From a virus (lineage: Duplodnaviria > Caudoviricetes): a DNA stretch of 64,000 bases. The DNA lies in IMG/VR virus record IMGVR_UViG_3300028591_000174, positions 13,550 through 77,549 of that record; one strand, given 5' to 3'. The notes under the pieces were generated by a model. It was not told the origin of the DNA. It worked only from the letters and a program-made list of their open reading frames with translations, and did not search any database. The translations under genes and the position numbers were made by a program. Shown here in pieces: positions 1 to 64,000 of this stretch (position 1 is its first letter; every line of letters begins with the position of its first letter).

Positions 1-220
1 TTCCTCCTCATTGAATATGTCTGCAATAGCAGTGTTGATACAGGTCCAGCCATTTTCAATACTGCTGTCTTCGATAAGTCCCCAAGAGATACTGTCGATA
101 GCTTCCTGCAGTTCATTGTCATCAGGCTGTCTTTTGTAAGTTTCTTCAAAAGCCTTTCTTACATCAGCAACAGTCCATTTTATTGTGCATAATACTTCAT
201 CATTATTCATAATTTACTCC

Positions 221-1902
221 TTATATGTTATATCCTTGTGCCTTCTTGATTTTTTTAGTGACACTTCCCCTATCCAGATACGTTTTGTGCATCAATCTAT
301 CGATAACCCAGCCGTTTATATAACCAAGGTCATCTAAGCGTCTTTCAGTGTGTCCACCGTCAATATCATACAAATCAACCTTGTCGTGATTGTCTGCATA
401 ATTAATGATAAGGCTTCGAATCTTATCAAGCGGTGCTTCCATTTCATCAAGTATGGAATTAAGTTGACTAACTAATTCTTGTTTTTCCATTGTGAAACTC
501 CTCTAACCATTCTTTAAATGGTCAATGGTTCAGTTTATCTCCAAAATTCGTGAGCATGATTATCTTTTGCGTAAAATGCTCTCATTTCTACAGAACCTGT
601 ATTCTCATATTCTGAGATACATTCCATCTTCAATTCTTCCGCAGAAATCTTAATTTTATACTGAGGTTTACACAGTTTATTCCACCAAGATTTCAAGCCA
701 TTAAGTTTATCAGTTCTTCTCATTACCACCACCTTGATGCGTCTTTTATAGAATCTGCCGTACTTTCTACAACAGAACCATCTGCATAAATCGTGCGTTC
801 ACACGGATATCTATCATCAATAATGTTGTCAGTATGAGAGATAACTGAAGGACAAGAAGGATGATATGAGTTACGAGTTCTTTCTGCTTCTTTCTTTGCA
901 CAATCTTCACAGTAACCTGTGAAATACGAATACTCGAAGTCATATAATGTGCAGCAATCGCTGAATGTTCCAAAGTATTCACCTTCCCATTTTGTGAGAG
1001 GTTTCTTACAACAGGCACAATGTCCACGATTTATAAAGTTCTGATCTTCAATACGGACAAGCATACGGCTTGGCCACTGTCTTTTCTTAAGGTCTTCCAT
1101 TACTACTCCTTGACTAAATAGTCATAAAGACAGCTTACAAAGTGTTTTATGTCTAATGAATAATCTTTTGCTAAGTTTTTACTCATAAAATCAGCCATAA
1201 ATCCTAATTGCATAAAACCATCATTATTTTTATTTCTAAAGAATCTGTTGTTCAATGCGTGTAACACTATCAGTTGGTCTTTTTCATCCATATTCCAAAA
1301 TTCATCTGCAAGTTCTGTAGGTGTACAATGCACCTCTTCACTAAATGTTCTTATCATTATTTACTCCTCAATGGCACAAGCCAATTTATCAATCATTTCT
1401 TCACACGCTTTCATATCGTTATAAACATCAATCATTTCATACGGTGCTCCGTTCTTTCCGTGTCCTTCACTATCAAGCCACAAAGACGCTTCATAACTTG
1501 GGTCATAACTGTCGTAGTATTCACGCAACTTATCTTCGATTTCTCCAAGAGTTTTATATTCAAGTTCAACATTAAAATCTTGTCCTGCTGGAGAATACTG
1601 ACTAAAGTTAACAAACTTCGCTCCGTCATTGTTTTTATCCCAAGTAACAGTCCACCCAAGTTCTTCGGCAATCTTTTCAATTTTCTTCTTTGTCATACAC
1701 TTACTCCTTAGTAATACTCTTTCCACACTCTCAGATACCTATGAAACTGAAAATCATCCAACACTCTTTTTGCCCTGTTTGGTGAACTGAGGAAGTGGTA
1801 GTCAATCTGTTCGTCTGTCAGTCCCAATGTGTGCAAACAGAATACATCTCGTACTTGTTCTCGCCATTCCTTTTGCCACTCTTGGATTTGTTTTTTATCC
1901 AT
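221..1902 (-). CDS. Cluster of short leftward hypothetical early genes (221-490, 535-732, 723-1100, 1103-1357, 1361-1726, 1708-1902)
   Basis: Tightly packed minus-strand ORFs of 64-125 aa, most preceded by GGAG-type RBS. 723-1100 has CxCC and CxxC Cys motifs. No function recognised. Confidence 0.7.
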
Positions 1903-1963
1903 AAATACTCCTTGCCAATATCTTGGCTATTTCATAATTTAATAACTCTCTCCGATTTACTTT

Positions 1964-3481
1964 TTAATTCGCAAATTCTATATGACCATGCAGTCTTATA
2001 GCAGACTTAATTGCGTCTACATCAACTGTTGTCGATTCTGGTGAGTGCATATCCATAACAGTTCTTGAAACTTTCATAATGTTCGAGATTGCTCTAGGAC
2101 TATATCCAAAGCGAAGTGTTGCATTATCAAGTTCCTTTCTTGCTTCTTCTGTAAGAGGAATATAATCAAGAATTTCCTGCGGACTTAAATCCTGGTTTCT
2201 CATTCCCTGTCGCTTGTACTGTGCTTTCCAAGCGATTGTGATAAGGTTACGAAGTTCTTTGAGAGTGTAATCTTTATCAACTCCTTCACCGTTCACAGCG
2301 TCAAATCTAATAGCAACTCTGTCGAGTAATGGTGCTGAAAACTTCTTCCAATACTGTTCAACACTCTTTGCAGAACAAATACAAATCTTATCTGGATTAC
2401 CATAGTTACCACAAGGACAAAGATTAGTTGCCATAAACAACTGAAAGTTTGCAGGGAAAATAGTAGAGCGTCCGGCTCTTGAAAGTGATATAGTGCCATT
2501 TTCAAGAGGGACTCGTAACATCTGTAAAACAGAACTTCTGAACTCAGCAGCTTCATCAAGAAAGAGAATACCGTTATGAGCAAGGCTTATTTCACCCGGT
2601 CTGCAAGTAGGACCGCCGCCACACATTCCCTCGATACTTGCGGTCTGATGTGGAATGCGGAAAGGACGTCTCTGAATGTATGTTTCGCCAGGTTTATGAA
2701 GACCTGCCAATGACCATACACGAGTTACACTCTGTGCTTCATCAAAAGTAAGACGTGGCATAAGCTGAATAGCGTGCTGAAGAATCATTGTTTTGCCACA
2801 ACCTGGTGCCCCATAAGTCATCAAACTGTGACGTCCGGCCATTGCAACCGCCATTGCATATTTCAAGCCAGAGTGACCTTGAAGTTTGTCAAAATCCTTA
2901 ATGTCATAATCATCAAAGATTGGATTGTCACCTGTAGAAAATCCCTCAGAAAGTTCTTCAAAACTCTTCTCTTTGAAGTAATCTTCGTTATCAAGATTAC
3001 GATAGGCAATCATAGCCTCTTCAAGAGTTTCAACCTCTCTTACTTTCATTCCAACAGGTGTTTCAGAACCTTTAGGAACGATTGCATAGAAGATACCTTC
3101 GGCACGAGCAGTAGTAAGAGCACTATAAGTTCCTTTGACAGGTTGTACACCACCTGCAAGGTTAAGTTCCCCCATAACAATTACATTTGTATTAATCTTC
3201 TTACAGTCTTCGTTATTCGCAACAAGAACACCCATTGCGAGAGGTAAATCAAACCCAGCACCCTCTTTTCTCAAATCAGCCGGGCTAAGACTGATAAGAA
3301 CTCTTTCTGCAGGATAATTAAAACCACTGTTGCGGATAGCAGACTGCATACGTTCACGGCTTTCTTTTACCGCACCATCAGCAAGACCAATAATGTCAGT
3401 TGCCGGAATACCACGTCTTAAATCGACTTCAATGCTTACGAGGCTTCCCTCGTAACCAAATGGATTAAAAGAATAAATCAT
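1964..3481 (-). CDS. comM: YifB/ComM family Mg-chelatase-like AAA+ ATPase (hexameric DNA helicase)
   Basis: N-terminal GYEGSLVSIEVDLRRGIP...GL.D.AVKESRER...SPADLRKEG..FDLP.A, Walker A GAPGCGKT, RPFRIPHQTAS, PGEISLAHNGILFLDE (Walker B), ATNLCPCG and S.PLLDR. SD AGGAG just upstream of 3481. Confidence 0.95.
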   Translation of the reverse strand: MIYSFNPFGYEGSLVSIEVDLRRGIPATDIIGLADGAVKESRERMQSAIRNSGFNYPAERVLISLSPADLRKEGAGFDLPLAMGVLVANNEDCKKINTNVIVMGELNLAGGVQPVKGTYSALTTARAEGIFYAIVPKGSETPVGMKVREVETLEEAMIAYRNLDNEDYFKEKSFEELSEGFSTGDNPIFDDYDIKDFDKLQGHSGLKYAMAVAMAGRHSLMTYGAPGCGKTMILQHAIQLMPRLTFDEAQSVTRVWSLAGLHKPGETYIQRRPFRIPHQTASIEGMCGGGPTCRPGEISLAHNGILFLDEAAEFRSSVLQMLRVPLENGTISLSRAGRSTIFPANFQLFMATNLCPCGNYGNPDKICICSAKSVEQYWKKFSAPLLDRVAIRFDAVNGEGVDKDYTLKELRNLITIAWKAQYKRQGMRNQDLSPQEILDYIPLTEEARKELDNATLRFGYSPRAISNIMKVSRTVMDMHSPESTTVDVDAIKSAIRLHGHIEFAN

Positions 3482-3547
3482 AAATAATCTCCTTCTTGCT
3501 TATACACAAGCTGATAAACTCTCTCTCTGTAAATGCTCACACCGAAT

Positions 3548-4424
3548 GGCAGTATCTTTAATGAATTGATATAATTGCAGCTCTCATCCAGGTCCTTTAC
3601 TAGGATGAGAGCTGCAAATACTTGAAAGAACGGTTCTTGCATTTACACTTCTGCTCAGATACTCACAACTCGTGGCAGTGTCTTTAGTAATTTGATACAA
3701 ATCCTAGTAGCCAGGCTGTTGATAATTTATCCAGCCAGGCTACAGGATTCATTGAATTTGAGTTTCTTGTATCTGTAAATCTGCTATGGAATACTCGAAC
3801 AAACGGCAGTCGCTATAAAGGTTTGATATTAGATTCAGGATCATCTGGATGGATTTCCAGATGATCCTGAATATGGGTTAAATTAAATTGATGTTCCTTG
3901 TATTCCTAAATCTGCTACACACTTAAAGTCAGTTGGTCATCTCTTTAATAATGTGATACATAGAGATGTGGGAGCCGTGAATTCCTTGCACGGTGTAGGC
4001 ATCTCTTGTTCAAATTTGACTTTCAAGTATGTTTAATTTGACTATGCACTTTGTATCTATGGTCATCACTATACAACTTCGATTTGAGAAGCAGGTGCAG
4101 CAGTAATTTCTTACACTGCTGCACCTGCTTACTAATAAAGGCAGATACACAAGTACACTTAATTTGACTTGCACTTAGACATTACGGTCATTTCTTTAAT
4201 TATTTGATATATTCCATCTATTGCTGTCATATCATTTAGATGACAGCAAGCAAGGATGGGCTTTTGAATAAATGTCCTAGTACATTAAATCTGACTTGTA
4301 CACTCAACACTAATAGTCAATTACTTTACAAGGCTTGATTGAAGCCTCCAGGAACCGGCGATGGTTTCACGCCGGTTCCTGGAGGGTCACATGAATGAAG
4401 TGCTTTGTGTACTAACCATTGACT
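3548..4424 (-). ncRNA. Array of seven ~125-131-nt structured units (putative RT template ncRNAs), each with a variable central hairpin
   Basis: Units start at 3548, 3674, 3805, 3935, 4061, 4186, 4315 with motif GG(CAG/TCA)TNNCTWTA-N6-7-YGAT (+ strand; unit 7 slightly divergent). Each has a long central inverted repeat and a closing CTGCT/TGACT 103-107 nt after the unit start. Strand is inferred from the surrounding operon. Confidence 0.85.
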
Positions 4425-4438
4425 TGGTAAAGCGGAAC

Positions 4439-5500
4439 TTAATACTTCAATTCAAACTTTGTCTTTTCAACAGCCATTGTAAGAACTGAGAGTAAGATAT
4501 CCCAACGTCTTTTCTTTGGTTCGTAAGCAATGATTGACTTGAATACATCGTCTACAAACTTAAGTGACTCGTTCATATCCTTACACTTAGGAATAACAAG
4601 TTCGTGAGTGCGGATAATGTTCTGTAAGGTATAGTAAGCACCTGCACCTTTGAAACAGTTCAACCAAGCCTTTGGTTTGAAAGTACAATCCCTATCAAAC
4701 TTCCAAGTTGTAGACTCGATAACTCCGAGAAGTTTTTTGTAAGTAAGGCTTGTGATAATTCTGTGCTTAATGTTCTTTCTTCTTTCTTCATCAGAGCGAT
4801 ACCAATACCACTTATTGAAGTCCATAAGTTCAGAGAAGATTGTCTTCAAGTCTTCAAGAGTGAAGAACTGAAAACGAATGTCATTCGGACACTTCTCTTT
4901 AAGATGACAGAGCAACTTCAGTTCACGCTTTGTCTGATTGTAAACGTACTTTGTATCGTATGTCTTACGAACGGCGTGAGTCCAACCACTTGGGTCTTTA
5001 AGAAGACGGAAGGTCTGTGCACATATAAATCTGCGAAAGAGTTCAGGGTTTTTAATAAAACCACCTTTGCTCAGCTCTTCAATAACAGGGTCATTTTCTG
5101 CAAAGATGTCTTTAAGGTCTGAATTGCTCTGCATAAGTGTCTGTAACTTTGTTACATCAATGCCAGCTTCTTCCAAAGCTTTCAGACGTTCATCTTTTTT
5201 ATTTTCTGTAAGATTGTCATTCCTTACAGTTTCAGGAACGAGATAGTGAATACCTTCGCTTAATTCTGAAACAGGATTACCACTGTTACCGATAACAAAA
5301 TTAGTTTGGCAGTTAGGGCAGCGTACTTCAATTTTATTCATAATGTTAATCTCCTTTGATTTATTTTCTTTTGTATCAACTACTTTAGATTTTTTTAGTT
5401 GTTCATAGCATTTATTGCACACAAAAAGTGGCAACCCATTTGGTGCGCCTCGTGGTTTATCAGCACATGATAATGATTTTCCACAATAGTCACATGTCAT
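4439..5500 (-). CDS. RT-associated hypothetical protein (353 aa) with N-terminal Cys-pair (zinc-finger-like) motifs
   Basis: Long ORF with CDYC, CNKC and CPNC motifs and a GFIKNPELFRRFICAQTFR segment. Its stop codon lies 15 nt from the last array unit. Start could be 5342. Confidence 0.75.
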   Translation of the reverse strand: MTCDYCGKSLSCADKPRGAPNGLPLFVCNKCYEQLKKSKVVDTKENKSKEINIMNKIEVRCPNCQTNFVIGNSGNPVSELSEGIHYLVPETVRNDNLTENKKDERLKALEEAGIDVTKLQTLMQSNSDLKDIFAENDPVIEELSKGGFIKNPELFRRFICAQTFRLLKDPSGWTHAVRKTYDTKYVYNQTKRELKLLCHLKEKCPNDIRFQFFTLEDLKTIFSELMDFNKWYWYRSDEERRKNIKHRIITSLTYKKLLGVIESTTWKFDRDCTFKPKAWLNCFKGAGAYYTLQNIIRTHELVIPKCKDMNESLKFVDDVFKSIIAYEPKKRRWDILLSVLTMAVEKTKFELKY

Positions 5501-5518
5501 TTAATCTCCTTGGTTACC

Positions 5519-5914
5519 TTAGAACCATTTTTTGAAAAGAACCAACTTAGGTTCAATATTTGATTGCCAATACCACTTATCTCCAAAATCCCACTTGTTA
5601 TTGATGATAAGTCCAAGCACATAGATTTCGAGTTTCGCTCTCGCTATGTATCTGTGTTCATTTTCAGCGAGCTGTTTGGTGCTTAAATGACTTTCATCAA
5701 ATGCAAAGAAGTATTTTGAATCTGCTTTGGCACTTGGTACTGAATACTTATAGTTTCTGAACAACTCCAACAACTTTTCTTCAACGTTGTCCGGCAGTTC
5801 AAACTCTATATCCACTAAAAAACCATTCAGTCTAACTTCTCTTTTCTCGAAGCTGATTCTGAACGGCTGACCGTCTTCGACTTTCTCAATGAACTCTGAA
5901 ACTGTCATAAACAC
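5519..5914 (-). CDS. RT-associated hypothetical protein (131 aa)
   Basis: ORF with RBS and motifs FRISFEKR, YKYSVPS and WYWQS..PKLVLFKKW. Resembles, from memory, small proteins encoded beside phage UG27-like RTs (not verified). Confidence 0.7.
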   Translation of the reverse strand: MFMTVSEFIEKVEDGQPFRISFEKREVRLNGFLVDIEFELPDNVEEKLLELFRNYKYSVPSAKADSKYFFAFDESHLSTKQLAENEHRYIARAKLEIYVLGLIINNKWDFGDKWYWQSNIEPKLVLFKKWF

Positions 5915-5917
5915 TCC

Positions 5918-6082
5918 TTATTCTCCAAGCCTATCTTTCATTTGACCAAGAATGACGCTCAAAGTTATACTAAGAGAGTCAGAAGCGTCTTTCATACCGC
6001 TTTTAGAAAGTGTTTCTAAAAGTTTATTTGAGTAATCAATTGCATCTTGATATTCTTCCCAACTTACTTTCTGCTCACTCAT
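5918..6082 (-). CDS. Small hypothetical protein (54 aa, MSEQKVSWEEYQDAIDY...), below the ORF-track cutoff
   Basis: Read manually: ATG at 6082 overlaps the RT stop (ATGA coupling); TAA at 5918-5920 lies next to the RBS of the following gene. Confidence 0.65.
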   Translation of the reverse strand: MSEQKVSWEEYQDAIDYSNKLLETLSKSGMKDASDSLSITLSVILGQMKDRLGE

Positions 6083-7323
6083 AATGACCTCACAAGATTA
6101 TCGAACATATCTCTGTTACCTAATGCTTTCTTTGCAGCATAAAGTGAGAGATAGCCGTCAAGTTCTTTAGGAGTTCTCTGACGGTTTGTAGTTACGTTCT
6201 TACCACGACCACGAGTAACAACTCCATCTTTCTTTTCCAACTCAACACCAAGACCGCCAAGTTCAAATCGTTTAGTCTGGCTTGCCCTTAAACAATCCAT
6301 AACGTAGGTGTTGAGCGTCTGAATGTCCGTTACATTATTGATGTAAGCAAGTACTCCTTTGGCCCAACAGAACTGACCGTTATACAAATAGCGGTTCACT
6401 GAATGTACTGCCCCCTTATAAGAGTTTGCTTTCTTACAACGACTAAAGATTTCTTTCTGAAAGTTCTTTAATCGTTTCTTGGATAATGAAATCTCAGTTC
6501 CACGGATCATAAAGCCCAGGAACTTAAAGAACCTGTCTTTTGTGAGAACTTCAACTTTTTTCGGATTGAGAATGAGTTCCTTTTCGTTTAATCTGCGTTC
6601 AAGTATTTCACGTCCTTTTTTCCATTCGTTACCGATAATGAGAATGTCATCTGAGTATCGAACGTAGTAAACATCAAGCTGCTTAATCTCTTCGTCCATT
6701 TCGTAGAGAACTGCATTTGCAAGGAATGAAGCGACTGCACAGCCCTGTTTAAGTGACTGATACTGGTCAATAACTTCATTTTTTTCATTCAGACATTTAT
6801 TACATCTGTAGTAACGTCTAAGAAGATTGATAACCTTTGATTTACCACAGATGTCTTCAACCTTATCAAACACTTCTTCAATGAACCGTAATGGAACACT
6901 GTCAAAGTACTTTGAAAGGTCTGCCTTAATTCCAATTGTCTGCAACTTGCAATCTGAAATTCTGCTTACAACTTCACGAACAACTTTGCCACAAGATAAG
7001 TCTGTCTGATACGCTTTTGAACGTTCTGAGATAAGACTTCCACAAAACTCGAATAACATATCGTTGATAATTGATAAAATTATTCTGTCCAAATTTTCGT
7101 TGATGTATACAATTCGCATTGTTCCGTCATCTTTAGGAATACTCTGCTGATGCGGCGGAACAATATCGTATTCATCATCACGAATTAAAACGTAAAGTTC
7201 TGAAAGAATCTTTGGGTCACAATAACGTTCTAGTTCGTCATAAGGTATATTCTTTTCAACGGCGATTTGAATGGCCTTTTCCCAACGTTCACGCTTAAAC
7301 ATTTCTTCAAGCAGTTTGTCCAT
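6079..7323 (-). CDS. Stand-alone reverse transcriptase (~414 aa), UG/Abi-type, probably UG27-like
   Basis: RT motifs IPKDDGTMRIVY, KADLSKYFDSV, LKQGCAVASFLAN, YVRYSDDILIIG (YSDD catalytic) and FKFLGF. No maturase or endonuclease domain. AGGAG RBS supports the start at 7323 (MDKLLEEMF) rather than 7383. Confidence 0.92.
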   Translation of the reverse strand: MDKLLEEMFKRERWEKAIQIAVEKNIPYDELERYCDPKILSELYVLIRDDEYDIVPPHQQSIPKDDGTMRIVYINENLDRIILSIINDMLFEFCGSLISERSKAYQTDLSCGKVVREVVSRISDCKLQTIGIKADLSKYFDSVPLRFIEEVFDKVEDICGKSKVINLLRRYYRCNKCLNEKNEVIDQYQSLKQGCAVASFLANAVLYEMDEEIKQLDVYYVRYSDDILIIGNEWKKGREILERRLNEKELILNPKKVEVLTKDRFFKFLGFMIRGTEISLSKKRLKNFQKEIFSRCKKANSYKGAVHSVNRYLYNGQFCWAKGVLAYINNVTDIQTLNTYVMDCLRASQTKRFELGGLGVELEKKDGVVTRGRGKNVTTNRQRTPKELDGYLSLYAAKKALGNRDMFDNLVRSL

Positions 7324-7513
7324 AAGCAATCTCCTTTGCCCAGTTACGAGCAATGTTGTTACATTCTTCAAGTTCACTCTCATTCATATGAGTTCCGTCA
7401 TTTATGAAGACACTGAAGTCCATAAGTTCAGAATTAATAACTGAACAAGAGCAATCCAATTTGACATCTCTGCCATTAGTGAGTTTTGTGTTTAATGTTT
7501 CTTGATATTTCAT
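7307..7513 (-). CDS. Hypothetical protein (68 aa) immediately upstream of the RT
   Basis: ORF overlaps the RT start by 17 nt; GAGG RBS. Confidence 0.6.
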   Translation of the reverse strand: MKYQETLNTKLTNGRDVKLDCSCSVINSELMDFSVFINDGTHMNESELEECNNIARNWAKEIAYGQTA

Positions 7514-7551
7514 ATAAACCTCTGCTGATTACTTCAGCTTTTAATTTTTGA

Positions 7552-7857
7552 TTACGCAGTAACTTCAATGTCAGTTGCGTAAATCATGTTTTTCTGATGA
7601 TTTGAGTTTGTGAAATCTTGCTTGATGTAGCCGGTAATTTTCACCCTATCGCCAGGCTTTGCGTAGACACGACTTATACGACTTTCGTCTGTCATAACAG
7701 TTGTAAACTTGCTTTCAACACGGATTGTTTTATTACTATTACCGATAAAGTGGTCGTGCATTACTGCAATTTTTGTGATAAGAGCGTCCGACAAATTATC
7801 ACGATAGATATTCAGAACCTTTCCAGTTAGTTTTACTTCGTTCATTAGTTCCCCCAA
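7552..7857 (-). CDS. Short OB-fold single-stranded DNA-binding-like protein
   Basis: NEVKLTGKV near the N-terminus and GDRVKITGYIK pattern typical of SSB/PriB OB folds. No acidic C-terminal tail. Confidence 0.6.
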   Translation of the reverse strand: MGELMNEVKLTGKVLNIYRDNLSDALITKIAVMHDHFIGNSNKTIRVESKFTTVMTDESRISRVYAKPGDRVKITGYIKQDFTNSNHQKNMIYATDIEVTA

Positions 7858-7875
7858 AAATAGTTACTCTTTTTA

Positions 7876-10800
7876 TCAGGCAACATATTCTGCTGCCAGG
7901 AACTCATCAAGTTCTGCCTGAGTCATCAGATTTGCATTTCTTGAAAGCCATTTGATGTTTTTTCTGCACTGACCCATTTTCTTTGAATTTTTGTACTCTG
8001 GATTAATCCACTTCGCATAATCGTAGTTGTACTCAGTGTCGAAGAGCATATAATTGTCACAATCCATAGGCTCTAAGTCGCGGTTGTTTGTGAAACAATA
8101 CTTTACTTCACCTTTAAGATTGACATAAATAAATGCTCTACCGTCATTCAGAAAGTCACTTGCTTTTATATGCAACTTGAATGGCTTAAAAGTTGCTGGC
8201 TCAATCTTTGCAGATTGTATATGGTCTACCATATCAAAGTTTGTTTCGATAATCGGGATCAAATCATCTTTGTTTATTGTAGAACGGCTACGCATTCTGC
8301 GACTCAGCCACTCAGATGTATAACGAACTCTTGAAACCATGCGTTCTGCAAAATTCCAATCAAAATACCTTGCGGTAATTTTCTTCTGTCCATTTGCCAT
8401 TTCAAAGGCAACGTAGATTTCACTTCTCTGTCCCATAACTAACTCCTTATAAGTCCTTTGTAACTATTGTGATATTCCCACAATTTGCTTAAAGCAATCT
8501 CTTTTGTTGCAACAGTAAAACTTATATAACTTCGCTGAGAAGGCTTTCCAAAAACATAAGACCATTCGCCATTCGGTTCTTCTTTTATAAAACCGATAAT
8601 ACGTCTACCGTCTCTGATAACTTCCATATCAACTCCTTAGATAATGCCGTTTTCCCTAAACTCACGGAGTAATCCGTATCGTTTACCAAGTTTTTCAAAG
8701 TGTGCAGAAAAGTCTGCAAGTTCCGACCAATAATAATTGTGGTTGCAAAAGTCAGCCTGCCAATCAATTGCTTCATTACGAGCCTTTTCTTTTTGTTCTG
8801 CGTATGACATTAGATTCCCCCTAATTCAAAAGCCCAATCTTCGATAGTCGTATCCCAATCGCTTGGAATAGCGTCACCCAACTCTTCGTGAATACGCTCA
8901 ATGATTTCCTCTTTTGTTTCACCACGAGCATTTGTTTCGACTTCTTCCATAGTCAACTCCTTTAACGAGTAAGAAATCTTTTCTCTCGAATATTTCCGTT
9001 ATACTTAAAGAACTTCTGACCAATTGCAAAAGCCCAACCGTTTGAATACTGAGTGAAGTCATCGAATCTATGCCAGACTTCACCTTCTTTCAAGTTATAT
9101 CTTGCCTTATTCAAAGCATTACAGATGAAATCCGCAGATGACTTTGAAACTTCGTGACAAGACGAAGCAGAGTAAAAGAACTCCTGACCGAGAACAGCCT
9201 TTGCAAGTACAACCATAATTACTCCTTTACAACTACTGCATAAGTACCAAAGTGATAGTGTTTCTGAAGTGAAACATCCATCCACATTTCCAATTCTGAG
9301 GGGAAGGTTTTGTCTGACTTGTAGACAACTTCCCCAGTAAGCCAAGATTTAAGAACATAAGTTTTCATTAAGTAATCTCCTTAAACACCTTGCGTGTTTT
9401 AGTAACTGTGTATTCTTCTTCTGTAAGTTTGTGAGTATTGAGATAGTACACGAGTTCATTGCGGATATCGTCACACAGTTCATCAAAACGCTGAACGAGC
9501 TTTACACGCTCACGCAGACCATTAAGACTGTATTCAGACCAATCAACATCAGCGTCGACACTTCGACCAGGATATGCTCTGAAAGTTACAAGCGGTTTTT
9601 TGAGATTTACTCTTGTAGGCTTTCCGCATTTACCGCAAACATTGCCACTTTCTTCAACGGTCTTATAGTTCAACTGATAACATTCAGTGCAGCGTGATTT
9701 ATAACCTAACTCTTCATAAGTTCCACTATACATCACGAGATAGCCACCACTACGACCATTAAATCCGGCTGTATATCCTGTATCTTCTCTGAAACCTTCA
9801 ATCAGCGGCTCAACATAGCAACTAAAGAATTCATCGTCATCACTTGAAATCAAGTCAAAGAACTTGTCAGTCTGTTCTTTGTTGAGATCGAGATTGTAAT
9901 ACTTCACGTTATGTGCATAACTTGTAGAGCCGTTCCAGGAGTTCATTGTCGAATATCTGAAATGATTTTCCAAAAAGTCAGTCATTGCCTTACGGCTACG
10001 CTTATCAACCTTTACACTAAACATAGGCTTACTCCTCATTTACTTCGGGATGCTCGATCTCGATTTCCTTTTCAGAACACATGAAGTAACACTGACTGTC
10101 TTTATAATCTGTGTTACTTACAAGCCAACTTTCGACTTCTTCAGTCTGCCAACCTTTTCTGCGTTCAATCGTGTACATCTTGATTGAGCCAGAAGAGTAA
10201 TCCATAACCGCAACATATACAGTTACCATACAAAACTCCTTGCCGATTATTCGGCTAATAAAAAAGGCTAGGAATTAAACCTAGCCTTAAATCTTGTCTA
10301 TAAACTTTTCTTTGAGATATTGAAACGCCTGTTCACCGTCTAACATTCCCAAACTGCCAACGAAAAGAGCGAATGGAATTGCTTTACGCTCTTCTACACT
10401 CTTACCTCTCAATTCCCAATAAAGTGACCACTTATCATTGAAAGTTGCGTTACCTTGCATATCACAACTACTCATAGTTACTCCTTAAACCGTACCACTT
10501 GTTACACCAACGCTTGAACGTTTCGGGTGTACAAGGATTGCCCCAATTCTGACACTGACGTTCTGTTATCATATGTTCGCTGAAAAGCCAATCCATATGA
10601 CAAGTCCAAGCAAGTTGCATTTCCCAATAATCAGAAAATGGTTTGTTATTTGACACAAACCCTTGAATAGCATCATTTTTATTCATAGCCATAAACTACT
10701 CCTTTAATGTTTCACCGATAAAGTCTTTGAGTAAACTGTCCAATTTACGCATAACTTCTTCCTGAGAATAATCTTTGTAAAGATGTCCATAGATTTCTTT

Positions 10801-13800
10801 TGCCTTGTTTTCGTAAAACTGTATTCTGTCATAATCTGCGAGTTTCCCGAAAGTTCCACGGTCACCCCACATAATCAGAGTATTACCGAATACCAAAGCA
10901 TCGAAATTCCAGCCGTAAACACCGCATGTATAATAATCCGGTGAGTTATAGGCGATAAGATAATTAGGTGAGAAAGTTCCTAAAGTGATAGTTCTACCCT
11001 TGAAACGTTCTCTCAATTCTTTAGCAGATACTCTTACTTTCATTCTTCTTCTCCTGTCCAATAATATTCAGCAGAATAATCACCTCTTGTTCTGCAACCT
11101 TTTTCTTCATACTCATTACGCATTTCTTCTTCGATTCTTTTTTCTGCGTCAAGAACCGCTTTTTCTTTTGTTTCGAAAAATTCTGACTTACAAACAAAAC
11201 TTTCTTCACACCATAATTCGTAATACCACATGATTTACTCCTTACTTAAAACTGTCTTTGCTCTACCTTTGACCATAGTAGACGCTATGAAACGAACCTG
11301 GCCTTTGCAATTTTTGTACCAATCCGAATTCATGTGTCTAAAATAGCCACTTCTGAAATGCGGTCGAACAAATCCATGTTCGAATGTTCTGTGAGCAACT
11401 ATTTTGTCACTCATTTGAATACTTTTTGCACTTGGATTGCGTTTGACTCCGTTAGGCACACCGTCAATAACGCATTCCGGGAATGCCTTAATATAAAAGA
11501 GAAAGTTGCAAACCAAGTTGAAAACCCATTCATCACCTTGATTTACTTTAGGGTCAAAGTCATCTACACAAAGCGTATAATTCATGTTATTTGCTAATAC
11601 TGTTATTGTGTGCTTAGAATTTCTGAGCTTCATGTATACGATTGTGTATGACTCTTTCTGACCGATAACGCCCCAAACTCTTTTACCTAAATACTGCTCG
11701 AATTCGTCATAATTGGAAATCGAACTTTCAATCTCATCAAGGCTTTTAATGAGAATATCAACTTCTTTTTTACGAACATCAGTCTGCTTAAAGAAGTCAA
11801 ATAGACTTTCATCTTTGACGTAATATCTGTTTATGCCGTTTGTTACTTCTTCAGTAACTGCGAGCACTTCAACGAGATACTGCCACTTGTCAGCAGCCTT
11901 GAACGGATTTAATAAAGTAATTGCCATTTCTTCGGGATTGCATCTTCTTAAAAGCATTGCTCTTAGTGCTAATCTCTGCTTTTCTGAAATAGACTCAGAC
12001 GGACATCTTTTACAAACTGCGTGATATGCTTTATTAAATTCATAGACCTGGTTTTGTAATATGTTTTGAAAAGCCATTTTATATCTCCAAAATTCTGTTG
12101 ATTACTTCGGACATTGGTTTTACTGTATAAGTGCAAGTCTTGTATTCCCAATCAATAAGACCAAGTTGAATAAGGTGATTAAGAGCGAGTTTTATTTCAA
12201 AGTTTTCGTGATTTGCATATCTCGACTCAAAATCAATTTCTTCTGCAATTTGTGAATAAGTGCCTGAGAATTTAGTAAGTTGCAGCAAAAGGTCTTTTTC
12301 AAGGTTTGTAAAACTTTCCCACCTTTTCGCAAATTCAAGAATGTCTACCCAATTGCCAATCATTAAATCCATACCGGCTTTGATTTCTCTGATTTCAAAC
12401 ATTACTGCACCTCTCTTACACCGTCATAAAGTTCAATCTTAAAATCATTGCAAGGACGGCCAATACTTCCTTCATAATTAGGAGTTTCCCCATTGAACTT
12501 ATCAAGCCAATGAATATTGATAGTGACATTTTTATCAGATTTCCACTGGCGTTCAGCCTTTCGGATGCCCTTAGTCACAATACTTCTTAAAGACCAATAC
12601 CAAAGTTTAGAACCCTGACAGAGATACACTTCAACAGTAACTTCATCACGACCAACATACTTTTCATCAATGTCAGCATAACCAACAAAGCCATAAAAAC
12701 TTGAATGGAAAACATAAGCCTGCTTTCCATAGCCATTGAATATTGCGTGAATTCCACGCTCTCTTGAGAAATCCAAAATCTGCATAGACTACTCCTTATT
12801 TATTTCTAAAGTTTTCAAGTGGGTAATAATCCGGCACTTCCAAAACAAATGCATCTGTAATACCGTGTGGTATCATCAGACAAACCAACTTTTCAGCTTC
12901 AAATCTGTCATCGAAAAAATGAGCCGACTTTCCTTTATCCCAACCGACACTTCCTTTATCGTGTCCAGTAGGTGTCACATCAGTGAGATAAAGCAACTCA
13001 TTACCATTGAGAATGCGGACAATTGCATATTTGACTTTAACAGTGTCATTCATAATTCCAAAAAGTTCTTTCTTCTTAGCCATAATTTTCTCCTAGTAAA
13101 CAAAGAATGTTACGTCATCTTCTGCCAAACTAGGAACAGAAACCAACTTCAAATAATCCTCGTAAGAGATATACTCCTGGATTTCGTCTGATACTTCGTA
13201 CATAAATTACTCCTTGCCGATAAATTCGACTTTGTACAAAAAATAAAGGTGACCTGAAAATAGATCACCTTAGACTAAACTCATAAACACACGTTTTGCA
13301 ATTTCGTGTGAACTATAGAAATATTGTCGCACCTTGCGACCATCGTCATTGAATATAGTAATGACAGAACCTACCAAAGAAAGCCGATAGTTTTGAAAGT
13401 CAAGATAGTAATGCATAGTTACCCCCTTAAAGATTTACATTCTATCTAAAATCTCAAATCCGTCTAAAAGACGTTTGAACCAACTCTTTCTTTTTGTTAT
13501 ATTGCCGACTGTATAAAATGCACCACCATAGTTCCATGCATCTTTTACAAGTAAACAACCAAAAACCAATACTAACAGAAAAGTAGTGATAATTAACCCA
13601 CCCATAATTTTCCCCCTATAATGCAAAGCGGTTTTTTGAAATCCGATTTGTAGATTTTTGTACAGATAAAGTACGACTTTTGTTTTTCAGTTCTTCAAAA
13701 GCCTTGAACTTTTCAAGAGCCTTCTTTGCATTTTCAACCGCAATATCAAGTTCAATATCCTTGTTCATAATTACATTCCCTCATTCCAGTAGAAGTGTTT

Positions 13801-14583
13801 TTCTTCTCCGACATAGTAAAAATCTTTGCTGAGTTCAAGAGTAGTGTCTTCTTCAGTCTCGACTAAAGCAACTCCAAACTTGCAATCAAAATTCACTCTG
13901 TCACGAACTTCGAATTCAATTTCCTGGCCAGGTTCAAGGTAGAACGAAACACCAGAAAGCCATATTGAAACTTTCATTTTCTGATTTGTGTTGTTACGCA
14001 CTTTCAGATTAGAACCAAATAAAAAAGCCGCCATAAAAGCGGCCATGAAAAGAGAAATTGTTTTTTTCATAGAATCACCAACCTAAATAAATATCATCGA
14101 TATAATCACCATAAAAGCAATCAACCATTTGCAAATAATATTCATTATCAACAAACCAGATGAAAAACCTTACCTTTGCCTTATGACCTTTTCCGTCTTC
14201 TGCTGAAATACGAAAATGCTGATTGTCTACATCAGCGGTATTTTCTACAAAATCAGTTTCAAGATTAAAGGTGTAAGCAGGATAATTGCGTAAAAACAAA
14301 TCAATTAACTGTCGTTCTGAGAATTTGAATTCTCTGTTTTCATAACAAATAGTCATAAATTTTACTCCTTAATATATTATCTTCTTACCCACTTACCGAT
14401 GAATGTTCCGTATTTTGAACCATACCAATCAGCCTCATGGTATAGCGTACCATAATAATCGAAATATCCATCACCAACATAATGACAATGACCGTTTATC
14501 TTAGTCCATTCATTGTGGATTGTCTCCTTGGACACCATACACTCTACGATTACATACTCGTAAGTTCCTTTTCTTATAGCCAT
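7876..14583 (-). CDS. Run of leftward hypothetical early genes (7876-8436, 8439-8627, 8637-8810, 8962-9345, 9368-10039, 10029-10229, 10287-10475, 10468-10692, 10696-11061, 11040-11231, 11235-12077, 12079-12402, 12402-12785, 12796-13083, 13435-13626, 13771-14070, 14075-14356, 14377-14583)
   Basis: Dense minus-strand ORFs with GGAG RBS. 9368-10039 has a CxxC...CxxC zinc ribbon, 13771-14070 a signal-peptide-like N-terminus, 11235-12077 an RPHFRSGYFRH motif. 8637-8810 was read manually. No firm functions. Confidence 0.65.
10260..10288 (-). terminator. Intrinsic terminator
   Basis: AAGGCTAGG / CCTAGCCTT stem, followed by a T-run on the minus strand, downstream of ORF 10287-10475. Confidence 0.7.
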
Positions 14584-14682
14584 AAAAACCTACCTCGCAG
14601 CTTAAAACCGCTTTATAAATTTAAGAAGGGCAAGTCCTGGTAAACTTGCCCTAAAAAGTAATCGGGTTATCAAAAACCCTAA

Positions 14683-14757
14683 AACACTGCCCAGGGCTTG
14701 AACCTGGAGTTATTTGCTAGATAACTTATATGAGATTAATCTCAACCATTACAGTGT
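14683..14757 (-). ncRNA. tRNA-like element (non-canonical cloverleaf, apparent anticodon AGC)
   Basis: 7-bp acceptor ACACUGU/GCAGUGU, T-arm CCAGG-UUCAAGC-CCUGG, arm AGUUAU-CUAGCAA-AUAACU and hairpin UGAGA-UUAA-UCUCA. 75 nt; no variable loop, no encoded CCA. Confidence 0.55.
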
Positions 14758-15806
14758 TATAATGCCCTGCACTTTCGGGCTTGTGCAAAGTTTCCCTTGC
14801 ACCTGGCACATTCCAGACCACTAGAAAATATAGATTGACAACCTATAAATTCCGTTTGGTGTGTCTTAAGTGACTTAAAAGATAGTATCTAACTCTTTGC
14901 ATAACCTACAACTATTAATCGCATATATACTAGGCTTTCCCGATATCAATAGATGACTTTCAAAATGTGGTAAAACTTGCCTTGACTATGAGAAATTCCC
15001 GGCCTGGTGCATATTTCGTGCGTAGTTGCTGCCGTTTAACTTGTGTATATCTAAGAAGTGAGAATGATGATGTAGAATCGTGGTTATTATGAGAGAATAG
15101 ATTTACCCCGATAAAGACAGATAGTTATTCTGTAAAATATCTTTTTCAGTTTCTGTACTTTAGGACAATACGCCATTAGTAAACTTTATTTGATAGTTTT
15201 GGTTACTATCCGCTGAAGTATCAACGTACAAGCGACTACCCAGAAAAGAAACTGACTAACTTTTATTGACAACGAAAACGTGGGTAGATTTTTAAATTTG
15301 TTATATCGTGAAAGAGCTGGCCTATCCTTAATCGGTCAGAGTTGAATTCTAACAGTAACACTATATCTTAAAAGATACTATGCACCAATTGACGCCCATT
15401 TTTAAGCGTTTCCCCTAATCACCCAGTAATGCTACTCTAGTGGAATATAGAAAGCCCTGGGTTTTCAGCGTCGAGCGTATACGAATAACTGGCGGCACAA
15501 AGGGGATTGAAAAATAGAATAGACTGGACTATACTTAGTCCAGTACTTAAAATCTCAGAGTGAATTCTAAATTCCGTAAAATTTCCCCGATTCCCAGAAA
15601 ATCGGAAATTCAAAATGCCTTATCAAAGAACGGTTACAAAAACATTAAAATTACTAGAAATTCCGCATATTCTCGACTAGACCAGGACGGCCCGAGTCAA
15701 TAGGTATGTTTCTATTAATAGTAACGTGCTTAATGCTTTTATATCCGTTCTTAAGGGCTAGACTCTGGGAAAGCCCTTAAGAACGGTATAAAAACACTAA
15801 TTTAAA

Positions 15807-16511
15807 TTAAGCGGATTTTTTCGACTTGCTTTTCTTTGAGACACTACCAACTACACCCAGAGAAGACGCAAGCGACAAGAGAAATGTAGAAACTTGTTTT
15901 TTATCCTCAGCGGATAAAGAGTTACAAAGAGTCGACAAGTCATTAATAGACTTTGTGACGTCGTCGAGTGATACGGCCTTGCTGCTTTCTTTTTTCTCTG
16001 TCTCTTCTCTGAATTTATAAATACCAGACTCACGACACAACTGTACAATGTACACGTTTTTGTCATCTTTGCAATTATTCATTGCAAGCCCGAAATACTT
16101 AGACAAAGTAAGATGATTCTCTTTGAAATAGAATTTTAATGCCTTATCTATTTCTTTCTCAGTTACCAGAAGATTGACAGATTCAATTAATTTTGAATTT
16201 CCCCATTCTACAAAGAGTGTCTTGAATTTCTTTGTATTAAGCATAGACCAACTTTTAGAAGATTCTTTCTCTAAGAATTGACAGAGAAATTCATAGACTT
16301 TCTTTTCTCTCTCTGTCTTCAATTCCATACCAGGATTGACGAAACGACTCGAAAAGAGTTTCCATACCACTTTTTTATTAGTGATTCCATTCAGAGTGTC
16401 GATAATGCTTTGTTCAATAGCATTGAGCTTTACAGTAGATTCTTTCATATTTCTACTTCCTTGCCGCTTTTTGCGACTATTAAGATTTTCACTATAACTT
16501 AGGTATAACAT
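15807..16511 (-). CDS. Hypothetical protein (up to 234 aa), first gene of the leftward transcript
   Basis: Long ORF just downstream of a consensus promoter; start may be internal (MKESTVK). Confidence 0.65.
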   Translation of the reverse strand: MLYLSYSENLNSRKKRQGSRNMKESTVKLNAIEQSIIDTLNGITNKKVVWKLFSSRFVNPGMELKTEREKKVYEFLCQFLEKESSKSWSMLNTKKFKTLFVEWGNSKLIESVNLLVTEKEIDKALKFYFKENHLTLSKYFGLAMNNCKDDKNVYIVQLCRESGIYKFREETEKKESSKAVSLDDVTKSINDLSTLCNSLSAEDKKQVSTFLLSLASSLGVVGSVSKKSKSKKSA

Positions 16512-16554
16512 ACCTTTAAACGTTATAGCCCGAATTCTTTAAATTCTAAGAACG

Positions 16555-16583
16555 ATTATAAAGGATAAACATATTAAAGTCAA
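16555..16583 (-). promoter_or_regulatory. Consensus sigma70-type leftward promoter
   Basis: Minus strand reads TTGACT-N17-TATAAT with an upstream A-tract (UP-element-like). Confidence 0.85.
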
Positions 16584-16811
16584 CTTTTTTTTTTATTTTT
16601 TAATAAAAAAATTTATAGTAATATCCCTAGGGGGGAGTGCAGAAAGACGGAAATCTGCTCCTTATCCCCCTTTTTGATAACAGATTTTTTTCAGGCTGTA
16701 TCATTTTGACCCAGTTAAGGTGAGTAAAATAGACACAGTAATTATAGTAGGAAAATGTAGGATTAAATTGTGGTGGTAAATAGTGGACATTTTGTGTACA
16801 GTGGCTTGAAA

Positions 16812-16893
16812 GTCTAATAGACATTGTGTACAATAGACATTGTAAGTCTAGTAGACATTAAGAGTCTAATAGACATTGTATATTGATAGACAT
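16812..16893 (+). promoter_or_regulatory. Operator-like repeat cluster upstream of the HTH genes
   Basis: TAGACAT five times (16818, 16834, 16852, 16870, 16887). Three lie in palindromes GTCTA-N-TAGAC (16812, 16846, 16864). Confidence 0.7.
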
Positions 16894-16904
16894 AAGGAGA
16901 TTAA

Positions 16905-17294
16905 ATGTTTAATTACAGACCGTTAGCGAAGGTAATGAAGGAGAAAGGTAAGAGTACTGAAGACATTGCAGTTATACTTAATATGTCTTTGGAAGAGGTG
17001 AAGGACAAGCTGAACCATAATCGGAATATAACGATGAGTCAGTTGGATAAACTGTGCAGTTATTTTGAATGTGGTCCTGAAGGAATTATGAGCTGGTCTC
17101 CTGACGGAGACTTAGTGAAGGTAGATTGGGATAAGGTCGCTGCGTTTGGAAAACCGCTTACTCTCTTGAGTGTTGAGTGCGGATTATCAAGGTCTGCTTT
17201 ATCGAATGCGAAGAATAATAACTGCAAGATCAAATCTGAGAATGCGAAAAAGATGGCTGAAGTGTTAGGCTGCAGTCTTGAAAATTTGATGTAG
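16905..17294 (+). CDS. XRE/Cro-C1-type HTH regulator (two HTH-like domains)
   Basis: KSTEDIAVILNMS...ITMSQLDKLCSYFECGPEGI and LSVECGLSRSALSN...KKMAEVLGCSLENL. Confidence 0.85.
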   Translation: MFNYRPLAKVMKEKGKSTEDIAVILNMSLEEVKDKLNHNRNITMSQLDKLCSYFECGPEGIMSWSPDGDLVKVDWDKVAAFGKPLTLLSVECGLSRSALSNAKNNNCKIKSENAKKMAEVLGCSLENLM

Positions 17295-17303
17295 GAGGTA
17301 ATT

Positions 17304-17942
17304 ATGGATATTGATTATGAGAGCGTTATTGATTTTGGTCCTGCAAAGAAATTGATAAAAGACAGAGGGTTAAAGATTAAGTGGCTGGCTGAAAAGACTG
17401 GCCTGTTTCCAAGCAATGTATCACTGATTCTTAAGAATGAAGCGTTTCCTAAAACTGATGTGATTGCGAAGATGTGCTGGGCCTTGAATGTCCGTCCTTC
17501 TGAAATAATCAGTTTTAAGATTGATGCTGATGACAGAAAAAAGATATGGTTTGAGAGTAAAGAACTGCCTTACTTGCCTGAGCCTGGAAGTTCCGGCGAA
17601 CTTACCTACGAACCTCTGAGGCTGATGACTAACATGTATCTCGATTACCTTTACGAAGAGACTGGAAAGGATAAGAGCGTGGATGATCTTCTTGATATGA
17701 TTGAGCCTTACAGAAGGCGTAACGGATTCAATAATGGTCTTGATTATAAGGCCGCATTGGAAAAAAGGTTTGGTAAAGATTATGTACCGAAAAGAAGCCG
17801 GGCCGGTCAGTTTAAGGCAAAAGGACTTACCAATGAAACAAGAACCAAACTCAAGAATGACCGTCCTGTAAATATACGCACTGTATATGACATCTGTAAC
17901 TTTTTCGGCTGTTCTATAGACTGGGTAATGAGCTATAAGTAG
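17304..17942 (+). CDS. XRE/Cro-C1-type HTH regulator (N- and C-terminal HTH-like domains)
   Basis: LKIKWLAEKTGLFPSNVSLI...DVIAKMCWALNVRPSEII and C-terminal RTVYDICNFFGCSIDWVM. Confidence 0.85.
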   Translation: MDIDYESVIDFGPAKKLIKDRGLKIKWLAEKTGLFPSNVSLILKNEAFPKTDVIAKMCWALNVRPSEIISFKIDADDRKKIWFESKELPYLPEPGSSGELTYEPLRLMTNMYLDYLYEETGKDKSVDDLLDMIEPYRRRNGFNNGLDYKAALEKRFGKDYVPKRSRAGQFKAKGLTNETRTKLKNDRPVNIRTVYDICNFFGCSIDWVMSYK

Positions 17943-18016
17943 GCCCTGTAGAAAAAGTCAGTTTCCTGTAAAAACCAAAACATCGTTTTAAATTTTGAAA
18001 AAAAAATTTTTTTCAG

Positions 18017-18038
18017 GCCCTCTTTTGAGGGCTTTTTT
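18017..18038 (+). terminator. Intrinsic terminator after the HTH pair
   Basis: GCCCTC-TTTT-GAGGGC followed by TTTTTT. Confidence 0.75.
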
Positions 18039-18144
18039 ATTGCTTCCTTCCAAGTCATTAAGGTCTCATTTTTCATCTGTTATATTCTAATCGTCCTCTT
18101 TAAGGTTTTGTTTGTTTTCCTTACTGATGGCCTCCTTGATGTGT

Positions 18145-18187
18145 GGAGAGGCAGGAAAAATGAAACTAACCTGCCTCTCCCTTTTTT
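18145..18187 (+). terminator. Terminator-like hairpin just upstream of the late operon
   Basis: 11-bp GGAGAGGCAGG / CCTGCCTCTCC stem followed by CTTTTTT. Confidence 0.55.
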
Positions 18188-18220
18188 AAGCATATCTTTT
18201 TTCTGCCATATCTTATAGGT

Positions 18221-18661
18221 ATGCCAATAATAGCACCAGAAAAAACTTCTAAACATAAACAGTATGTCGGCTCAAAAAAAGCCCTTAATGAGGCTATGTC
18301 TTACGCTGCAAATGAGTTTATCGAGTCTCCTTTAGACGGCTCACAGAAAACCCGATGGCAGGCTGTAGTAGACCGTCTTTACAATACCGCAATATATGCG
18401 GAGTCAGATAAAGATGCTACTTCCGCTGCAAAGGTTATTGCAGAAAGACTCTTTGGCCGTGCACCTGTTCAGAAGCAGGAAAACAAACATGAAATACCTG
18501 CAATCATATTCGCAGAGCGTGGTGATGAACTCGCTCAGATTGCAGAAAAGGCATCTCGTGCAGAGGATGATCCTGATGATTATGAAGGACCAATGAATGT
18601 TGGAATTCAGTTCGAAGACGGTTCTGAAATGATTGTTGAAGCGGAGGATGATGATGATTAG
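18221..18661 (+). CDS. Putative terminase small subunit
   Basis: Position directly upstream of TerL, size 146 aa, helical and acidic; no motif-level proof. Confidence 0.5.
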   Translation: MPIIAPEKTSKHKQYVGSKKALNEAMSYAANEFIESPLDGSQKTRWQAVVDRLYNTAIYAESDKDATSAAKVIAERLFGRAPVQKQENKHEIPAIIFAERGDELAQIAEKASRAEDDPDDYEGPMNVGIQFEDGSEMIVEAEDDDD

Positions 18662-18750
18662 CTTTTTTAAGATACTGATTGCTTACGCTGTATTTATAGT
18701 CATCGCTGTTGTATTCGCAGTCCTCATTGATAAATTCGGGGAGGCAACTG

Positions 18751-20004
18751 ATGAGTGACGCGATTCCTTTTCGCCTTACAAAGCCTCAGATGACAATTCT
18801 CCGTGACCCTCACCGTTTCAAGATTGTAAACGCCGGAAGACGTTTCGGTAAATCATTCGTATCTGGTGCCGCCATCCTTGAACAGATTTCCATTCCTAAC
18901 TCAGTAGTCTGGTATGTAGCTCCGACCTGGGATATGGCAAAAAAGATTATGTGGGATGACTGGCTTCCTAAACACGTTCCAAGAGAATGGATTGCCGATG
19001 ACGGTGTAAACAAGATGGACAAAACCTATAAGTTCATCAACGGTTCCATTCTTTACGTTCTGTCAGCCGATAACCCGGACCACCTTCGTGGTACTTCATT
19101 GAATCGTGTAATCCTTGATGAGTGCGGATTTATGAAGGAAGGTGTATGGGAAATCATCCGCCCTGCCCTCGCTGACCGTAAGGGAGATGCTATCCTTGTT
19201 TCTACACCAAAAGGTTACAACTGGTTCTACAAGATGTACAAAGAGGCTCTTGAACAGCCTGACTGGAAGGCATTCCAGTATACCACTATCGAAGGTGAAA
19301 ACGTTGATGCAGAAGAAATCGAAGCGGCAAGACAAACAATGTCTCCTAAGATGTTCGCACAGGAGTTCCTTGCCTCGTTTGAAAATCTTGCCTCTCGTGT
19401 ATATGACATGTTTGACCGGGAAAAGAATATCTGTGAACTCGATGAGAACTGGGGTAAGGGTTCAACCGATGTTCACATCGGAATTGACTTCAACGTAAAT
19501 CCTATGACCGCTGCTATTGCAGTAAAAGAGGGTGATGACATTAAATTCTTTGATGAAATCGTAGAGCCTAACTCTAATACACAGATACTCTGTAATTCAA
19601 TCCGTAAGAAGTTTCCTAAAGCAGATATATTTGTCTACCCGGACCCTACCTGCCGTAAACGTCAGACTTCTGCAGCAGTCGGAGAAACAGACTATGAGAT
19701 TTTAAGGCGTAACCGATTCCATGTCTGCTGTCCTAAAGCACCTTACTCATCAAGAGATAAATTTAATGCTGTAAATACTGCATTCCTCAATGCAAAAGGT
19801 GACCGTCACGCATTTATTACAAGAGGAAGATGTAAAAAGTTAAAAGAAGCCCTTGAGGGCTACTGCTATAAAGATAACGGAGAAGATACTGACAAATCAT
19901 CTGGACTTGATCATATTTCAGATGCATGTGCTTATCTGCTTTGCTATCTCAAACCAATTAAAAAGTCGTGGGGCCTTAACCGCCCTAAAGTGTATGGCTT
20001 TTAA
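18751..20004 (+). CDS. terL: Terminase large subunit
   Basis: Walker A AGRRFGKS, Walker B VILDE, coupling motif STPKG, nuclease IGIDFN...D and DHISDA. Start at the MSDAIPF ATG is likelier than the track's 18709. Confidence 0.95.
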   Translation: MSDAIPFRLTKPQMTILRDPHRFKIVNAGRRFGKSFVSGAAILEQISIPNSVVWYVAPTWDMAKKIMWDDWLPKHVPREWIADDGVNKMDKTYKFINGSILYVLSADNPDHLRGTSLNRVILDECGFMKEGVWEIIRPALADRKGDAILVSTPKGYNWFYKMYKEALEQPDWKAFQYTTIEGENVDAEEIEAARQTMSPKMFAQEFLASFENLASRVYDMFDREKNICELDENWGKGSTDVHIGIDFNVNPMTAAIAVKEGDDIKFFDEIVEPNSNTQILCNSIRKKFPKADIFVYPDPTCRKRQTSAAVGETDYEILRRNRFHVCCPKAPYSSRDKFNAVNTAFLNAKGDRHAFITRGRCKKLKEALEGYCYKDNGEDTDKSSGLDHISDACAYLLCYLKPIKKSWGLNRPKVYGF

Positions 20005-20016
20005 GCGAGGTAAAAT

Positions 20017-21528
20017 ATGGCTTTTGGTAAAAAGAAAAAGGAAGTTAAATTTCCAGTAATGACAACATATCCAGAATATTCTAAACTTGCGGAACGCTGG
20101 TCTGTATGTCGTGAAGTTATTGCAGGCGAAGATGTCGTAAAGGAACAAGGTGAAAAATATTTGCCTATGGCTGTTCTCCGCAACCATGACGAACAGGTTG
20201 CAAGGTATAAGGCATACAAAATGAGGACACCTTTCATTCCTTTCACATATATGGCTTATCAGGTCCAGCACGCTATGGTCTTCAGACGTACTCCTACAGT
20301 AGTCTGTTCTGATGAACTTAAGCAGAGTGGTATTCTTGATAACGTTGACGGAAAGGGAAACTCTCTTTATCAGTTCGCATCAAACTCGTTTGATGATCTC
20401 TTGAAAACAGGATTCGGCGGCGGTCTTCTTGATATGCCTAAAGCAGAATCTGGAATGACAGTGTATGACGCTGAAAAGAAAGGTATCAAGCCTTATGTAA
20501 CATATTACCCTGCAGAACAGATTATAAATAAGATTTATGACAATTCTCAGGGAGTGTCAAAACTTAAACTTGTCGTTTTAAGGGAAAAGGTAAACACATA
20601 TAAAGATGAGTTCATTCTTCTTGAAAGAGAGCGTTACCGAGTCCTCGCTATCAATGATGAAGGATTCTATGAACAGAGAATCTGGACTCCTATCTATGAT
20701 GACAAAGATGAAATTGTAGATATGAGTATCGAAGTTCTTCCTGTAACAATCAACGGTGAACGGATTACTTATATTCCGTTTGTGTTCTTCCCTGTTGACT
20801 ACGCTGAAAAACCGCCTTTGTATGACCTCGCAATGATGAATATTCATCATTATCAGATTATGGCAGATTACTACAACGGACTTCATAAAGTAACAATGCC
20901 TACTGGTTATATCACTGGTTATACACCAAGTGATGACGAGGACGAAGATGACGAAATTACGCTCGGTGGTGATGTATTCATTACTGAAGAAAATCCTGAA
21001 GCTAAGTTTGGTATGCTTTCATATGCCGGTGAAGGTATGCAGCATACAAGAGACGGTATTGATAAAATTGAGAACCTCATTGCAGGTATCTTTATGAAAT
21101 CTATTGCACCAGACAAAAAGACTTCAGAAACTGCAGAGTCTGCCTATGTTCACCGTTCTGGAGAAAATGCTCGTCTTGCAACATTTGCAAGAAACGTAAG
21201 CGAGCAACTCTCTCAGCTTATCGAATGGTATGCTGAATGGAGTAATTACAAAGGTTATGTGGAGATTCATCTTAATTATGACTATGAAACAATGGCCCTT
21301 GACCCTAACATTATCAACTCTATTGCAAATATCTCTGGACAGGGCAAGTTCCCATTGTACTGTGTATTCTACATTCTTAAGCAGCAGGAACTTATTGATC
21401 CTGATATGAACTTTGATGATTTCATATTCCTTATTGACCAGGAAAACATTGAAGGTAATTCAGCACAGGAAATCTATGAAGCATTCAAGAAAAGAATGTC
21501 GGAAAGAGATAAGAGGCTTAAAAAATAA
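20017..21528 (+). CDS. Portal protein (DUF4055-like)
   Basis: Follows TerL; 503 aa; GE..YLP, Y..YK.R, PPLYDLA..NI.HYQ motifs. Confidence 0.85.
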   Translation: MAFGKKKKEVKFPVMTTYPEYSKLAERWSVCREVIAGEDVVKEQGEKYLPMAVLRNHDEQVARYKAYKMRTPFIPFTYMAYQVQHAMVFRRTPTVVCSDELKQSGILDNVDGKGNSLYQFASNSFDDLLKTGFGGGLLDMPKAESGMTVYDAEKKGIKPYVTYYPAEQIINKIYDNSQGVSKLKLVVLREKVNTYKDEFILLERERYRVLAINDEGFYEQRIWTPIYDDKDEIVDMSIEVLPVTINGERITYIPFVFFPVDYAEKPPLYDLAMMNIHHYQIMADYYNGLHKVTMPTGYITGYTPSDDEDEDDEITLGGDVFITEENPEAKFGMLSYAGEGMQHTRDGIDKIENLIAGIFMKSIAPDKKTSETAESAYVHRSGENARLATFARNVSEQLSQLIEWYAEWSNYKGYVEIHLNYDYETMALDPNIINSIANISGQGKFPLYCVFYILKQQELIDPDMNFDDFIFLIDQENIEGNSAQEIYEAFKKRMSERDKRLKK

Positions 21529-21540
21529 GAGAGGTGACAT

Positions 21541-21663
21541 ATGAAGAAGTCAAAGTCAAAAGTAGGCTTTCATAAAATTGCAGGAGCAACTCGCGTTGTA
21601 ATCAAAAATGGCAAAAAGACAAAACGTTATGACGTAATGAAAGCAAGAATACCAACTGAATAA
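21541..21663 (+). CDS. Small basic peptide (40 aa, MKKSKSKVGFHKIAG...)
   Basis: Read manually; GAGG RBS; below the ORF-track cutoff. Confidence 0.45.
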   Translation: MKKSKSKVGFHKIAGATRVVIKNGKKTKRYDVMKARIPTE

Positions 21664-21708
21664 TTCAGATACTTTTTCTGAATAATATAATGTCTGGAGG
21701 AAAAGAAT

Positions 21709-21909
21709 ATGTATTCAATTCTTATTAGCAAAGGTACAAATATGTACAGTTATGCGGTTGATGAAGTCAGCGGAGACGTATTCACTGGCACATCTGCAGA
21801 GACAAAGGTAAAGTTCAATGAACTTCTTCAGAAGTATCCAATCAGTAAACTTATTGTTGTTCATAACACCAACGTTACTGCTGAACTTTCTATTGTTGAT
21901 GTTGAGTAA
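21709..21909 (+). CDS. Hypothetical protein (66 aa)
   Basis: GGAGG RBS; followed by a terminator. Confidence 0.65.
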   Translation: MYSILISKGTNMYSYAVDEVSGDVFTGTSAETKVKFNELLQKYPISKLIVVHNTNVTAELSIVDVE

Positions 21910-21915
21910 ATTATG

Positions 21916-21942
21916 ACGCTCTGTTTCGGCAGAGCGTTTTTT
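21916..21942 (+). terminator. Intrinsic terminator
   Basis: ACGCTCTG-TTTCGG-CAGAGCGT followed by TTTTT. Confidence 0.8.
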
Positions 21943-21955
21943 CTTTGGAGATGTT

Positions 21956-22195
21956 ATGAAAAGATTATTAACGATTTTATTTCTTATTATTTTTTCTTTT
22001 GTGATTTCCGGGTATTCATATCATCAGAAATGCAGGGAATGTCAGAGAGAACGCAAGGAAAACAAAACTGTTATGTGCGAGATTGGAACGGCATGGAGAG
22101 ATTTCGGCACTCCGATTATTCATAAAGACGCCCATGCATATGCAACTTACCGTTGCTGTTATGGTCATTCATATCTTGTAGACTTGTCAGAGTAA
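21956..22195 (+). CDS. Small exported Cys-rich protein
   Basis: Signal-peptide-like MKRLLTILFLIIFSFVISG; CREC, C and RCCYGH motifs; GGAG RBS. Confidence 0.65.
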   Translation: MKRLLTILFLIIFSFVISGYSYHQKCRECQRERKENKTVMCEIGTAWRDFGTPIIHKDAHAYATYRCCYGHSYLVDLSE

Positions 22196-22203
22196 GTATA
22201 GTA

Positions 22204-22690
22204 TTAACCCTTTCGGTCCTAGAGTGATTTAGGCAAAGTCATCCTTCCCTAATGCAATGATTAAGGAAAGACGGTCTATGCCATGAAACATTAACCCTTT
22301 TCGGGAGCCTGTCGTTTCATTAGGACAGTCATTGTATTCAAGTACTGACTGTTAGTATCACTCTATCAACTCTTGAAAGTTGCTTGCCGCGGCATCTACT
22401 TCCGTCTCACCGCTGATGGTATGGCAAGTTCCCCCTTTTACCATCTTTTCTCACTTATTCCAAAGTGTTGACCTTGTTTTCACAAGTAAACCGTAATTAA
22501 TAAGCACAGTTGGAATAAAAACAAAAACCTTTATGACACAGGCTTTGTGGTACCACCCACACTAGTCGCTACCGTAAAAACGACTAAGATAAACCTGTCT
22601 CATAAAGGTTTCTGAAAAAAGAAGTCTTACGGTATATGTCAAAGTTGGGGTGGTTAGTTCCAACAAGAATAGAATACACTGATATGATGC
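22204..22690. ncRNA. Candidate highly structured intergenic RNA
   Basis: ORF-free; many nested inverted repeats (detailed in findings). Confidence 0.5.
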
Positions 22691-22761
22691 AAAAATCAAC
22701 TGAAAAATACATTTTTTAATAAAAATTAAGAGATATTTTTTTCTACTCTACACTATTCTTA

Positions 22762-23130
22762 ATGAAACTTACATTATTAGGTGAAACACCAAGTAAGAAA
22801 AATAGTCGAATTAATACTCGTTCTGGCCGTTCATTTCCTAATCAGAGATATACGAAATGGCATGACTCAATTGTTTCTCAGTTACATTTTCTTTTATTAA
22901 AAAAACAGTTATGTACATTCGGTAATTGCCAGATAAAAATAACAGCAACATTCTACCACGGAGACATGAAGAGACGCGACAGTGATAATCAGATTACATC
23001 TGTACTTGATACTCTCGTGGACGCAGGTATTCTTGAAGATGACAAATGGATGATAATCCCGGAAAAACATATTTTCGACAAATATGATAAAGGAAATGCC
23101 AGAGTTGAACTGGAAATTGAGGAATTATGA
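22762..23130 (+). CDS. rusA: RusA-family Holliday junction resolvase
   Basis: PSKKNS, RRDSDNQITSVLDTLVDAGILEDDKW and ARVELEI. Confidence 0.85.
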   Translation: MKLTLLGETPSKKNSRINTRSGRSFPNQRYTKWHDSIVSQLHFLLLKKQLCTFGNCQIKITATFYHGDMKRRDSDNQITSVLDTLVDAGILEDDKWMIIPEKHIFDKYDKGNARVELEIEEL

Positions 23131-24032
23131 ATAAAATTCTAAAAAAGACTTTATTACATTACATTGATCTCGATATGTACGCAAATGCAGTAATTGAAGC
23201 AATGATGGAAGAGTATAACCTTTGTTACACAGAGTGTGCAGAAATTCTCCTTTCTTCTGATTATTACAAAACAAAAGCAGATTATTCAAATACATACAAT
23301 GCAATAAAGGAATCTGTTACTCAGTTTACTGATAAACTTGATAAAAGAATGTCTGAAGAGGCTGAAACAGTCACAAATCTTGAACTTGAATTTCTCAAAC
23401 AGACATATAAAGGTATTCTTACAGTTGGTGCAGTATCATTTGCAAAAACCATGTTTATGCCAATTGGCGGCACTGATACTACAAAGATGTTTGTAGAAAG
23501 GACTACAAAAAATATACTTCGCTCTTATGATACCGCACTTAGGTCTGGCTATCTTTTCGGGCAGAATTCTACAGATGTGAAACAAAACGTTGATAAAGCC
23601 CTTAATCAGACAATAAGGGGAATGAAAAACGGAATACAATCTGCTATCCCATCTTATGCAAAATCAACTGATAAAATTATATTTTTGAATAATGATAAAG
23701 AGGTTGTATGGGTGGCCACTCTTGATGGACGTACATGTATAACCTGTGCGTCAATGAATGGATTGCGGTATAAATCTGCAGCAGAAGCACCTTCTACTCC
23801 TCATTTTAAGTGTAGATGTATCTTGCAGATTGCAGATATTTTGAATGAACCGATTCCAGAGTTTAAGGATTTCATTGAAGAACTTAGTGACGAAGAGCAG
23901 AGACATGTTTTAGGAGTGAACAGATATAAGCTTTGGAAAGAGTACAATGTTCCTCTTGAAAAGTTCCTTGATAATGGGGAAGTAATATTATTAAAAGATT
24001 TGAAGAAATCATTAAATATAAAAGATATATAA
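23127..24032 (+). CDS. Minor head/head morphogenesis protein (SPP1 gp7/Mu gpF-like)
   Basis: WVATLDGRTCITC and PHFKCRC motifs; located between portal and scaffold. Confidence 0.85.
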   Translation: MNKILKKTLLHYIDLDMYANAVIEAMMEEYNLCYTECAEILLSSDYYKTKADYSNTYNAIKESVTQFTDKLDKRMSEEAETVTNLELEFLKQTYKGILTVGAVSFAKTMFMPIGGTDTTKMFVERTTKNILRSYDTALRSGYLFGQNSTDVKQNVDKALNQTIRGMKNGIQSAIPSYAKSTDKIIFLNNDKEVVWVATLDGRTCITCASMNGLRYKSAAEAPSTPHFKCRCILQIADILNEPIPEFKDFIEELSDEEQRHVLGVNRYKLWKEYNVPLEKFLDNGEVILLKDLKKSLNIKDI

Positions 24033-24044
24033 AAAGAGGTTTAC

Positions 24045-24350
24045 ATGAAGTTCTACATTGCTGGCAAAATTACAGGTGATCCTGATTATAAACAGAAGTT
24101 TAATAAAGTTGAAGAAGCATTGGCAAGACTTGGACATAGCGTAATGAATCCAAGCAGTCTTGGTAACTATCCAGAATTTACCTGGCAGGATTATATGTTT
24201 ATTTGTAAGGCTATGCTTATGAAATGTAATGCAATCTTATTTCTTCCAGATTGGGCCGAAAGTAAAGGTGCAACGGAAGAACATGAACAGGCATTATTAA
24301 ATCATTTAGCAGTATATTATGATATATCTGACGTTCCTCCGGCATATTAA
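24045..24350 (+). CDS. DUF4406-like (nucleoside 2-deoxyribosyltransferase-fold) protein
   Basis: FYIAGKITG, VMNP, W..YM, LPDW.ES.GA..E pattern. Confidence 0.8.
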   Translation: MKFYIAGKITGDPDYKQKFNKVEEALARLGHSVMNPSSLGNYPEFTWQDYMFICKAMLMKCNAILFLPDWAESKGATEEHEQALLNHLAVYYDISDVPPAY

Positions 24351-24360
24351 AACCACTTTT

Positions 24361-24390
24361 AGGCTAAAATCGAACGATTTTAGCCTTTTT
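24361..24390 (+). terminator. Intrinsic terminator
   Basis: AGGCTAAAATC / GATTTTAGCCT stem plus T-run. Confidence 0.7.
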
Positions 24391-24551
24391 TATTGCATTT
24401 TTATTATTTTTTCTTGCTCTAAATTTAAGGTCGTTTTTTTTTAGTTCTATTCTGAACCCAGATTGGATAAAAGAATGAGGAATCCACTTGGAGTGTGACA
24501 ACCTTATTCGGTCTTAGGAAGACACCAATTGCTAATACAGGAGTATCGCAA

Positions 24552-25316
24552 ATGAAAGAACCTATCTTTACAAAAGAAGCGGTTGAAAAAATTCTTGCAG
24601 GGCAGGAAGAAGTCGGACAGAAAGTGGATGCACTTTTCTCTCTTTACAATGAGGATTTGAACGGTTTGAAAATGAACCGTGATGACCTTAAGAAAGAAAA
24701 AGAAGCAGTTGAGGCTAAAAATGCTGAGTTGGTTGCAGAAAATGCAAAAAGTGCGGAAGATTTTGCAAAACTGCAGAAACAGCTTGAAGCAAACAGCCCT
24801 GATGAGATTAAAAAGGCTTACGAGCAGAAACAGGCAGAACTTGAAAGTTCTTACAAAGGTGTTCTTGAACAGAGGGATACCTCTATTAAAGACCTTACAG
24901 AAAAGTTGGCAGTGTCTCAGAAAAATGAGCACTCACTTAAATGTATGCAGGACTTTAACAAGGCTACAGCCGGTTTTGATATCGAACCTTCAAGTCGGGA
25001 TTACCTCTTTACTGCAATCTACGGACAGGACGGCAGCAACTTCTCTGAAAGAGATTTGGGAAATGGTTTGCAGCTCATAGATAAGAACGGACATACAGGT
25101 GAGGGGGCAGTTCGTGCGTTCCTTAACACTGACTTTGGAAAGAAGTTCATTAAGAACCTTTCAAGTGGCGGTGGTGCTGGAACTGACGGCAATAAGACAA
25201 ACTCACAGGTTATCAATCCGTTTAAGAAGGAAACTTTTAATCTTTCGGAGCAGGGCCGCTTGCTGAGAGAAAATCCTGAACTGTACAAACAGATGAAGGA
25301 AGCAGCAAAGGCTTAA
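24552..25316 (+). CDS. Capsid scaffolding protein
   Basis: Coiled-coil N-terminal half; SGGGAG linker and NPFKKETFNLSEQG.L..ENP C-terminus; directly precedes the capsid gene. Track start is 24495. Confidence 0.8.
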   Translation: MKEPIFTKEAVEKILAGQEEVGQKVDALFSLYNEDLNGLKMNRDDLKKEKEAVEAKNAELVAENAKSAEDFAKLQKQLEANSPDEIKKAYEQKQAELESSYKGVLEQRDTSIKDLTEKLAVSQKNEHSLKCMQDFNKATAGFDIEPSSRDYLFTAIYGQDGSNFSERDLGNGLQLIDKNGHTGEGAVRAFLNTDFGKKFIKNLSSGGGAGTDGNKTNSQVINPFKKETFNLSEQGRLLRENPELYKQMKEAAKA

Positions 25317-25342
25317 TTTACTCCGATTTATAGGAGAAAAAC

Positions 25343-26347
25343 ATGGCTTCTACAAAAATTTCTAACGTAATTGTACCAGAAGTGTACAATCCTTATGTAA
25401 TTGCCAGAACAGTTGAATTGTCAAGAATCATTGCTTCTGGAATCGCTTCTCGTGACCCAGACCTCAAATTCCCTGCAGTTGGAACACAGGTAAAAGGCGG
25501 TAAGACAATCCATATTCCATTCTGGAAGTCTCTCGTAGACGCAGGTGGAGCTGACGATGAGGTTCTCTCAGATCAGTCAGGACTCACAGTAAACAACATT
25601 GAAGCAGGCGAATCTATTGCTGCTATTCATGTTCGTGGTAAGGCTTGGGGTGCTAACGACCTCGCTCGTTACTTCTCTGGTGATGACCCAATGTCTGCTA
25701 TCGCAGATATGAACGCTGCTTACTGGGCAAACCGCATGCAGCATGTTCTCATCGCTTCCCTTAAGGGTATCACTGTTGATGAAGCAGGTTCACCTGGAAC
25801 AAACGCTGCTTTGAAATCACATGTACTCGACATCTCTGGCGAGAGTGCAGGTGCAGCAGTTCTTTCAAGCGAAGCAATGATTGACGCTATGTATCTCATG
25901 GGCGATCACGCTGCAGAACTTGGTGGAATCCTCTGTAACTCAGCAACAATGGCTAAACTTGTTAAGTTGAACCTTATCGACACAGTTCGCGATGCTGACT
26001 CACCTGTAGAATACAAGTTCTACATGGGCAAACCAGTAATCGTTGACGATGCTCTCGTTGCTGAATCAGGTGCAAACTCTATCTACTTCTTCGGAGCAGG
26101 TGCAGTTGCATTCAACGAAGATACAGAAGGTTTGGAAATCACAGAAACAGACCGCGACACTCTCAAGGGTGAAGACGTTCTGATTTCTCGCCGTGCATTC
26201 GTAATGCACCCACGCGGATTGAAGTGGGTTGGAACACCAGCAGGTGTAACTCCTTCAAACACAGAACTTGCAAAGGCTTCTAACTGGCAGCTTGCAGATA
26301 ATATCAAGAATGTGCCAATTACAAAGCTCGTTTGTAAACTCGCATAA
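25343..26347 (+). CDS. Major capsid protein
   Basis: TKISNVIVPEVYNPY, IHIPFW, RGKAWGANDL, GKPVIVDD, RR.FVMHP.G motifs; follows the scaffold gene; strong codon bias. Confidence 0.92.
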   Translation: MASTKISNVIVPEVYNPYVIARTVELSRIIASGIASRDPDLKFPAVGTQVKGGKTIHIPFWKSLVDAGGADDEVLSDQSGLTVNNIEAGESIAAIHVRGKAWGANDLARYFSGDDPMSAIADMNAAYWANRMQHVLIASLKGITVDEAGSPGTNAALKSHVLDISGESAGAAVLSSEAMIDAMYLMGDHAAELGGILCNSATMAKLVKLNLIDTVRDADSPVEYKFYMGKPVIVDDALVAESGANSIYFFGAGAVAFNEDTEGLEITETDRDTLKGEDVLISRRAFVMHPRGLKWVGTPAGVTPSNTELAKASNWQLADNIKNVPITKLVCKLA

Positions 26348-26403
26348 CCAACGGCAGGGTATCTTTCGGGGTACCCTGCCCTACTATTTGGAGAATAAGC
26401 AAA

Positions 26404-26685
26404 ATGGGAATGATGACATTTTCATTGCAGAGACAGCGTGAAGAGGAAGCAAAGAAAAAGGCTGAATTGAAGGCTGCTGAAACAGAAAAAGAAACAAAGG
26501 ATGCAGATAATGAACCTGCAAAGGAACCTGTATCTGATGATAAGGTTGCAGACAAAGAAGTTAAGGCTGATGTAAAGGCTGAAAGCAAGGATGCATCAAA
26601 AGCAGACGCAAAATCTGACGCAAAGACAGATAAGGCTGATGCAAAAACTGAAAAGTCAGACAAGCCAAAGGCTGGTCGCGACTAA
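26404..26685 (+). CDS. Small K/A/D/E-rich low-complexity head-associated protein
   Basis: 93-aa ORF after the capsid gene; composition biased. Confidence 0.6.
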   Translation: MGMMTFSLQRQREEEAKKKAELKAAETEKETKDADNEPAKEPVSDDKVADKEVKADVKAESKDASKADAKSDAKTDKADAKTEKSDKPKAGRD

Positions 26686-26696
26686 GGAAGTATAAA

Positions 26697-27269
26697 ATGG
26701 CTGATGTAGAAGAAAAAGAAATACCTCTTATCGTTGAGGACGGTTCATGCGTTCCAAACGCAAACTGCTATGTCAGTCTTGAGTGGGCTGATGAGTATAT
26801 GACTAATTCCGGGAAGACTTCTTGGAGTGAACTTTCTGAAAATCAGAAGAAGTCATATCTCATCAACGCCACTTCTTACATTGACAGCACATATTCAAAA
26901 CTTGGCTGGAAAGGAAAAAAGAAATTTCACAGAAAGCAGAGTCTTTGTTTTCCGCGTGTCGAACTTTACGACAAGGACGGATATGAGGTTGAAGGTATCC
27001 CTGTAGAACTTATGAAGGCTGTTTGTGAAGCAGGTTTCATTTCTACTACCACTTCCCTCTTCTCTGTAAAGGACGCTTCTGGAACCATTAAGTCTCAGAA
27101 GGTAGATGTGCTTGAAGTTGAGTATTACTCGGAGAAAGATTCTTCGGGAAATTATATTTCACGCTTTACTGTATTGGATTACCTTCTTGCAGATTTCTAC
27201 AAGACAAAAGAATCACGACATCGCTGTAAGAAAGCAGTTCATACTAACTTAATCGGGAGTTTTGCATAA
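26697..27269 (+). CDS. Head-tail adaptor (DnaT-like domain family)
   Basis: LIVEDGS.V.NAN.YVS, L..AT.YID, Q.L.FPR motifs. Confidence 0.8.
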   Translation: MADVEEKEIPLIVEDGSCVPNANCYVSLEWADEYMTNSGKTSWSELSENQKKSYLINATSYIDSTYSKLGWKGKKKFHRKQSLCFPRVELYDKDGYEVEGIPVELMKAVCEAGFISTTTSLFSVKDASGTIKSQKVDVLEVEYYSEKDSSGNYISRFTVLDYLLADFYKTKESRHRCKKAVHTNLIGSFA

Positions 27270-27634
27270 TGGACTATCAGTCATTACGTTCAGTTGCAGA
27301 TTCTCTCATTAATGATTTTTCCAATGGACAGACTGCCGTTTTACTTAAAGGCGAAAAGGTAAAGGATTCCACTGGAAGAACTACAGTAAACTTCCGTGAA
27401 GTTGATAACGGACTTGCTGTTATGACTTCTTATTCTGAAGAGGCTATTGCTGCGAGTAACGGAGTTATCGGTGCTGGTGACGTTAAGTTTGTATGCAGAT
27501 TTTCTGAACAGCCAAATGAAGTTCAGGACCGCATAAGATACGCAGGTGTTGAATATAACGTTATTCATTGCAGACCGATTAATCCTACAGGTGCTTTTGT
27601 AGTTACTTATGTAATACAAGGGAGACGAGCATAA
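27269..27634 (+). CDS. Head closure / head-tail joining protein
   Basis: Size, position and GD.K..D.I...Y.VI...P pattern. Confidence 0.65.
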   Translation: MDYQSLRSVADSLINDFSNGQTAVLLKGEKVKDSTGRTTVNFREVDNGLAVMTSYSEEAIAASNGVIGAGDVKFVCRFSEQPNEVQDRIRYAGVEYNVIHCRPINPTGAFVVTYVIQGRRA

Positions 27635-28431
27635 TGGCTACCTTCAACGTAAGGATTAAGGCTCAAGGTGCTTCAAGGATTGAACATTTTACAGACAAGA
27701 GTGGTAAGGCATTTGCTAAAACAATTGCAGGAGCGATTGAAGAAAGAGTGGCAACCGCAATGGGAAGTGCAATTGTTGAGGAAATGGAGAAAAACAGAGC
27801 ACGAACCTTATTCTTGTCAGCAGTATTCTTTCAGCGTGTAGTAAACAGAACTCCATTGGATGAAGATTACTACTACATGAATAAGAAAGGAGAACTTGCG
27901 ATTCATAACAAAGATGATGATGTTGTCCGCGACTGCTGGGTTGCAAGTTATAACAATAGAAAGATAACTTCCAAACAGCTTCGTGAATCAGGACTTACAT
28001 TTGACACTTTTAATGATGAAGGCGAAATAAGACAGATTTATGAAGTCTTCAGTAAGGCTTTCATTCAGGGTAAAGGAAAGAGAAACATAAACTCAATCAA
28101 AATAGAAAATACGAATGAAAGATTCCCAATGCTTGAATACGGAGAGTATCAGGCTGACGGAGATATAAAACGTGGCGAGTTGTATTACCACGGTGTTGAG
28201 GGCGGTTACTCAGTACAGGCCCCACACGGAATGTTGAGAATTACAGAGGCAGAGTTTGAAACTATGTCTCTTAATATGAGTAGTGATGACCTTATAAAGA
28301 ATTATGTAAGTCGTTCACAAAGAACTAAGAAGGTTCCTTCAGCTTCAAGAATGGAAGAGTTGAAGAGAATAATCAATAAAGGTCACTTAAAAGAAAGTGA
28401 CTTAGACGCAGTAGAGAGGATGTATTTATGA
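27634..28431 (+). CDS. Putative tail completion protein (HK97 gp10-like)
   Basis: RTPLDE and N.N..(P)MLEYG...QAP.GM.R motifs; position in the neck cluster. Confidence 0.6.
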   Translation: MATFNVRIKAQGASRIEHFTDKSGKAFAKTIAGAIEERVATAMGSAIVEEMEKNRARTLFLSAVFFQRVVNRTPLDEDYYYMNKKGELAIHNKDDDVVRDCWVASYNNRKITSKQLRESGLTFDTFNDEGEIRQIYEVFSKAFIQGKGKRNINSIKIENTNERFPMLEYGEYQADGDIKRGELYYHGVEGGYSVQAPHGMLRITEAEFETMSLNMSSDDLIKNYVSRSQRTKKVPSASRMEELKRIINKGHLKESDLDAVERMYL

Positions 28432-28859
28432 CAGATACCTATATTTACGATAAAGTCCTTCAGCGTTTCAAAGAAGTAATAGACGAGTTCAATAACAAAC
28501 ATGGTTACAATTGTGTTGTATTTGAACCAAACGATACAGATACAAGACCACAGAATGAACTGTGGTTTGAAATATTTCAGTTGCATAGTCAGCCGTTTCA
28601 GCAGGAGCTTGGCCGTGCTGGTCGCAACAGATGGACCTTCGGACTTCAGATTAACATCAATGGTTCAAGGTCTGCTATAAGTGGCACTAATGCTTACGAT
28701 GAGGCTTACGATTATATCGCAGCACATTTCAAGCGTGGTGATATTTTTGACGGAATAAGAGTTCTTAAGACTGCATATCGTTCTTCCGCACGAATACAGG
28801 ATGACTATTATTCTGTACCTGTGACCGTAATGGTTCAGGCAGATTTACCTAACAATTGA
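28428..28859 (+). CDS. Tail terminator-like protein
   Basis: Position before the tail tube gene; G.LQINI and HFKRG pattern. Confidence 0.65.
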   Translation: MTDTYIYDKVLQRFKEVIDEFNNKHGYNCVVFEPNDTDTRPQNELWFEIFQLHSQPFQQELGRAGRNRWTFGLQININGSRSAISGTNAYDEAYDYIAAHFKRGDIFDGIRVLKTAYRSSARIQDDYYSVPVTVMVQADLPNN

Positions 28860-28860
28860 G

Positions 28861-30570
28861 GTGAATGAAATGATAGATAAATCAGAAATCATGCACAATA
28901 TAAAAGTCGGTTCTGATACAGACATCTACCTTGCCCGAATTAATACCGATAAAGAATCGGCTAATTTTACCAAGGTAAAGACTAAAGACGGTATCTTTGC
29001 TTTCCCATATCTTACTCGAACAACCGGCAACAGTCTTAAACCGACAACTGAATACATCCAGTCAAACGAACTGAGAAAAGGTGGAGCCGAATCTGCACCA
29101 AGACCTGGCAATACCTCTGTTGAAGGAAGTATTGACGTAGAACTTTCTCCAGATACTTTCGATGACAACCTCTGTTCTGTTTTTGACAGCGAGTGGAAAC
29201 CTTGGAAGTCAGACGCTGACTCTGCAAGTAACCTCGATAAAGTTCCTTGTTCTGATGGTAACTTCCTTACAAGAGCAAATAAACTCAAAGACCCTCAAGA
29301 CCCTACAAAGGGTTATGACGAAGACTCTTACAACACAAGCGAAACATTCGGTCAGCGTAAACTTCTCAGCACTGCTGATGGTGACGGTGGTCTTATCATT
29401 GTTCCTGCAGGAAGCGTTGTAAACGAAATGACATTCAGCAAGAAAAAGATTGAGTATCTTATCGCCAAGAAATACGGCGGAGTTGAAAATGAGGATATGT
29501 ATCATATCTTCAAGAGACTCGCAATCGGTACTCTTGATTTGAACGCTGAAATCGGTGCAATTGTAACAGGTTCATTCGGCTTCATGGGTGACTCAAGCTC
29601 ACCAATCATGGATACTGCTGAAACAAAAACCTATATGGGCGGTTCTTCAACAGACAAGTTTGAAGATGGTGTAACAACTGGTAACTCATTCGTTGCAAAT
29701 CTCCCAAGTAAAGCAACTGATACAGACCAGTTCACATCTCGTGAGGGTGACCTCTGGATTAACGGAAAGAACATTACTTTCGCTCAGTCTCTTTCAATGA
29801 ACATTGATAAGAACCTTGAAAAGAAGTATGCACTTTTCGTAAAGAATCCTATTTCAAAGACATCTTTGAGAAAGGCTATCACACTTAATATCAATACATA
29901 CCTTGTTCCTGATGCAAAGACACTTTACAACCTTGCTAACGACAACAAGACTTTTGAAGTTCTCTTCGCATTTGAAGATAAAGGTTACATGAACGACCTT
30001 GCTACTGATGACCAGAAACCTGAGTACATCTACCTCGTTCAGATTTTCAACTCTAAGGCTGAAGACAGAGATTTGTCTGCTTCCGGCGAAGGCGATTACA
30101 ATATGTCAATTCCTCTCCGTTCATTCGGTGAGAGACTTTGCCGTATCTTCAAGATTGCTCTTCCAAAATTCAACACTGCAAAGGCTGTTGTTTCTAACAG
30201 CGAATACAATGTTGTATACACACCAAACATCCTTCTCAGTCAGGGCGAACTTACTGCTTATGATGCTTCTACAGCACCTAACGGTATCAAACTCACAAAG
30301 AAGGTAGACGGTGGTTCTGCTACTGATGTAACTGTTGTACTCGGTTACGAAGTAAGTGACGGAGCTGGCGGTACAAAGATTGTAGACGCAAGCGGTTCAA
30401 CAATTGACAATGCAAATGTAATCCTTGACCTTGTTGAAGAAGCAGATGCAACTGATACTTACGGTCAGGTTTATGTAAAGACAGAACTTACAGCTTCAGA
30501 CACTGGAAGTTATGAATACACATTGAGCTGGAACGGAAAGGATTGTACATGTAACTTCACCATTGCGTAA
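28861..30570 (+). CDS. Major tail tube protein with C-terminal extension
   Basis: R.TG.SL......QSNELR, VEGSIDVELS, IVTGSFGFMG; followed by a terminator and tail chaperones. Confidence 0.75.
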   Translation: MNEMIDKSEIMHNIKVGSDTDIYLARINTDKESANFTKVKTKDGIFAFPYLTRTTGNSLKPTTEYIQSNELRKGGAESAPRPGNTSVEGSIDVELSPDTFDDNLCSVFDSEWKPWKSDADSASNLDKVPCSDGNFLTRANKLKDPQDPTKGYDEDSYNTSETFGQRKLLSTADGDGGLIIVPAGSVVNEMTFSKKKIEYLIAKKYGGVENEDMYHIFKRLAIGTLDLNAEIGAIVTGSFGFMGDSSSPIMDTAETKTYMGGSSTDKFEDGVTTGNSFVANLPSKATDTDQFTSREGDLWINGKNITFAQSLSMNIDKNLEKKYALFVKNPISKTSLRKAITLNINTYLVPDAKTLYNLANDNKTFEVLFAFEDKGYMNDLATDDQKPEYIYLVQIFNSKAEDRDLSASGEGDYNMSIPLRSFGERLCRIFKIALPKFNTAKAVVSNSEYNVVYTPNILLSQGELTAYDASTAPNGIKLTKKVDGGSATDVTVVLGYEVSDGAGGTKIVDASGSTIDNANVILDLVEEADATDTYGQVYVKTELTASDTGSYEYTLSWNGKDCTCNFTIA

Positions 30571-30601
30571 GTTTAAGGTATCAATTTTTTCAATCTAATA
30601 T

Positions 30602-30637
30602 ATATCCGAGTTTCGTATGAGGCTCGGATATTTTTTT
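30602..30637 (+). terminator. Intrinsic terminator after the tail tube gene
   Basis: ATATCCGAG / CTCGGATAT stem plus T-run. Confidence 0.7.
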
Positions 30638-30654
30638 AGGAGATAAAAACAAAC

Positions 30655-31080
30655 ATGGAGAAAACTCAGATTAACGTTGAGGATTTCTACACAGAGGAAA
30701 ACGAAGATAAAGGCAGATGGATGCAGCCTGTTATCAAAGGTAAACCTTGTGGAATTGAATTCCTTGTTACTGGTATGGGTAAGGATGAAAATCTTGTAAG
30801 TCAGGAACGTTATGAAAAAGAAATGGCCAAACTTGAAGAACTCAAGGACCCGGTTGAAAAAGTAAAAAGACAGAAGAAACTTGATGCAAAACATATTGCA
30901 AGTTTTGTTCATGGAGTCCGTGCTGCAGAAGGTTGTGAAGCAACGATTGGCGGAAAACCTATTGAATATTCAGTTCCTTTTATCGAGGAGTTCTTGTTCA
31001 ATGCACCGCTTATCAAGATTCAGATTGCTAAGTTCGCAAGGGAAACCACAAATTTTACCGGAAGGGAGAAGAACGCCTAA
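30655..31080 (+). CDS. Tail assembly chaperone (gpG analogue)
   Basis: Between tail tube and tape measure genes; slippery site near the 3' end. Confidence 0.8.
   Translation: MEKTQINVEDFYTEENEDKGRWMQPVIKGKPCGIEFLVTGMGKDENLVSQERYEKEMAKLEELKDPVEKVKRQKKLDAKHIASFVHGVRAAEGCEATIGGKPIEYSVPFIEEFLFNAPLIKIQIAKFARETTNFTGREKNA
31050..31056 (+). other. Programmed -1 ribosomal frameshift site A-AAT-TTT giving a G-T fusion that ends at 31523
   Basis: X-XXY-YYZ heptamer in frame. The -1 frame is open from here through the track ORF 31260-31523 (YRKGEERLKEAVERYFF...MGEQAERY). Confidence 0.8.
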
Positions 31081-31526
31081 AAGAAGCAGTTGAGCGTTAT
31101 TTCTTCCTTAATCATTACCACCCGGTTAAACAGAAAGTCGTAAAGAACGGAAAGGAGACTACTGAAACCAAGTGGGTAAGAAACGTTGATGAAAGAGAAC
31201 AGATTATCGAACGGAGAGGCGGCGGAGACCGTAAGCTCGGTGAGAAGAAGTTCTTTGAAATGGGTGAACAGGCAGAGAGATACAAAAAAATGAGGGATAT
31301 CCCTCCTCCACCCGAATACGAATGGATATTCAGACAGTTCCTGAATATATGGCAGGGCTGTGAATATGATATGGCTGGGAATGCCATTTTTACTTTCAGA
31401 ACAATCAATGAGTACGTTGAATGTATGAAAGTACCGCTGACAGTAGAGGATAAAAAATGTCTTCTGAAAATGAAAGCGTGGGCCATGAACACCATATCGG
31501 AAATGAAAGACAAAGAGGAGTAATAA

Positions 31527-31940
31527 ATGAAAACAATCAAAATTGAAAATTTTTTTACAGATGTAAACGAACGTGAAGGTGTATGGTACGAGCCTTTTGG
31601 AGAGAAGAAATGGAATCTCCAGCTTCTTCTTATCGGCATTCACTCTGAAGAGGCTGAAAAACTTATGAATGAGTATGACGAAAAGTCAGACAAGATTCGT
31701 GATGATGCCAAACTCAGCAATGAAGAAAAGGATAAGAAACTTGAAGAACTTGACGCTGAAAGAGTTGCTTCACTCTGTAAAGGAATCAGATCAGTAGACG
31801 GTTCTGAAGTTACATACAACGGAAAACCAGTTGAGAGCGTATTTGAAGTTGCGAAAGAACTTTTCTTGAACAGCACTCCTCTCAAACTGGATTGTGCAGA
31901 CTTCATTGTTAACAGTGCCAACTTTGTAAAAGAAGATTAA
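31527..31940 (+). CDS. Second tail assembly chaperone paralogue
   Basis: MKTIKIENFFTDVNEREGVWYEP vs MEKTQINVEDFYTEENEDKGRWMQP; shared GIRSVDG/GVRAAEG and LFLNS.PL/FLFNA.PL blocks. Confidence 0.7.
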   Translation: MKTIKIENFFTDVNEREGVWYEPFGEKKWNLQLLLIGIHSEEAEKLMNEYDEKSDKIRDDAKLSNEEKDKKLEELDAERVASLCKGIRSVDGSEVTYNGKPVESVFEVAKELFLNSTPLKLDCADFIVNSANFVKED

Positions 31941-31957
31941 TCCTTCTTGCAATTATC

Positions 31958-31989
31958 AGACTGTGCTGAAAATTGCACAGTCTTTTTTT
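31958..31989 (+). terminator. Intrinsic terminator before the tape measure gene
   Basis: AGACTGTGC / GCACAGTCT stem plus T-run. Confidence 0.7.
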
Positions 31990-32013
31990 ATACATTTTTT
32001 GTGAGGTGAAATC

Positions 32014-35000
32014 ATGGAAGTTAGTGTAGTAGAACAGGAATTAAGGGTAAAAGCTGAACAGGCAATAAAAGAGATGAATAAGCTCACGGCTTCTGCACAG
32101 GGTTATGCTGCACAGCTTGCAAATATTTCAAATTACCTCGACCAGATTAATAAAAAGTCTTTATCAAACATCAATAAACAGATTAATAATGTTACTCACA
32201 GTAACAACATTGCGAACCAGAACATTGGCACCAATTATGACTTCGGCAATCACAGAAAAGCAGCAAAGAGTAGTACCGGGGCTGTAATGGTTTCTGATAC
32301 TGGCCGAGAGAAGGTATTCCGCGATTATGAACAGGCAATTATTGACGAAACGATTGCAATCAGAAAGGACATTGAAAGACGTACAAAACTTAGAAAACAG
32401 AGAGCTGACGCAGAACTTGTAAGAAATCAGAATACATCCGCCGCCATTGCAAAACGAGAGGATAAATCTTCACAGGCATATTCTGACAGGCAGGATATGT
32501 TAGCACAGGCTCAATTACTTAGAGCTAGAGCGGCTCAGCAAGGTGCATTAAATCGAAACTGGAAATATCAAGCAGGCCGTGGGCTTCAAAATTTAGGTGG
32601 TATAGTCGGTGGAATCGGCACTGGCGGAAGAATGGTTGGGCTTGGGCTTGATACTGCCGGTGCAATGCTTAAGGCTCCTGCTCTTGGTGCTACGGCTGCA
32701 ATTACGAATCTTGCGAAAGGAATATCTGATTTAAGTAAAGAAGCAGTAAAATCTTTTGCAGAAATAGAATCTATTAAAACTCAGTTAGGAGTTGTTTTCT
32801 CAAACCAGACACAAGCTGATTCAGTATTTGGAGATATTTCTCAGTACGCAGTTAAATCTCCATTCGGTGTACAGCAGACTTCTGAACTTGCCGTTCTTTT
32901 GAAACAGTCTGGTGTTTACGCTTCTGACTTGATGAACACTCTCAAAATGATTGGAGATACCGCTGGCGGTAACATGGAGAAGATGAAGCGTATTGCAAAT
33001 AACTACGCTCAGATTGTTTCCATTGGTAAAGCCTCTATGCTTGATATGCGTCAGTTCGCTTATGCAGGTATTCCTATTTTTGAAGCAGTATCAAAAGAGC
33101 TTGGTGTATCTCAGCAGGAACTCCGTAAACTTATATCTGATGGTAAGGTAACTTCTGATATTATTGAAAAGGTATTCAAAGACCTTACAGGTATCAACGG
33201 TATCTTTGAAAACGCAACTGAAAAAGGTGCAAAGACATTAAAAGCTCGTTTACAGAACTTGCAGGATGCTAAACAATTAGCATTTTCAGAAGGTGGCCAG
33301 TTACTGACAAATTTTGGAGCCAAAACAGGAAATGATTCTTTTGCAAATAAGTTTGTCACATGGGCTGAAAATTTCTATCAGTATGTAAAGGATAATATCA
33401 ACACTAAAAACATACAGACAGATGTTGCAATAATTGCAAGAAGAAATGACAGAATAGAAACTCTTAAACAGTTAATAAAAGAAACTGATAAAAAAGAACT
33501 TAAGGAAACTTACAGACGAGAACTTGAACAGGAACTTAAAAAAATTGACTTAGATGCAGAGCGTAATAAATATGCTTTGTCTTATGATTCAAAAATGGGA
33601 AGGCTTGAAAAAGCATACGAAGCTCTCTCTGGTTATTCTGTAAACGACCCTACTTTAAGACTTGCTGCATTAAACCTGCTTTCTGGTCCACAGCAAGGAA
33701 GAAGTTATGCAAGTCTTAATCAATACTCAGAAGAGTATAAAGGGATGTCTCAATCTGAATTGGAGCAATTATCAAGTTTATTCAAAGAGCTTGTAGATGC
33801 CATCAATGCTAACTCAACTTTAACAAATGAAGATATAAAGGCAAATAGAGAAAGGAATCTTATTGCTGAGCAGCAATTGGCATTTGATCAAGAAAACAAA
33901 AGGGCTGACCAGACTAATTCTCTTAACTCTAAGTTCCAAGAACTTTATGAACTCTATAAGGGAAGTGATGAATATCAGAAAAAGGAAGAAGATAAAAAAA
34001 TAAAATCTCTTACCGAAGCAAAAGAAGTTCTTAAACAACTTGTGCCAAAAGCAGATGAGAATGGTCTTGTAGACATGAGTAAATTCTCAATGCTAGAGTT
34101 CCAGAAATATGATGCTCAAGGTGCTTTTGTTCCAGGTGGAAAATTTGATGTAGTCAGAGGTAATAACCCAACTAATAAAGAGGATATGGCCGCACTTAGA
34201 AGTCAGTTTACCTATGCAATGAGTGAGGCTTCTAAATATCTTAATCTTTATGATTCAAGAACTTCAACAGCACTTACTGAACAGTTAAAAGACCTTAATA
34301 GTAATCTTGATGATAATGCATACCTCGACAAATTTAGTGAAACATTTAATGCTGTAAGAGACATAATGAATGTAGCTAAAGTTCCTGGTAATGTAAGAAA
34401 TCAGATTTTAGGTTGGATTACATCGGCCACCATGTCTCACGAAGTAACAGTTGGTGGTGAAAATGCAAATCCAAACGATGTTACAAAAGGTCCTAAGTTT
34501 GTGCCTCTTTGGGAACGTATCCTTTCAGGAGCAACAGGTCTTACAACCAACGGTATGACAGACACATTGTCTACTATGGCTAATTACCGTGATGATATGG
34601 CTGTTCGCAATATGACTTCTGGTGTTCTTACTGCAACTATGAAGTCTATGGGTATTGATAAGGCAATGAGTCTTATGCGTACCAAGAGTGCTGTCCAGCT
34701 TGCAGGTGACAGCGGTAAGACTTTCCAGATTGACTGGCAGGCTACAAAAAAGGCAATTAAAGATTTCTCTACTCAATTGTCTGCTTCTACAGAAGTTATC
34801 ACTGCATATAAGAAAGGTCTTGAAGATGAACTTAATACTTATGAACAGTTGGTTGCCGCCGGATATACACAGGCTGAATCAACAGATTTAGGCTCTCAAA
34901 AATTCGTAAGCACAAAGAAACTTGAGCAACTTGCTTTAGGTAACTCTTCTCAGTTAGTTAATGCATTTGGCGAAGTAATTAAAACTAAGTCTGGAAAGAC

Positions 35001-36744
35001 ATATAAAACTTCTGAAATTACTTTTGATGAAAATGGCAGAATGTTGGATTCTCTTGGTAATGAAATTGCAGAAGAAGTAGAAATTACAGGTAATCTCTTT
35101 GAGTTTATTAAAGGTGAATTGCCACGCTTGAGAAAAGAGTATCACGAAGCAACTGTATCTGAAATTAATAATAAGTTCTTAAATAAGATGCTTTCTCAGG
35201 TAAGCGGAACAAGCATTCTTGCTGGAATGATTTCAAAAGAAGGAATTTCTGATGCAACTAACTTCGTTGCCAACAATCCAGATTATGCAGAAGCGATTCT
35301 TCGTTCATCTCTTGTAGAGAAAAAGGGTAAATTTAGTTCATTAAAAGAACTTTCTATTGAGGATATCCTTTCTAATTATTCATCGCGAGATTTAAGACTC
35401 AAACTAGCAGAGGCTAAAGGAGATAAAGCTGAAGAAGGTAGAATAAAAGATTCTATAAAACTTGTCGAAGATTCACTTAGCGATTTAGGCATTATTATTC
35501 AAACATTCATCGAATCTCCTGTATTCCAAGGGCTGAGAACTGGCATGGCAAATCAAAACCGTGACAATGCAGTTATGTCTGCTTATATTTCAGCCAAACA
35601 ATATGCTTCACACGGCTTAGCTAATCCTGATGAAACTCAGCCAAGATATTACGAAGGTGAACGAGGGAAGCGTAATAGGCTATTCGAATTATTTACTGGA
35701 ACTGAATTAAAATATGACCGCGAAGATTATATTGCTCAGGCTGTAAAAGACCCAGAATTCAGAAAGAAAATTAATGCACAAAGGCGAGAGGCAAGTATTG
35801 AGGACAGACGAGCTGCACTTGCTCGTGGTGATGAGAATTATGGCATAGAACTTCTTCCAGAAGATAATGAAAGTATTCTCAAGATGACTAATGAAGAACT
35901 TGCTAAGATGCTTACCACGAGCGAACAGATTGCAGTTACTTGGGAAAAATCATCTGGAGAATTAGCAGAAGGATTCCAAAATATTGGTAAACAAGGAAGT
36001 GAAATATTTAGAAGTTTTGCTTCTTCTGCAATTACTTCAACATTTGAAACTTGGGGTAAATACCTTGGTGACAGTTCAAAGGCATCTGAAGAGATTGAAA
36101 AGAATCTTGTAAACCTTAGTTCTGGCTTGATGAAGAACATGGGTTCAATGCTTACACAGGCTGGTCTTTCCCTTGCAATTTCAAGTATTGGTGATAAAAA
36201 GAAAGTTATAGCAGGTCTTGCAATTGCTGCCGCAGGTGGCGGATTGTCATTCCTTGGTGGTATGCTTGATCAAGATAACGATGATAACAAAGAGGATGAT
36301 ACATATCAGAAGTTACTCAAAGTAAAACAAGACCTTGCAGACCTTCTCAAACAGGCTCGTGAAGATGCTATTTACTACGAGAACACTGTAAGACATAAGA
36401 AAGCCATTTCTGCCAATGACTATCTTACTAAGAGTGTTCACGATGCTATTATTACACCTCGTGGAGATGTAGTTACTACTGACCCTAAAGATTATCTTAT
36501 TGCTACAAAGACTCCAAGAACTCTTGTGGGTGGCGGTGCTCCTACTATCAACTTTAATGTAATAGATAAGTCTACAGGTATCAAAGTAACTCAGCAGAAA
36601 TCTACTTACAATGAAGAGACAAATTCAATCGACTTTGAAGCAGTTATCGAAAGCAAGGTACAGGAAGTTATCGCTACTTCTAAAGGTGATGAGGCATTTG
36701 CAGCAAGACAGGCAAGATTAAACGGAAGAACAGTAGTCGCATAA
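32014..36744 (+). CDS. Tape measure protein (1576 aa)
   Basis: Long helical ORF with tape-measure motif AVKSPFGVQQ..IGDTAGG..QIVSIGKA..LDMRQFA.AGIPIFE. Confidence 0.92.
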   Translation: MEVSVVEQELRVKAEQAIKEMNKLTASAQGYAAQLANISNYLDQINKKSLSNINKQINNVTHSNNIANQNIGTNYDFGNHRKAAKSSTGAVMVSDTGREKVFRDYEQAIIDETIAIRKDIERRTKLRKQRADAELVRNQNTSAAIAKREDKSSQAYSDRQDMLAQAQLLRARAAQQGALNRNWKYQAGRGLQNLGGIVGGIGTGGRMVGLGLDTAGAMLKAPALGATAAITNLAKGISDLSKEAVKSFAEIESIKTQLGVVFSNQTQADSVFGDISQYAVKSPFGVQQTSELAVLLKQSGVYASDLMNTLKMIGDTAGGNMEKMKRIANNYAQIVSIGKASMLDMRQFAYAGIPIFEAVSKELGVSQQELRKLISDGKVTSDIIEKVFKDLTGINGIFENATEKGAKTLKARLQNLQDAKQLAFSEGGQLLTNFGAKTGNDSFANKFVTWAENFYQYVKDNINTKNIQTDVAIIARRNDRIETLKQLIKETDKKELKETYRRELEQELKKIDLDAERNKYALSYDSKMGRLEKAYEALSGYSVNDPTLRLAALNLLSGPQQGRSYASLNQYSEEYKGMSQSELEQLSSLFKELVDAINANSTLTNEDIKANRERNLIAEQQLAFDQENKRADQTNSLNSKFQELYELYKGSDEYQKKEEDKKIKSLTEAKEVLKQLVPKADENGLVDMSKFSMLEFQKYDAQGAFVPGGKFDVVRGNNPTNKEDMAALRSQFTYAMSEASKYLNLYDSRTSTALTEQLKDLNSNLDDNAYLDKFSETFNAVRDIMNVAKVPGNVRNQILGWITSATMSHEVTVGGENANPNDVTKGPKFVPLWERILSGATGLTTNGMTDTLSTMANYRDDMAVRNMTSGVLTATMKSMGIDKAMSLMRTKSAVQLAGDSGKTFQIDWQATKKAIKDFSTQLSASTEVITAYKKGLEDELNTYEQLVAAGYTQAESTDLGSQKFVSTKKLEQLALGNSSQLVNAFGEVIKTKSGKTYKTSEITFDENGRMLDSLGNEIAEEVEITGNLFEFIKGELPRLRKEYHEATVSEINNKFLNKMLSQVSGTSILAGMISKEGISDATNFVANNPDYAEAILRSSLVEKKGKFSSLKELSIEDILSNYSSRDLRLKLAEAKGDKAEEGRIKDSIKLVEDSLSDLGIIIQTFIESPVFQGLRTGMANQNRDNAVMSAYISAKQYASHGLANPDETQPRYYEGERGKRNRLFELFTGTELKYDREDYIAQAVKDPEFRKKINAQRREASIEDRRAALARGDENYGIELLPEDNESILKMTNEELAKMLTTSEQIAVTWEKSSGELAEGFQNIGKQGSEIFRSFASSAITSTFETWGKYLGDSSKASEEIEKNLVNLSSGLMKNMGSMLTQAGLSLAISSIGDKKKVIAGLAIAAAGGGLSFLGGMLDQDNDDNKEDDTYQKLLKVKQDLADLLKQAREDAIYYENTVRHKKAISANDYLTKSVHDAIITPRGDVVTTDPKDYLIATKTPRTLVGGGAPTINFNVIDKSTGIKVTQQKSTYNEETNSIDFEAVIESKVQEVIATSKGDEAFAARQARLNGRTVVA

Positions 36745-36780
36745 ATTAAGCTCTGTTTTTTCTACGGCTAATATACTTAT

Positions 36781-37554
36781 ATGTATATTGGCTGGCCTAC
36801 TAATGTAAATAAGATTGTCCTCGACTCTACAAACGTCACAGTTGGCGAAGGTGCAACTGTACAGGATAATCTTGAGTCTGGTGGAGAAAAGAAGTCTCGT
36901 CTTGTAAATGCGAATCCGGCAGACAAATTTAATGTTACTATGGAGTTCTCTTTTGAAGAAGATTCAAAAGATGAAAATAATTATACAGAGTTAGACCGCT
37001 TTTGGATTTGGTACAAATATCGTCATTGTTATGGCACTAACCCATTCAAATTTCCTGCAATTTTGATTAATTCAAATCATCAGGAAGGAAACTCTGTAGA
37101 AAGCAGAGAGCACGCCGCTAATGCTTACAACAATCAGCAACAGCCTGTTATTCCTCTTACAGAAGCAGATATCCCAGATACAGAATATTACAAAATAACC
37201 TCAGCAGCAAACGCTGATAAAAGCGGTCATTGTATGCGGGTTTCTATGACTTGGGAAACTGCGGCAACAGGTCCATATACAATTCCAGATGACATTTCTG
37301 AAATTAATAGAATTGAAGCCCACAATGGATATGTTGACGTTTATCTTACTTCTACTCCAGATACAGAACCAAGTGAAAATACATGGACAGTTTACTTTAA
37401 GAAAGGAAATCTGGATCCAGAGGTTCTTACAATTAACAACGTTGTTTTTGATGGTGATACAATTGCTCGTCTTTATTTCACCCCAGAAACTGAAGCTGGA
37501 ACTTATACAGTTACTATTGGAGAAGAAACTTCTCAGTTTGTTATTGAGGTGTAA
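36781..37554 (+). CDS. Distal tail / minor tail protein
   Basis: First gene after the tape measure; IGWP, G..K.R, G.NPF.FP motifs. Confidence 0.65.
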   Translation: MYIGWPTNVNKIVLDSTNVTVGEGATVQDNLESGGEKKSRLVNANPADKFNVTMEFSFEEDSKDENNYTELDRFWIWYKYRHCYGTNPFKFPAILINSNHQEGNSVESREHAANAYNNQQQPVIPLTEADIPDTEYYKITSAANADKSGHCMRVSMTWETAATGPYTIPDDISEINRIEAHNGYVDVYLTSTPDTEPSENTWTVYFKKGNLDPEVLTINNVVFDGDTIARLYFTPETEAGTYTVTIGEETSQFVIEV

Positions 37555-37557
37555 AAA

Positions 37558-38103
37558 ATGAAAAACATAAATGCAGTTGCACTTGAAGAGATTTGGAAGA
37601 AAGATACTGACGGCCACATTCCTGTTCTTATGGAAATATTCAATCCAGATATTAAATGGGAAGATGGTTCTCTTGAACAGGAGAATATGTATCTGAGAGT
37701 AATTGATGACTCGAATCCTGTTATTTATAAGGGTAAAAAATACCTCGCCTGTAAGTTTAATTACACACCGCCAGAAGAAGACGGTAAGTCTATTGGACAG
37801 GCTTCGATTACTCTTTCTGCAATTGATTCTCGTGTTGTCCAGTTGCTTCGCTCAGTGGAAGTTGAATGTGAAATTTCAGTTGTTGCTGCATTTGCGAAAT
37901 CTGTAACAGTTCTTGAAGATGAAACAGAAAGAACGACATACAAGTTTTATCCTCTTGATGAACTTAAAGGTAACTTGCAGTCGGCAAGTTATAACAGAGT
38001 CACTGCACAGTTAAATCTTTCTTCTAAGAATGTACTTCAACTCAATGTACCTCGTGCAATTGCTACAAAGGATAAACTTCCTTCGGTGAATATGAATGGC
38101 TGA
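37558..38103 (+). CDS. Minor tail protein (lambda gpL/DUF1833-like position)
   Basis: Position; Y.GK.Y.A..F....P and SAID motifs. Confidence 0.6.
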   Translation: MKNINAVALEEIWKKDTDGHIPVLMEIFNPDIKWEDGSLEQENMYLRVIDDSNPVIYKGKKYLACKFNYTPPEEDGKSIGQASITLSAIDSRVVQLLRSVEVECEISVVAAFAKSVTVLEDETERTTYKFYPLDELKGNLQSASYNRVTAQLNLSSKNVLQLNVPRAIATKDKLPSVNMNG

Positions 38104-38491
38104 TTTATATGTAAATGATTTGATCGGAGTACGTTTCAAAAATCATGGCCGTTCGATTAATGAAGGCTTTGATTGTTATGGACTTGCGATTGAAGTTTCA
38201 AAAAGGCTTGGACATACGCTTCCTGATTTATGGTATCAAAGAGCGTGTCCAGAAACATTCTCAACCCACGTTGATGATGTTTATAACCAGATGAGTTCTA
38301 TGGTTGAAGAAACTGAAGAACAGAATCTTGGAAACCTGATTTTATTTGGTGATGACAAAGGAAGAATGGTTCATATAGGAGTCATTCTTGAAGAAGGTGT
38401 ATTTATTCATGCTGATAATGGTGGTGTAAGGGTAACTGCACTTGATAATTATTACAGAAAAATATGGAAGGTGTACAAATGGCTACAGTAA
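38096..38491 (+). CDS. NlpC/P60 tail-associated peptidase (gpK-like)
   Basis: GFDCYGL catalytic Cys motif and HIGV...G.FIHA. Confidence 0.88.
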   Translation: MADLYVNDLIGVRFKNHGRSINEGFDCYGLAIEVSKRLGHTLPDLWYQRACPETFSTHVDDVYNQMSSMVEETEEQNLGNLILFGDDKGRMVHIGVILEEGVFIHADNGGVRVTALDNYYRKIWKVYKWLQ

Positions 38492-41400
38492 AGTTCTTGA
38501 ATAATATTTTTTCAAATGATGTAAAAACTTTCTCTGTAAACGAGGGTACATCTATTGATGATATTCTTAAACAAAATACAAACGATACTGTTTACGATGA
38601 CGTTCTTGTTGAATGTTATGATCTTGAAACTGGAAAAACATATTATGCTGCTATCTGTGAAGATAGAGAAACATTAAACGCAGTTGTTCAGGTAAACGGA
38701 AAAGATGTAAGCCTTGATTATGAAGTAAAAGTAAATGACATTGTAGAAATTGTTATTACACCTTCTGGTGGTAAAATAGGTGCTCAGATTGCAGGTGCTA
38801 TAGCTGGAATATTCATTGGTGCTATAGCAATTGCTTCTATTGCAGTTACTTGGGGTGCAAGTACTGGTTTAGTTGGTTTCCTTGCTTTTGTTGGTGGTGT
38901 CGGTGGAGGTATTGCCGGTGCTAAAATTGCAGGTGATGCCTGGGATATGAAACATCAAGGAAATGGGTCATCAACTAAAGGTAAGGACTCTGAAAGACTT
39001 CCTGATGTTCGTGGTGCTACAAATCAGGTATTAACTGACCAAGCATTTCCTGCCGTATTTGGCAAACATTTGGCTGCACCATTTATAATTGGTTCTCCGT
39101 ACAACGTTATTACAGGAAATCGTGGACAGGAAAATTATATTCATGTTCTTTATGAGATTGGATATGCTCCATTAAGAATTACAGATATCAAACTTGGTGA
39201 CCAGTATCTTGCTCATAATAAAAGGTGGTCTGGCAATCAGTGCATGAAAAATATCTGGTCCGGCAAACTAGAAGGTATTGATGAAGGAACGAACCATTAT
39301 GATATGGAGTACTTTCAGCAGAATACAAGCATTCCTTTATCATCAAGACCTCAAATTACAGCAAGCCAAATGATTGCTGCAGGTTGGGATGTTCCAGATG
39401 ACGATTCAATTTATACTGTATATTCCTCTTCATATTCAAATCAGAATGGAACAAAAACTGTTCTTGTAACTCCTATTCTTAACAATGGGACTGTTTTATC
39501 ACCTGCTCAGCTTGAAACAGATGCAAATAACATTCTTTCGGACCAATCTGCAACACATGATGTTCTTCTTAACACCTTTACAGGTACTGACTCTATTGGA
39601 CAAGCAGATGAATATGCAGAAGAACTACACGCTGCTCAAGGAAGTTATTATGGATTAAGTGGAGATATTGTAAACACTTGGAAAAATAATGATGTATCAG
39701 TTGAGATATTACAGCAGATTCCAGGTGAAAATGTGAATTACGGAGACGTATATCCACACGCAAGAATTCAAAATGACATCAATGCTGATGTATTGTTTAT
39801 TGCTGACGGTTCTCTTGAAGATATTGATTCTGGTAAAAATATTTCATATAAGGGGGTTGGTCTTAAGGATGGCTTAAGAAATAATCCTATATACTTTACA
39901 GAACAGTATCCTAAATCTGCTACTGTAGAGCTTGATTTTGCACAGGGTCTATATAAATCAAGAAGTGAGACTTCAGATGAAAAGAGTGAAGTAAAGAATT
40001 ATAAGATACCGATGTGGATTGGTCTTCAGTGGCGTATTTACTCTGATGATAATCCTATATGTGACGGAAATACAGCAGGTGATGATGTTCCGTTCCCAAC
40101 ATGGAATCAGGAAACAAAGTCTTACAATCCAGTTACATATAAAGGAAAGACTGGTGTTATCAGAGGCTGGAACTCTTTTGATTCTATCAATAATACTGTA
40201 AATGCAACTGCTTATACAGCAGAAGATCGTTACCTTGATATTGCTGCACATACTGGAAATAACCTCAAGAATGAAAAAACAAGGTCTGGTCAAACTGAAA
40301 CTACAGTTACGATAACTGGAAGTATATCATATTTACCAGCTCCTTATGATACTAATCCTTACAAATTAACAAATCTCACACTTGCCGTTTCTTCTTCTTA
40401 TAGTGATGTTATAAAACTTCAGGCTTATGATAATTCTTCATGGATAACAGTTCTTGAATTACCAATCGGCGGTTCAAGTACATCTGTTCCAAGTACGTCT
40501 GTTCCTAATAACAAATGGCGTATAAAGATTGGAGAGTGGACATCAGGTGAGTTCAGTTTAACAGGTTCAACAAAAACTATCCCAATTTCTGGATATGTAT
40601 ATTCTGCAGATATAAATAATAACTGGCTTAATTCTAAAGCATTTAATCTTCAGTCTTTGGGTGGAGACAATGAAGATACAGATGGTATTAATGAAATCAG
40701 ATGTATAACATCTATTGATTTTGTTGAATGGTCAAGGGCAAATCTTCTTTCTGAAGATGAAAGAGAATCGGAATATGTTGAAGATATTCTTGCAAATAAA
40801 ATGAGATCTTATTTTTATGACGGAACAAACTCAACCAAGTCTATAGAAGTTCGCGTTGTAAGAATTTCTCCATGTTATCTTGATGAAGTTAAATCTACAA
40901 AAGAAAAATCTGCATTTAAATTTAATGATATATTTACCTGGAAAACACTGTCATCAACAATGCTTGATGGCGATGCTCTTATTAACAAGAGTGCTATCAT
41001 TCAGAAAAGACCTTTGTCAGAAGAGTTAATGAGAGGACATTGTATTTTGTCATTAAAGGCAAAAACTGATACTGTAGACCAGTTATCAAACACAATCAGA
41101 AAACTCTCTTGTATCGCAGAGTCTTTTGCACCTTATTATGATAAAGAACAAAAGAAGTGGTTCCCGGAAAATGTTGTAAAGCAGAAGCGTTATATTCGTT
41201 ATGATGCAGGAAACAATGTATGGAATGATATCACAGAACAGGAATATTACCAAGACCGACAGAATAGACAGACTGGAGTTAGGTCCAAATGTATTGCTAA
41301 TGGTAACAACTTTGTTTCTCAGATTATTGATGTAATCAATACAAATGCTCATAAAGATGAGAAAGGACGTATTTTTATTCCAAATGATGATATGGACAAT

Positions 41401-43536
41401 GGACAGTATAAGACTGGCTGTGATGGTACATTGAAATATTGTAATAATAATGTAGCGTCAATATTTATGCTCGCAGGTATTGGACCTCACCTTGGAAAAG
41501 ATGCTTTAGGATATACTCAGAGTCACTTTGATGTAAATGGTATTGGTGATTTTAATATGCTCTCAATGTCAAAATGGCATAGTTGGGCTGAAAGGGTCAC
41601 AGATGGTTCTACTTATGCTTCAGATGGCTATCATTATAATCATAAAGGCGTAAGAATTCATCATAACAAAGGTGATTTAGTTGAGGTATATTTTGCTGCA
41701 AACGCCTATGTTTATAATCAGGAAACACTTGAGTCAATCTTTGCTAATATCTCAATTGCAGGCCGTTCGGTTTATACGAAAGATAATAAAGGCAGAATTA
41801 CAGTTGTTATTGATAAACCAGAAAAATATCCTGTAGCACTTATCAATCAGCAGAATACTCTGAAGTCTTCTTACACAATTTCATATGCAGAGTCACCATC
41901 TGGAATCCAGGTTTCTTTCCCGGATGAAGATGATGGTTATGAAACAAATCAGCTTTATTGTATGGCCGATGGTGAAGACGAGAAAAACCCATTCGGAGCA
42001 ATTGAACCTTATGGATTTAAGTTCGTTACAAACAATATACAGTTATGGTCTTTAGGACGATACATTCTGGCAAATAGAATCCTCAATAAAGAAGTTGTAA
42101 CAAAGCAGCTTGGAATTGAGGGTGCTTCTATTACTCTCGGCGATCTTGTACTTGTACAGGACGATACAATGCTTATAGGCACTGATAATGGTGGTAGAAT
42201 CACTCAATTGATTGAGAATGAACAGGGTATTTACGGTTTTGTAATAGATAATATGTATCACTTTACTGGTGAGACTGAAATCGTTGATGGAGTTGAAAAG
42301 AGTTCTCAGGGCGTTGTTGTAATGCAACCATCTCAGTATAAAGAGTCGAGAATTATCACATTACGATTGATGAAAGATGGTGGAACTGCATATGTAAATG
42401 GAGTTCTTTATACAATGACAAAAGGAATGACAAATACAGTTTTATTTGATATTCCTATCTCAAAAAATGCTGATAATCAAGACGGTTCAGATTATTATAT
42501 CTACAAGCCTGAAGCTGGAAATATGGTTGGCTTTGGAAAAATTGGAAAGGTTACTTCAACTTATAGAGTAATAAAGATTAAGGCTTCAGAAAAACGTACT
42601 TATGATTTTACTCTTATGAAGTATCAAGAGGACTTGTATAACTACGGTGCTCAGTTACCTTCTTTCCAGAACCATATGACAATTCCAGATAGAAGCGGCG
42701 AGAACTCATTCTCATTGTCAAATAATGTAAATCAGAATGATTTGACAAAAAGTCTCAATGAACTCTCAGATCAGGTTCAACAGCAGATAGGAACAATAAC
42801 AAGTTATGAATGCTCTTTGTCTATGTCATCAATTGGCTCTGCAGTTTTAGGCAATGTATTCAAAGATGGTTCAATTGTTGAAGGAACCCTTTATTATAAA
42901 GATTTTTATGGAACTTCTGGTCAGCAACCTACAACAGAAGGTGGCACAGGAACTGTAATTGATGGTATAATTAACATACCTGCGGTTCAAAACGCTGATA
43001 AACATATTGTAAATATCTACTCAGATGCTCAGTATGAAAACATTGTTTGTTCAAGTTTTGTTTCGTATGGTGCTACTGGAAGTGGTTCTTCTTCTTACTG
43101 GCTTATATGTGATGCAAGTTCTGTTAATAAAGATGTAAACGGAAACTTTAATCCAAGTTCTATTAATCTTGTCGGAATGACACAGAGTGGAACTTCTGCT
43201 CCAACTACATATTCAGGAAGAATTGGAATTGCAGTTGATACAGGCAGCGGATATGGAAATGAAACTACTTATGATGATTATTCAAAGACGTTTACAATTC
43301 CTGCTAACACTAAGAAGATAAGATGCCGTCTTTATCTTGCCGGTGGAACTTCTGTTAAACTCGATGAAGAGATTGTAACAGTAACAAGTGACGGCGGATA
43401 TCAGGATTACAAGTTTGCAGTTGGGGCCTTCGACCTTGATGATACTGCACTCAGAAATCTTGATTGGCAGGAAACACCACCACCTACAACAGAACAGGCA
43501 CCTTGCTTATATATGGCTACTAAGTGGATAAACTAG
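38479..43536 (+). CDS. Tail tip / central fibre host-specificity protein (gpI/gpJ-like fusion)
   Basis: ~1685 aa; N-terminal ubiquitin-like segment plus hydrophobic GA-rich stretch; P.VFGKH...P, GD.V.V and Y.L.L.KY motifs. Track start is 38464. Confidence 0.8.
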   Translation: MATVKFLNNIFSNDVKTFSVNEGTSIDDILKQNTNDTVYDDVLVECYDLETGKTYYAAICEDRETLNAVVQVNGKDVSLDYEVKVNDIVEIVITPSGGKIGAQIAGAIAGIFIGAIAIASIAVTWGASTGLVGFLAFVGGVGGGIAGAKIAGDAWDMKHQGNGSSTKGKDSERLPDVRGATNQVLTDQAFPAVFGKHLAAPFIIGSPYNVITGNRGQENYIHVLYEIGYAPLRITDIKLGDQYLAHNKRWSGNQCMKNIWSGKLEGIDEGTNHYDMEYFQQNTSIPLSSRPQITASQMIAAGWDVPDDDSIYTVYSSSYSNQNGTKTVLVTPILNNGTVLSPAQLETDANNILSDQSATHDVLLNTFTGTDSIGQADEYAEELHAAQGSYYGLSGDIVNTWKNNDVSVEILQQIPGENVNYGDVYPHARIQNDINADVLFIADGSLEDIDSGKNISYKGVGLKDGLRNNPIYFTEQYPKSATVELDFAQGLYKSRSETSDEKSEVKNYKIPMWIGLQWRIYSDDNPICDGNTAGDDVPFPTWNQETKSYNPVTYKGKTGVIRGWNSFDSINNTVNATAYTAEDRYLDIAAHTGNNLKNEKTRSGQTETTVTITGSISYLPAPYDTNPYKLTNLTLAVSSSYSDVIKLQAYDNSSWITVLELPIGGSSTSVPSTSVPNNKWRIKIGEWTSGEFSLTGSTKTIPISGYVYSADINNNWLNSKAFNLQSLGGDNEDTDGINEIRCITSIDFVEWSRANLLSEDERESEYVEDILANKMRSYFYDGTNSTKSIEVRVVRISPCYLDEVKSTKEKSAFKFNDIFTWKTLSSTMLDGDALINKSAIIQKRPLSEELMRGHCILSLKAKTDTVDQLSNTIRKLSCIAESFAPYYDKEQKKWFPENVVKQKRYIRYDAGNNVWNDITEQEYYQDRQNRQTGVRSKCIANGNNFVSQIIDVINTNAHKDEKGRIFIPNDDMDNGQYKTGCDGTLKYCNNNVASIFMLAGIGPHLGKDALGYTQSHFDVNGIGDFNMLSMSKWHSWAERVTDGSTYASDGYHYNHKGVRIHHNKGDLVEVYFAANAYVYNQETLESIFANISIAGRSVYTKDNKGRITVVIDKPEKYPVALINQQNTLKSSYTISYAESPSGIQVSFPDEDDGYETNQLYCMADGEDEKNPFGAIEPYGFKFVTNNIQLWSLGRYILANRILNKEVVTKQLGIEGASITLGDLVLVQDDTMLIGTDNGGRITQLIENEQGIYGFVIDNMYHFTGETEIVDGVEKSSQGVVVMQPSQYKESRIITLRLMKDGGTAYVNGVLYTMTKGMTNTVLFDIPISKNADNQDGSDYYIYKPEAGNMVGFGKIGKVTSTYRVIKIKASEKRTYDFTLMKYQEDLYNYGAQLPSFQNHMTIPDRSGENSFSLSNNVNQNDLTKSLNELSDQVQQQIGTITSYECSLSMSSIGSAVLGNVFKDGSIVEGTLYYKDFYGTSGQQPTTEGGTGTVIDGIINIPAVQNADKHIVNIYSDAQYENIVCSSFVSYGATGSGSSSYWLICDASSVNKDVNGNFNPSSINLVGMTQSGTSAPTTYSGRIGIAVDTGSGYGNETTYDDYSKTFTIPANTKKIRCRLYLAGGTSVKLDEEIVTVTSDGGYQDYKFAVGAFDLDDTALRNLDWQETPPPTTEQAPCLYMATKWIN

Positions 43537-43545
43537 GAGGATAAT

Positions 43546-46500
43546 ATGGCTTTACCAGAAGGTTATGCTATTTCAGCACTTACAGGAAAAAAAGGAGCAG
43601 ACGGAACATCTGCTAAGTTTATAGAAATAGAAGCACCAAACGGACTTGTTTTCAAAAACGGAAGTCCTAATAGTTTGACACTTAATGCCATTGCTATAGG
43701 CTTTACTCCAAGTTCTTATAAGTGGTATAAAGACGGTACTGTAATCAGCGGTGCAACTTCACAGACTTACAATGCAACTACAGCAGGAGTATATAAAGTT
43801 GTCTGTGGAGACTATTCAGATATCACAACAGTAATTGCAGTGTCTGACGGACAAGATGGTACATCACCTTATTCCTGCTCTGTAAGTAACGAAAACTTTA
43901 CAGTAGCAACTGGCACAGATTTAAAACCTCTCTCTGCGACAACTTACAGCGTAAAGTTTCAAGCATATAAAGGAAGCACACAACTTTCTCCTATTGCTCC
44001 GTCAGCAGCTATTGCAAGTGGTAAGTTTAAAGTATCTACTCCAAATGCTTCTGGATTCACTGTTGCACAAAGCACAGCAGGAACATTGACATTTAAGACT
44101 GCAACTGGCACTGCTATATCTGCAAACCTTACTGTATCTGTTACTGTAACTTATGATAACGGTTCGACAGAAACAAAAGTAATTACTATCTCTGCAAGTA
44201 AAACTGGAGCAAAAGGTGAAGATGCTTCTCAGATAGGAGAGAACTTACTTCACGATTCAAAACTTTTTGGTTCTGTATATGGTTCTTCATATCCATATTA
44301 TAAATACATTGATAATGGTGCTCATACAGCAAACGCTTTCAATGGATTTACACAGACTTACTGTAACAATTCTAGTGGAACTTCAACAAAAGATTTTTTA
44401 GCTTGGAAAAACATCAAAGGTTTTACTCTTGGTGATAAATATACATTAAGTTTTTGGGCTAAAGGAAGTGGAAAATTTTATACTTATTGGTATGGTGATT
44501 CTGGTTACGTTCAGACTAAGAGAATTGCATCTTCTGACGGTCAGGCAGCAGGCAATTTTGGTGATGGCTCAACTACATTTACTCTTACATCAGAATGGAA
44601 GCAGTATTGGGTTACTTGGCAACTAAATACAACAGGAAATAACACAGTATCTAAGATTATTCTTTTTAGAGCATACGCAGATGCACAAGTTTATATTGCA
44701 GGCCCTAAATTTGAGAAAGGAGAAACAGCAACTGCTTGGGTTCCTCATGTTGATGAATATAAAGGAGAAACTGGCAATACAGGAACTAAAACATTTTTCT
44801 CTGATTACGCAAGAACATGGACTAACACAAACTGGAATACTTATAAGACAGCAGGTTATGCAACTACATGGAATAACAGTACCGTTGAAGGAATGCGTGT
44901 TGGCGATATATTAGTCATAACTGCAACCTTATCTGAGCAGGGAAATATTATTGGTACCGTCTATACTCAGATAACTTCAGTGCCAAGTTCAAAAGTAGAT
45001 GGATATTACAAGATTGGTTGTACTACTCTTTACGGTATGGTAGGACAACGTGGTCAAACAGGTGCAACAGGTACTCGTGGAACTTTAACTTTTACAGGTA
45101 CAGAAATCTATAATATTAGAGCAACTGCTGTTGTATATACACTTACAACTGCGAGTACAGGGATTACTAGCACTAATATGAATATTCTTGTAGGTGACAG
45201 ATACATTAACTCTCTGACTGGCGATGTATGGAAGTGTACTACGGCAGGCACTGCTTCAACTGCTAAATGGACTTATGAGGGTAGACAGGCTAAGGATAGT
45301 GATAGTTCTAACCAATTCAGATTCTTTGGAGAAGGAACTAAAACAAAATATAACACTGGCGGAACAAATATATCACAGACAGAAGTTACTGGTGAGGGTC
45401 CTTTTGGCGGTAATACTTCCCTATTGAAGATTACTCGTCCTGCTAATGCTGCCTCAAATGGCAGAGTAACACCATATTCAAAAACCATAAAACTTGAAGC
45501 TGGTGTAAGTTATCGTTATGCCTGCTACGCAAAAAAAACAAACGATGGCTTTATTAATTATTTTGGTTGTAGAGGTTGGGAACAGGTTTCTGAAACAGTA
45601 AAAAACAGTCAGATATTAGCATTAAATGGTAGCGAAATAAACAGTGGATATTTTGTAAGTTCTAAAAACTTCGGAACAGTAGGTAGATGGTATCTTGTAA
45701 TCGGATATGTAACCGCAAACGGTGTAACTACAGCACCTGCAAATGATGCAGGTGTTTATGATATGGTAACTAAACAGAGGGTTGCAAACTGTATTAACTA
45801 CCAGTTTAAAAATATTACTGAGTTTACTCACAATGGAACTTTGATTGAGTATACTGAAAGCTCTTCAACTCCAACTGTTGAGAATACTACATATATCTAT
45901 GATATTCGCTTTGATAAAATGGATGGAACTCAGCCTACCTTAAATGAACTTTTGAATCTTGACAGTGAAGCAAAGGGAAAAGGAACGTGGGCTAGTGGTA
46001 CAAATTATATTATAGGCGATATTGTTTTTTATAGTACAAATGGGTGTTCATATATCTGTAAATCAAGTCATACGTCTTCTAGTTCTATTGTACCAACAAA
46101 CACAACTTATTGGGATAAAATTGCAGATAAAGGTGAAAAAGGTGATAGAGGTTTCTCATCACGCACAATTGCATTTAGAGTAAACTATTCGGCTTTTTCT
46201 ACAGCAAATGACGGAGAAGTTTATGTATGTGGTTATAATGCAAATGGTGCAGAAGCAGATACATATGGCTATGTAATTATAAACGGAACTACATATTATG
46301 CTAAGGGAATGTTGAATAGTAACTGTGCTATGAATGGTTATATGGCTATTCAGAAAAGCGGTGCAACAAGTTCTGGATCTCCAGCAACGCCAGTTTATGT
46401 TTTTGAAGATGGCTCAAACACTTGGTATCAAGTTGCAAATGGTTTAACTACAGTTGTTAAAAGTGCAATTTCTTCAAAAGCAGATTGGATTGTATTGGCT

Positions 46501-48744
46501 AAAGTCCACTCTCAAACAGGAGAAGGGAAAGTTTCTCTTGAACCAATGACTCCTTGTTTACTTTCAGATATAAACAGTGTTATTGAAATGAAGTATGAAG
46601 GAATAGTCGCAGCAGTCACAAATTATACAAGTGCACAAATTACTCCATACAAAATCACAGGAAGTAACGGTTCGTTTAGTAAAACAGCATTAACTGCAAG
46701 ATATGTTGAGCGTGGTGCATTGGTTCTTAATACAAATGCAGTTACTCCAACATCAAGTACTGCCCAGGCTAGAATGATGTTGTTTGACGGAACAACTTGG
46801 ACCGAAATTAGTTCTAGTGATGCTCGTTATAATGACGCTATATTGTTGTGTGCCGGTGCACTTCCTTCTCTTGCTGGATATTATTATACACTCGGATTGG
46901 CAACTCCAAACATTTGCGGAACTTATATTGATACACTCACAACTAACAGAGCGTTTATCAATGAAGCGATGATTAACCTTATCCGTGCTTATGATATCAA
47001 CTTCAAGAACTCTGTTTCAAGTTATAAGGATTCTGGATATGTCGCAGGAGATCTTGCTATATCTATGGGTAAGAATCCTAAAAACACTTCTGATACAGAA
47101 AATAACTTTATAATACAATCGTACAAAGGTGATGTAGTTAAATCTGGAAATTCTGTTCCAATTTGGAAAAAAGAGTTCTTTACAAAAAAAACTGACAATG
47201 GATTAATAGATTTATTTATTAATGGAAAATTAAATTTAGCAGGTGATTTAGAAATAAGTTCTCCTTCGTTGTACGTTGGAGTTGAAGCAGAACCAGTCTG
47301 TAAATGTTCTGGGTCTGGCACAGCTGTATCTAACTACAACTGTGCTCAAGTGTTTTATAATGACAAAATATACTTATTTCAAAGTTCAACTTCCAGCACT
47401 GTAATGGTGTCTGTTTGTAATTACAAAGGAAGTAATACACCAAGTTTTACACAACTTGCAGAAATTAGCAGCAAAGGTCTTGTTTATGATGCAACAGTTT
47501 ACAAAAACAATATCTATGTCTCTTTTAGTACAGGTGTATATAGATTTAATGTTTCTAATAACTCATTTACAACAATAACAACTACTTATAAACCTGTTAT
47601 AATGAACATTGTAAATAATTTATTAAATCTAACCACTGACAATAATATATTTGCTTTCTATAATGGTTCTTCTGTTATTACAAAAACATCAAATGGCAAT
47701 TGTTTGTGGTTATGTAATTTTACCCAAGATTTATTAGTTGCTTGTAATGGAAGTTTGTCACCTTCTGGCACTGCATATGCAACAAATAGCCTATCATTTT
47801 ATAATCCTGATTTTACAGAACTTGGAAATCAACAAATTACTGGTAAAACAGTTACGAAAATTGATGGAACAACAACGACTATTTCATCAGCCTGTGGGCT
47901 ATTTGCTTATAATGGCGTTTTAATAACTTGTGCATTAAATTTAGGAATCGTAATAAGTTATGACTGTGGACAAACGTGGAAGCAGGTTTTCTCACGGACA
48001 ATACTTTCATTTAAGGGCTATGCGACTCAAAATATTATTATATTACATAATGATGCCGAAGTAATTTATAGTTTAGATAATGGTGTAAATTGGAATGACT
48101 TTAATTTACGTTATAACAGTACATACAGAATGGGTAAAGCATTCTTAGCACAAACAACCTTATATAAAGATATATTAGTGCCAGTTGGCTTTGACAATAG
48201 ATTGAGTTTTTGTAGAATTAGACAAAGAAATATAGTAGAACAAACGGCTATATCAATTATTGCCAGCAGTATAAAAGATATTAACAGACCATTTGGGTTA
48301 TCAATGTATGATGCTTCTATAGAGCTAATAAAGTTTGATAAAACTTATAATGTTGGAGACATTATTTATAATGGTGCTAACACTATTGGTAATTTTTACA
48401 AATGCATACAATCAAGTAAAGCAGATAAATTATTTGACCCTGCTTATTGGCAAAACGATATTGGTGACAGTGGTTATATAGTCTTTTCGAACGGTTTAAA
48501 GATACAGTGGATTAGGACTACTCACACTAATTCTACAAAAAGCCTTGCATTTGATTTATCATTCAGTAACAAAAATTATTTTGTTTTTTGTCAAAGCGAA
48601 CGAACTGACAATGGATACCCAAATACGTTTGTAGGTGGTGTTTATAATAAACAAAATGATAACAGAACATTTACTTATGCAACTTCATATAATTCGCAAA
48701 GCGAAAGTGTTACTAATGACATTTTTTTTGCTATAGGATACTAA
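43546..48744 (+). CDS. Long tail fibre / receptor-binding protein with variable C-terminal tip
   Basis: 1732 aa, Thr/Ser-rich; collagen-like GxxGxxG stretches; CBM4/9-like GENLL..S domain; two CBM5/12-like W...Y..GD.V...Y.C motifs; C-terminal SGY..FSNGLKIQW...AIGY tip (gp53-like). Confidence 0.9.
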   Translation: MALPEGYAISALTGKKGADGTSAKFIEIEAPNGLVFKNGSPNSLTLNAIAIGFTPSSYKWYKDGTVISGATSQTYNATTAGVYKVVCGDYSDITTVIAVSDGQDGTSPYSCSVSNENFTVATGTDLKPLSATTYSVKFQAYKGSTQLSPIAPSAAIASGKFKVSTPNASGFTVAQSTAGTLTFKTATGTAISANLTVSVTVTYDNGSTETKVITISASKTGAKGEDASQIGENLLHDSKLFGSVYGSSYPYYKYIDNGAHTANAFNGFTQTYCNNSSGTSTKDFLAWKNIKGFTLGDKYTLSFWAKGSGKFYTYWYGDSGYVQTKRIASSDGQAAGNFGDGSTTFTLTSEWKQYWVTWQLNTTGNNTVSKIILFRAYADAQVYIAGPKFEKGETATAWVPHVDEYKGETGNTGTKTFFSDYARTWTNTNWNTYKTAGYATTWNNSTVEGMRVGDILVITATLSEQGNIIGTVYTQITSVPSSKVDGYYKIGCTTLYGMVGQRGQTGATGTRGTLTFTGTEIYNIRATAVVYTLTTASTGITSTNMNILVGDRYINSLTGDVWKCTTAGTASTAKWTYEGRQAKDSDSSNQFRFFGEGTKTKYNTGGTNISQTEVTGEGPFGGNTSLLKITRPANAASNGRVTPYSKTIKLEAGVSYRYACYAKKTNDGFINYFGCRGWEQVSETVKNSQILALNGSEINSGYFVSSKNFGTVGRWYLVIGYVTANGVTTAPANDAGVYDMVTKQRVANCINYQFKNITEFTHNGTLIEYTESSSTPTVENTTYIYDIRFDKMDGTQPTLNELLNLDSEAKGKGTWASGTNYIIGDIVFYSTNGCSYICKSSHTSSSSIVPTNTTYWDKIADKGEKGDRGFSSRTIAFRVNYSAFSTANDGEVYVCGYNANGAEADTYGYVIINGTTYYAKGMLNSNCAMNGYMAIQKSGATSSGSPATPVYVFEDGSNTWYQVANGLTTVVKSAISSKADWIVLAKVHSQTGEGKVSLEPMTPCLLSDINSVIEMKYEGIVAAVTNYTSAQITPYKITGSNGSFSKTALTARYVERGALVLNTNAVTPTSSTAQARMMLFDGTTWTEISSSDARYNDAILLCAGALPSLAGYYYTLGLATPNICGTYIDTLTTNRAFINEAMINLIRAYDINFKNSVSSYKDSGYVAGDLAISMGKNPKNTSDTENNFIIQSYKGDVVKSGNSVPIWKKEFFTKKTDNGLIDLFINGKLNLAGDLEISSPSLYVGVEAEPVCKCSGSGTAVSNYNCAQVFYNDKIYLFQSSTSSTVMVSVCNYKGSNTPSFTQLAEISSKGLVYDATVYKNNIYVSFSTGVYRFNVSNNSFTTITTTYKPVIMNIVNNLLNLTTDNNIFAFYNGSSVITKTSNGNCLWLCNFTQDLLVACNGSLSPSGTAYATNSLSFYNPDFTELGNQQITGKTVTKIDGTTTTISSACGLFAYNGVLITCALNLGIVISYDCGQTWKQVFSRTILSFKGYATQNIIILHNDAEVIYSLDNGVNWNDFNLRYNSTYRMGKAFLAQTTLYKDILVPVGFDNRLSFCRIRQRNIVEQTAISIIASSIKDINRPFGLSMYDASIELIKFDKTYNVGDIIYNGANTIGNFYKCIQSSKADKLFDPAYWQNDIGDSGYIVFSNGLKIQWIRTTHTNSTKSLAFDLSFSNKNYFVFCQSERTDNGYPNTFVGGVYNKQNDNRTFTYATSYNSQSESVTNDIFFAIGY

Positions 48745-48747
48745 ACC

Positions 48748-48963
48748 AACGGTTTACATATACAATGGGGACAGAAGCCTGGATATACAAAACATATTAC
48801 TTTTCCTATTGCATTCTCTAGTGGCTGTATGTACTTTAACTTTATAGCATATCGTACTTCAGCTACAGAGAATGGCTGGCATTATTACAATAATCTCACA
48901 AGGACAGATGTTTATGTAATGCAGAATGATGAAACTGTATTATGGATTGCTATAGGTTATTAA
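48748..48963 (+). other. Silent tip cassette B (NGLHIQWGQKPG...LWIAIGY*)
   Basis: No own start codon; begins at the crossover site. Confidence 0.88.
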
Positions 48964-49205
48964 TAGCCAATTGCAAAAAAACTATACGAACCTCCATTTG
49001 TAATTGCTTTAAACTGATTTGTATTATTTCCACTCAGTCTTGCTCCAACTTCCGATTTTGACATTGTACCAGCAGAATTATCATAATAGCCAAATATAAG
49101 ACAGGAGTCTGGACTTGTAAAATTAAGTGGTAAATATAAATCAGTTTTTACACCTCCACTAACAAAGCCATCAGCATATTTTATCCATTGTATCTTTAAA
49201 CCGTT
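48960..49205 (-). other. Silent tip cassette C (NGLKIQWIKYADG...SFFAIGY*)
   Basis: Read manually on the minus strand; stop overlaps the cassette B stop. Confidence 0.88.
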
Positions 49206-49232
49206 CGATAACTTATAATAATTATTAAGTCG

Positions 49233-49241
49233 TGCTATAAT
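49233..49241 (+). promoter_or_regulatory. Extended -10 promoter (TGnTATAAT) for the fibre chaperone gene, inside the invertible region
   Basis: TGCTATAAT followed by GGAGG RBS (49252-49256) and ATG at 49262. Confidence 0.6.
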
Positions 49242-49261
49242 CTATTTAGGTGGAGGTATGT

Positions 49262-49642
49262 ATGTATTTCGGAAAAATCAAAAATACTGATGATGAATGG
49301 GGCTTTGATGTTTTTATTTCTAACTTTGAATCTTATGTAACGGTCGATGATTCAGAACATCTAAGCATTGTAAATCAAGCAAACAGTGAAGGTAAATTAA
49401 TCAAAGGAGATTCTGACGGAAATCCTATTCTGGTAAATCCACCAGAACCGACTGATTATGAAAAAGCACAGAGCCGAATATCTGAACTTGAACAATTTCT
49501 TACTGAAACAGACTGGTATGCAATCAGATTTGCAGATACAGGCGAAGAAATCCCTGTTGAAATAAAAAATAACAGACAGGAAGCAAGAGACGAAATATCA
49601 AGATTACGAACAGAGTATCCAGAGCCTAATCAAAACAACTGA
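49262..49642 (+). CDS. Tail fibre assembly chaperone-like protein
   Basis: G.P.L..PP, L.ETDWY and R.EAR..I motifs typical of Tfa/XkdW-like proteins; embedded among the cassettes. Track start is 49250. Confidence 0.75.
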   Translation: MYFGKIKNTDDEWGFDVFISNFESYVTVDDSEHLSIVNQANSEGKLIKGDSDGNPILVNPPEPTDYEKAQSRISELEQFLTETDWYAIRFADTGEEIPVEIKNNRQEARDEISRLRTEYPEPNQNN

Positions 49643-49857
49643 ACGGTTTGCGTATACAATGGGGAAAAGATTCTGGTTCGAACAGAACAGTTAATTTTTC
49701 ATTAAGTTTTACTCAAACGCCTATAATTGTCTGCGTTCCACACGCAGGAGAAAGCTATTCACCTGGATACTTTTCTTTCGGATATAACATCACTAATTCA
49801 AGTTTTACTGCTTACAAAGCTGGTGCAAGTATAGACTGGATTGCTATAGGATATTAG
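49642..49857 (+). other. Silent tip cassette D (NGLRIQWGKDSG...DWIAIGY*)
   Basis: Track ORF 49648-49857; begins at the crossover site. Confidence 0.9.
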
Positions 49858-50108
49858 TAACCAATTGCAATCCAAGACATTTGTTTTTTTGACAAACCAG
49901 AGACTCCACAATAAAAACCGCTAACAGATATACTGTCAATAAAAGTCCAAGAAGATAAGTAATTTACATATAATGTATTTGATGATGTGTCAGATTCAAT
50001 TACTGCTGTTGATACAAATGGAGGAGTAGTAAAATTCAATGCAAAGGAAACAGATTTTCTTCCTGCACTTTTATCAAGTTGCTTTCCCCATTGTATCTTT
50101 AAACCGTT
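49854..50108 (-). other. Silent tip cassette E (NGLKIQWGKQLDK...SWIAIGY*)
   Basis: Track ORF 49854-50039 extended to the crossover site. Confidence 0.9.
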
Positions 50109-50112
50109 CAGT

Positions 50113-50325
50113 TTAATAACCTATTAAAATAACATCTATTTTGTTTGAACCATAAGAACATCTTATATTAATATGTCTTGCATCTTGATGTTCTACCGCA
50201 ACGTGATAACCGTTTTGAGTGTGAGATTCTGATATTATATAAGAACTAACACTTGAAAAAGACAATGGAAGTTCTATGCTAGTGCCATTACTTAAATTAT
50301 AAAGCCACTGTATTTTTAAACCGTT
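50113..50325 (-). other. Silent tip cassette F (NGLKIQWLYNLSN...VILIGY*)
   Basis: Read manually on the minus strand. Confidence 0.85.
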
Positions 50326-50373
50326 CCTTAATATTTTAATATCTTTATACTATTATTAGAGGTATTAAAAAAT

Positions 50374-50973
50374 ATGAATTATGCTTACATCAGAGTTTCA
50401 ACAGACAAACAAACAGTACAGAATCAAAGGCTTGCAATTAAAGAATATGCAAAGTATCACAGAATCAGAAACCTTATATGGTTTTCTGAAACAATTAGCG
50501 GAACTAAAAAACCAGATAAAAGAAAATTAGGAGAACTTCTAAACACAGTCAAAAGTGGAGATGTTATTGTTATTACAGAGTTATCAAGACTTGGCAGGTC
50601 TATGATGATGATTTTAGACGTACTCCAACTGTTGCTTGAAAAAGGTGTAAAGGTTATTGCTATAAAAGAAGGTTACGAACTCGGAGATAATATCCAGTCT
50701 AAAGTTCTTGCGTTTGCTTTTGGATTGTCAGCAGAACTTGAAAGAAGTCTGTTATCGGAAAGAACAAAACTTGGTCTTGAACGTGCAAGAAAACAGGGGA
50801 AGCATATCGGCAGAAGAAAAGGACAGAAACCGTCTCACTATAAACTTACAGGAAAGTGTGCTTATATAAAACGAGAACGATTAAGTGGCAGAAGTAAGTT
50901 ATCTCTTGCAAAAGAATTAAACGTTACTTGGATTACGCTTGATAAGTTTATGAAAAGGTATAAAATTAATTAA
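50374..50973 (+). CDS. Serine recombinase / DNA invertase
   Basis: YAYIRVSTDKQ (catalytic Ser), E..SG, GDVIVITELSRLGRS, ER..LSERTK.GLERARKQGK.IGR, C-terminal HTH. Confidence 0.95.
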   Translation: MNYAYIRVSTDKQTVQNQRLAIKEYAKYHRIRNLIWFSETISGTKKPDKRKLGELLNTVKSGDVIVITELSRLGRSMMMILDVLQLLLEKGVKVIAIKEGYELGDNIQSKVLAFAFGLSAELERSLLSERTKLGLERARKQGKHIGRRKGQKPSHYKLTGKCAYIKRERLSGRSKLSLAKELNVTWITLDKFMKRYKIN

Positions 50974-50975
50974 AG

Positions 50976-51944
50976 ATGCTATCTATCGGAGTAACTGTCT
51001 GTGATACAGACTACCATTTATTAGATTCTCTTCTGGAACAAATTGAAGAACGTATTCTGATTCCTCACGAAGTTATCATCATAGATAACCGTGAGGAGTT
51101 TCTTAATGTCGCTACAAACTGGAAGGCTGATTTTGCTTACGGATATAACGCAACGCAGTTTTCTGCACGTTCTAAAATAATCGAGTTATCGAAAGGTAAT
51201 TATATCTGGTTCATAGACGGTGATGACGAGGTGCATACTGTCGATTGCTTTAATTACACCGAAGATATAATTGTATTCAGTTATTCAAGTTATCCTGTCG
51301 GTGATGTCCATATTGAAGAACAGATTGTTACCGAAGATATTTTCTCTTTTCAAACAGGCTGTCTGATTAAACCTGTACTCTGGAACAAGTTCATTAAAAA
51401 ATCATTGTTCAAAGAAAAATTTCCAGAAACTAAAATCATCACCAATGAAGATACTCTGTGGCTCTATAACGCTCTGAAAAATGCTCGTTCTATTAGATGC
51501 GTAGACAAGATAATTTATCAGCACAATCTTGGGCTGTCCAATAAACAGGAAGGTGTTACCTTAGAAAACATCAAGACATTAGTTACAGGTTATAATGAAA
51601 TGCGTGCAATTCTCAAAGGCTTGGTTGATGATGATTTTTACAGATTATCTAATGAAGCAACGAACGCACACGTTATGTCTTTCATTCCAAGATGTGATGA
51701 TGTACAGGGTGCTACAAGATTCTTTCTTGACTTGATTCCAAAAGACGAGTTCAAAACTGCTTTGAGTAAATCCGTATATCCGTGGTGTAAGAACAAAGAT
51801 GTATACAAGACAATCATCAAAACCGTTGCGAACAGATACGGTGAACTTTTTCCTTATCCAACTTCAACCTGCAAAGTTACGTATGCAGACGGTAGGGTTG
51901 AAGATTATACTTTTATCCAGACTATTGAGTTCGTAACCAATTAA
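50976..51944 (+). CDS. Glycosyltransferase family 2 (GT-A fold)
   Basis: EVIIIDN, AR...IE.SKGNYIWFIDGDD (DxD), LWNKFIKK and ED motifs. Confidence 0.85.
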   Translation: MLSIGVTVCDTDYHLLDSLLEQIEERILIPHEVIIIDNREEFLNVATNWKADFAYGYNATQFSARSKIIELSKGNYIWFIDGDDEVHTVDCFNYTEDIIVFSYSSYPVGDVHIEEQIVTEDIFSFQTGCLIKPVLWNKFIKKSLFKEKFPETKIITNEDTLWLYNALKNARSIRCVDKIIYQHNLGLSNKQEGVTLENIKTLVTGYNEMRAILKGLVDDDFYRLSNEATNAHVMSFIPRCDDVQGATRFFLDLIPKDEFKTALSKSVYPWCKNKDVYKTIIKTVANRYGELFPYPTSTCKVTYADGRVEDYTFIQTIEFVTN

Positions 51945-52015
51945 AGTACCGATTCAAGTCAATTCAACTACCTTCCGAATTGATTCTGCAATAAAGTATC
52001 ATTCGGGAGGATTGT

Positions 52016-52252
52016 ATGCACTCAATAGTTAGAACAATCAACGCTTATTTTAAAATTGCAACCAGAGCAGATGTAAACGATCTGCTCTCTAAAATCATTC
52101 TGTCAGAACGTCAGCAGAGAATCTTTGAGATGTTCTATCTGAAACGACAGAATATAGGATTTATTGCAGACACGCTTGGATTCTCTGAACGAGTAATCAG
52201 CGAAGAACTGGATTTAATCAGACGCAAGATTTCAGCAGTTATTCTGCAATAA
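52016..52252 (+). CDS. Small HTH protein (LuxR/sigma region-4-like)
   Basis: LSERQQRIFEMFY...IGFIADTLGFSERVISEEL. Confidence 0.75.
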   Translation: MHSIVRTINAYFKIATRADVNDLLSKIILSERQQRIFEMFYLKRQNIGFIADTLGFSERVISEELDLIRRKISAVILQ

Positions 52253-52309
52253 ATCAGCAACATTCTCTTATATATTGGTGCTATCGTATTCTCATAAACG
52301 AGGTACGAT

Positions 52310-54906
52310 ATGCAACCATATGTAAATCCAGTAAACGATTTCTATTTCCGCAATGCACAGTCTCAAATGCAGATGCCTATGTATCAGCAGAATTTTCCAC
52401 CTGTTCCACAACAGCCTCAGATTAAAACTTATTTCGTAACAGGCATTGAAGAGGCTCGTGCAGCAATGATTGACCCACTCGCTACAAACATTTTTCTCGA
52501 TACAAGTTCCGGCAGAATCTATATGAAAAATATGGGAAATGACGGAAAGCCTCAGTTCTTATGTTATTCAATCGAGGAACAGACAGTTCCAAAAGATCCT
52601 ATCGAAGAAATTAATTATAGACTCACAAACATAGAAAAGACTCTTGGAGGTATTCAGTATGATAAATCCATTTCAGGCAATGCAGGCATTGAGCAATCCA
52701 CAGCAGTTTCTAGGTCAGCAATTACAAGGTCGTATGCAGCAGATGATGAAACAAAATCCACAGGCTTATCAGAAGATGCAGGAGATGATCAACGGCAAAT
52801 CAGAAGCAGAAATGAAACAGACTTGTATGAATCTGGCTCAACAAAACGGCATAGACCTTAGAAGTTTTGCAAGTACATTCGGCATAAATCTTTAAAAAGT
52901 CATATTTAACGTGGGAGAAGCAAATGACGGTCAAATAAAAAAGTCATATTTAAGGTGGATATTTGTAGTTTTTCTACAGATAACAGTCTGTCAGACTGAA
53001 AATAAACGCTTAATATAAAAGGAGAACGCTTATGACAGTGAGTGATTCAGGTACACCAATGGTAATTGGTGGTGATTCAATGGGCTTTGGTGGCGGTGGT
53101 TTCATCTGGGCTTTCCTTATCTTCGCATTGCTTATGGGTAATGGTGGATTCGGTTTTGGTAATGGAAATGGAAATTCCAACGCTATCCAGAACGACATTA
53201 ACAGAGGTTTTGATAGTCAGAACCTCCAAGCACAGACTCGTGACATTTTGACTGCCGTGAATAACGGTACAGCACAGAGTGTTGCAGCTTCAAACCAGGT
53301 ATTCCATGACCTTTCAAACAATCTGAGTGACAAGTATTCTGAACTTGCTCGTGATGTAGCTGGTGTGAACGCAAGCATTGCACAGGCTATCGCAAATCAG
53401 AATGAATGTTGTTGCTCACAGAAAATGTTAATTGCTGAGACCGGAGCTGGTATCAATGCAAATCTTGCACAGAACCGCTTTGATGCAGCAATGAACACCG
53501 CGGCAATCAACGCAACTACAACTGCCCAGACTCAGAAAATCTTGGATGCTATTTCGCAGAACAAGATTGAAGCACTGCAGGGAAAAATCAACCAGCTCGA
53601 ATTGCAGAACGCAATGAGTGGCGTTGTAAAATTCCCAAACGCTTGGACATACAATGCAGGGCCTAGTCCATTTTGTGGATGCGGTGCATATAATGGATAC
53701 CCATTGTACACTGCATAATTAGGGGAAATTTTCTCCTAATTTCCTTTATTTTCCCTTATTAGGTTGACTATTCCATTCGTATGAATGTTGATATATAAGG
53801 GAAGGTGTAACAACCTTCCCTATTTTATTAGAGGTGGCAATATGTGTTGTGACCCAAATATCGCTCAATTCAGAGCAACCTCTGTAGCCGTTGCTGCAGG
53901 AGTTGTAACTATCACAATCCCTGCTACATCTGAAATTAATCCCGGTGATATAGTTGATATTCAGCTTTTTACTTCAATTCCAGATGGAACAGATGGTGCT
54001 CAGCTTACAATCACAAATGGAACTCTTACTGCTGATGTAATGAATGGTAACGGAAACTATCTTCGTTTCTACCCTCTTACAAGCAGAACGGTATTGAGAG
54101 TACAGTATTTAGATGATCCTTCACACTTTCAGATTATCAATGTCTTCGGTAGGAAGATAAAGAGGTACGCATGATGAAAGAAGCACTTAAGGAACTTCGT
54201 AAAGATTTTAAGGAATGCCTTAATGACATAGACTTTAAACAGTATGACCCATACTCAAAGAAGTTTATGACAGCCGGATTTATCGGACAGATGTGGTTCC
54301 TTGTGAAGGCCCTCTGCGAAGATGATGAAGTTGAAGAAGAAATTGACGGAGCAAAGAAGTATATGGCTAGGTATGAAGATACAGGCGATGCTTCATTTAG
54401 AGATATGGCAAAAGATGAATTAAGACATGCTGGCATTCTTATTAAAAAGAAATATGAATGGGCAGAAGGTAAAAATAAAGTTCATCTTGAAGAGCAGGAA
54501 AATGAACGTCAGGAACTTCTGAAACAGATAGAGGAGGCATAACATGATTTCTAAAAAGAAATTAGTAAATGCAGTTGTTAAGTTCATCGACAACGATTTG
54601 ATTCCGTATGTAGGAGACCGTAATACCAAGTTTGTTCTCGCTATGGCTAAAGATAGCCTCAAGGAAAACAATGATTTGGCAGATGTTTTTCTGCATAGTC
54701 CAATGGTTTCAACACTTGTAAAAGAAGAAGACGGTGAATATGATATTAGTCAGTTATCATCTATTATGAAAAGTGTTCTTTCTGAATATGATTCCTTGCC
54801 TATAACTGTACCAAAAATTCCTTTATTTTCGCCGGTTGAAAAAGTGTTGAAAATAACAGCAGACGATATCGAAAAATTAATCAAATACATCCAGAGTGAT
54901 GAATGA
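52310..54906 (+). CDS. Uncharacterised gene module: Gln/Pro-rich 52310-52861, Gln/Met-rich ~52659-52895, Gly/Asn-rich coiled-coil protein with CCC and CGC motifs 53032-53718, beta-rich 53785-54174, ferritin-like 54171-54542, hypothetical 54544-54906
   Basis: Co-oriented ORFs. 54171-54542 has EEEIDGAKKY...DELRH, a di-iron/ferritin-like ExxH pattern. Confidence 0.7.
52894..52958 (+). repeat. 21-bp direct repeat pair, operator-like
   Basis: AAAAAGTCATATTTAA(C/G)GTGG at 52894-52914 and 52938-52958, 20/21 identical. Confidence 0.75.
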
Positions 54907-55104
54907 TTTGTCGATACCTTCATTAAAGACCTTCCTGACAGTTTTCTTATCCATTTTACGTGGTAAAGCAATCAGGTCGGTCTTTTTTTCTTTTAAAAAT
55001 AATTGTAAATTCAGAACATCAGTGAAAGAATACAGAGTACATATATAATTCTCAGTATCCTTTTCGTAGCAAAAGTATTTATTCATGTTTACTTCCAAAG
55101 GCAA
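54877..55104 (-). CDS. Hypothetical protein at the end of the lysis operon
   Basis: ORF overlapping the endolysin stop. Confidence 0.5.
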   Translation of the reverse strand: MPLEVNMNKYFCYEKDTENYICTLYSFTDVLNLQLFLKEKKTDLIALPRKMDKKTVRKVFNEGIDKSFITLDVFD

Positions 55105-55502
55105 CCACGCAGATTTTCACGGCTTCTAAATGCAAGTTTTACACCGTCCTGTTTGAATCCGTCCTGTTCAAGAACGATAAAATATTTTGTATTATAGACA
55201 GATACAAGAATAGCAACATGTCCATATTTATTTGTTTTAGAACTATTCCAGATAAGAATATCTCCGCGTGAATAATCAGCAAGTGCAGAATCAATTGTCG
55301 TATTAAGTGTACCGCATTTATCAAAGATATCTTTTGCACCGCCGTTAATTCCAAGTGATGGTGTTTGTGGTACATTCAAAACATCTTTAAGATACTGTCT
55401 GTACAAATCAGTACACTGGCAGCCATTGGTGCCATCGAAATCAATCTTTTTACCAAGATAAGTATTAATGAATGTTGTCAGTGTCATTACTATTCTCCTC
55501 AA
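55089..55502 (-). CDS. CHAP-domain endolysin
   Basis: DFDG.NG.QC.DL (Cys), GDI.IW, YGHVAI (His) and EQ motifs. Confidence 0.88.
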   Translation of the reverse strand: MRRIVMTLTTFINTYLGKKIDFDGTNGCQCTDLYRQYLKDVLNVPQTPSLGINGGAKDIFDKCGTLNTTIDSALADYSRGDILIWNSSKTNKYGHVAILVSVYNTKYFIVLEQDGFKQDGVKLAFRSRENLRGCLWK

Positions 55503-55725
55503 TTATTCTTGTAACCTTTTCACCCCATGCTTCCCATTCTTTTACAAGAGAATCATAAGTATTAATTATCTCTCCAAATTCCTTTACACTTCTGGGATTT
55601 TCATTCATTTCAGGATGCACTGGCTTTGGAGGCAGAACTATTGTGTAACTACTTTTTGGTTTTGTTACGCAGCTTGTCGTTATTAGACTTAATAAGATTA
55701 GAAATAATGTCATAAACTTCTTCAT
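55465..55725 (-). CDS. Outer-membrane spanin-like lipoprotein (Rz1-like)
   Basis: Signal peptide with lipobox-like ITTSC and Pro-rich LPPKPVHP; overlaps the upstream gene. Confidence 0.7.
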   Translation of the reverse strand: MKKFMTLFLILLSLITTSCVTKPKSSYTIVLPPKPVHPEMNENPRSVKEFGEIINTYDSLVKEWEAWGEKVTRIIEENSNDTDNIH

Positions 55726-55960
55726 CGTTTTCTGCTTCCTTTATCTGGTTTGAGATTTTGTCTTTATCTGCTTTGATTTTCTGAATAGCATCAACATATT
55801 CAGCGAGTTGTGCCATATTTGACTTGGTTGCTTCAAGAGCATTTGTAAGTTGTGTAATTTCTTTTTTTAATGATTTTTTATCTTTGATAAGAGTGTAGAT
55901 AATTCTACTAAGGACCACAATAATTGCAGTAAAAGCCAATATGATTGTTAATGAGTTCAT
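55649..55960 (-). CDS. Inner-membrane spanin-like protein (Rz-like)
   Basis: Single N-terminal TM followed by coiled coil. Confidence 0.7.
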   Translation of the reverse strand: MNSLTIILAFTAIIVVLSRIIYTLIKDKKSLKKEITQLTNALEATKSNMAQLAEYVDAIQKIKADKDKISNQIKEAENDEEVYDIISNLIKSNNDKLRNKTKK

Positions 55961-56259
55961 TTTTCCTCCACTTTATTTGCTTCATATTTTGTAGTTAAAG
56001 CATCTGCAAAAGCAAATCCAACTTTCTGACCTACGTTTACACCTAGGTACATCATTGAAACTGCAAAAAACCATGTAAGAGTTTTCTCTATAAGAGTTAC
56101 AAGATCGTCAGCAATCTGCTTTGTTACAATCATAACGGCGGCACACCATGCTATTACAAGAATTGTAATAATAAGCCAGGTTAACCATACTACAAATTTG
56201 CGACTGTCAGTCTTCTTTGTCTCCTTATTATTCTCTTCTGCCATATTATCTCCTTTCAC
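55957..56259 (-). CDS. Holin-like membrane protein
   Basis: SRKF then two TM segments and Y..GNV.QK-like motif; in the lysis cassette. Confidence 0.7.
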   Translation of the reverse strand: MKGDNMAEENNKETKKTDSRKFVVWLTWLIITILVIAWCAAVMIVTKQIADDLVTLIEKTLTWFFAVSMMYLGVNVGQKVGFAFADALTTKYEANKVEEK

Positions 56260-56768
56260 TTTCCACTGTGATCTCCATAAAGGACTTTTACATTTACCAG
56301 TCTTTCAACTAATTCTTTTACCCAGTTTTCAACTCTTACTTTGAACTCTGGAGTTTTGAACTCTTCATTGATTGGCTGTGCATATACAAGATTTAAAATA
56401 GTATCCTGCTTATCCTGGATATATAATTGATTCATTGTGATGTGATTAAACATTATCCATTCAATTACTTTGTCATAAACTCTTTCCAAAATATATTTTG
56501 TAAAGTATCCATTATATTGACTGTTATCACAAATAAGTTTACCTTCAATACTCATGATGAAGTCATGAGCTACTTCAATCTGTCTACGGATTAATTCTCG
56601 TTCACTAACCTTGCCGCCAATACTTACGTACTTTGTATGAATATTGAGAAGCCCAGCTTTCCCCAATCTAATTGCAAGAGCAACAATAATTAAGACCAGA
56701 ATTGCAATGATTATAAGCAATTTAGGACCATTATCAGATGTAAATGTTTTTGTCAGACTATCCCACAT
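56256..56768 (-). CDS. Membrane-anchored protein (holin/antiholin candidate)
   Basis: One N-terminal TM and a soluble C-terminal domain. Confidence 0.5.
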   Translation of the reverse strand: MWDSLTKTFTSDNGPKLLIIIAILVLIIVALAIRLGKAGLLNIHTKYVSIGGKVSERELIRRQIEVAHDFIMSIEGKLICDNSQYNGYFTKYILERVYDKVIEWIMFNHITMNQLYIQDKQDTILNLVYAQPINEEFKTPEFKVRVENWVKELVERLVNVKVLYGDHSGK

Positions 56769-56823
56769 ATCCTACTCCTATGTACAAAAAAGCGTAATTA
56801 ATCAATCTCCGAATACTGATTAA

Positions 56824-57021
56824 CTACTTCGACTCCTCATGCAAAATTCTTTTTTCAAGGACGGCAAGGTAGTTTTCCATATGTGTTACCTGCTCTGACA
56901 GAAGGTTCAATCCTTCAGTATCTGAACCATAAGGTGGATTCTTAATGGCTTTCTTTGCTTTTGCAATCTTTCCTTTAAGGTCATCTCTTTCAACAATCAT
57001 TCGTTCAAAAAATTTCTGCAT
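56824..57021 (-). CDS. Small coiled-coil protein (crAss001_48-like)
   Basis: ERM..ERDDL..KI.K...LL..Q...M..YL.VL..RI pattern, recalled from memory. Confidence 0.55.
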   Translation of the reverse strand: MQKFFERMIVERDDLKGKIAKAKKAIKNPPYGSDTEGLNLLSEQVTHMENYLAVLEKRILHEESK

Positions 57022-57181
57022 TTGCGTCCTCGTATTCCTGTTCAGTCATTGGCTTGCCCTCTTTGTAATCATCACATTCAGTTTCTGCAGTGGCCGTGAA
57101 TAAATCGCGGACAAGACAGAAGGAACGGTCTGAATTGCAATCGACCCAGAAATCACAAGTCTTACACAGGATTGTTTTCAT
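57005..57181 (-). CDS. Small Cys-rich protein (58 aa)
   Basis: Read manually: MKTILCKTCDFWVDC...FC...EC; overlaps the next start. Confidence 0.5.
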   Translation of the reverse strand: MKTILCKTCDFWVDCNSDRSFCLVRDLFTATAETECDDYKEGKPMTEQEYEDANAEIF

Positions 57182-57267
57182 AAGTTCATAATAGTCTCAG
57201 AAAAAACAAACCTTAATCATTTGGAGTTTAAGAAACACTTTTTTTGCCATTATTCTTCTAATCAGAG

Positions 57268-58797
57268 GTGATTAAGATGATTAAACCGATTTGCAATAAA
57301 TGCCAGTATCTTACAAATGAAGCAGTGAGATTCAGACCGTGTTCTAAAATTCCTATCTTCCATAGAGATATGCTCTGTGCTGCAGAGAAAAATATGATAA
57401 AAGATAATGTAACCGGCGAATCTTATACTCCATATTGTGAAGAAGTAAACCGTTATGGAGAATGTCTTGTATACAAACCAATCGGACTTGAAGCACCTCA
57501 GATTAATTTCTATGAAGACGATAACCTTATTGTTTTCTACGGAAACGCACCGTTTGTAATTACAATTGACGGTTCAGAACCAACTGCAAAACTTCCACCA
57601 ATTGGAGATTTGGAAATTGAACATAATAGTTATGTATATGAAATGTACCTGAGACATTCGTGTACGGTAAAGGCTGCGTGTGTAATTGACGGAGTTGTTT
57701 CTGAAGTAACTGAAAAATACTGTGAAATTCCAGATGTTCCGGCAATTGAGTTTGATAAGACCACAAACACTGTAACAATCAAATCTTATAATAAAGTTTA
57801 CTTTACTGTAGACGGAAAGAATGTTACTGAAGATTCTCCTGTATACGAAGGGCCGTTTACTATCGACCACAACACAACTGTAAAAGCTCGTTCTTATGCA
57901 AGAGAGGATTTTTCAGAACAAGTTTCTGAATATCTTGTATCTATAGAACCACCAGTAATTACCTTTGATTCTGATACAAACAAGGTTGCAATTGAAGCTG
58001 ATGATACTATCCTCTACTCTACTGACGGTTCTGACATTTATGATGATTCAGATGTTTACAGCGAGCCAATTCAGCTTACTCAGAATACTATTATTAAGGC
58101 TGCGTGTCTTGTTGACGGTGAACTTTCAGATACTATTGAACTTGAATGTAAAGTTGCAAATCCGCCAGTAGTATCTTTTGACGAAGAAACTCATAAAGTT
58201 GTTATTAAATCAGAAAACCCTGTTCATTATACAACAGACGTAAGTGAGCCGAAGAAATCAAGTCCTCTCTATATTATTCCGTTTACAATCACAGAGACCT
58301 GTACTGTCAAGGCTGCTTCATTTACCGATGATAAGATGTCTACAGTAGTTGAGACAGAATGTATCTTTGTTTCAAAACCAGAGATTACTTTCAATCCTGA
58401 CACTAACACTGTATCAATCAATGGTCTTTATAAGATTCTCTACTCTACTGACGGAAGTCATATCTACGATGACGCTGATGAATACACTGACCCATTTGTA
58501 ATTGATAAGAATACAACTGTCAGGGCAAGATGTATTTTTAATGACGTTATGTCTGAAGAAGTTACTCTTGAATGCAAAGTTCCTTCAGTTCCTAAAATTA
58601 CATTTAATTCACAGACAAAAACGGTTACTATCTCAGGAGAAAATACAATTCTTTATACCACAGATGGCTCAGATGTTCGTAAAAAAGATACTGAATATAA
58701 ATCTCCATTTAAAATTACACAGACAACTACTGTCAAAGCAAAGGCTTATGTTGGCGATTATGAATCAGAACAGATAGAATTAATATGTAATGTTTAA
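57268..58797 (+). CDS. Protein with six chitobiase/Fn3-associated Ig-like repeats
   Basis: Six ~70-aa repeats P.I.F....V.I....I.Y(T/S)TDG......Y..P..I....TVKA; Cys-rich N-terminus. Confidence 0.8.
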   Translation: MIKMIKPICNKCQYLTNEAVRFRPCSKIPIFHRDMLCAAEKNMIKDNVTGESYTPYCEEVNRYGECLVYKPIGLEAPQINFYEDDNLIVFYGNAPFVITIDGSEPTAKLPPIGDLEIEHNSYVYEMYLRHSCTVKAACVIDGVVSEVTEKYCEIPDVPAIEFDKTTNTVTIKSYNKVYFTVDGKNVTEDSPVYEGPFTIDHNTTVKARSYAREDFSEQVSEYLVSIEPPVITFDSDTNKVAIEADDTILYSTDGSDIYDDSDVYSEPIQLTQNTIIKAACLVDGELSDTIELECKVANPPVVSFDEETHKVVIKSENPVHYTTDVSEPKKSSPLYIIPFTITETCTVKAASFTDDKMSTVVETECIFVSKPEITFNPDTNTVSINGLYKILYSTDGSHIYDDADEYTDPFVIDKNTTVRARCIFNDVMSEEVTLECKVPSVPKITFNSQTKTVTISGENTILYTTDGSDVRKKDTEYKSPFKITQTTTVKAKAYVGDYESEQIELICNV

Positions 58798-58812
58798 AAT
58801 GGGAGCCGTACA

Positions 58813-59454
58813 GTGACAAGACAGCAGATTGCAGAAGTATTAGGTGTTCATGTAAATCGCATACACGCTGCATTCGAAAACGCGATTAAAGAACATAATG
58901 AACTTGATTTATATGATTCTAAGAAGAATAATCAAAAAGGATATGGTACTGATTATACTCTTGAAGAAGTATTACTTGCCATGTCTTATTACCGAGATGG
59001 TACAGGATTGTCTGAACTTGAAAAGGCAATGATTACTGATGATTTTTCTATGCGTCCTAAAGAAAAGATAAAAGCAATTGGAATTGAAGGTACAGAAGAG
59101 TTTCTGGAAAAAATAAAAAGATATCCTAAGTTACATTGCTGTTCGACTTGTGCTTATTGTATTAAATCTTCAATGCGTAATAGAAAACCTACTATGAAAC
59201 CATACTGTAAGTTGTGGGAAAGATTTTTACACAGAATTAATGCTGATCCTTACAAAGATTACTGTAAACAGTGGGAATATTCCGGCAAGGAACCGCTTAT
59301 ATTCTATACGGCAGACTCACCTACTAATCTTGATATTTACGGCAATACAAGAAATGAAGTTATGGGAATAGATGTTTCAAACTTTAAGAGTAAGTCAGAT
59401 GTTGCCGGTCAGCTTGTTACCGATATAGGTCTTGATAAAAGCGTGTTAGACTAA
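58813..59454 (+). CDS. Hypothetical protein with HTH-like N-terminus and Cys cluster
   Basis: TRQQIAEVLGV; CCSTCAYC...YC...C. Confidence 0.6.
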   Translation: MTRQQIAEVLGVHVNRIHAAFENAIKEHNELDLYDSKKNNQKGYGTDYTLEEVLLAMSYYRDGTGLSELEKAMITDDFSMRPKEKIKAIGIEGTEEFLEKIKRYPKLHCCSTCAYCIKSSMRNRKPTMKPYCKLWERFLHRINADPYKDYCKQWEYSGKEPLIFYTADSPTNLDIYGNTRNEVMGIDVSNFKSKSDVAGQLVTDIGLDKSVLD

Positions 59455-62400
59455 CGATACTTCTCAAACAGTTCTTCAAGAATCTTTATATCTTTAACTT
59501 GTTTGATTGCTGCATAGAAGTTCAGCGATTTATACATCTTATCGAATGTATAAACGTTCTGTGGCTTTGATTTGAAATTGATAGTCACCGTATGTAAGTG
59601 CTTATCCCACTCAACGCTGTATTTAGTGCCGATAGATTTTTCGATAATGCGTGGTCCGATGTATTCCATGCGATAATGGTAATACAAGAAAAATTAAAAC
59701 CTAAACATTGTTAGTATAATGACAATATAAAGCCAAAAGATTGTCATTAGTAATATTTAAGTAACAATGTTTTCTTTAATTTGAAATCATCTGGAATTAA
59801 TTCATCTTGTATGATCTCTACTCCGCAAATGAAATGCCCTTTATAACTATATTCTGTTCTATTGGTCCAGTATTTTACTTTTCCGTTTTTACTCCAGTCA
59901 AGAAAATTGATATTATGTGATTTACAATATTCATTTATTTTATTCTCAATATATTTATTCACTTCACTTGCAATTTCTGAAACTAATGTTTGATGCCAAT
60001 TATTTATATAGTCATCTAACTTCAAGTCACCAACAATTTTAGTTAATTCATCAACACTTATAGGTTTAAGTTGAATGGTTCCACACTGCCCTTTGTTATT
60101 AGTAAAATCTGCTAAACATTCAGGTTTATTAATTTCTGCATTTAGAGTATCTGAGAAAACCTTATCAATTGGAGAATCATTCAACAGTATGTTAAACATA
60201 TCTAAAGGATTATACATTCATCGCCTCTTCTATTATTAATTTCTTGCCATAACATTATAACTACTTTAATTCATCAAGCCACATCTTTTTAATACTTGCC
60301 CCTTTACCGAAGTCTGGATATGCCTCCGCAATTTCCTTGCGTCTTTTCCAAGCGACAGTACACCGAGAACATAGACATTTCGTCCAATCAGAAGTAACGT
60401 ATAATAAATTATCTTTTACATATTTTTCATCATAAGGAATTTCTTTATTACAACTTTGACAGTGTAATCTAGGAACAATTCCAAGATAATCTTTTTTGTA
60501 ATTATAATGTTCTTGAAATGTTATTAAATCAGAACGAAAATCACATTGAAATATTTTTTTATTAAACGCCATAAATTAACCTCTCCAAAAAGGATATTGG
60601 CTGTAAGTAATGTCATTACTTGCGTTTTGATAATCTTCATAAGTGAAAACAGGTTCTATCTTTACATCAGACTTCTTATTATTTTTCAGATAATACTCAA
60701 CATCCTCTCTTGTTTTGAACCATTTGACAGTATTACACTTAGGATACCTGCCGTCTTCTGATTCATCTATATGCCATATATTTTTAGAAATCTCGCCAAT
60801 GTTCTGAAAGGCATAGAATCTGTGTTCAGAATCCCATTTATCTACTTTGTGACAAACGGATTCTGTTTCTTCTTTTTCAGGAACAACGTCATAGGCCCGG
60901 AGTAACATTAATCTTTCTCTGAAATCAATTCTTCCGTAATCGCATTCCAGTTCGTGAATAAGCTCATCAAACTTCATATTACTCATCCTCTTTTATGTAA
61001 GCCCATTTTTTTATTCTGTCCATATCGCAGTAATAATCATCACAGCTTTCGTCATCCCAACATTTTTCTTTTACGTTCCAATATCGTATTCCATATCCAT
61101 AATTTTTTATATCTACAAGACAAGGAATTTGAGGATAGCGTTCAGTTCCGTATTTTCCGAATGGTACAGGCTCTTCTTCTGGAGTATGCCATTCATCTTT
61201 TACTTGGATTTTACAATTTGTTTCACATGGTAACGTAGCACCCATAAAAAGTCTTTTGCCAAAAATGTTCATAAAATCGTGAATCTGAAATTGTGTGAAA
61301 CCTTCATCATCAATATCAATTCCAGGAGCATCAATTCCGTAATCCGGGTAAGATTCTTTGTAACGTTTTACACCTTCATCGGTAAGCCTTACTTTAATGT
61401 AATAATTAAGATTAGTGTCTTTGTATTGTTCTTTCATATTAAATCTCCTTGTCGATTATTGAGTAATCGCAATGTTTGCAGTAATAGTAAAAGCCGTATA
61501 TGCCTAGTTGTTTAATCATCAGTCCATTGCACTTAGGACAAATCTTAATACTCATTAATCTCTCCTTGTAAGTTTTTCGGTTTTAATCAACTTACCTTTG
61601 TAACTGTTATATGTTTCTATTTTCCATATATACACAACGCCAAACAACTTTTTTGCATAACAAAAAGTTGTAATATGAATATCTACATCAACTCCAATAT
61701 GAGGTTTTATAAAATAGAGAAGTATCCATTTCCATAACGGAGTTGGAGTTCTGTTAATAAAGTCATAACTAAATATTCTATCCATACACATTCCTTATCA
61801 GTAAGGTCTTTTTACAATTTCATCTTCATAATCCCATCTGAATTCAAATCTGCAGCAATTTTCACATTTCTCTTTACTTACAGATTCGTTATTTCTTCGG
61901 TGAGGATTGAAACAATCGTTGGCTTCTTTACTGTAGTTTAAGCAATTAGCAGTACAAAAATCTTCGCTTTTACACTTTTTATATACTGCTTTCTGTTTAT
62001 CTAATTCCTTACCTAATGACTGTTCTAATTGACCGATAGAGACTTCTGAACGCAATTCAACTTCTCGTCTTCCGTAGTAGCCACCCTTGAAAAACAATTT
62101 TAATAATTTAATTTTTGGCGGTTTATGATAAACAGGAACTAAGATTGTGAACTTATCTTCTTCTTCTCCATTATACATTGAATTTAATTCATTCCAATCG
62201 TGTTCCAAATTTTCAATTTTATAATCCTGTCTTTCTGCCCAATATTTTTGAGTTTTAGTCATTATTTAATCTCCTTATCTAAATAAATCCAATACACTTT
62301 TCTAGGCTCCCAAAAATGCCTCAATCTAAAAGGAACTGTTTTTACTCTGATATTTTTTATGTAAAATTTTTCATTAAAAATGTTTACTGGTTCAGAACAG

Positions 62401-63836
62401 TCAAAATCAATTGGAGAAGCTGGCATTATAGACTTTGCTATAAGTTTATTCTGATAAACCCACAAGCATTTATATTTCTTCATAAGATCTCCTCATAGTC
62501 TTTTTTACACACAGGAAAACAAAATCTTTTTCCTGTGTCTGGATTTTTGTTAGTAATGCCAAATCCACAGTCAACTTCGCCAGTAAGACCTGTTACGTTA
62601 AGGCAGATTCTTTCATACTTATTATTATTCTTGTCTTGCCATTGATGTATTTTCATATTACCGTGAGGCTCAACTTGAGATGGCCAGACTTGAATGTACT
62701 TTCCTGCTGATTTTGTAAACCTCACTTTCATTTATTCACTCTCCTTTTCAACAAAAACATAATCTTCTTCCGGCTTATAATCTTCCGGCCATTCAAGTTC
62801 GTTTACATTTACAAGATAGCCAAGCCCTCCAATCTTACCGTACAGAACCCAATTGACTGACTCAGTATGATTACTGTATTCGCTTTGATGATTAAGGCAG
62901 TAATTGTATGCTGCAGGATTATGGAACGCAGAAGTCTGCCAATCTTCTCCTGCAATCTTCTTCCACCAATCCTCGATTACAATAGAATTACCTTTTAGGT
63001 AACCTTTTATGATTTTCAATTCTTTATTTGCGAGAGAAGAAGATTTTAATTCTCTTTCAATAAAACCATGAGTACGTTTATACTCTTTTTCAAATGTTTT
63101 CTGATTACCAAGGTAAATCTTTGCAAAATCTTCTTTAGAAATCCCAAAGAGTTCAATTTCACCATTCATTACTTGGTTGTAATACCCAAGTATCTTCTCT
63201 CTCATATTCCAAGAAATTGGAACTAGAATACATTCACTTGGATGAAAGTGTTTGAGTTGCATAAAACTGTAACAATTTGCTATTGTATCCAAAATTATCA
63301 TATAACGCTTCATTAGTACCAATATCCATCCTTATTTCGTTTTAATTTACAAATTCCAAAATTAAAATCACCTTGTAAAATAAATGCCGTCAAAGCTCTG
63401 TAAAGTACAGATATCAAGTTTGGGTACTGCTCCACAAACCATTGGTTGTTTGGTCCGATTATGTACATCTTATTTGCATTATCAATCCAATCATGGCTGT
63501 CAGTGGCTTTATAAATTATTTTCATGATTACTCCACCTTTACGATTGATAAGTCATATTTATATCCAAATCCAGTATCAGTAAGTTTGAAGTACTCTGGA
63601 TGCTTCAAAATTTCTTCTGCCATTTGGAGAGCAATTTCTTTTTTGTAATGCTCTTTTATGGTATCAACTGGAAGCCTGCAATATTCTTCAATAGGCTTGA
63701 AACAAGATATTTGCTGAATCTTTATATTTTTTGAGAAACAATGGTCAAGTTTTGATTTAGCATTGAACATTTCAATCTTTCTTTCAAGTTCTCTTTGAAG
63801 TTTTTTATATTTGTTTCTTTTTGTTTTTCTGTTCAT
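59451..63836 (-). CDS. Run of leftward hypothetical genes (59451-59687, 59747-60217, 60261-60572, 60576-60986, 60979-61437, 61555-61791, 61798-62262, 62262-62483, 62480-62731, 62732-63322, 63313-63525, 63528-63836)
   Basis: Packed or overlapping minus-strand ORFs with RBS, several with Cys motifs; no function recognised. Confidence 0.65.
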
Positions 63837-64000
63837 TAAACACCTCTATATCTCAATTAATTGCTGTACTATATCTTTGATTTCCTGGCTATGCGTAATC
63901 AACATTGTGATGCGGCTATTACTGATATGATGTGCGGCTTCAACCATTTTCAGATATCTAGGTCTTAAACTGCCATCAAGAGAACCTCAGATTCATCAAT

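Follow-up and report, generated by a model that had tools for sequence, protein, structure and literature searches.

A likely multiple-inversion switch of tail-fibre tips, with an Mpi-family serine invertase, in a tailed phage most likely infecting Treponema

In the window, that is, the whole stretch of 64,000 nucleotides of DNA from an uncultured tailed phage analysed here, a long tail-fibre open reading frame (43546-48744, plus strand, 1732 aa) lies in a phage structural module together with terminase, portal, major head and tail genes, and it is followed by five short coding cassettes, a chaperone gene and a serine recombinase gene. The constant part of the fibre gene is 43546..48489 (plus strand). 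A protein database search with fibre residues 1400-1732 returned the fibre itself and one relative of 49% identity, a fibre of 1919 aa that carries Laminin_G_3 and Gp53-like_C domains, and no alternative-tip version of the same fibre. Additionally, megablast with 43546-51000 gave no match among the INPHARED phages, and the constant fibre end had no relative in the species-representative genomes.

The fibre gene ends in the tip that is now expressed, cassette A (48490..48744, plus strand, 84 aa plus stop), and downstream of it lie the silent cassettes B (48748..48963, plus strand, 71 aa), C (48960..49205, minus strand, 81 aa), D (49642..49857, plus strand, 71 aa), E (49854..50108, minus strand, 84 aa) and F (50113..50325, minus strand, 70 aa). 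Four of them exceed the Pfam gathering threshold of 24.9 bits for PF21882 (Gp53-like_C), namely A (1.2e-08, 35.7 bits), B (1.1e-09, 39.1 bits), D (2.1e-06, 28.6 bits) and E (1.7e-07, 32.1 bits); C stays under the cut-off with 19.3 bits, and F, despite the absence of a Pfam match, aligns with the other cassettes at both ends. As the match runs from profile position 3 or 4 to the last of the 84 positions in five of the six cassettes, one cassette equals one whole tip domain. The AlphaFold2 model of cassette A (pLDDT 82) is closest in fold to the R2 pyocin fibre foot (6ct8) and AP22 gp53 (4mtm), both as weak matches (E 0.03-0.07, TM 0.5).

All six cassettes open from a shared site in one codon phase, start with NGL[KHR]IQW and end with (A/L)IGY-stop. 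None of the five silent cassettes has its own start codon, and each is immediately preceded by a stop or by non-coding DNA; two of them start 3-4 nt past the stop codon that closes the cassette before. The convergent pairs have overlapping stops, TTAA at 48960-48963 common to B and C and TTAG at 49854-49857 common to D and E. This anatomy, with one site inside the fibre gene, five heading start-less cassettes of ~70-85 codons that end in IGY-stop, and the two shared stops, had been given in a preliminary description of the locus and was recovered in full. As the Gp53-like_C domain itself conserves NGLxIQW and IGY, the repeats could in principle be the conserved protein N-terminus of small, separately expressed tail proteins, with no recombination involved; however, heads without a start codon, two of them immediately behind a stop, and stops shared by convergent cassettes are hard to reconcile with separate expression, and the codon choice and the relatives described below tell further against it, so that we regard this explanation as extremely unlikely.

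The 8-mer AACGGTTT occurs nine times in the window against 1.9 expected, a count reached in none of 100 shuffles. At six of the nine copies the match extends over 21 bp (AACGGTTTnnnnATACArTGG), and the remaining three (24660, 51827, 57454) lack the extension. These six copies, found at the positions and in the strands first described for them, are the putative crossover sites: site 1 (48490..48510, plus strand) inside the fibre gene, and sites 2 (48748-48768, plus), 3 (49185-49205, minus), 4 (49642-49662, plus), 5 (50088-50108, minus) and 6 (50305-50325, minus), which head cassettes B, C, D, E and F, respectively. The whole 77.5-kb virus record contains exactly six extended sites, three forward and three reverse, and no occurrence of a control pattern. 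All six agree with the family consensus, in which the conserved part of each site is one half and the other half is weakly A/T-biased. Din-family sites are 26 bp long and consist of two imperfect inverted 12-bp half-sites flanking a 2-bp core; dyad symmetry of the hix or gix kind was looked for in the site, and none was convincing. The strong half-site GGTTTaaaGATACA (AAACC being the inner bases of the complement) presumably resembles a gix or hix half-site, and what we take to be the Mpi repeat consensus, ARACGTWCGT, resembles AAACCGTTCG. The exact crossover point, including the crossover dinucleotide, can be guessed at by likeness to gix/hix.

The site is conserved as DNA as well as protein. 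In 114 cassette heads collected by the protein motif alone, at loci many of which had been gathered with the DNA pattern itself and whose statistics are therefore partly biased, the Asn codon is AAC in 114/114 (32% in neighbouring genes), the Gly codon GGT in 109 (45% in neighbouring genes) and the Ile codon ATA in 102 (26%), a CTN codon for Leu occurs in none (59%), and the non-coding base at -1 is G in 96. Judged by these frequencies, the codon choice in the site is constrained at the DNA level, far beyond what the protein needs, and such fixation of synonymous positions and of a non-coding base is not what separately expressed tail proteins would require.

A tail-fibre assembly (chaperone) gene, missed in the preliminary description, occupies the central invertible segment (49262..49642, plus strand, 126 aa; phrog_4912 1e-08, phrog_188 4e-07), and public gene calls likewise give 126 aa. 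It is placed between site 3 (minus) and site 4 (plus), with its TGA stop overlapping site 4, and as this segment is the only one with both ends non-cassette, the chaperone gene would flip too. R-pyocin fibres also need a tail-fibre-assembly chaperone. Upstream of the gene, an extended -10 box (TGcTATAAT, 49233..49241, plus strand) was read from the sequence as a candidate chaperone promoter, and TGnTATAaT followed by GGAGG occupies the corresponding position in more than 12 diverged relatives, among them L148, where the chaperone is inverted relative to the invertase, and L225, where it is opposite to the fibre gene. A generic sigma-70 and terminator scan found promoter-like sites not above shuffles and did not list the box, so it is the conservation that makes it a candidate; the chaperone gene probably has its own extended -10 promoter inside the invertible segment.

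The small serine DNA invertase (50374..50973, plus strand, 199 aa; PF00239 Resolvase 3e-35, phrog_125 3e-49) begins 49 bp past site 6, directly after the array as reported before. That report had taken it for a Gin/Cin/Min-type enzyme, which is not borne out: its match to the Mpi-family model NF009949 (4.5e-70, 235.5 bits, positions 1-197 of 203) far exceeds that to Gin (4m6f, 3.5e-13), which is the nearest solved structure and covers the catalytic domain alone. The two align at the YIRVST serine, RLGRS and ERT motifs, and the catalytic serine is residue 9. Membership in the Din family (Gin, Cin, Hin, Pin, Min) was accordingly rejected. As the score lies under the NCBI equivalog cut-off of 272 bits, the enzyme is, by its profile score, an Mpi-family relative and not an equivalog. 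In three Treponema genomes with related invertase loci, no Fis (NF001659) was found above the cut-off, the only matches being the HTH of sigma-54-type activators of ~470 aa; this excludes a Fis-bound enhancer as the accessory element in these genomes. Many close relatives of the invertase (e.g. L021-L023, L025, L044) have no NGLxIQW cassettes, and the enzyme clade thus appears to serve other targets too.

The site, a homologous chaperone gene and an invertase of 61-80% identity recur together in IMG/VR contigs, metagenomes and Treponema genomes, and the host of the phage is most likely Treponema. These loci carry 2, 3, 4, 5-7 and 12 sites, and 110 of 121 of their sites head an open cassette of 68-100 aa. 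Their order is shuffled: segments at least 88% identical, always bounded by sites, differ in order and orientation in L013, L137, L148 and L202, and cassette A is 90% identical to a cassette of L013 that lies in the far, invertase-proximal position on the opposite strand. Within one metagenome, L132 and L153 differ by the inversion of one segment between the same flanks, and within one assembly, L137 and L148 are, at two junctions, 100% identical as far as a site and across it, and unrelated past it. These permutations were compared across related mosaic phages with segments 87-100% identical, not within one clone. Rearrangement exactly at the sites is again unlike what separately expressed tail proteins would give.

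Cassettes also move between otherwise diverged phages. The B/C segment of the window is 95% identical to L202, whereas the adjoining chaperone gene is 70% identical, and L002 and L004 have flanks 99% identical with different cassettes between the same sites. Such lateral replacement between diverged phages is probably homologous, and it could suggest that the tips are generally exchanged by RecA- or phage-recombinase homologous recombination or gene conversion at their short conserved ends, with the recombinase serving otherwise. Yet the repeats are only ~21 bp long, their codon choice is fixed in the DNA itself, the contig-to-contig breakpoints fall exactly at the site, and an invertase gene homologous to that of the window by BLAST adjoins many multi-site arrays. 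Moreover, arrays with up to three successive direct repeats remain undeleted, which argues for an inversion-selective enzyme. As the main route of tip exchange, homologous recombination is very improbable in our judgement.

From the observed sites, frames, domains, enzyme family and shuffled order in relatives, we propose, with high though not full confidence, that this is a shufflon-type locus by which a tailed phage switches host range through multiple inversions, placing one of six tips onto a constant fibre. The fibre ends in the 84-residue Gp53-like_C tip, whose first seven codons, N-G-L-x-I-Q-W, also form the strong half of a 21-22-bp site, and five more start-less tips are stored downstream behind copies of the site, two on the fibre strand and three opposite. 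The invertase, presumed to act at these six sites, would pair any two oppositely oriented ones and invert the intervening DNA, and deletion between direct sites would be suppressed. An inversion using site 1 would then join the constant fibre to a new tip, and the joint would be in frame, as the codon phase of the site never varies. An exhaustive breadth-first enumeration gave 320 reachable arrangements, in which all six tips are expressible, C, E and F being one inversion away and B and D two, as had been predicted for the latter pair. The chaperone gene has each orientation in half of the 320 arrangements, and with its own promoter the chaperone would be made in either. A phage population would thereby display up to six receptor-binding tips, which may differ in receptor. 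A serine-invertase multi-inversion tail-fibre switch had already been suspected at this locus, and the anatomy, domains, site conservation and relatives fit that reading, the exception being the type of enzyme.

Inversion in the window's own phage is to be expected from this proposal. Isomeric arrangements are present when related phages, or contigs from the same metagenome, are compared; for the window's own phage there is one layout, with no alternative arrangement and the same gene spacing among three contigs carrying the exact invertase and chaperone (including ENA ERZ27256846 and Logan SRR8436538), which were compared by gene layout. This uniformity might indicate a frozen relic, an array built by past inversions in which the enzyme, the sites or a host factor is now inactive and tip A is the only one displayed, and such arrays do decay: in L225 there are only two sites, the chaperone gene is preceded by what is left of a decayed site, and an invertase is lacking within 5 kb. 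But a consensus assembly reports the majority isomer only, the six sites fit the family consensus, the full-length invertase retains its catalytic motifs, and five start-less silent cassettes open over 70-84 codons are unlikely to last without selection through expression. We therefore think a relic unlikely and favour a functioning switch. More tentatively, and with some doubt, we suggest that the Mpi-family enzyme might be strictly inversion-selective among up to 12 sites with one strong half in Fis-less hosts, by a mechanism unlike the Fis-enhancer invertasome of Hin/Gin. If true, the family would amount to a portable and compact module that shuffles many sites, with 6 to 12 tips of ~80 residues and one shared, self-promoted chaperone.

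To our knowledge, Treponema phages are almost unstudied, and a literature search on their invertases or tail-fibre switches found nothing relevant. The module would give them a built-in display of many receptor-binding tips, which is relevant to host range and to the dynamics of phage and host in the rumen, gut and mouth. The natural series of 2 to 12 sites under an Mpi-type serine invertase in Fis-less bacteria makes the preference for inversion over deletion testable, and the minimal tip of ~80 residues with a fixed seven-codon joint offers a clean natural case of domain-level cassette exchange.

The proposed switch is of a kind already known from phages Mu and P1 and plasmid p15B, and its closest analogue is Min of p15B (E. 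coli 15T-), which has six mix sites. In Min, a serine invertase lies beside an array whose several sites point in both directions and whose invertible segments overlap (PMC6109161). The window has the Min-type architecture, namely at least three sites in both orientations with one in the fibre gene, in-frame start-less 3′ ends and an adjacent serine recombinase, and it shares with Min and the two-state Gin (Mu), Cin (P1) and Pin systems a constant 5′ fibre part with alternative 3′ parts, an adjacent invertase and a tail-fibre-assembly gene within the invertible region. However, those enzymes are of the Din family, whereas that of the window is of the Mpi family, with relatives in three Treponema genomes without Fis. 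Their cassettes are long variable parts, each accompanied by a separate assembly gene, whereas each cassette of the window is one minimal domain of 70-84 aa, with one chaperone gene for all tips and one conserved half-site, and relatives reach 12 sites.

The Rin shufflon of Bifidobacterium prophages and the R64 shufflon (Rci) likewise switch a receptor-binding C-terminus among multiple cassettes headed by short asymmetric sites (PMC6109161), but with tyrosine recombinases; the R64-type (Rci) class was rejected for the window, as its adjacent enzyme is a serine recombinase. With AP22 gp53 (4mtm) and the R-type pyocins (6ct8, 6cl6) the likeness is in the tip itself, since the cassettes match the gp53-built PF21882 and the top folds of the model are these tips, although those fibres bear a single fixed tip. 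By enzyme family, the best-scoring relative is Mpi, the Bacteroides fragilis master DNA invertase, which inverts 13 regions (PMC4747536): in both, a single serine invertase serves, or in the window would serve, many inverted repeats in hosts without Fis (on the Treponema side, in three genomes). Mpi flips promoters at dispersed chromosomal loci, whereas the phage-borne enzyme of the window would swap coding cassettes in one compact array.

Nine copies of the 8-mer AACGGTTT are present in the window, against an expectation of 1.9, and six of them form part of a longer, 21-bp match, AACGGTTTnnnnATACArTGG, located at 48490 (+), 48748 (+), 49205 (-), 49642 (+), 50108 (-) and 50325 (-), which are exactly the sites found in the complete 77.5-kb virus record containing the window. 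All six head an open cassette of 70-84 aa, in frame from the site, that starts with NGL[KHR]IQW and ends with (A/L)IGY-stop. Cassette A is the 3′ end of a 1732-aa fibre ORF (43546-48744), while the other five (B to F) have no start codon and follow immediately on stops or non-coding DNA. The packing is extreme, with the fibre stop 3 nt from site 2 and the stop of F 4 nt from site 5, and convergent cassettes have stop codons in common (TTAA, 48960-48963; TTAG, 49854-49857). A 199-aa serine recombinase gene (50374-50973, +) starts 49 bp past site 6. Pattern scanning and ORF reading thus bear out the preliminary description of six sites on both strands, start-less cassettes, overlapping stops and an adjoining recombinase.

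Codon choice at the cassette heads points to a DNA signal and not only a protein motif. Among 114 heads gathered by protein motif alone, the Asn codon is AAC in every case (32% usage in neighbouring genes), Gly is GGT in 109 (45%), Ile is ATA in 102 (26%), and Leu is never CTN (59%); the base preceding the cassette, non-coding in silent copies, is G in 96 of the 114. These figures are inflated, because many of the loci were gathered with the DNA pattern, and the same codon fixation is visible among the window's six copies alone. Strong conservation is confined to the cassette side of the site; the opposite side has a weak A/T bias, and no convincing dyad symmetry was found in the aligned site copies.

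The putative exchange unit corresponds to a protein domain. All cassettes but one match Pfam PF21882 (Gp53-like_C) from profile position 3 or 4 to 84 of 84, and four of these five matches score above the gathering level; the nearly full-length alignment means that a complete C-terminal fibre-tip domain begins precisely at the crossover site. Identity of the cassettes to cassette A is 28-33% and lies mostly at both ends, and for an AlphaFold2 model built from 107 cassettes (pLDDT 82) the best fold matches, though weak, are the fibre foot of R2 pyocin and the fibre tip of phage AP22 gp53. Additionally, a tail-fibre assembly (chaperone) gene absent from the preliminary description (49262-49642; phrog_4912, phrog_188) lies between site 3 (-) and site 4 (+). 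In relatives its orientation varies, being inverted relative to the invertase in the metagenomic locus L148 and opposite to the fibre gene in L225, a Logan locus. Since the gene must work in either orientation, a promoter of its own is expected, and we infer a candidate at TGcTATAAT (49233-49241), followed by GGAGG; TGnTATAaT with GGAGG is kept at the same place in more than 12 diverged relatives, and a generic promoter scan gave no support for a chaperone-gene promoter.

The recombinase carries the resolvase catalytic domain, with the serine, RLGRS and ERT motifs aligning with Gin. Its assignment to the Gin/Cin/Min type did not stand: the Gin/Cin/Hin/Min group was ruled out by the best family match, which was to NCBI's 'master DNA invertase Mpi family' over its full length (4.5e-70), although the score of 235 bits is below the 272-bit equivalog cut-off. 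No Fis above cut-off was found in three Treponema genomes with related loci. Invertase relatives of 63-80% identity (L021-L023, L025, L029-L030, L044 and others), mostly in Treponema-lineage genomes, had no NGLxIQW cassettes nearby, and some of them have a single AACGGTTT just upstream of the invertase gene. The clade evidently serves further invertible targets besides NGLxIQW arrays.

The window is a tailed-phage genome carrying terminase, portal, major head and tail genes, and has a GC content of 36.8%. Its invertase relatives, at 61-80% identity, fall overwhelmingly in Treponema genomes and MAGs of rumen, gut and mouth, including the isolates T. socranskii ATCC 35536 and Treponema sp. Marseille-Q4130, and a search of species-representative genomes with the major head protein gave a single relative, located in a Treponema MAG (65% identity). 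Together these sequence relationships suggest that the host is most likely a Treponema. Directly upstream of the fibre gene is a second very large ORF (38464-43536, 1690 aa), preceded by a 1576-aa ORF (32014-36744) that probably encodes the tape measure. On the other side, the invertase stop is followed after 3 nt by a 322-aa gene (50976-51944) whose N-terminus weakly matches family-2 glycosyltransferases (PF00535, 3.9e-05) and which lacks a PHROG match, and a 78-aa protein downstream of the switch (52016-52252) gives weak sigma-70 region 4/ECF-like HTH matches (E ~0.004-0.007).

Pattern scanning of IMG/VR and metagenomes, together with an invertase search, recovered arrays of this site with 2, 3, 4, 5-7 and 12 copies. 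In multi-site loci, an open cassette of 68-100 aa follows 110 of the 121 sites, and most of these cassettes terminate in IGY or IGF. The largest array, in a prophage of an isolate genome (L013:3283-7236, IMGVR_UViG_2623620477_000002), combines 12 sites (6+, 6-) with 12 intact cassettes, has a homologous chaperone gene at its centre and, at the same end as in the window, a closely similar 199-aa invertase gene (72% nucleotide identity), and is joined to an unrelated fibre shaft. The nearest fibre relative, L225:10524-11560 (Logan SRR32599957), has only two sites, the same TGcTATAAT/GGAGG leader before its opposite-strand chaperone gene, a decayed site remnant (CCGTTC only) upstream of that gene, and no invertase gene within 5 kb. 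It is a reduced and probably frozen array, and its reduction without a nearby invertase indicates that arrays can freeze.

All multi-site loci were cut at the sites, and the segments were clustered at ≥88% identity and written as signed strings. L013 and the loci L137, L148 and L202 share segments in differing order and orientation, with boundaries always at sites, and in two loci from one metagenome (L132 and L153) three shared segments keep their order while the middle one is flipped. In L005 and L139, the fibres of which are 99% identical, a common cassette (99.5% identical) is joined to the fibre in one locus and occupies the distal site of the second. At two junctions, L137:6856-8507 and L148:1-480, from one metagenome assembly (JAEEGL01), are 100% identical as far as and through a crossover site and unrelated beyond it, which looks like the pattern expected of an assembler meeting alternative joints in one population. 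Tip A, the one expressed in the window, shares 90% identity with the invertase-adjoining cassette of L013, on the opposite strand, and tip B resembles the second L013 cassette when translations are compared by eye. The window's B/C segment (48732-49206) is ~95% identical to metagenome contig L202:11-485, whereas identity is only 70% in the adjoining chaperone gene, and L002 and L004 have 99% identical flanks with different cassettes between the same sites; both comparisons suggest that cassettes are also exchanged laterally between phages. Searches for an alternative isomer of this phage itself were negative: a fibre protein search returned nothing beyond the protein itself and one 49% relative, and the three contigs on record with the exact invertase and chaperone, ENA ERZ27256846 and Logan SRR8436538 among them, have the same spacing as the window. 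The shared spacing argues only weakly against switching, because consensus assembly shows the majority form only.

Every site is a junction of a non-cassette end (U) with a cassette head (H), and the array can be written as fibre-U / H-A-U / H-B/C-H / U-chaperone-U / H-D/E-H / U-F-H / U-invertase. Enumerating all inversions between oppositely oriented sites gave 320 computed arrangements, the combinatorial limit, with the chaperone gene pointing each way in half of them. By this computation, tip A needs no inversion for expression, C, E and F need one, and B and D two, as the preliminary description had claimed for the last pair; counted in this way, the 12-site array could take at most ~10^8 arrangements. 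The half-sites of gix and hix end in AAACC beside a 2-bp core, and by analogy the putative crossover point would be the AC within GA-AC-GGTTT.

A literature search found nothing published on this Treponema-phage array family. In a systematic survey, the genes enriched at predicted programmed inversions include those for tail fibres, tail-fibre assembly and Mpi-family invertases (PMC9881135), and Min of p15B is a serine-invertase shufflon generating variable tail fibres (PMC6109161). The window's array has the same architecture as Min and, more distantly, resembles Gin, Cin and Pin, whereas Rin and the R64 shufflon are tyrosine-recombinase analogues whose chemistry differs from that of the serine enzyme. 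The array is most likely a Min-like switch that differs in its enzyme, cassettes, sites and chaperone: unlike in Min, the enzyme belongs to an Mpi-like family, the Treponema genomes tested lack Fis, each cassette is a minimal single domain, the sites are one-sided, one chaperone gene, itself invertible, is common to all tips, and related arrays reach 12 sites.
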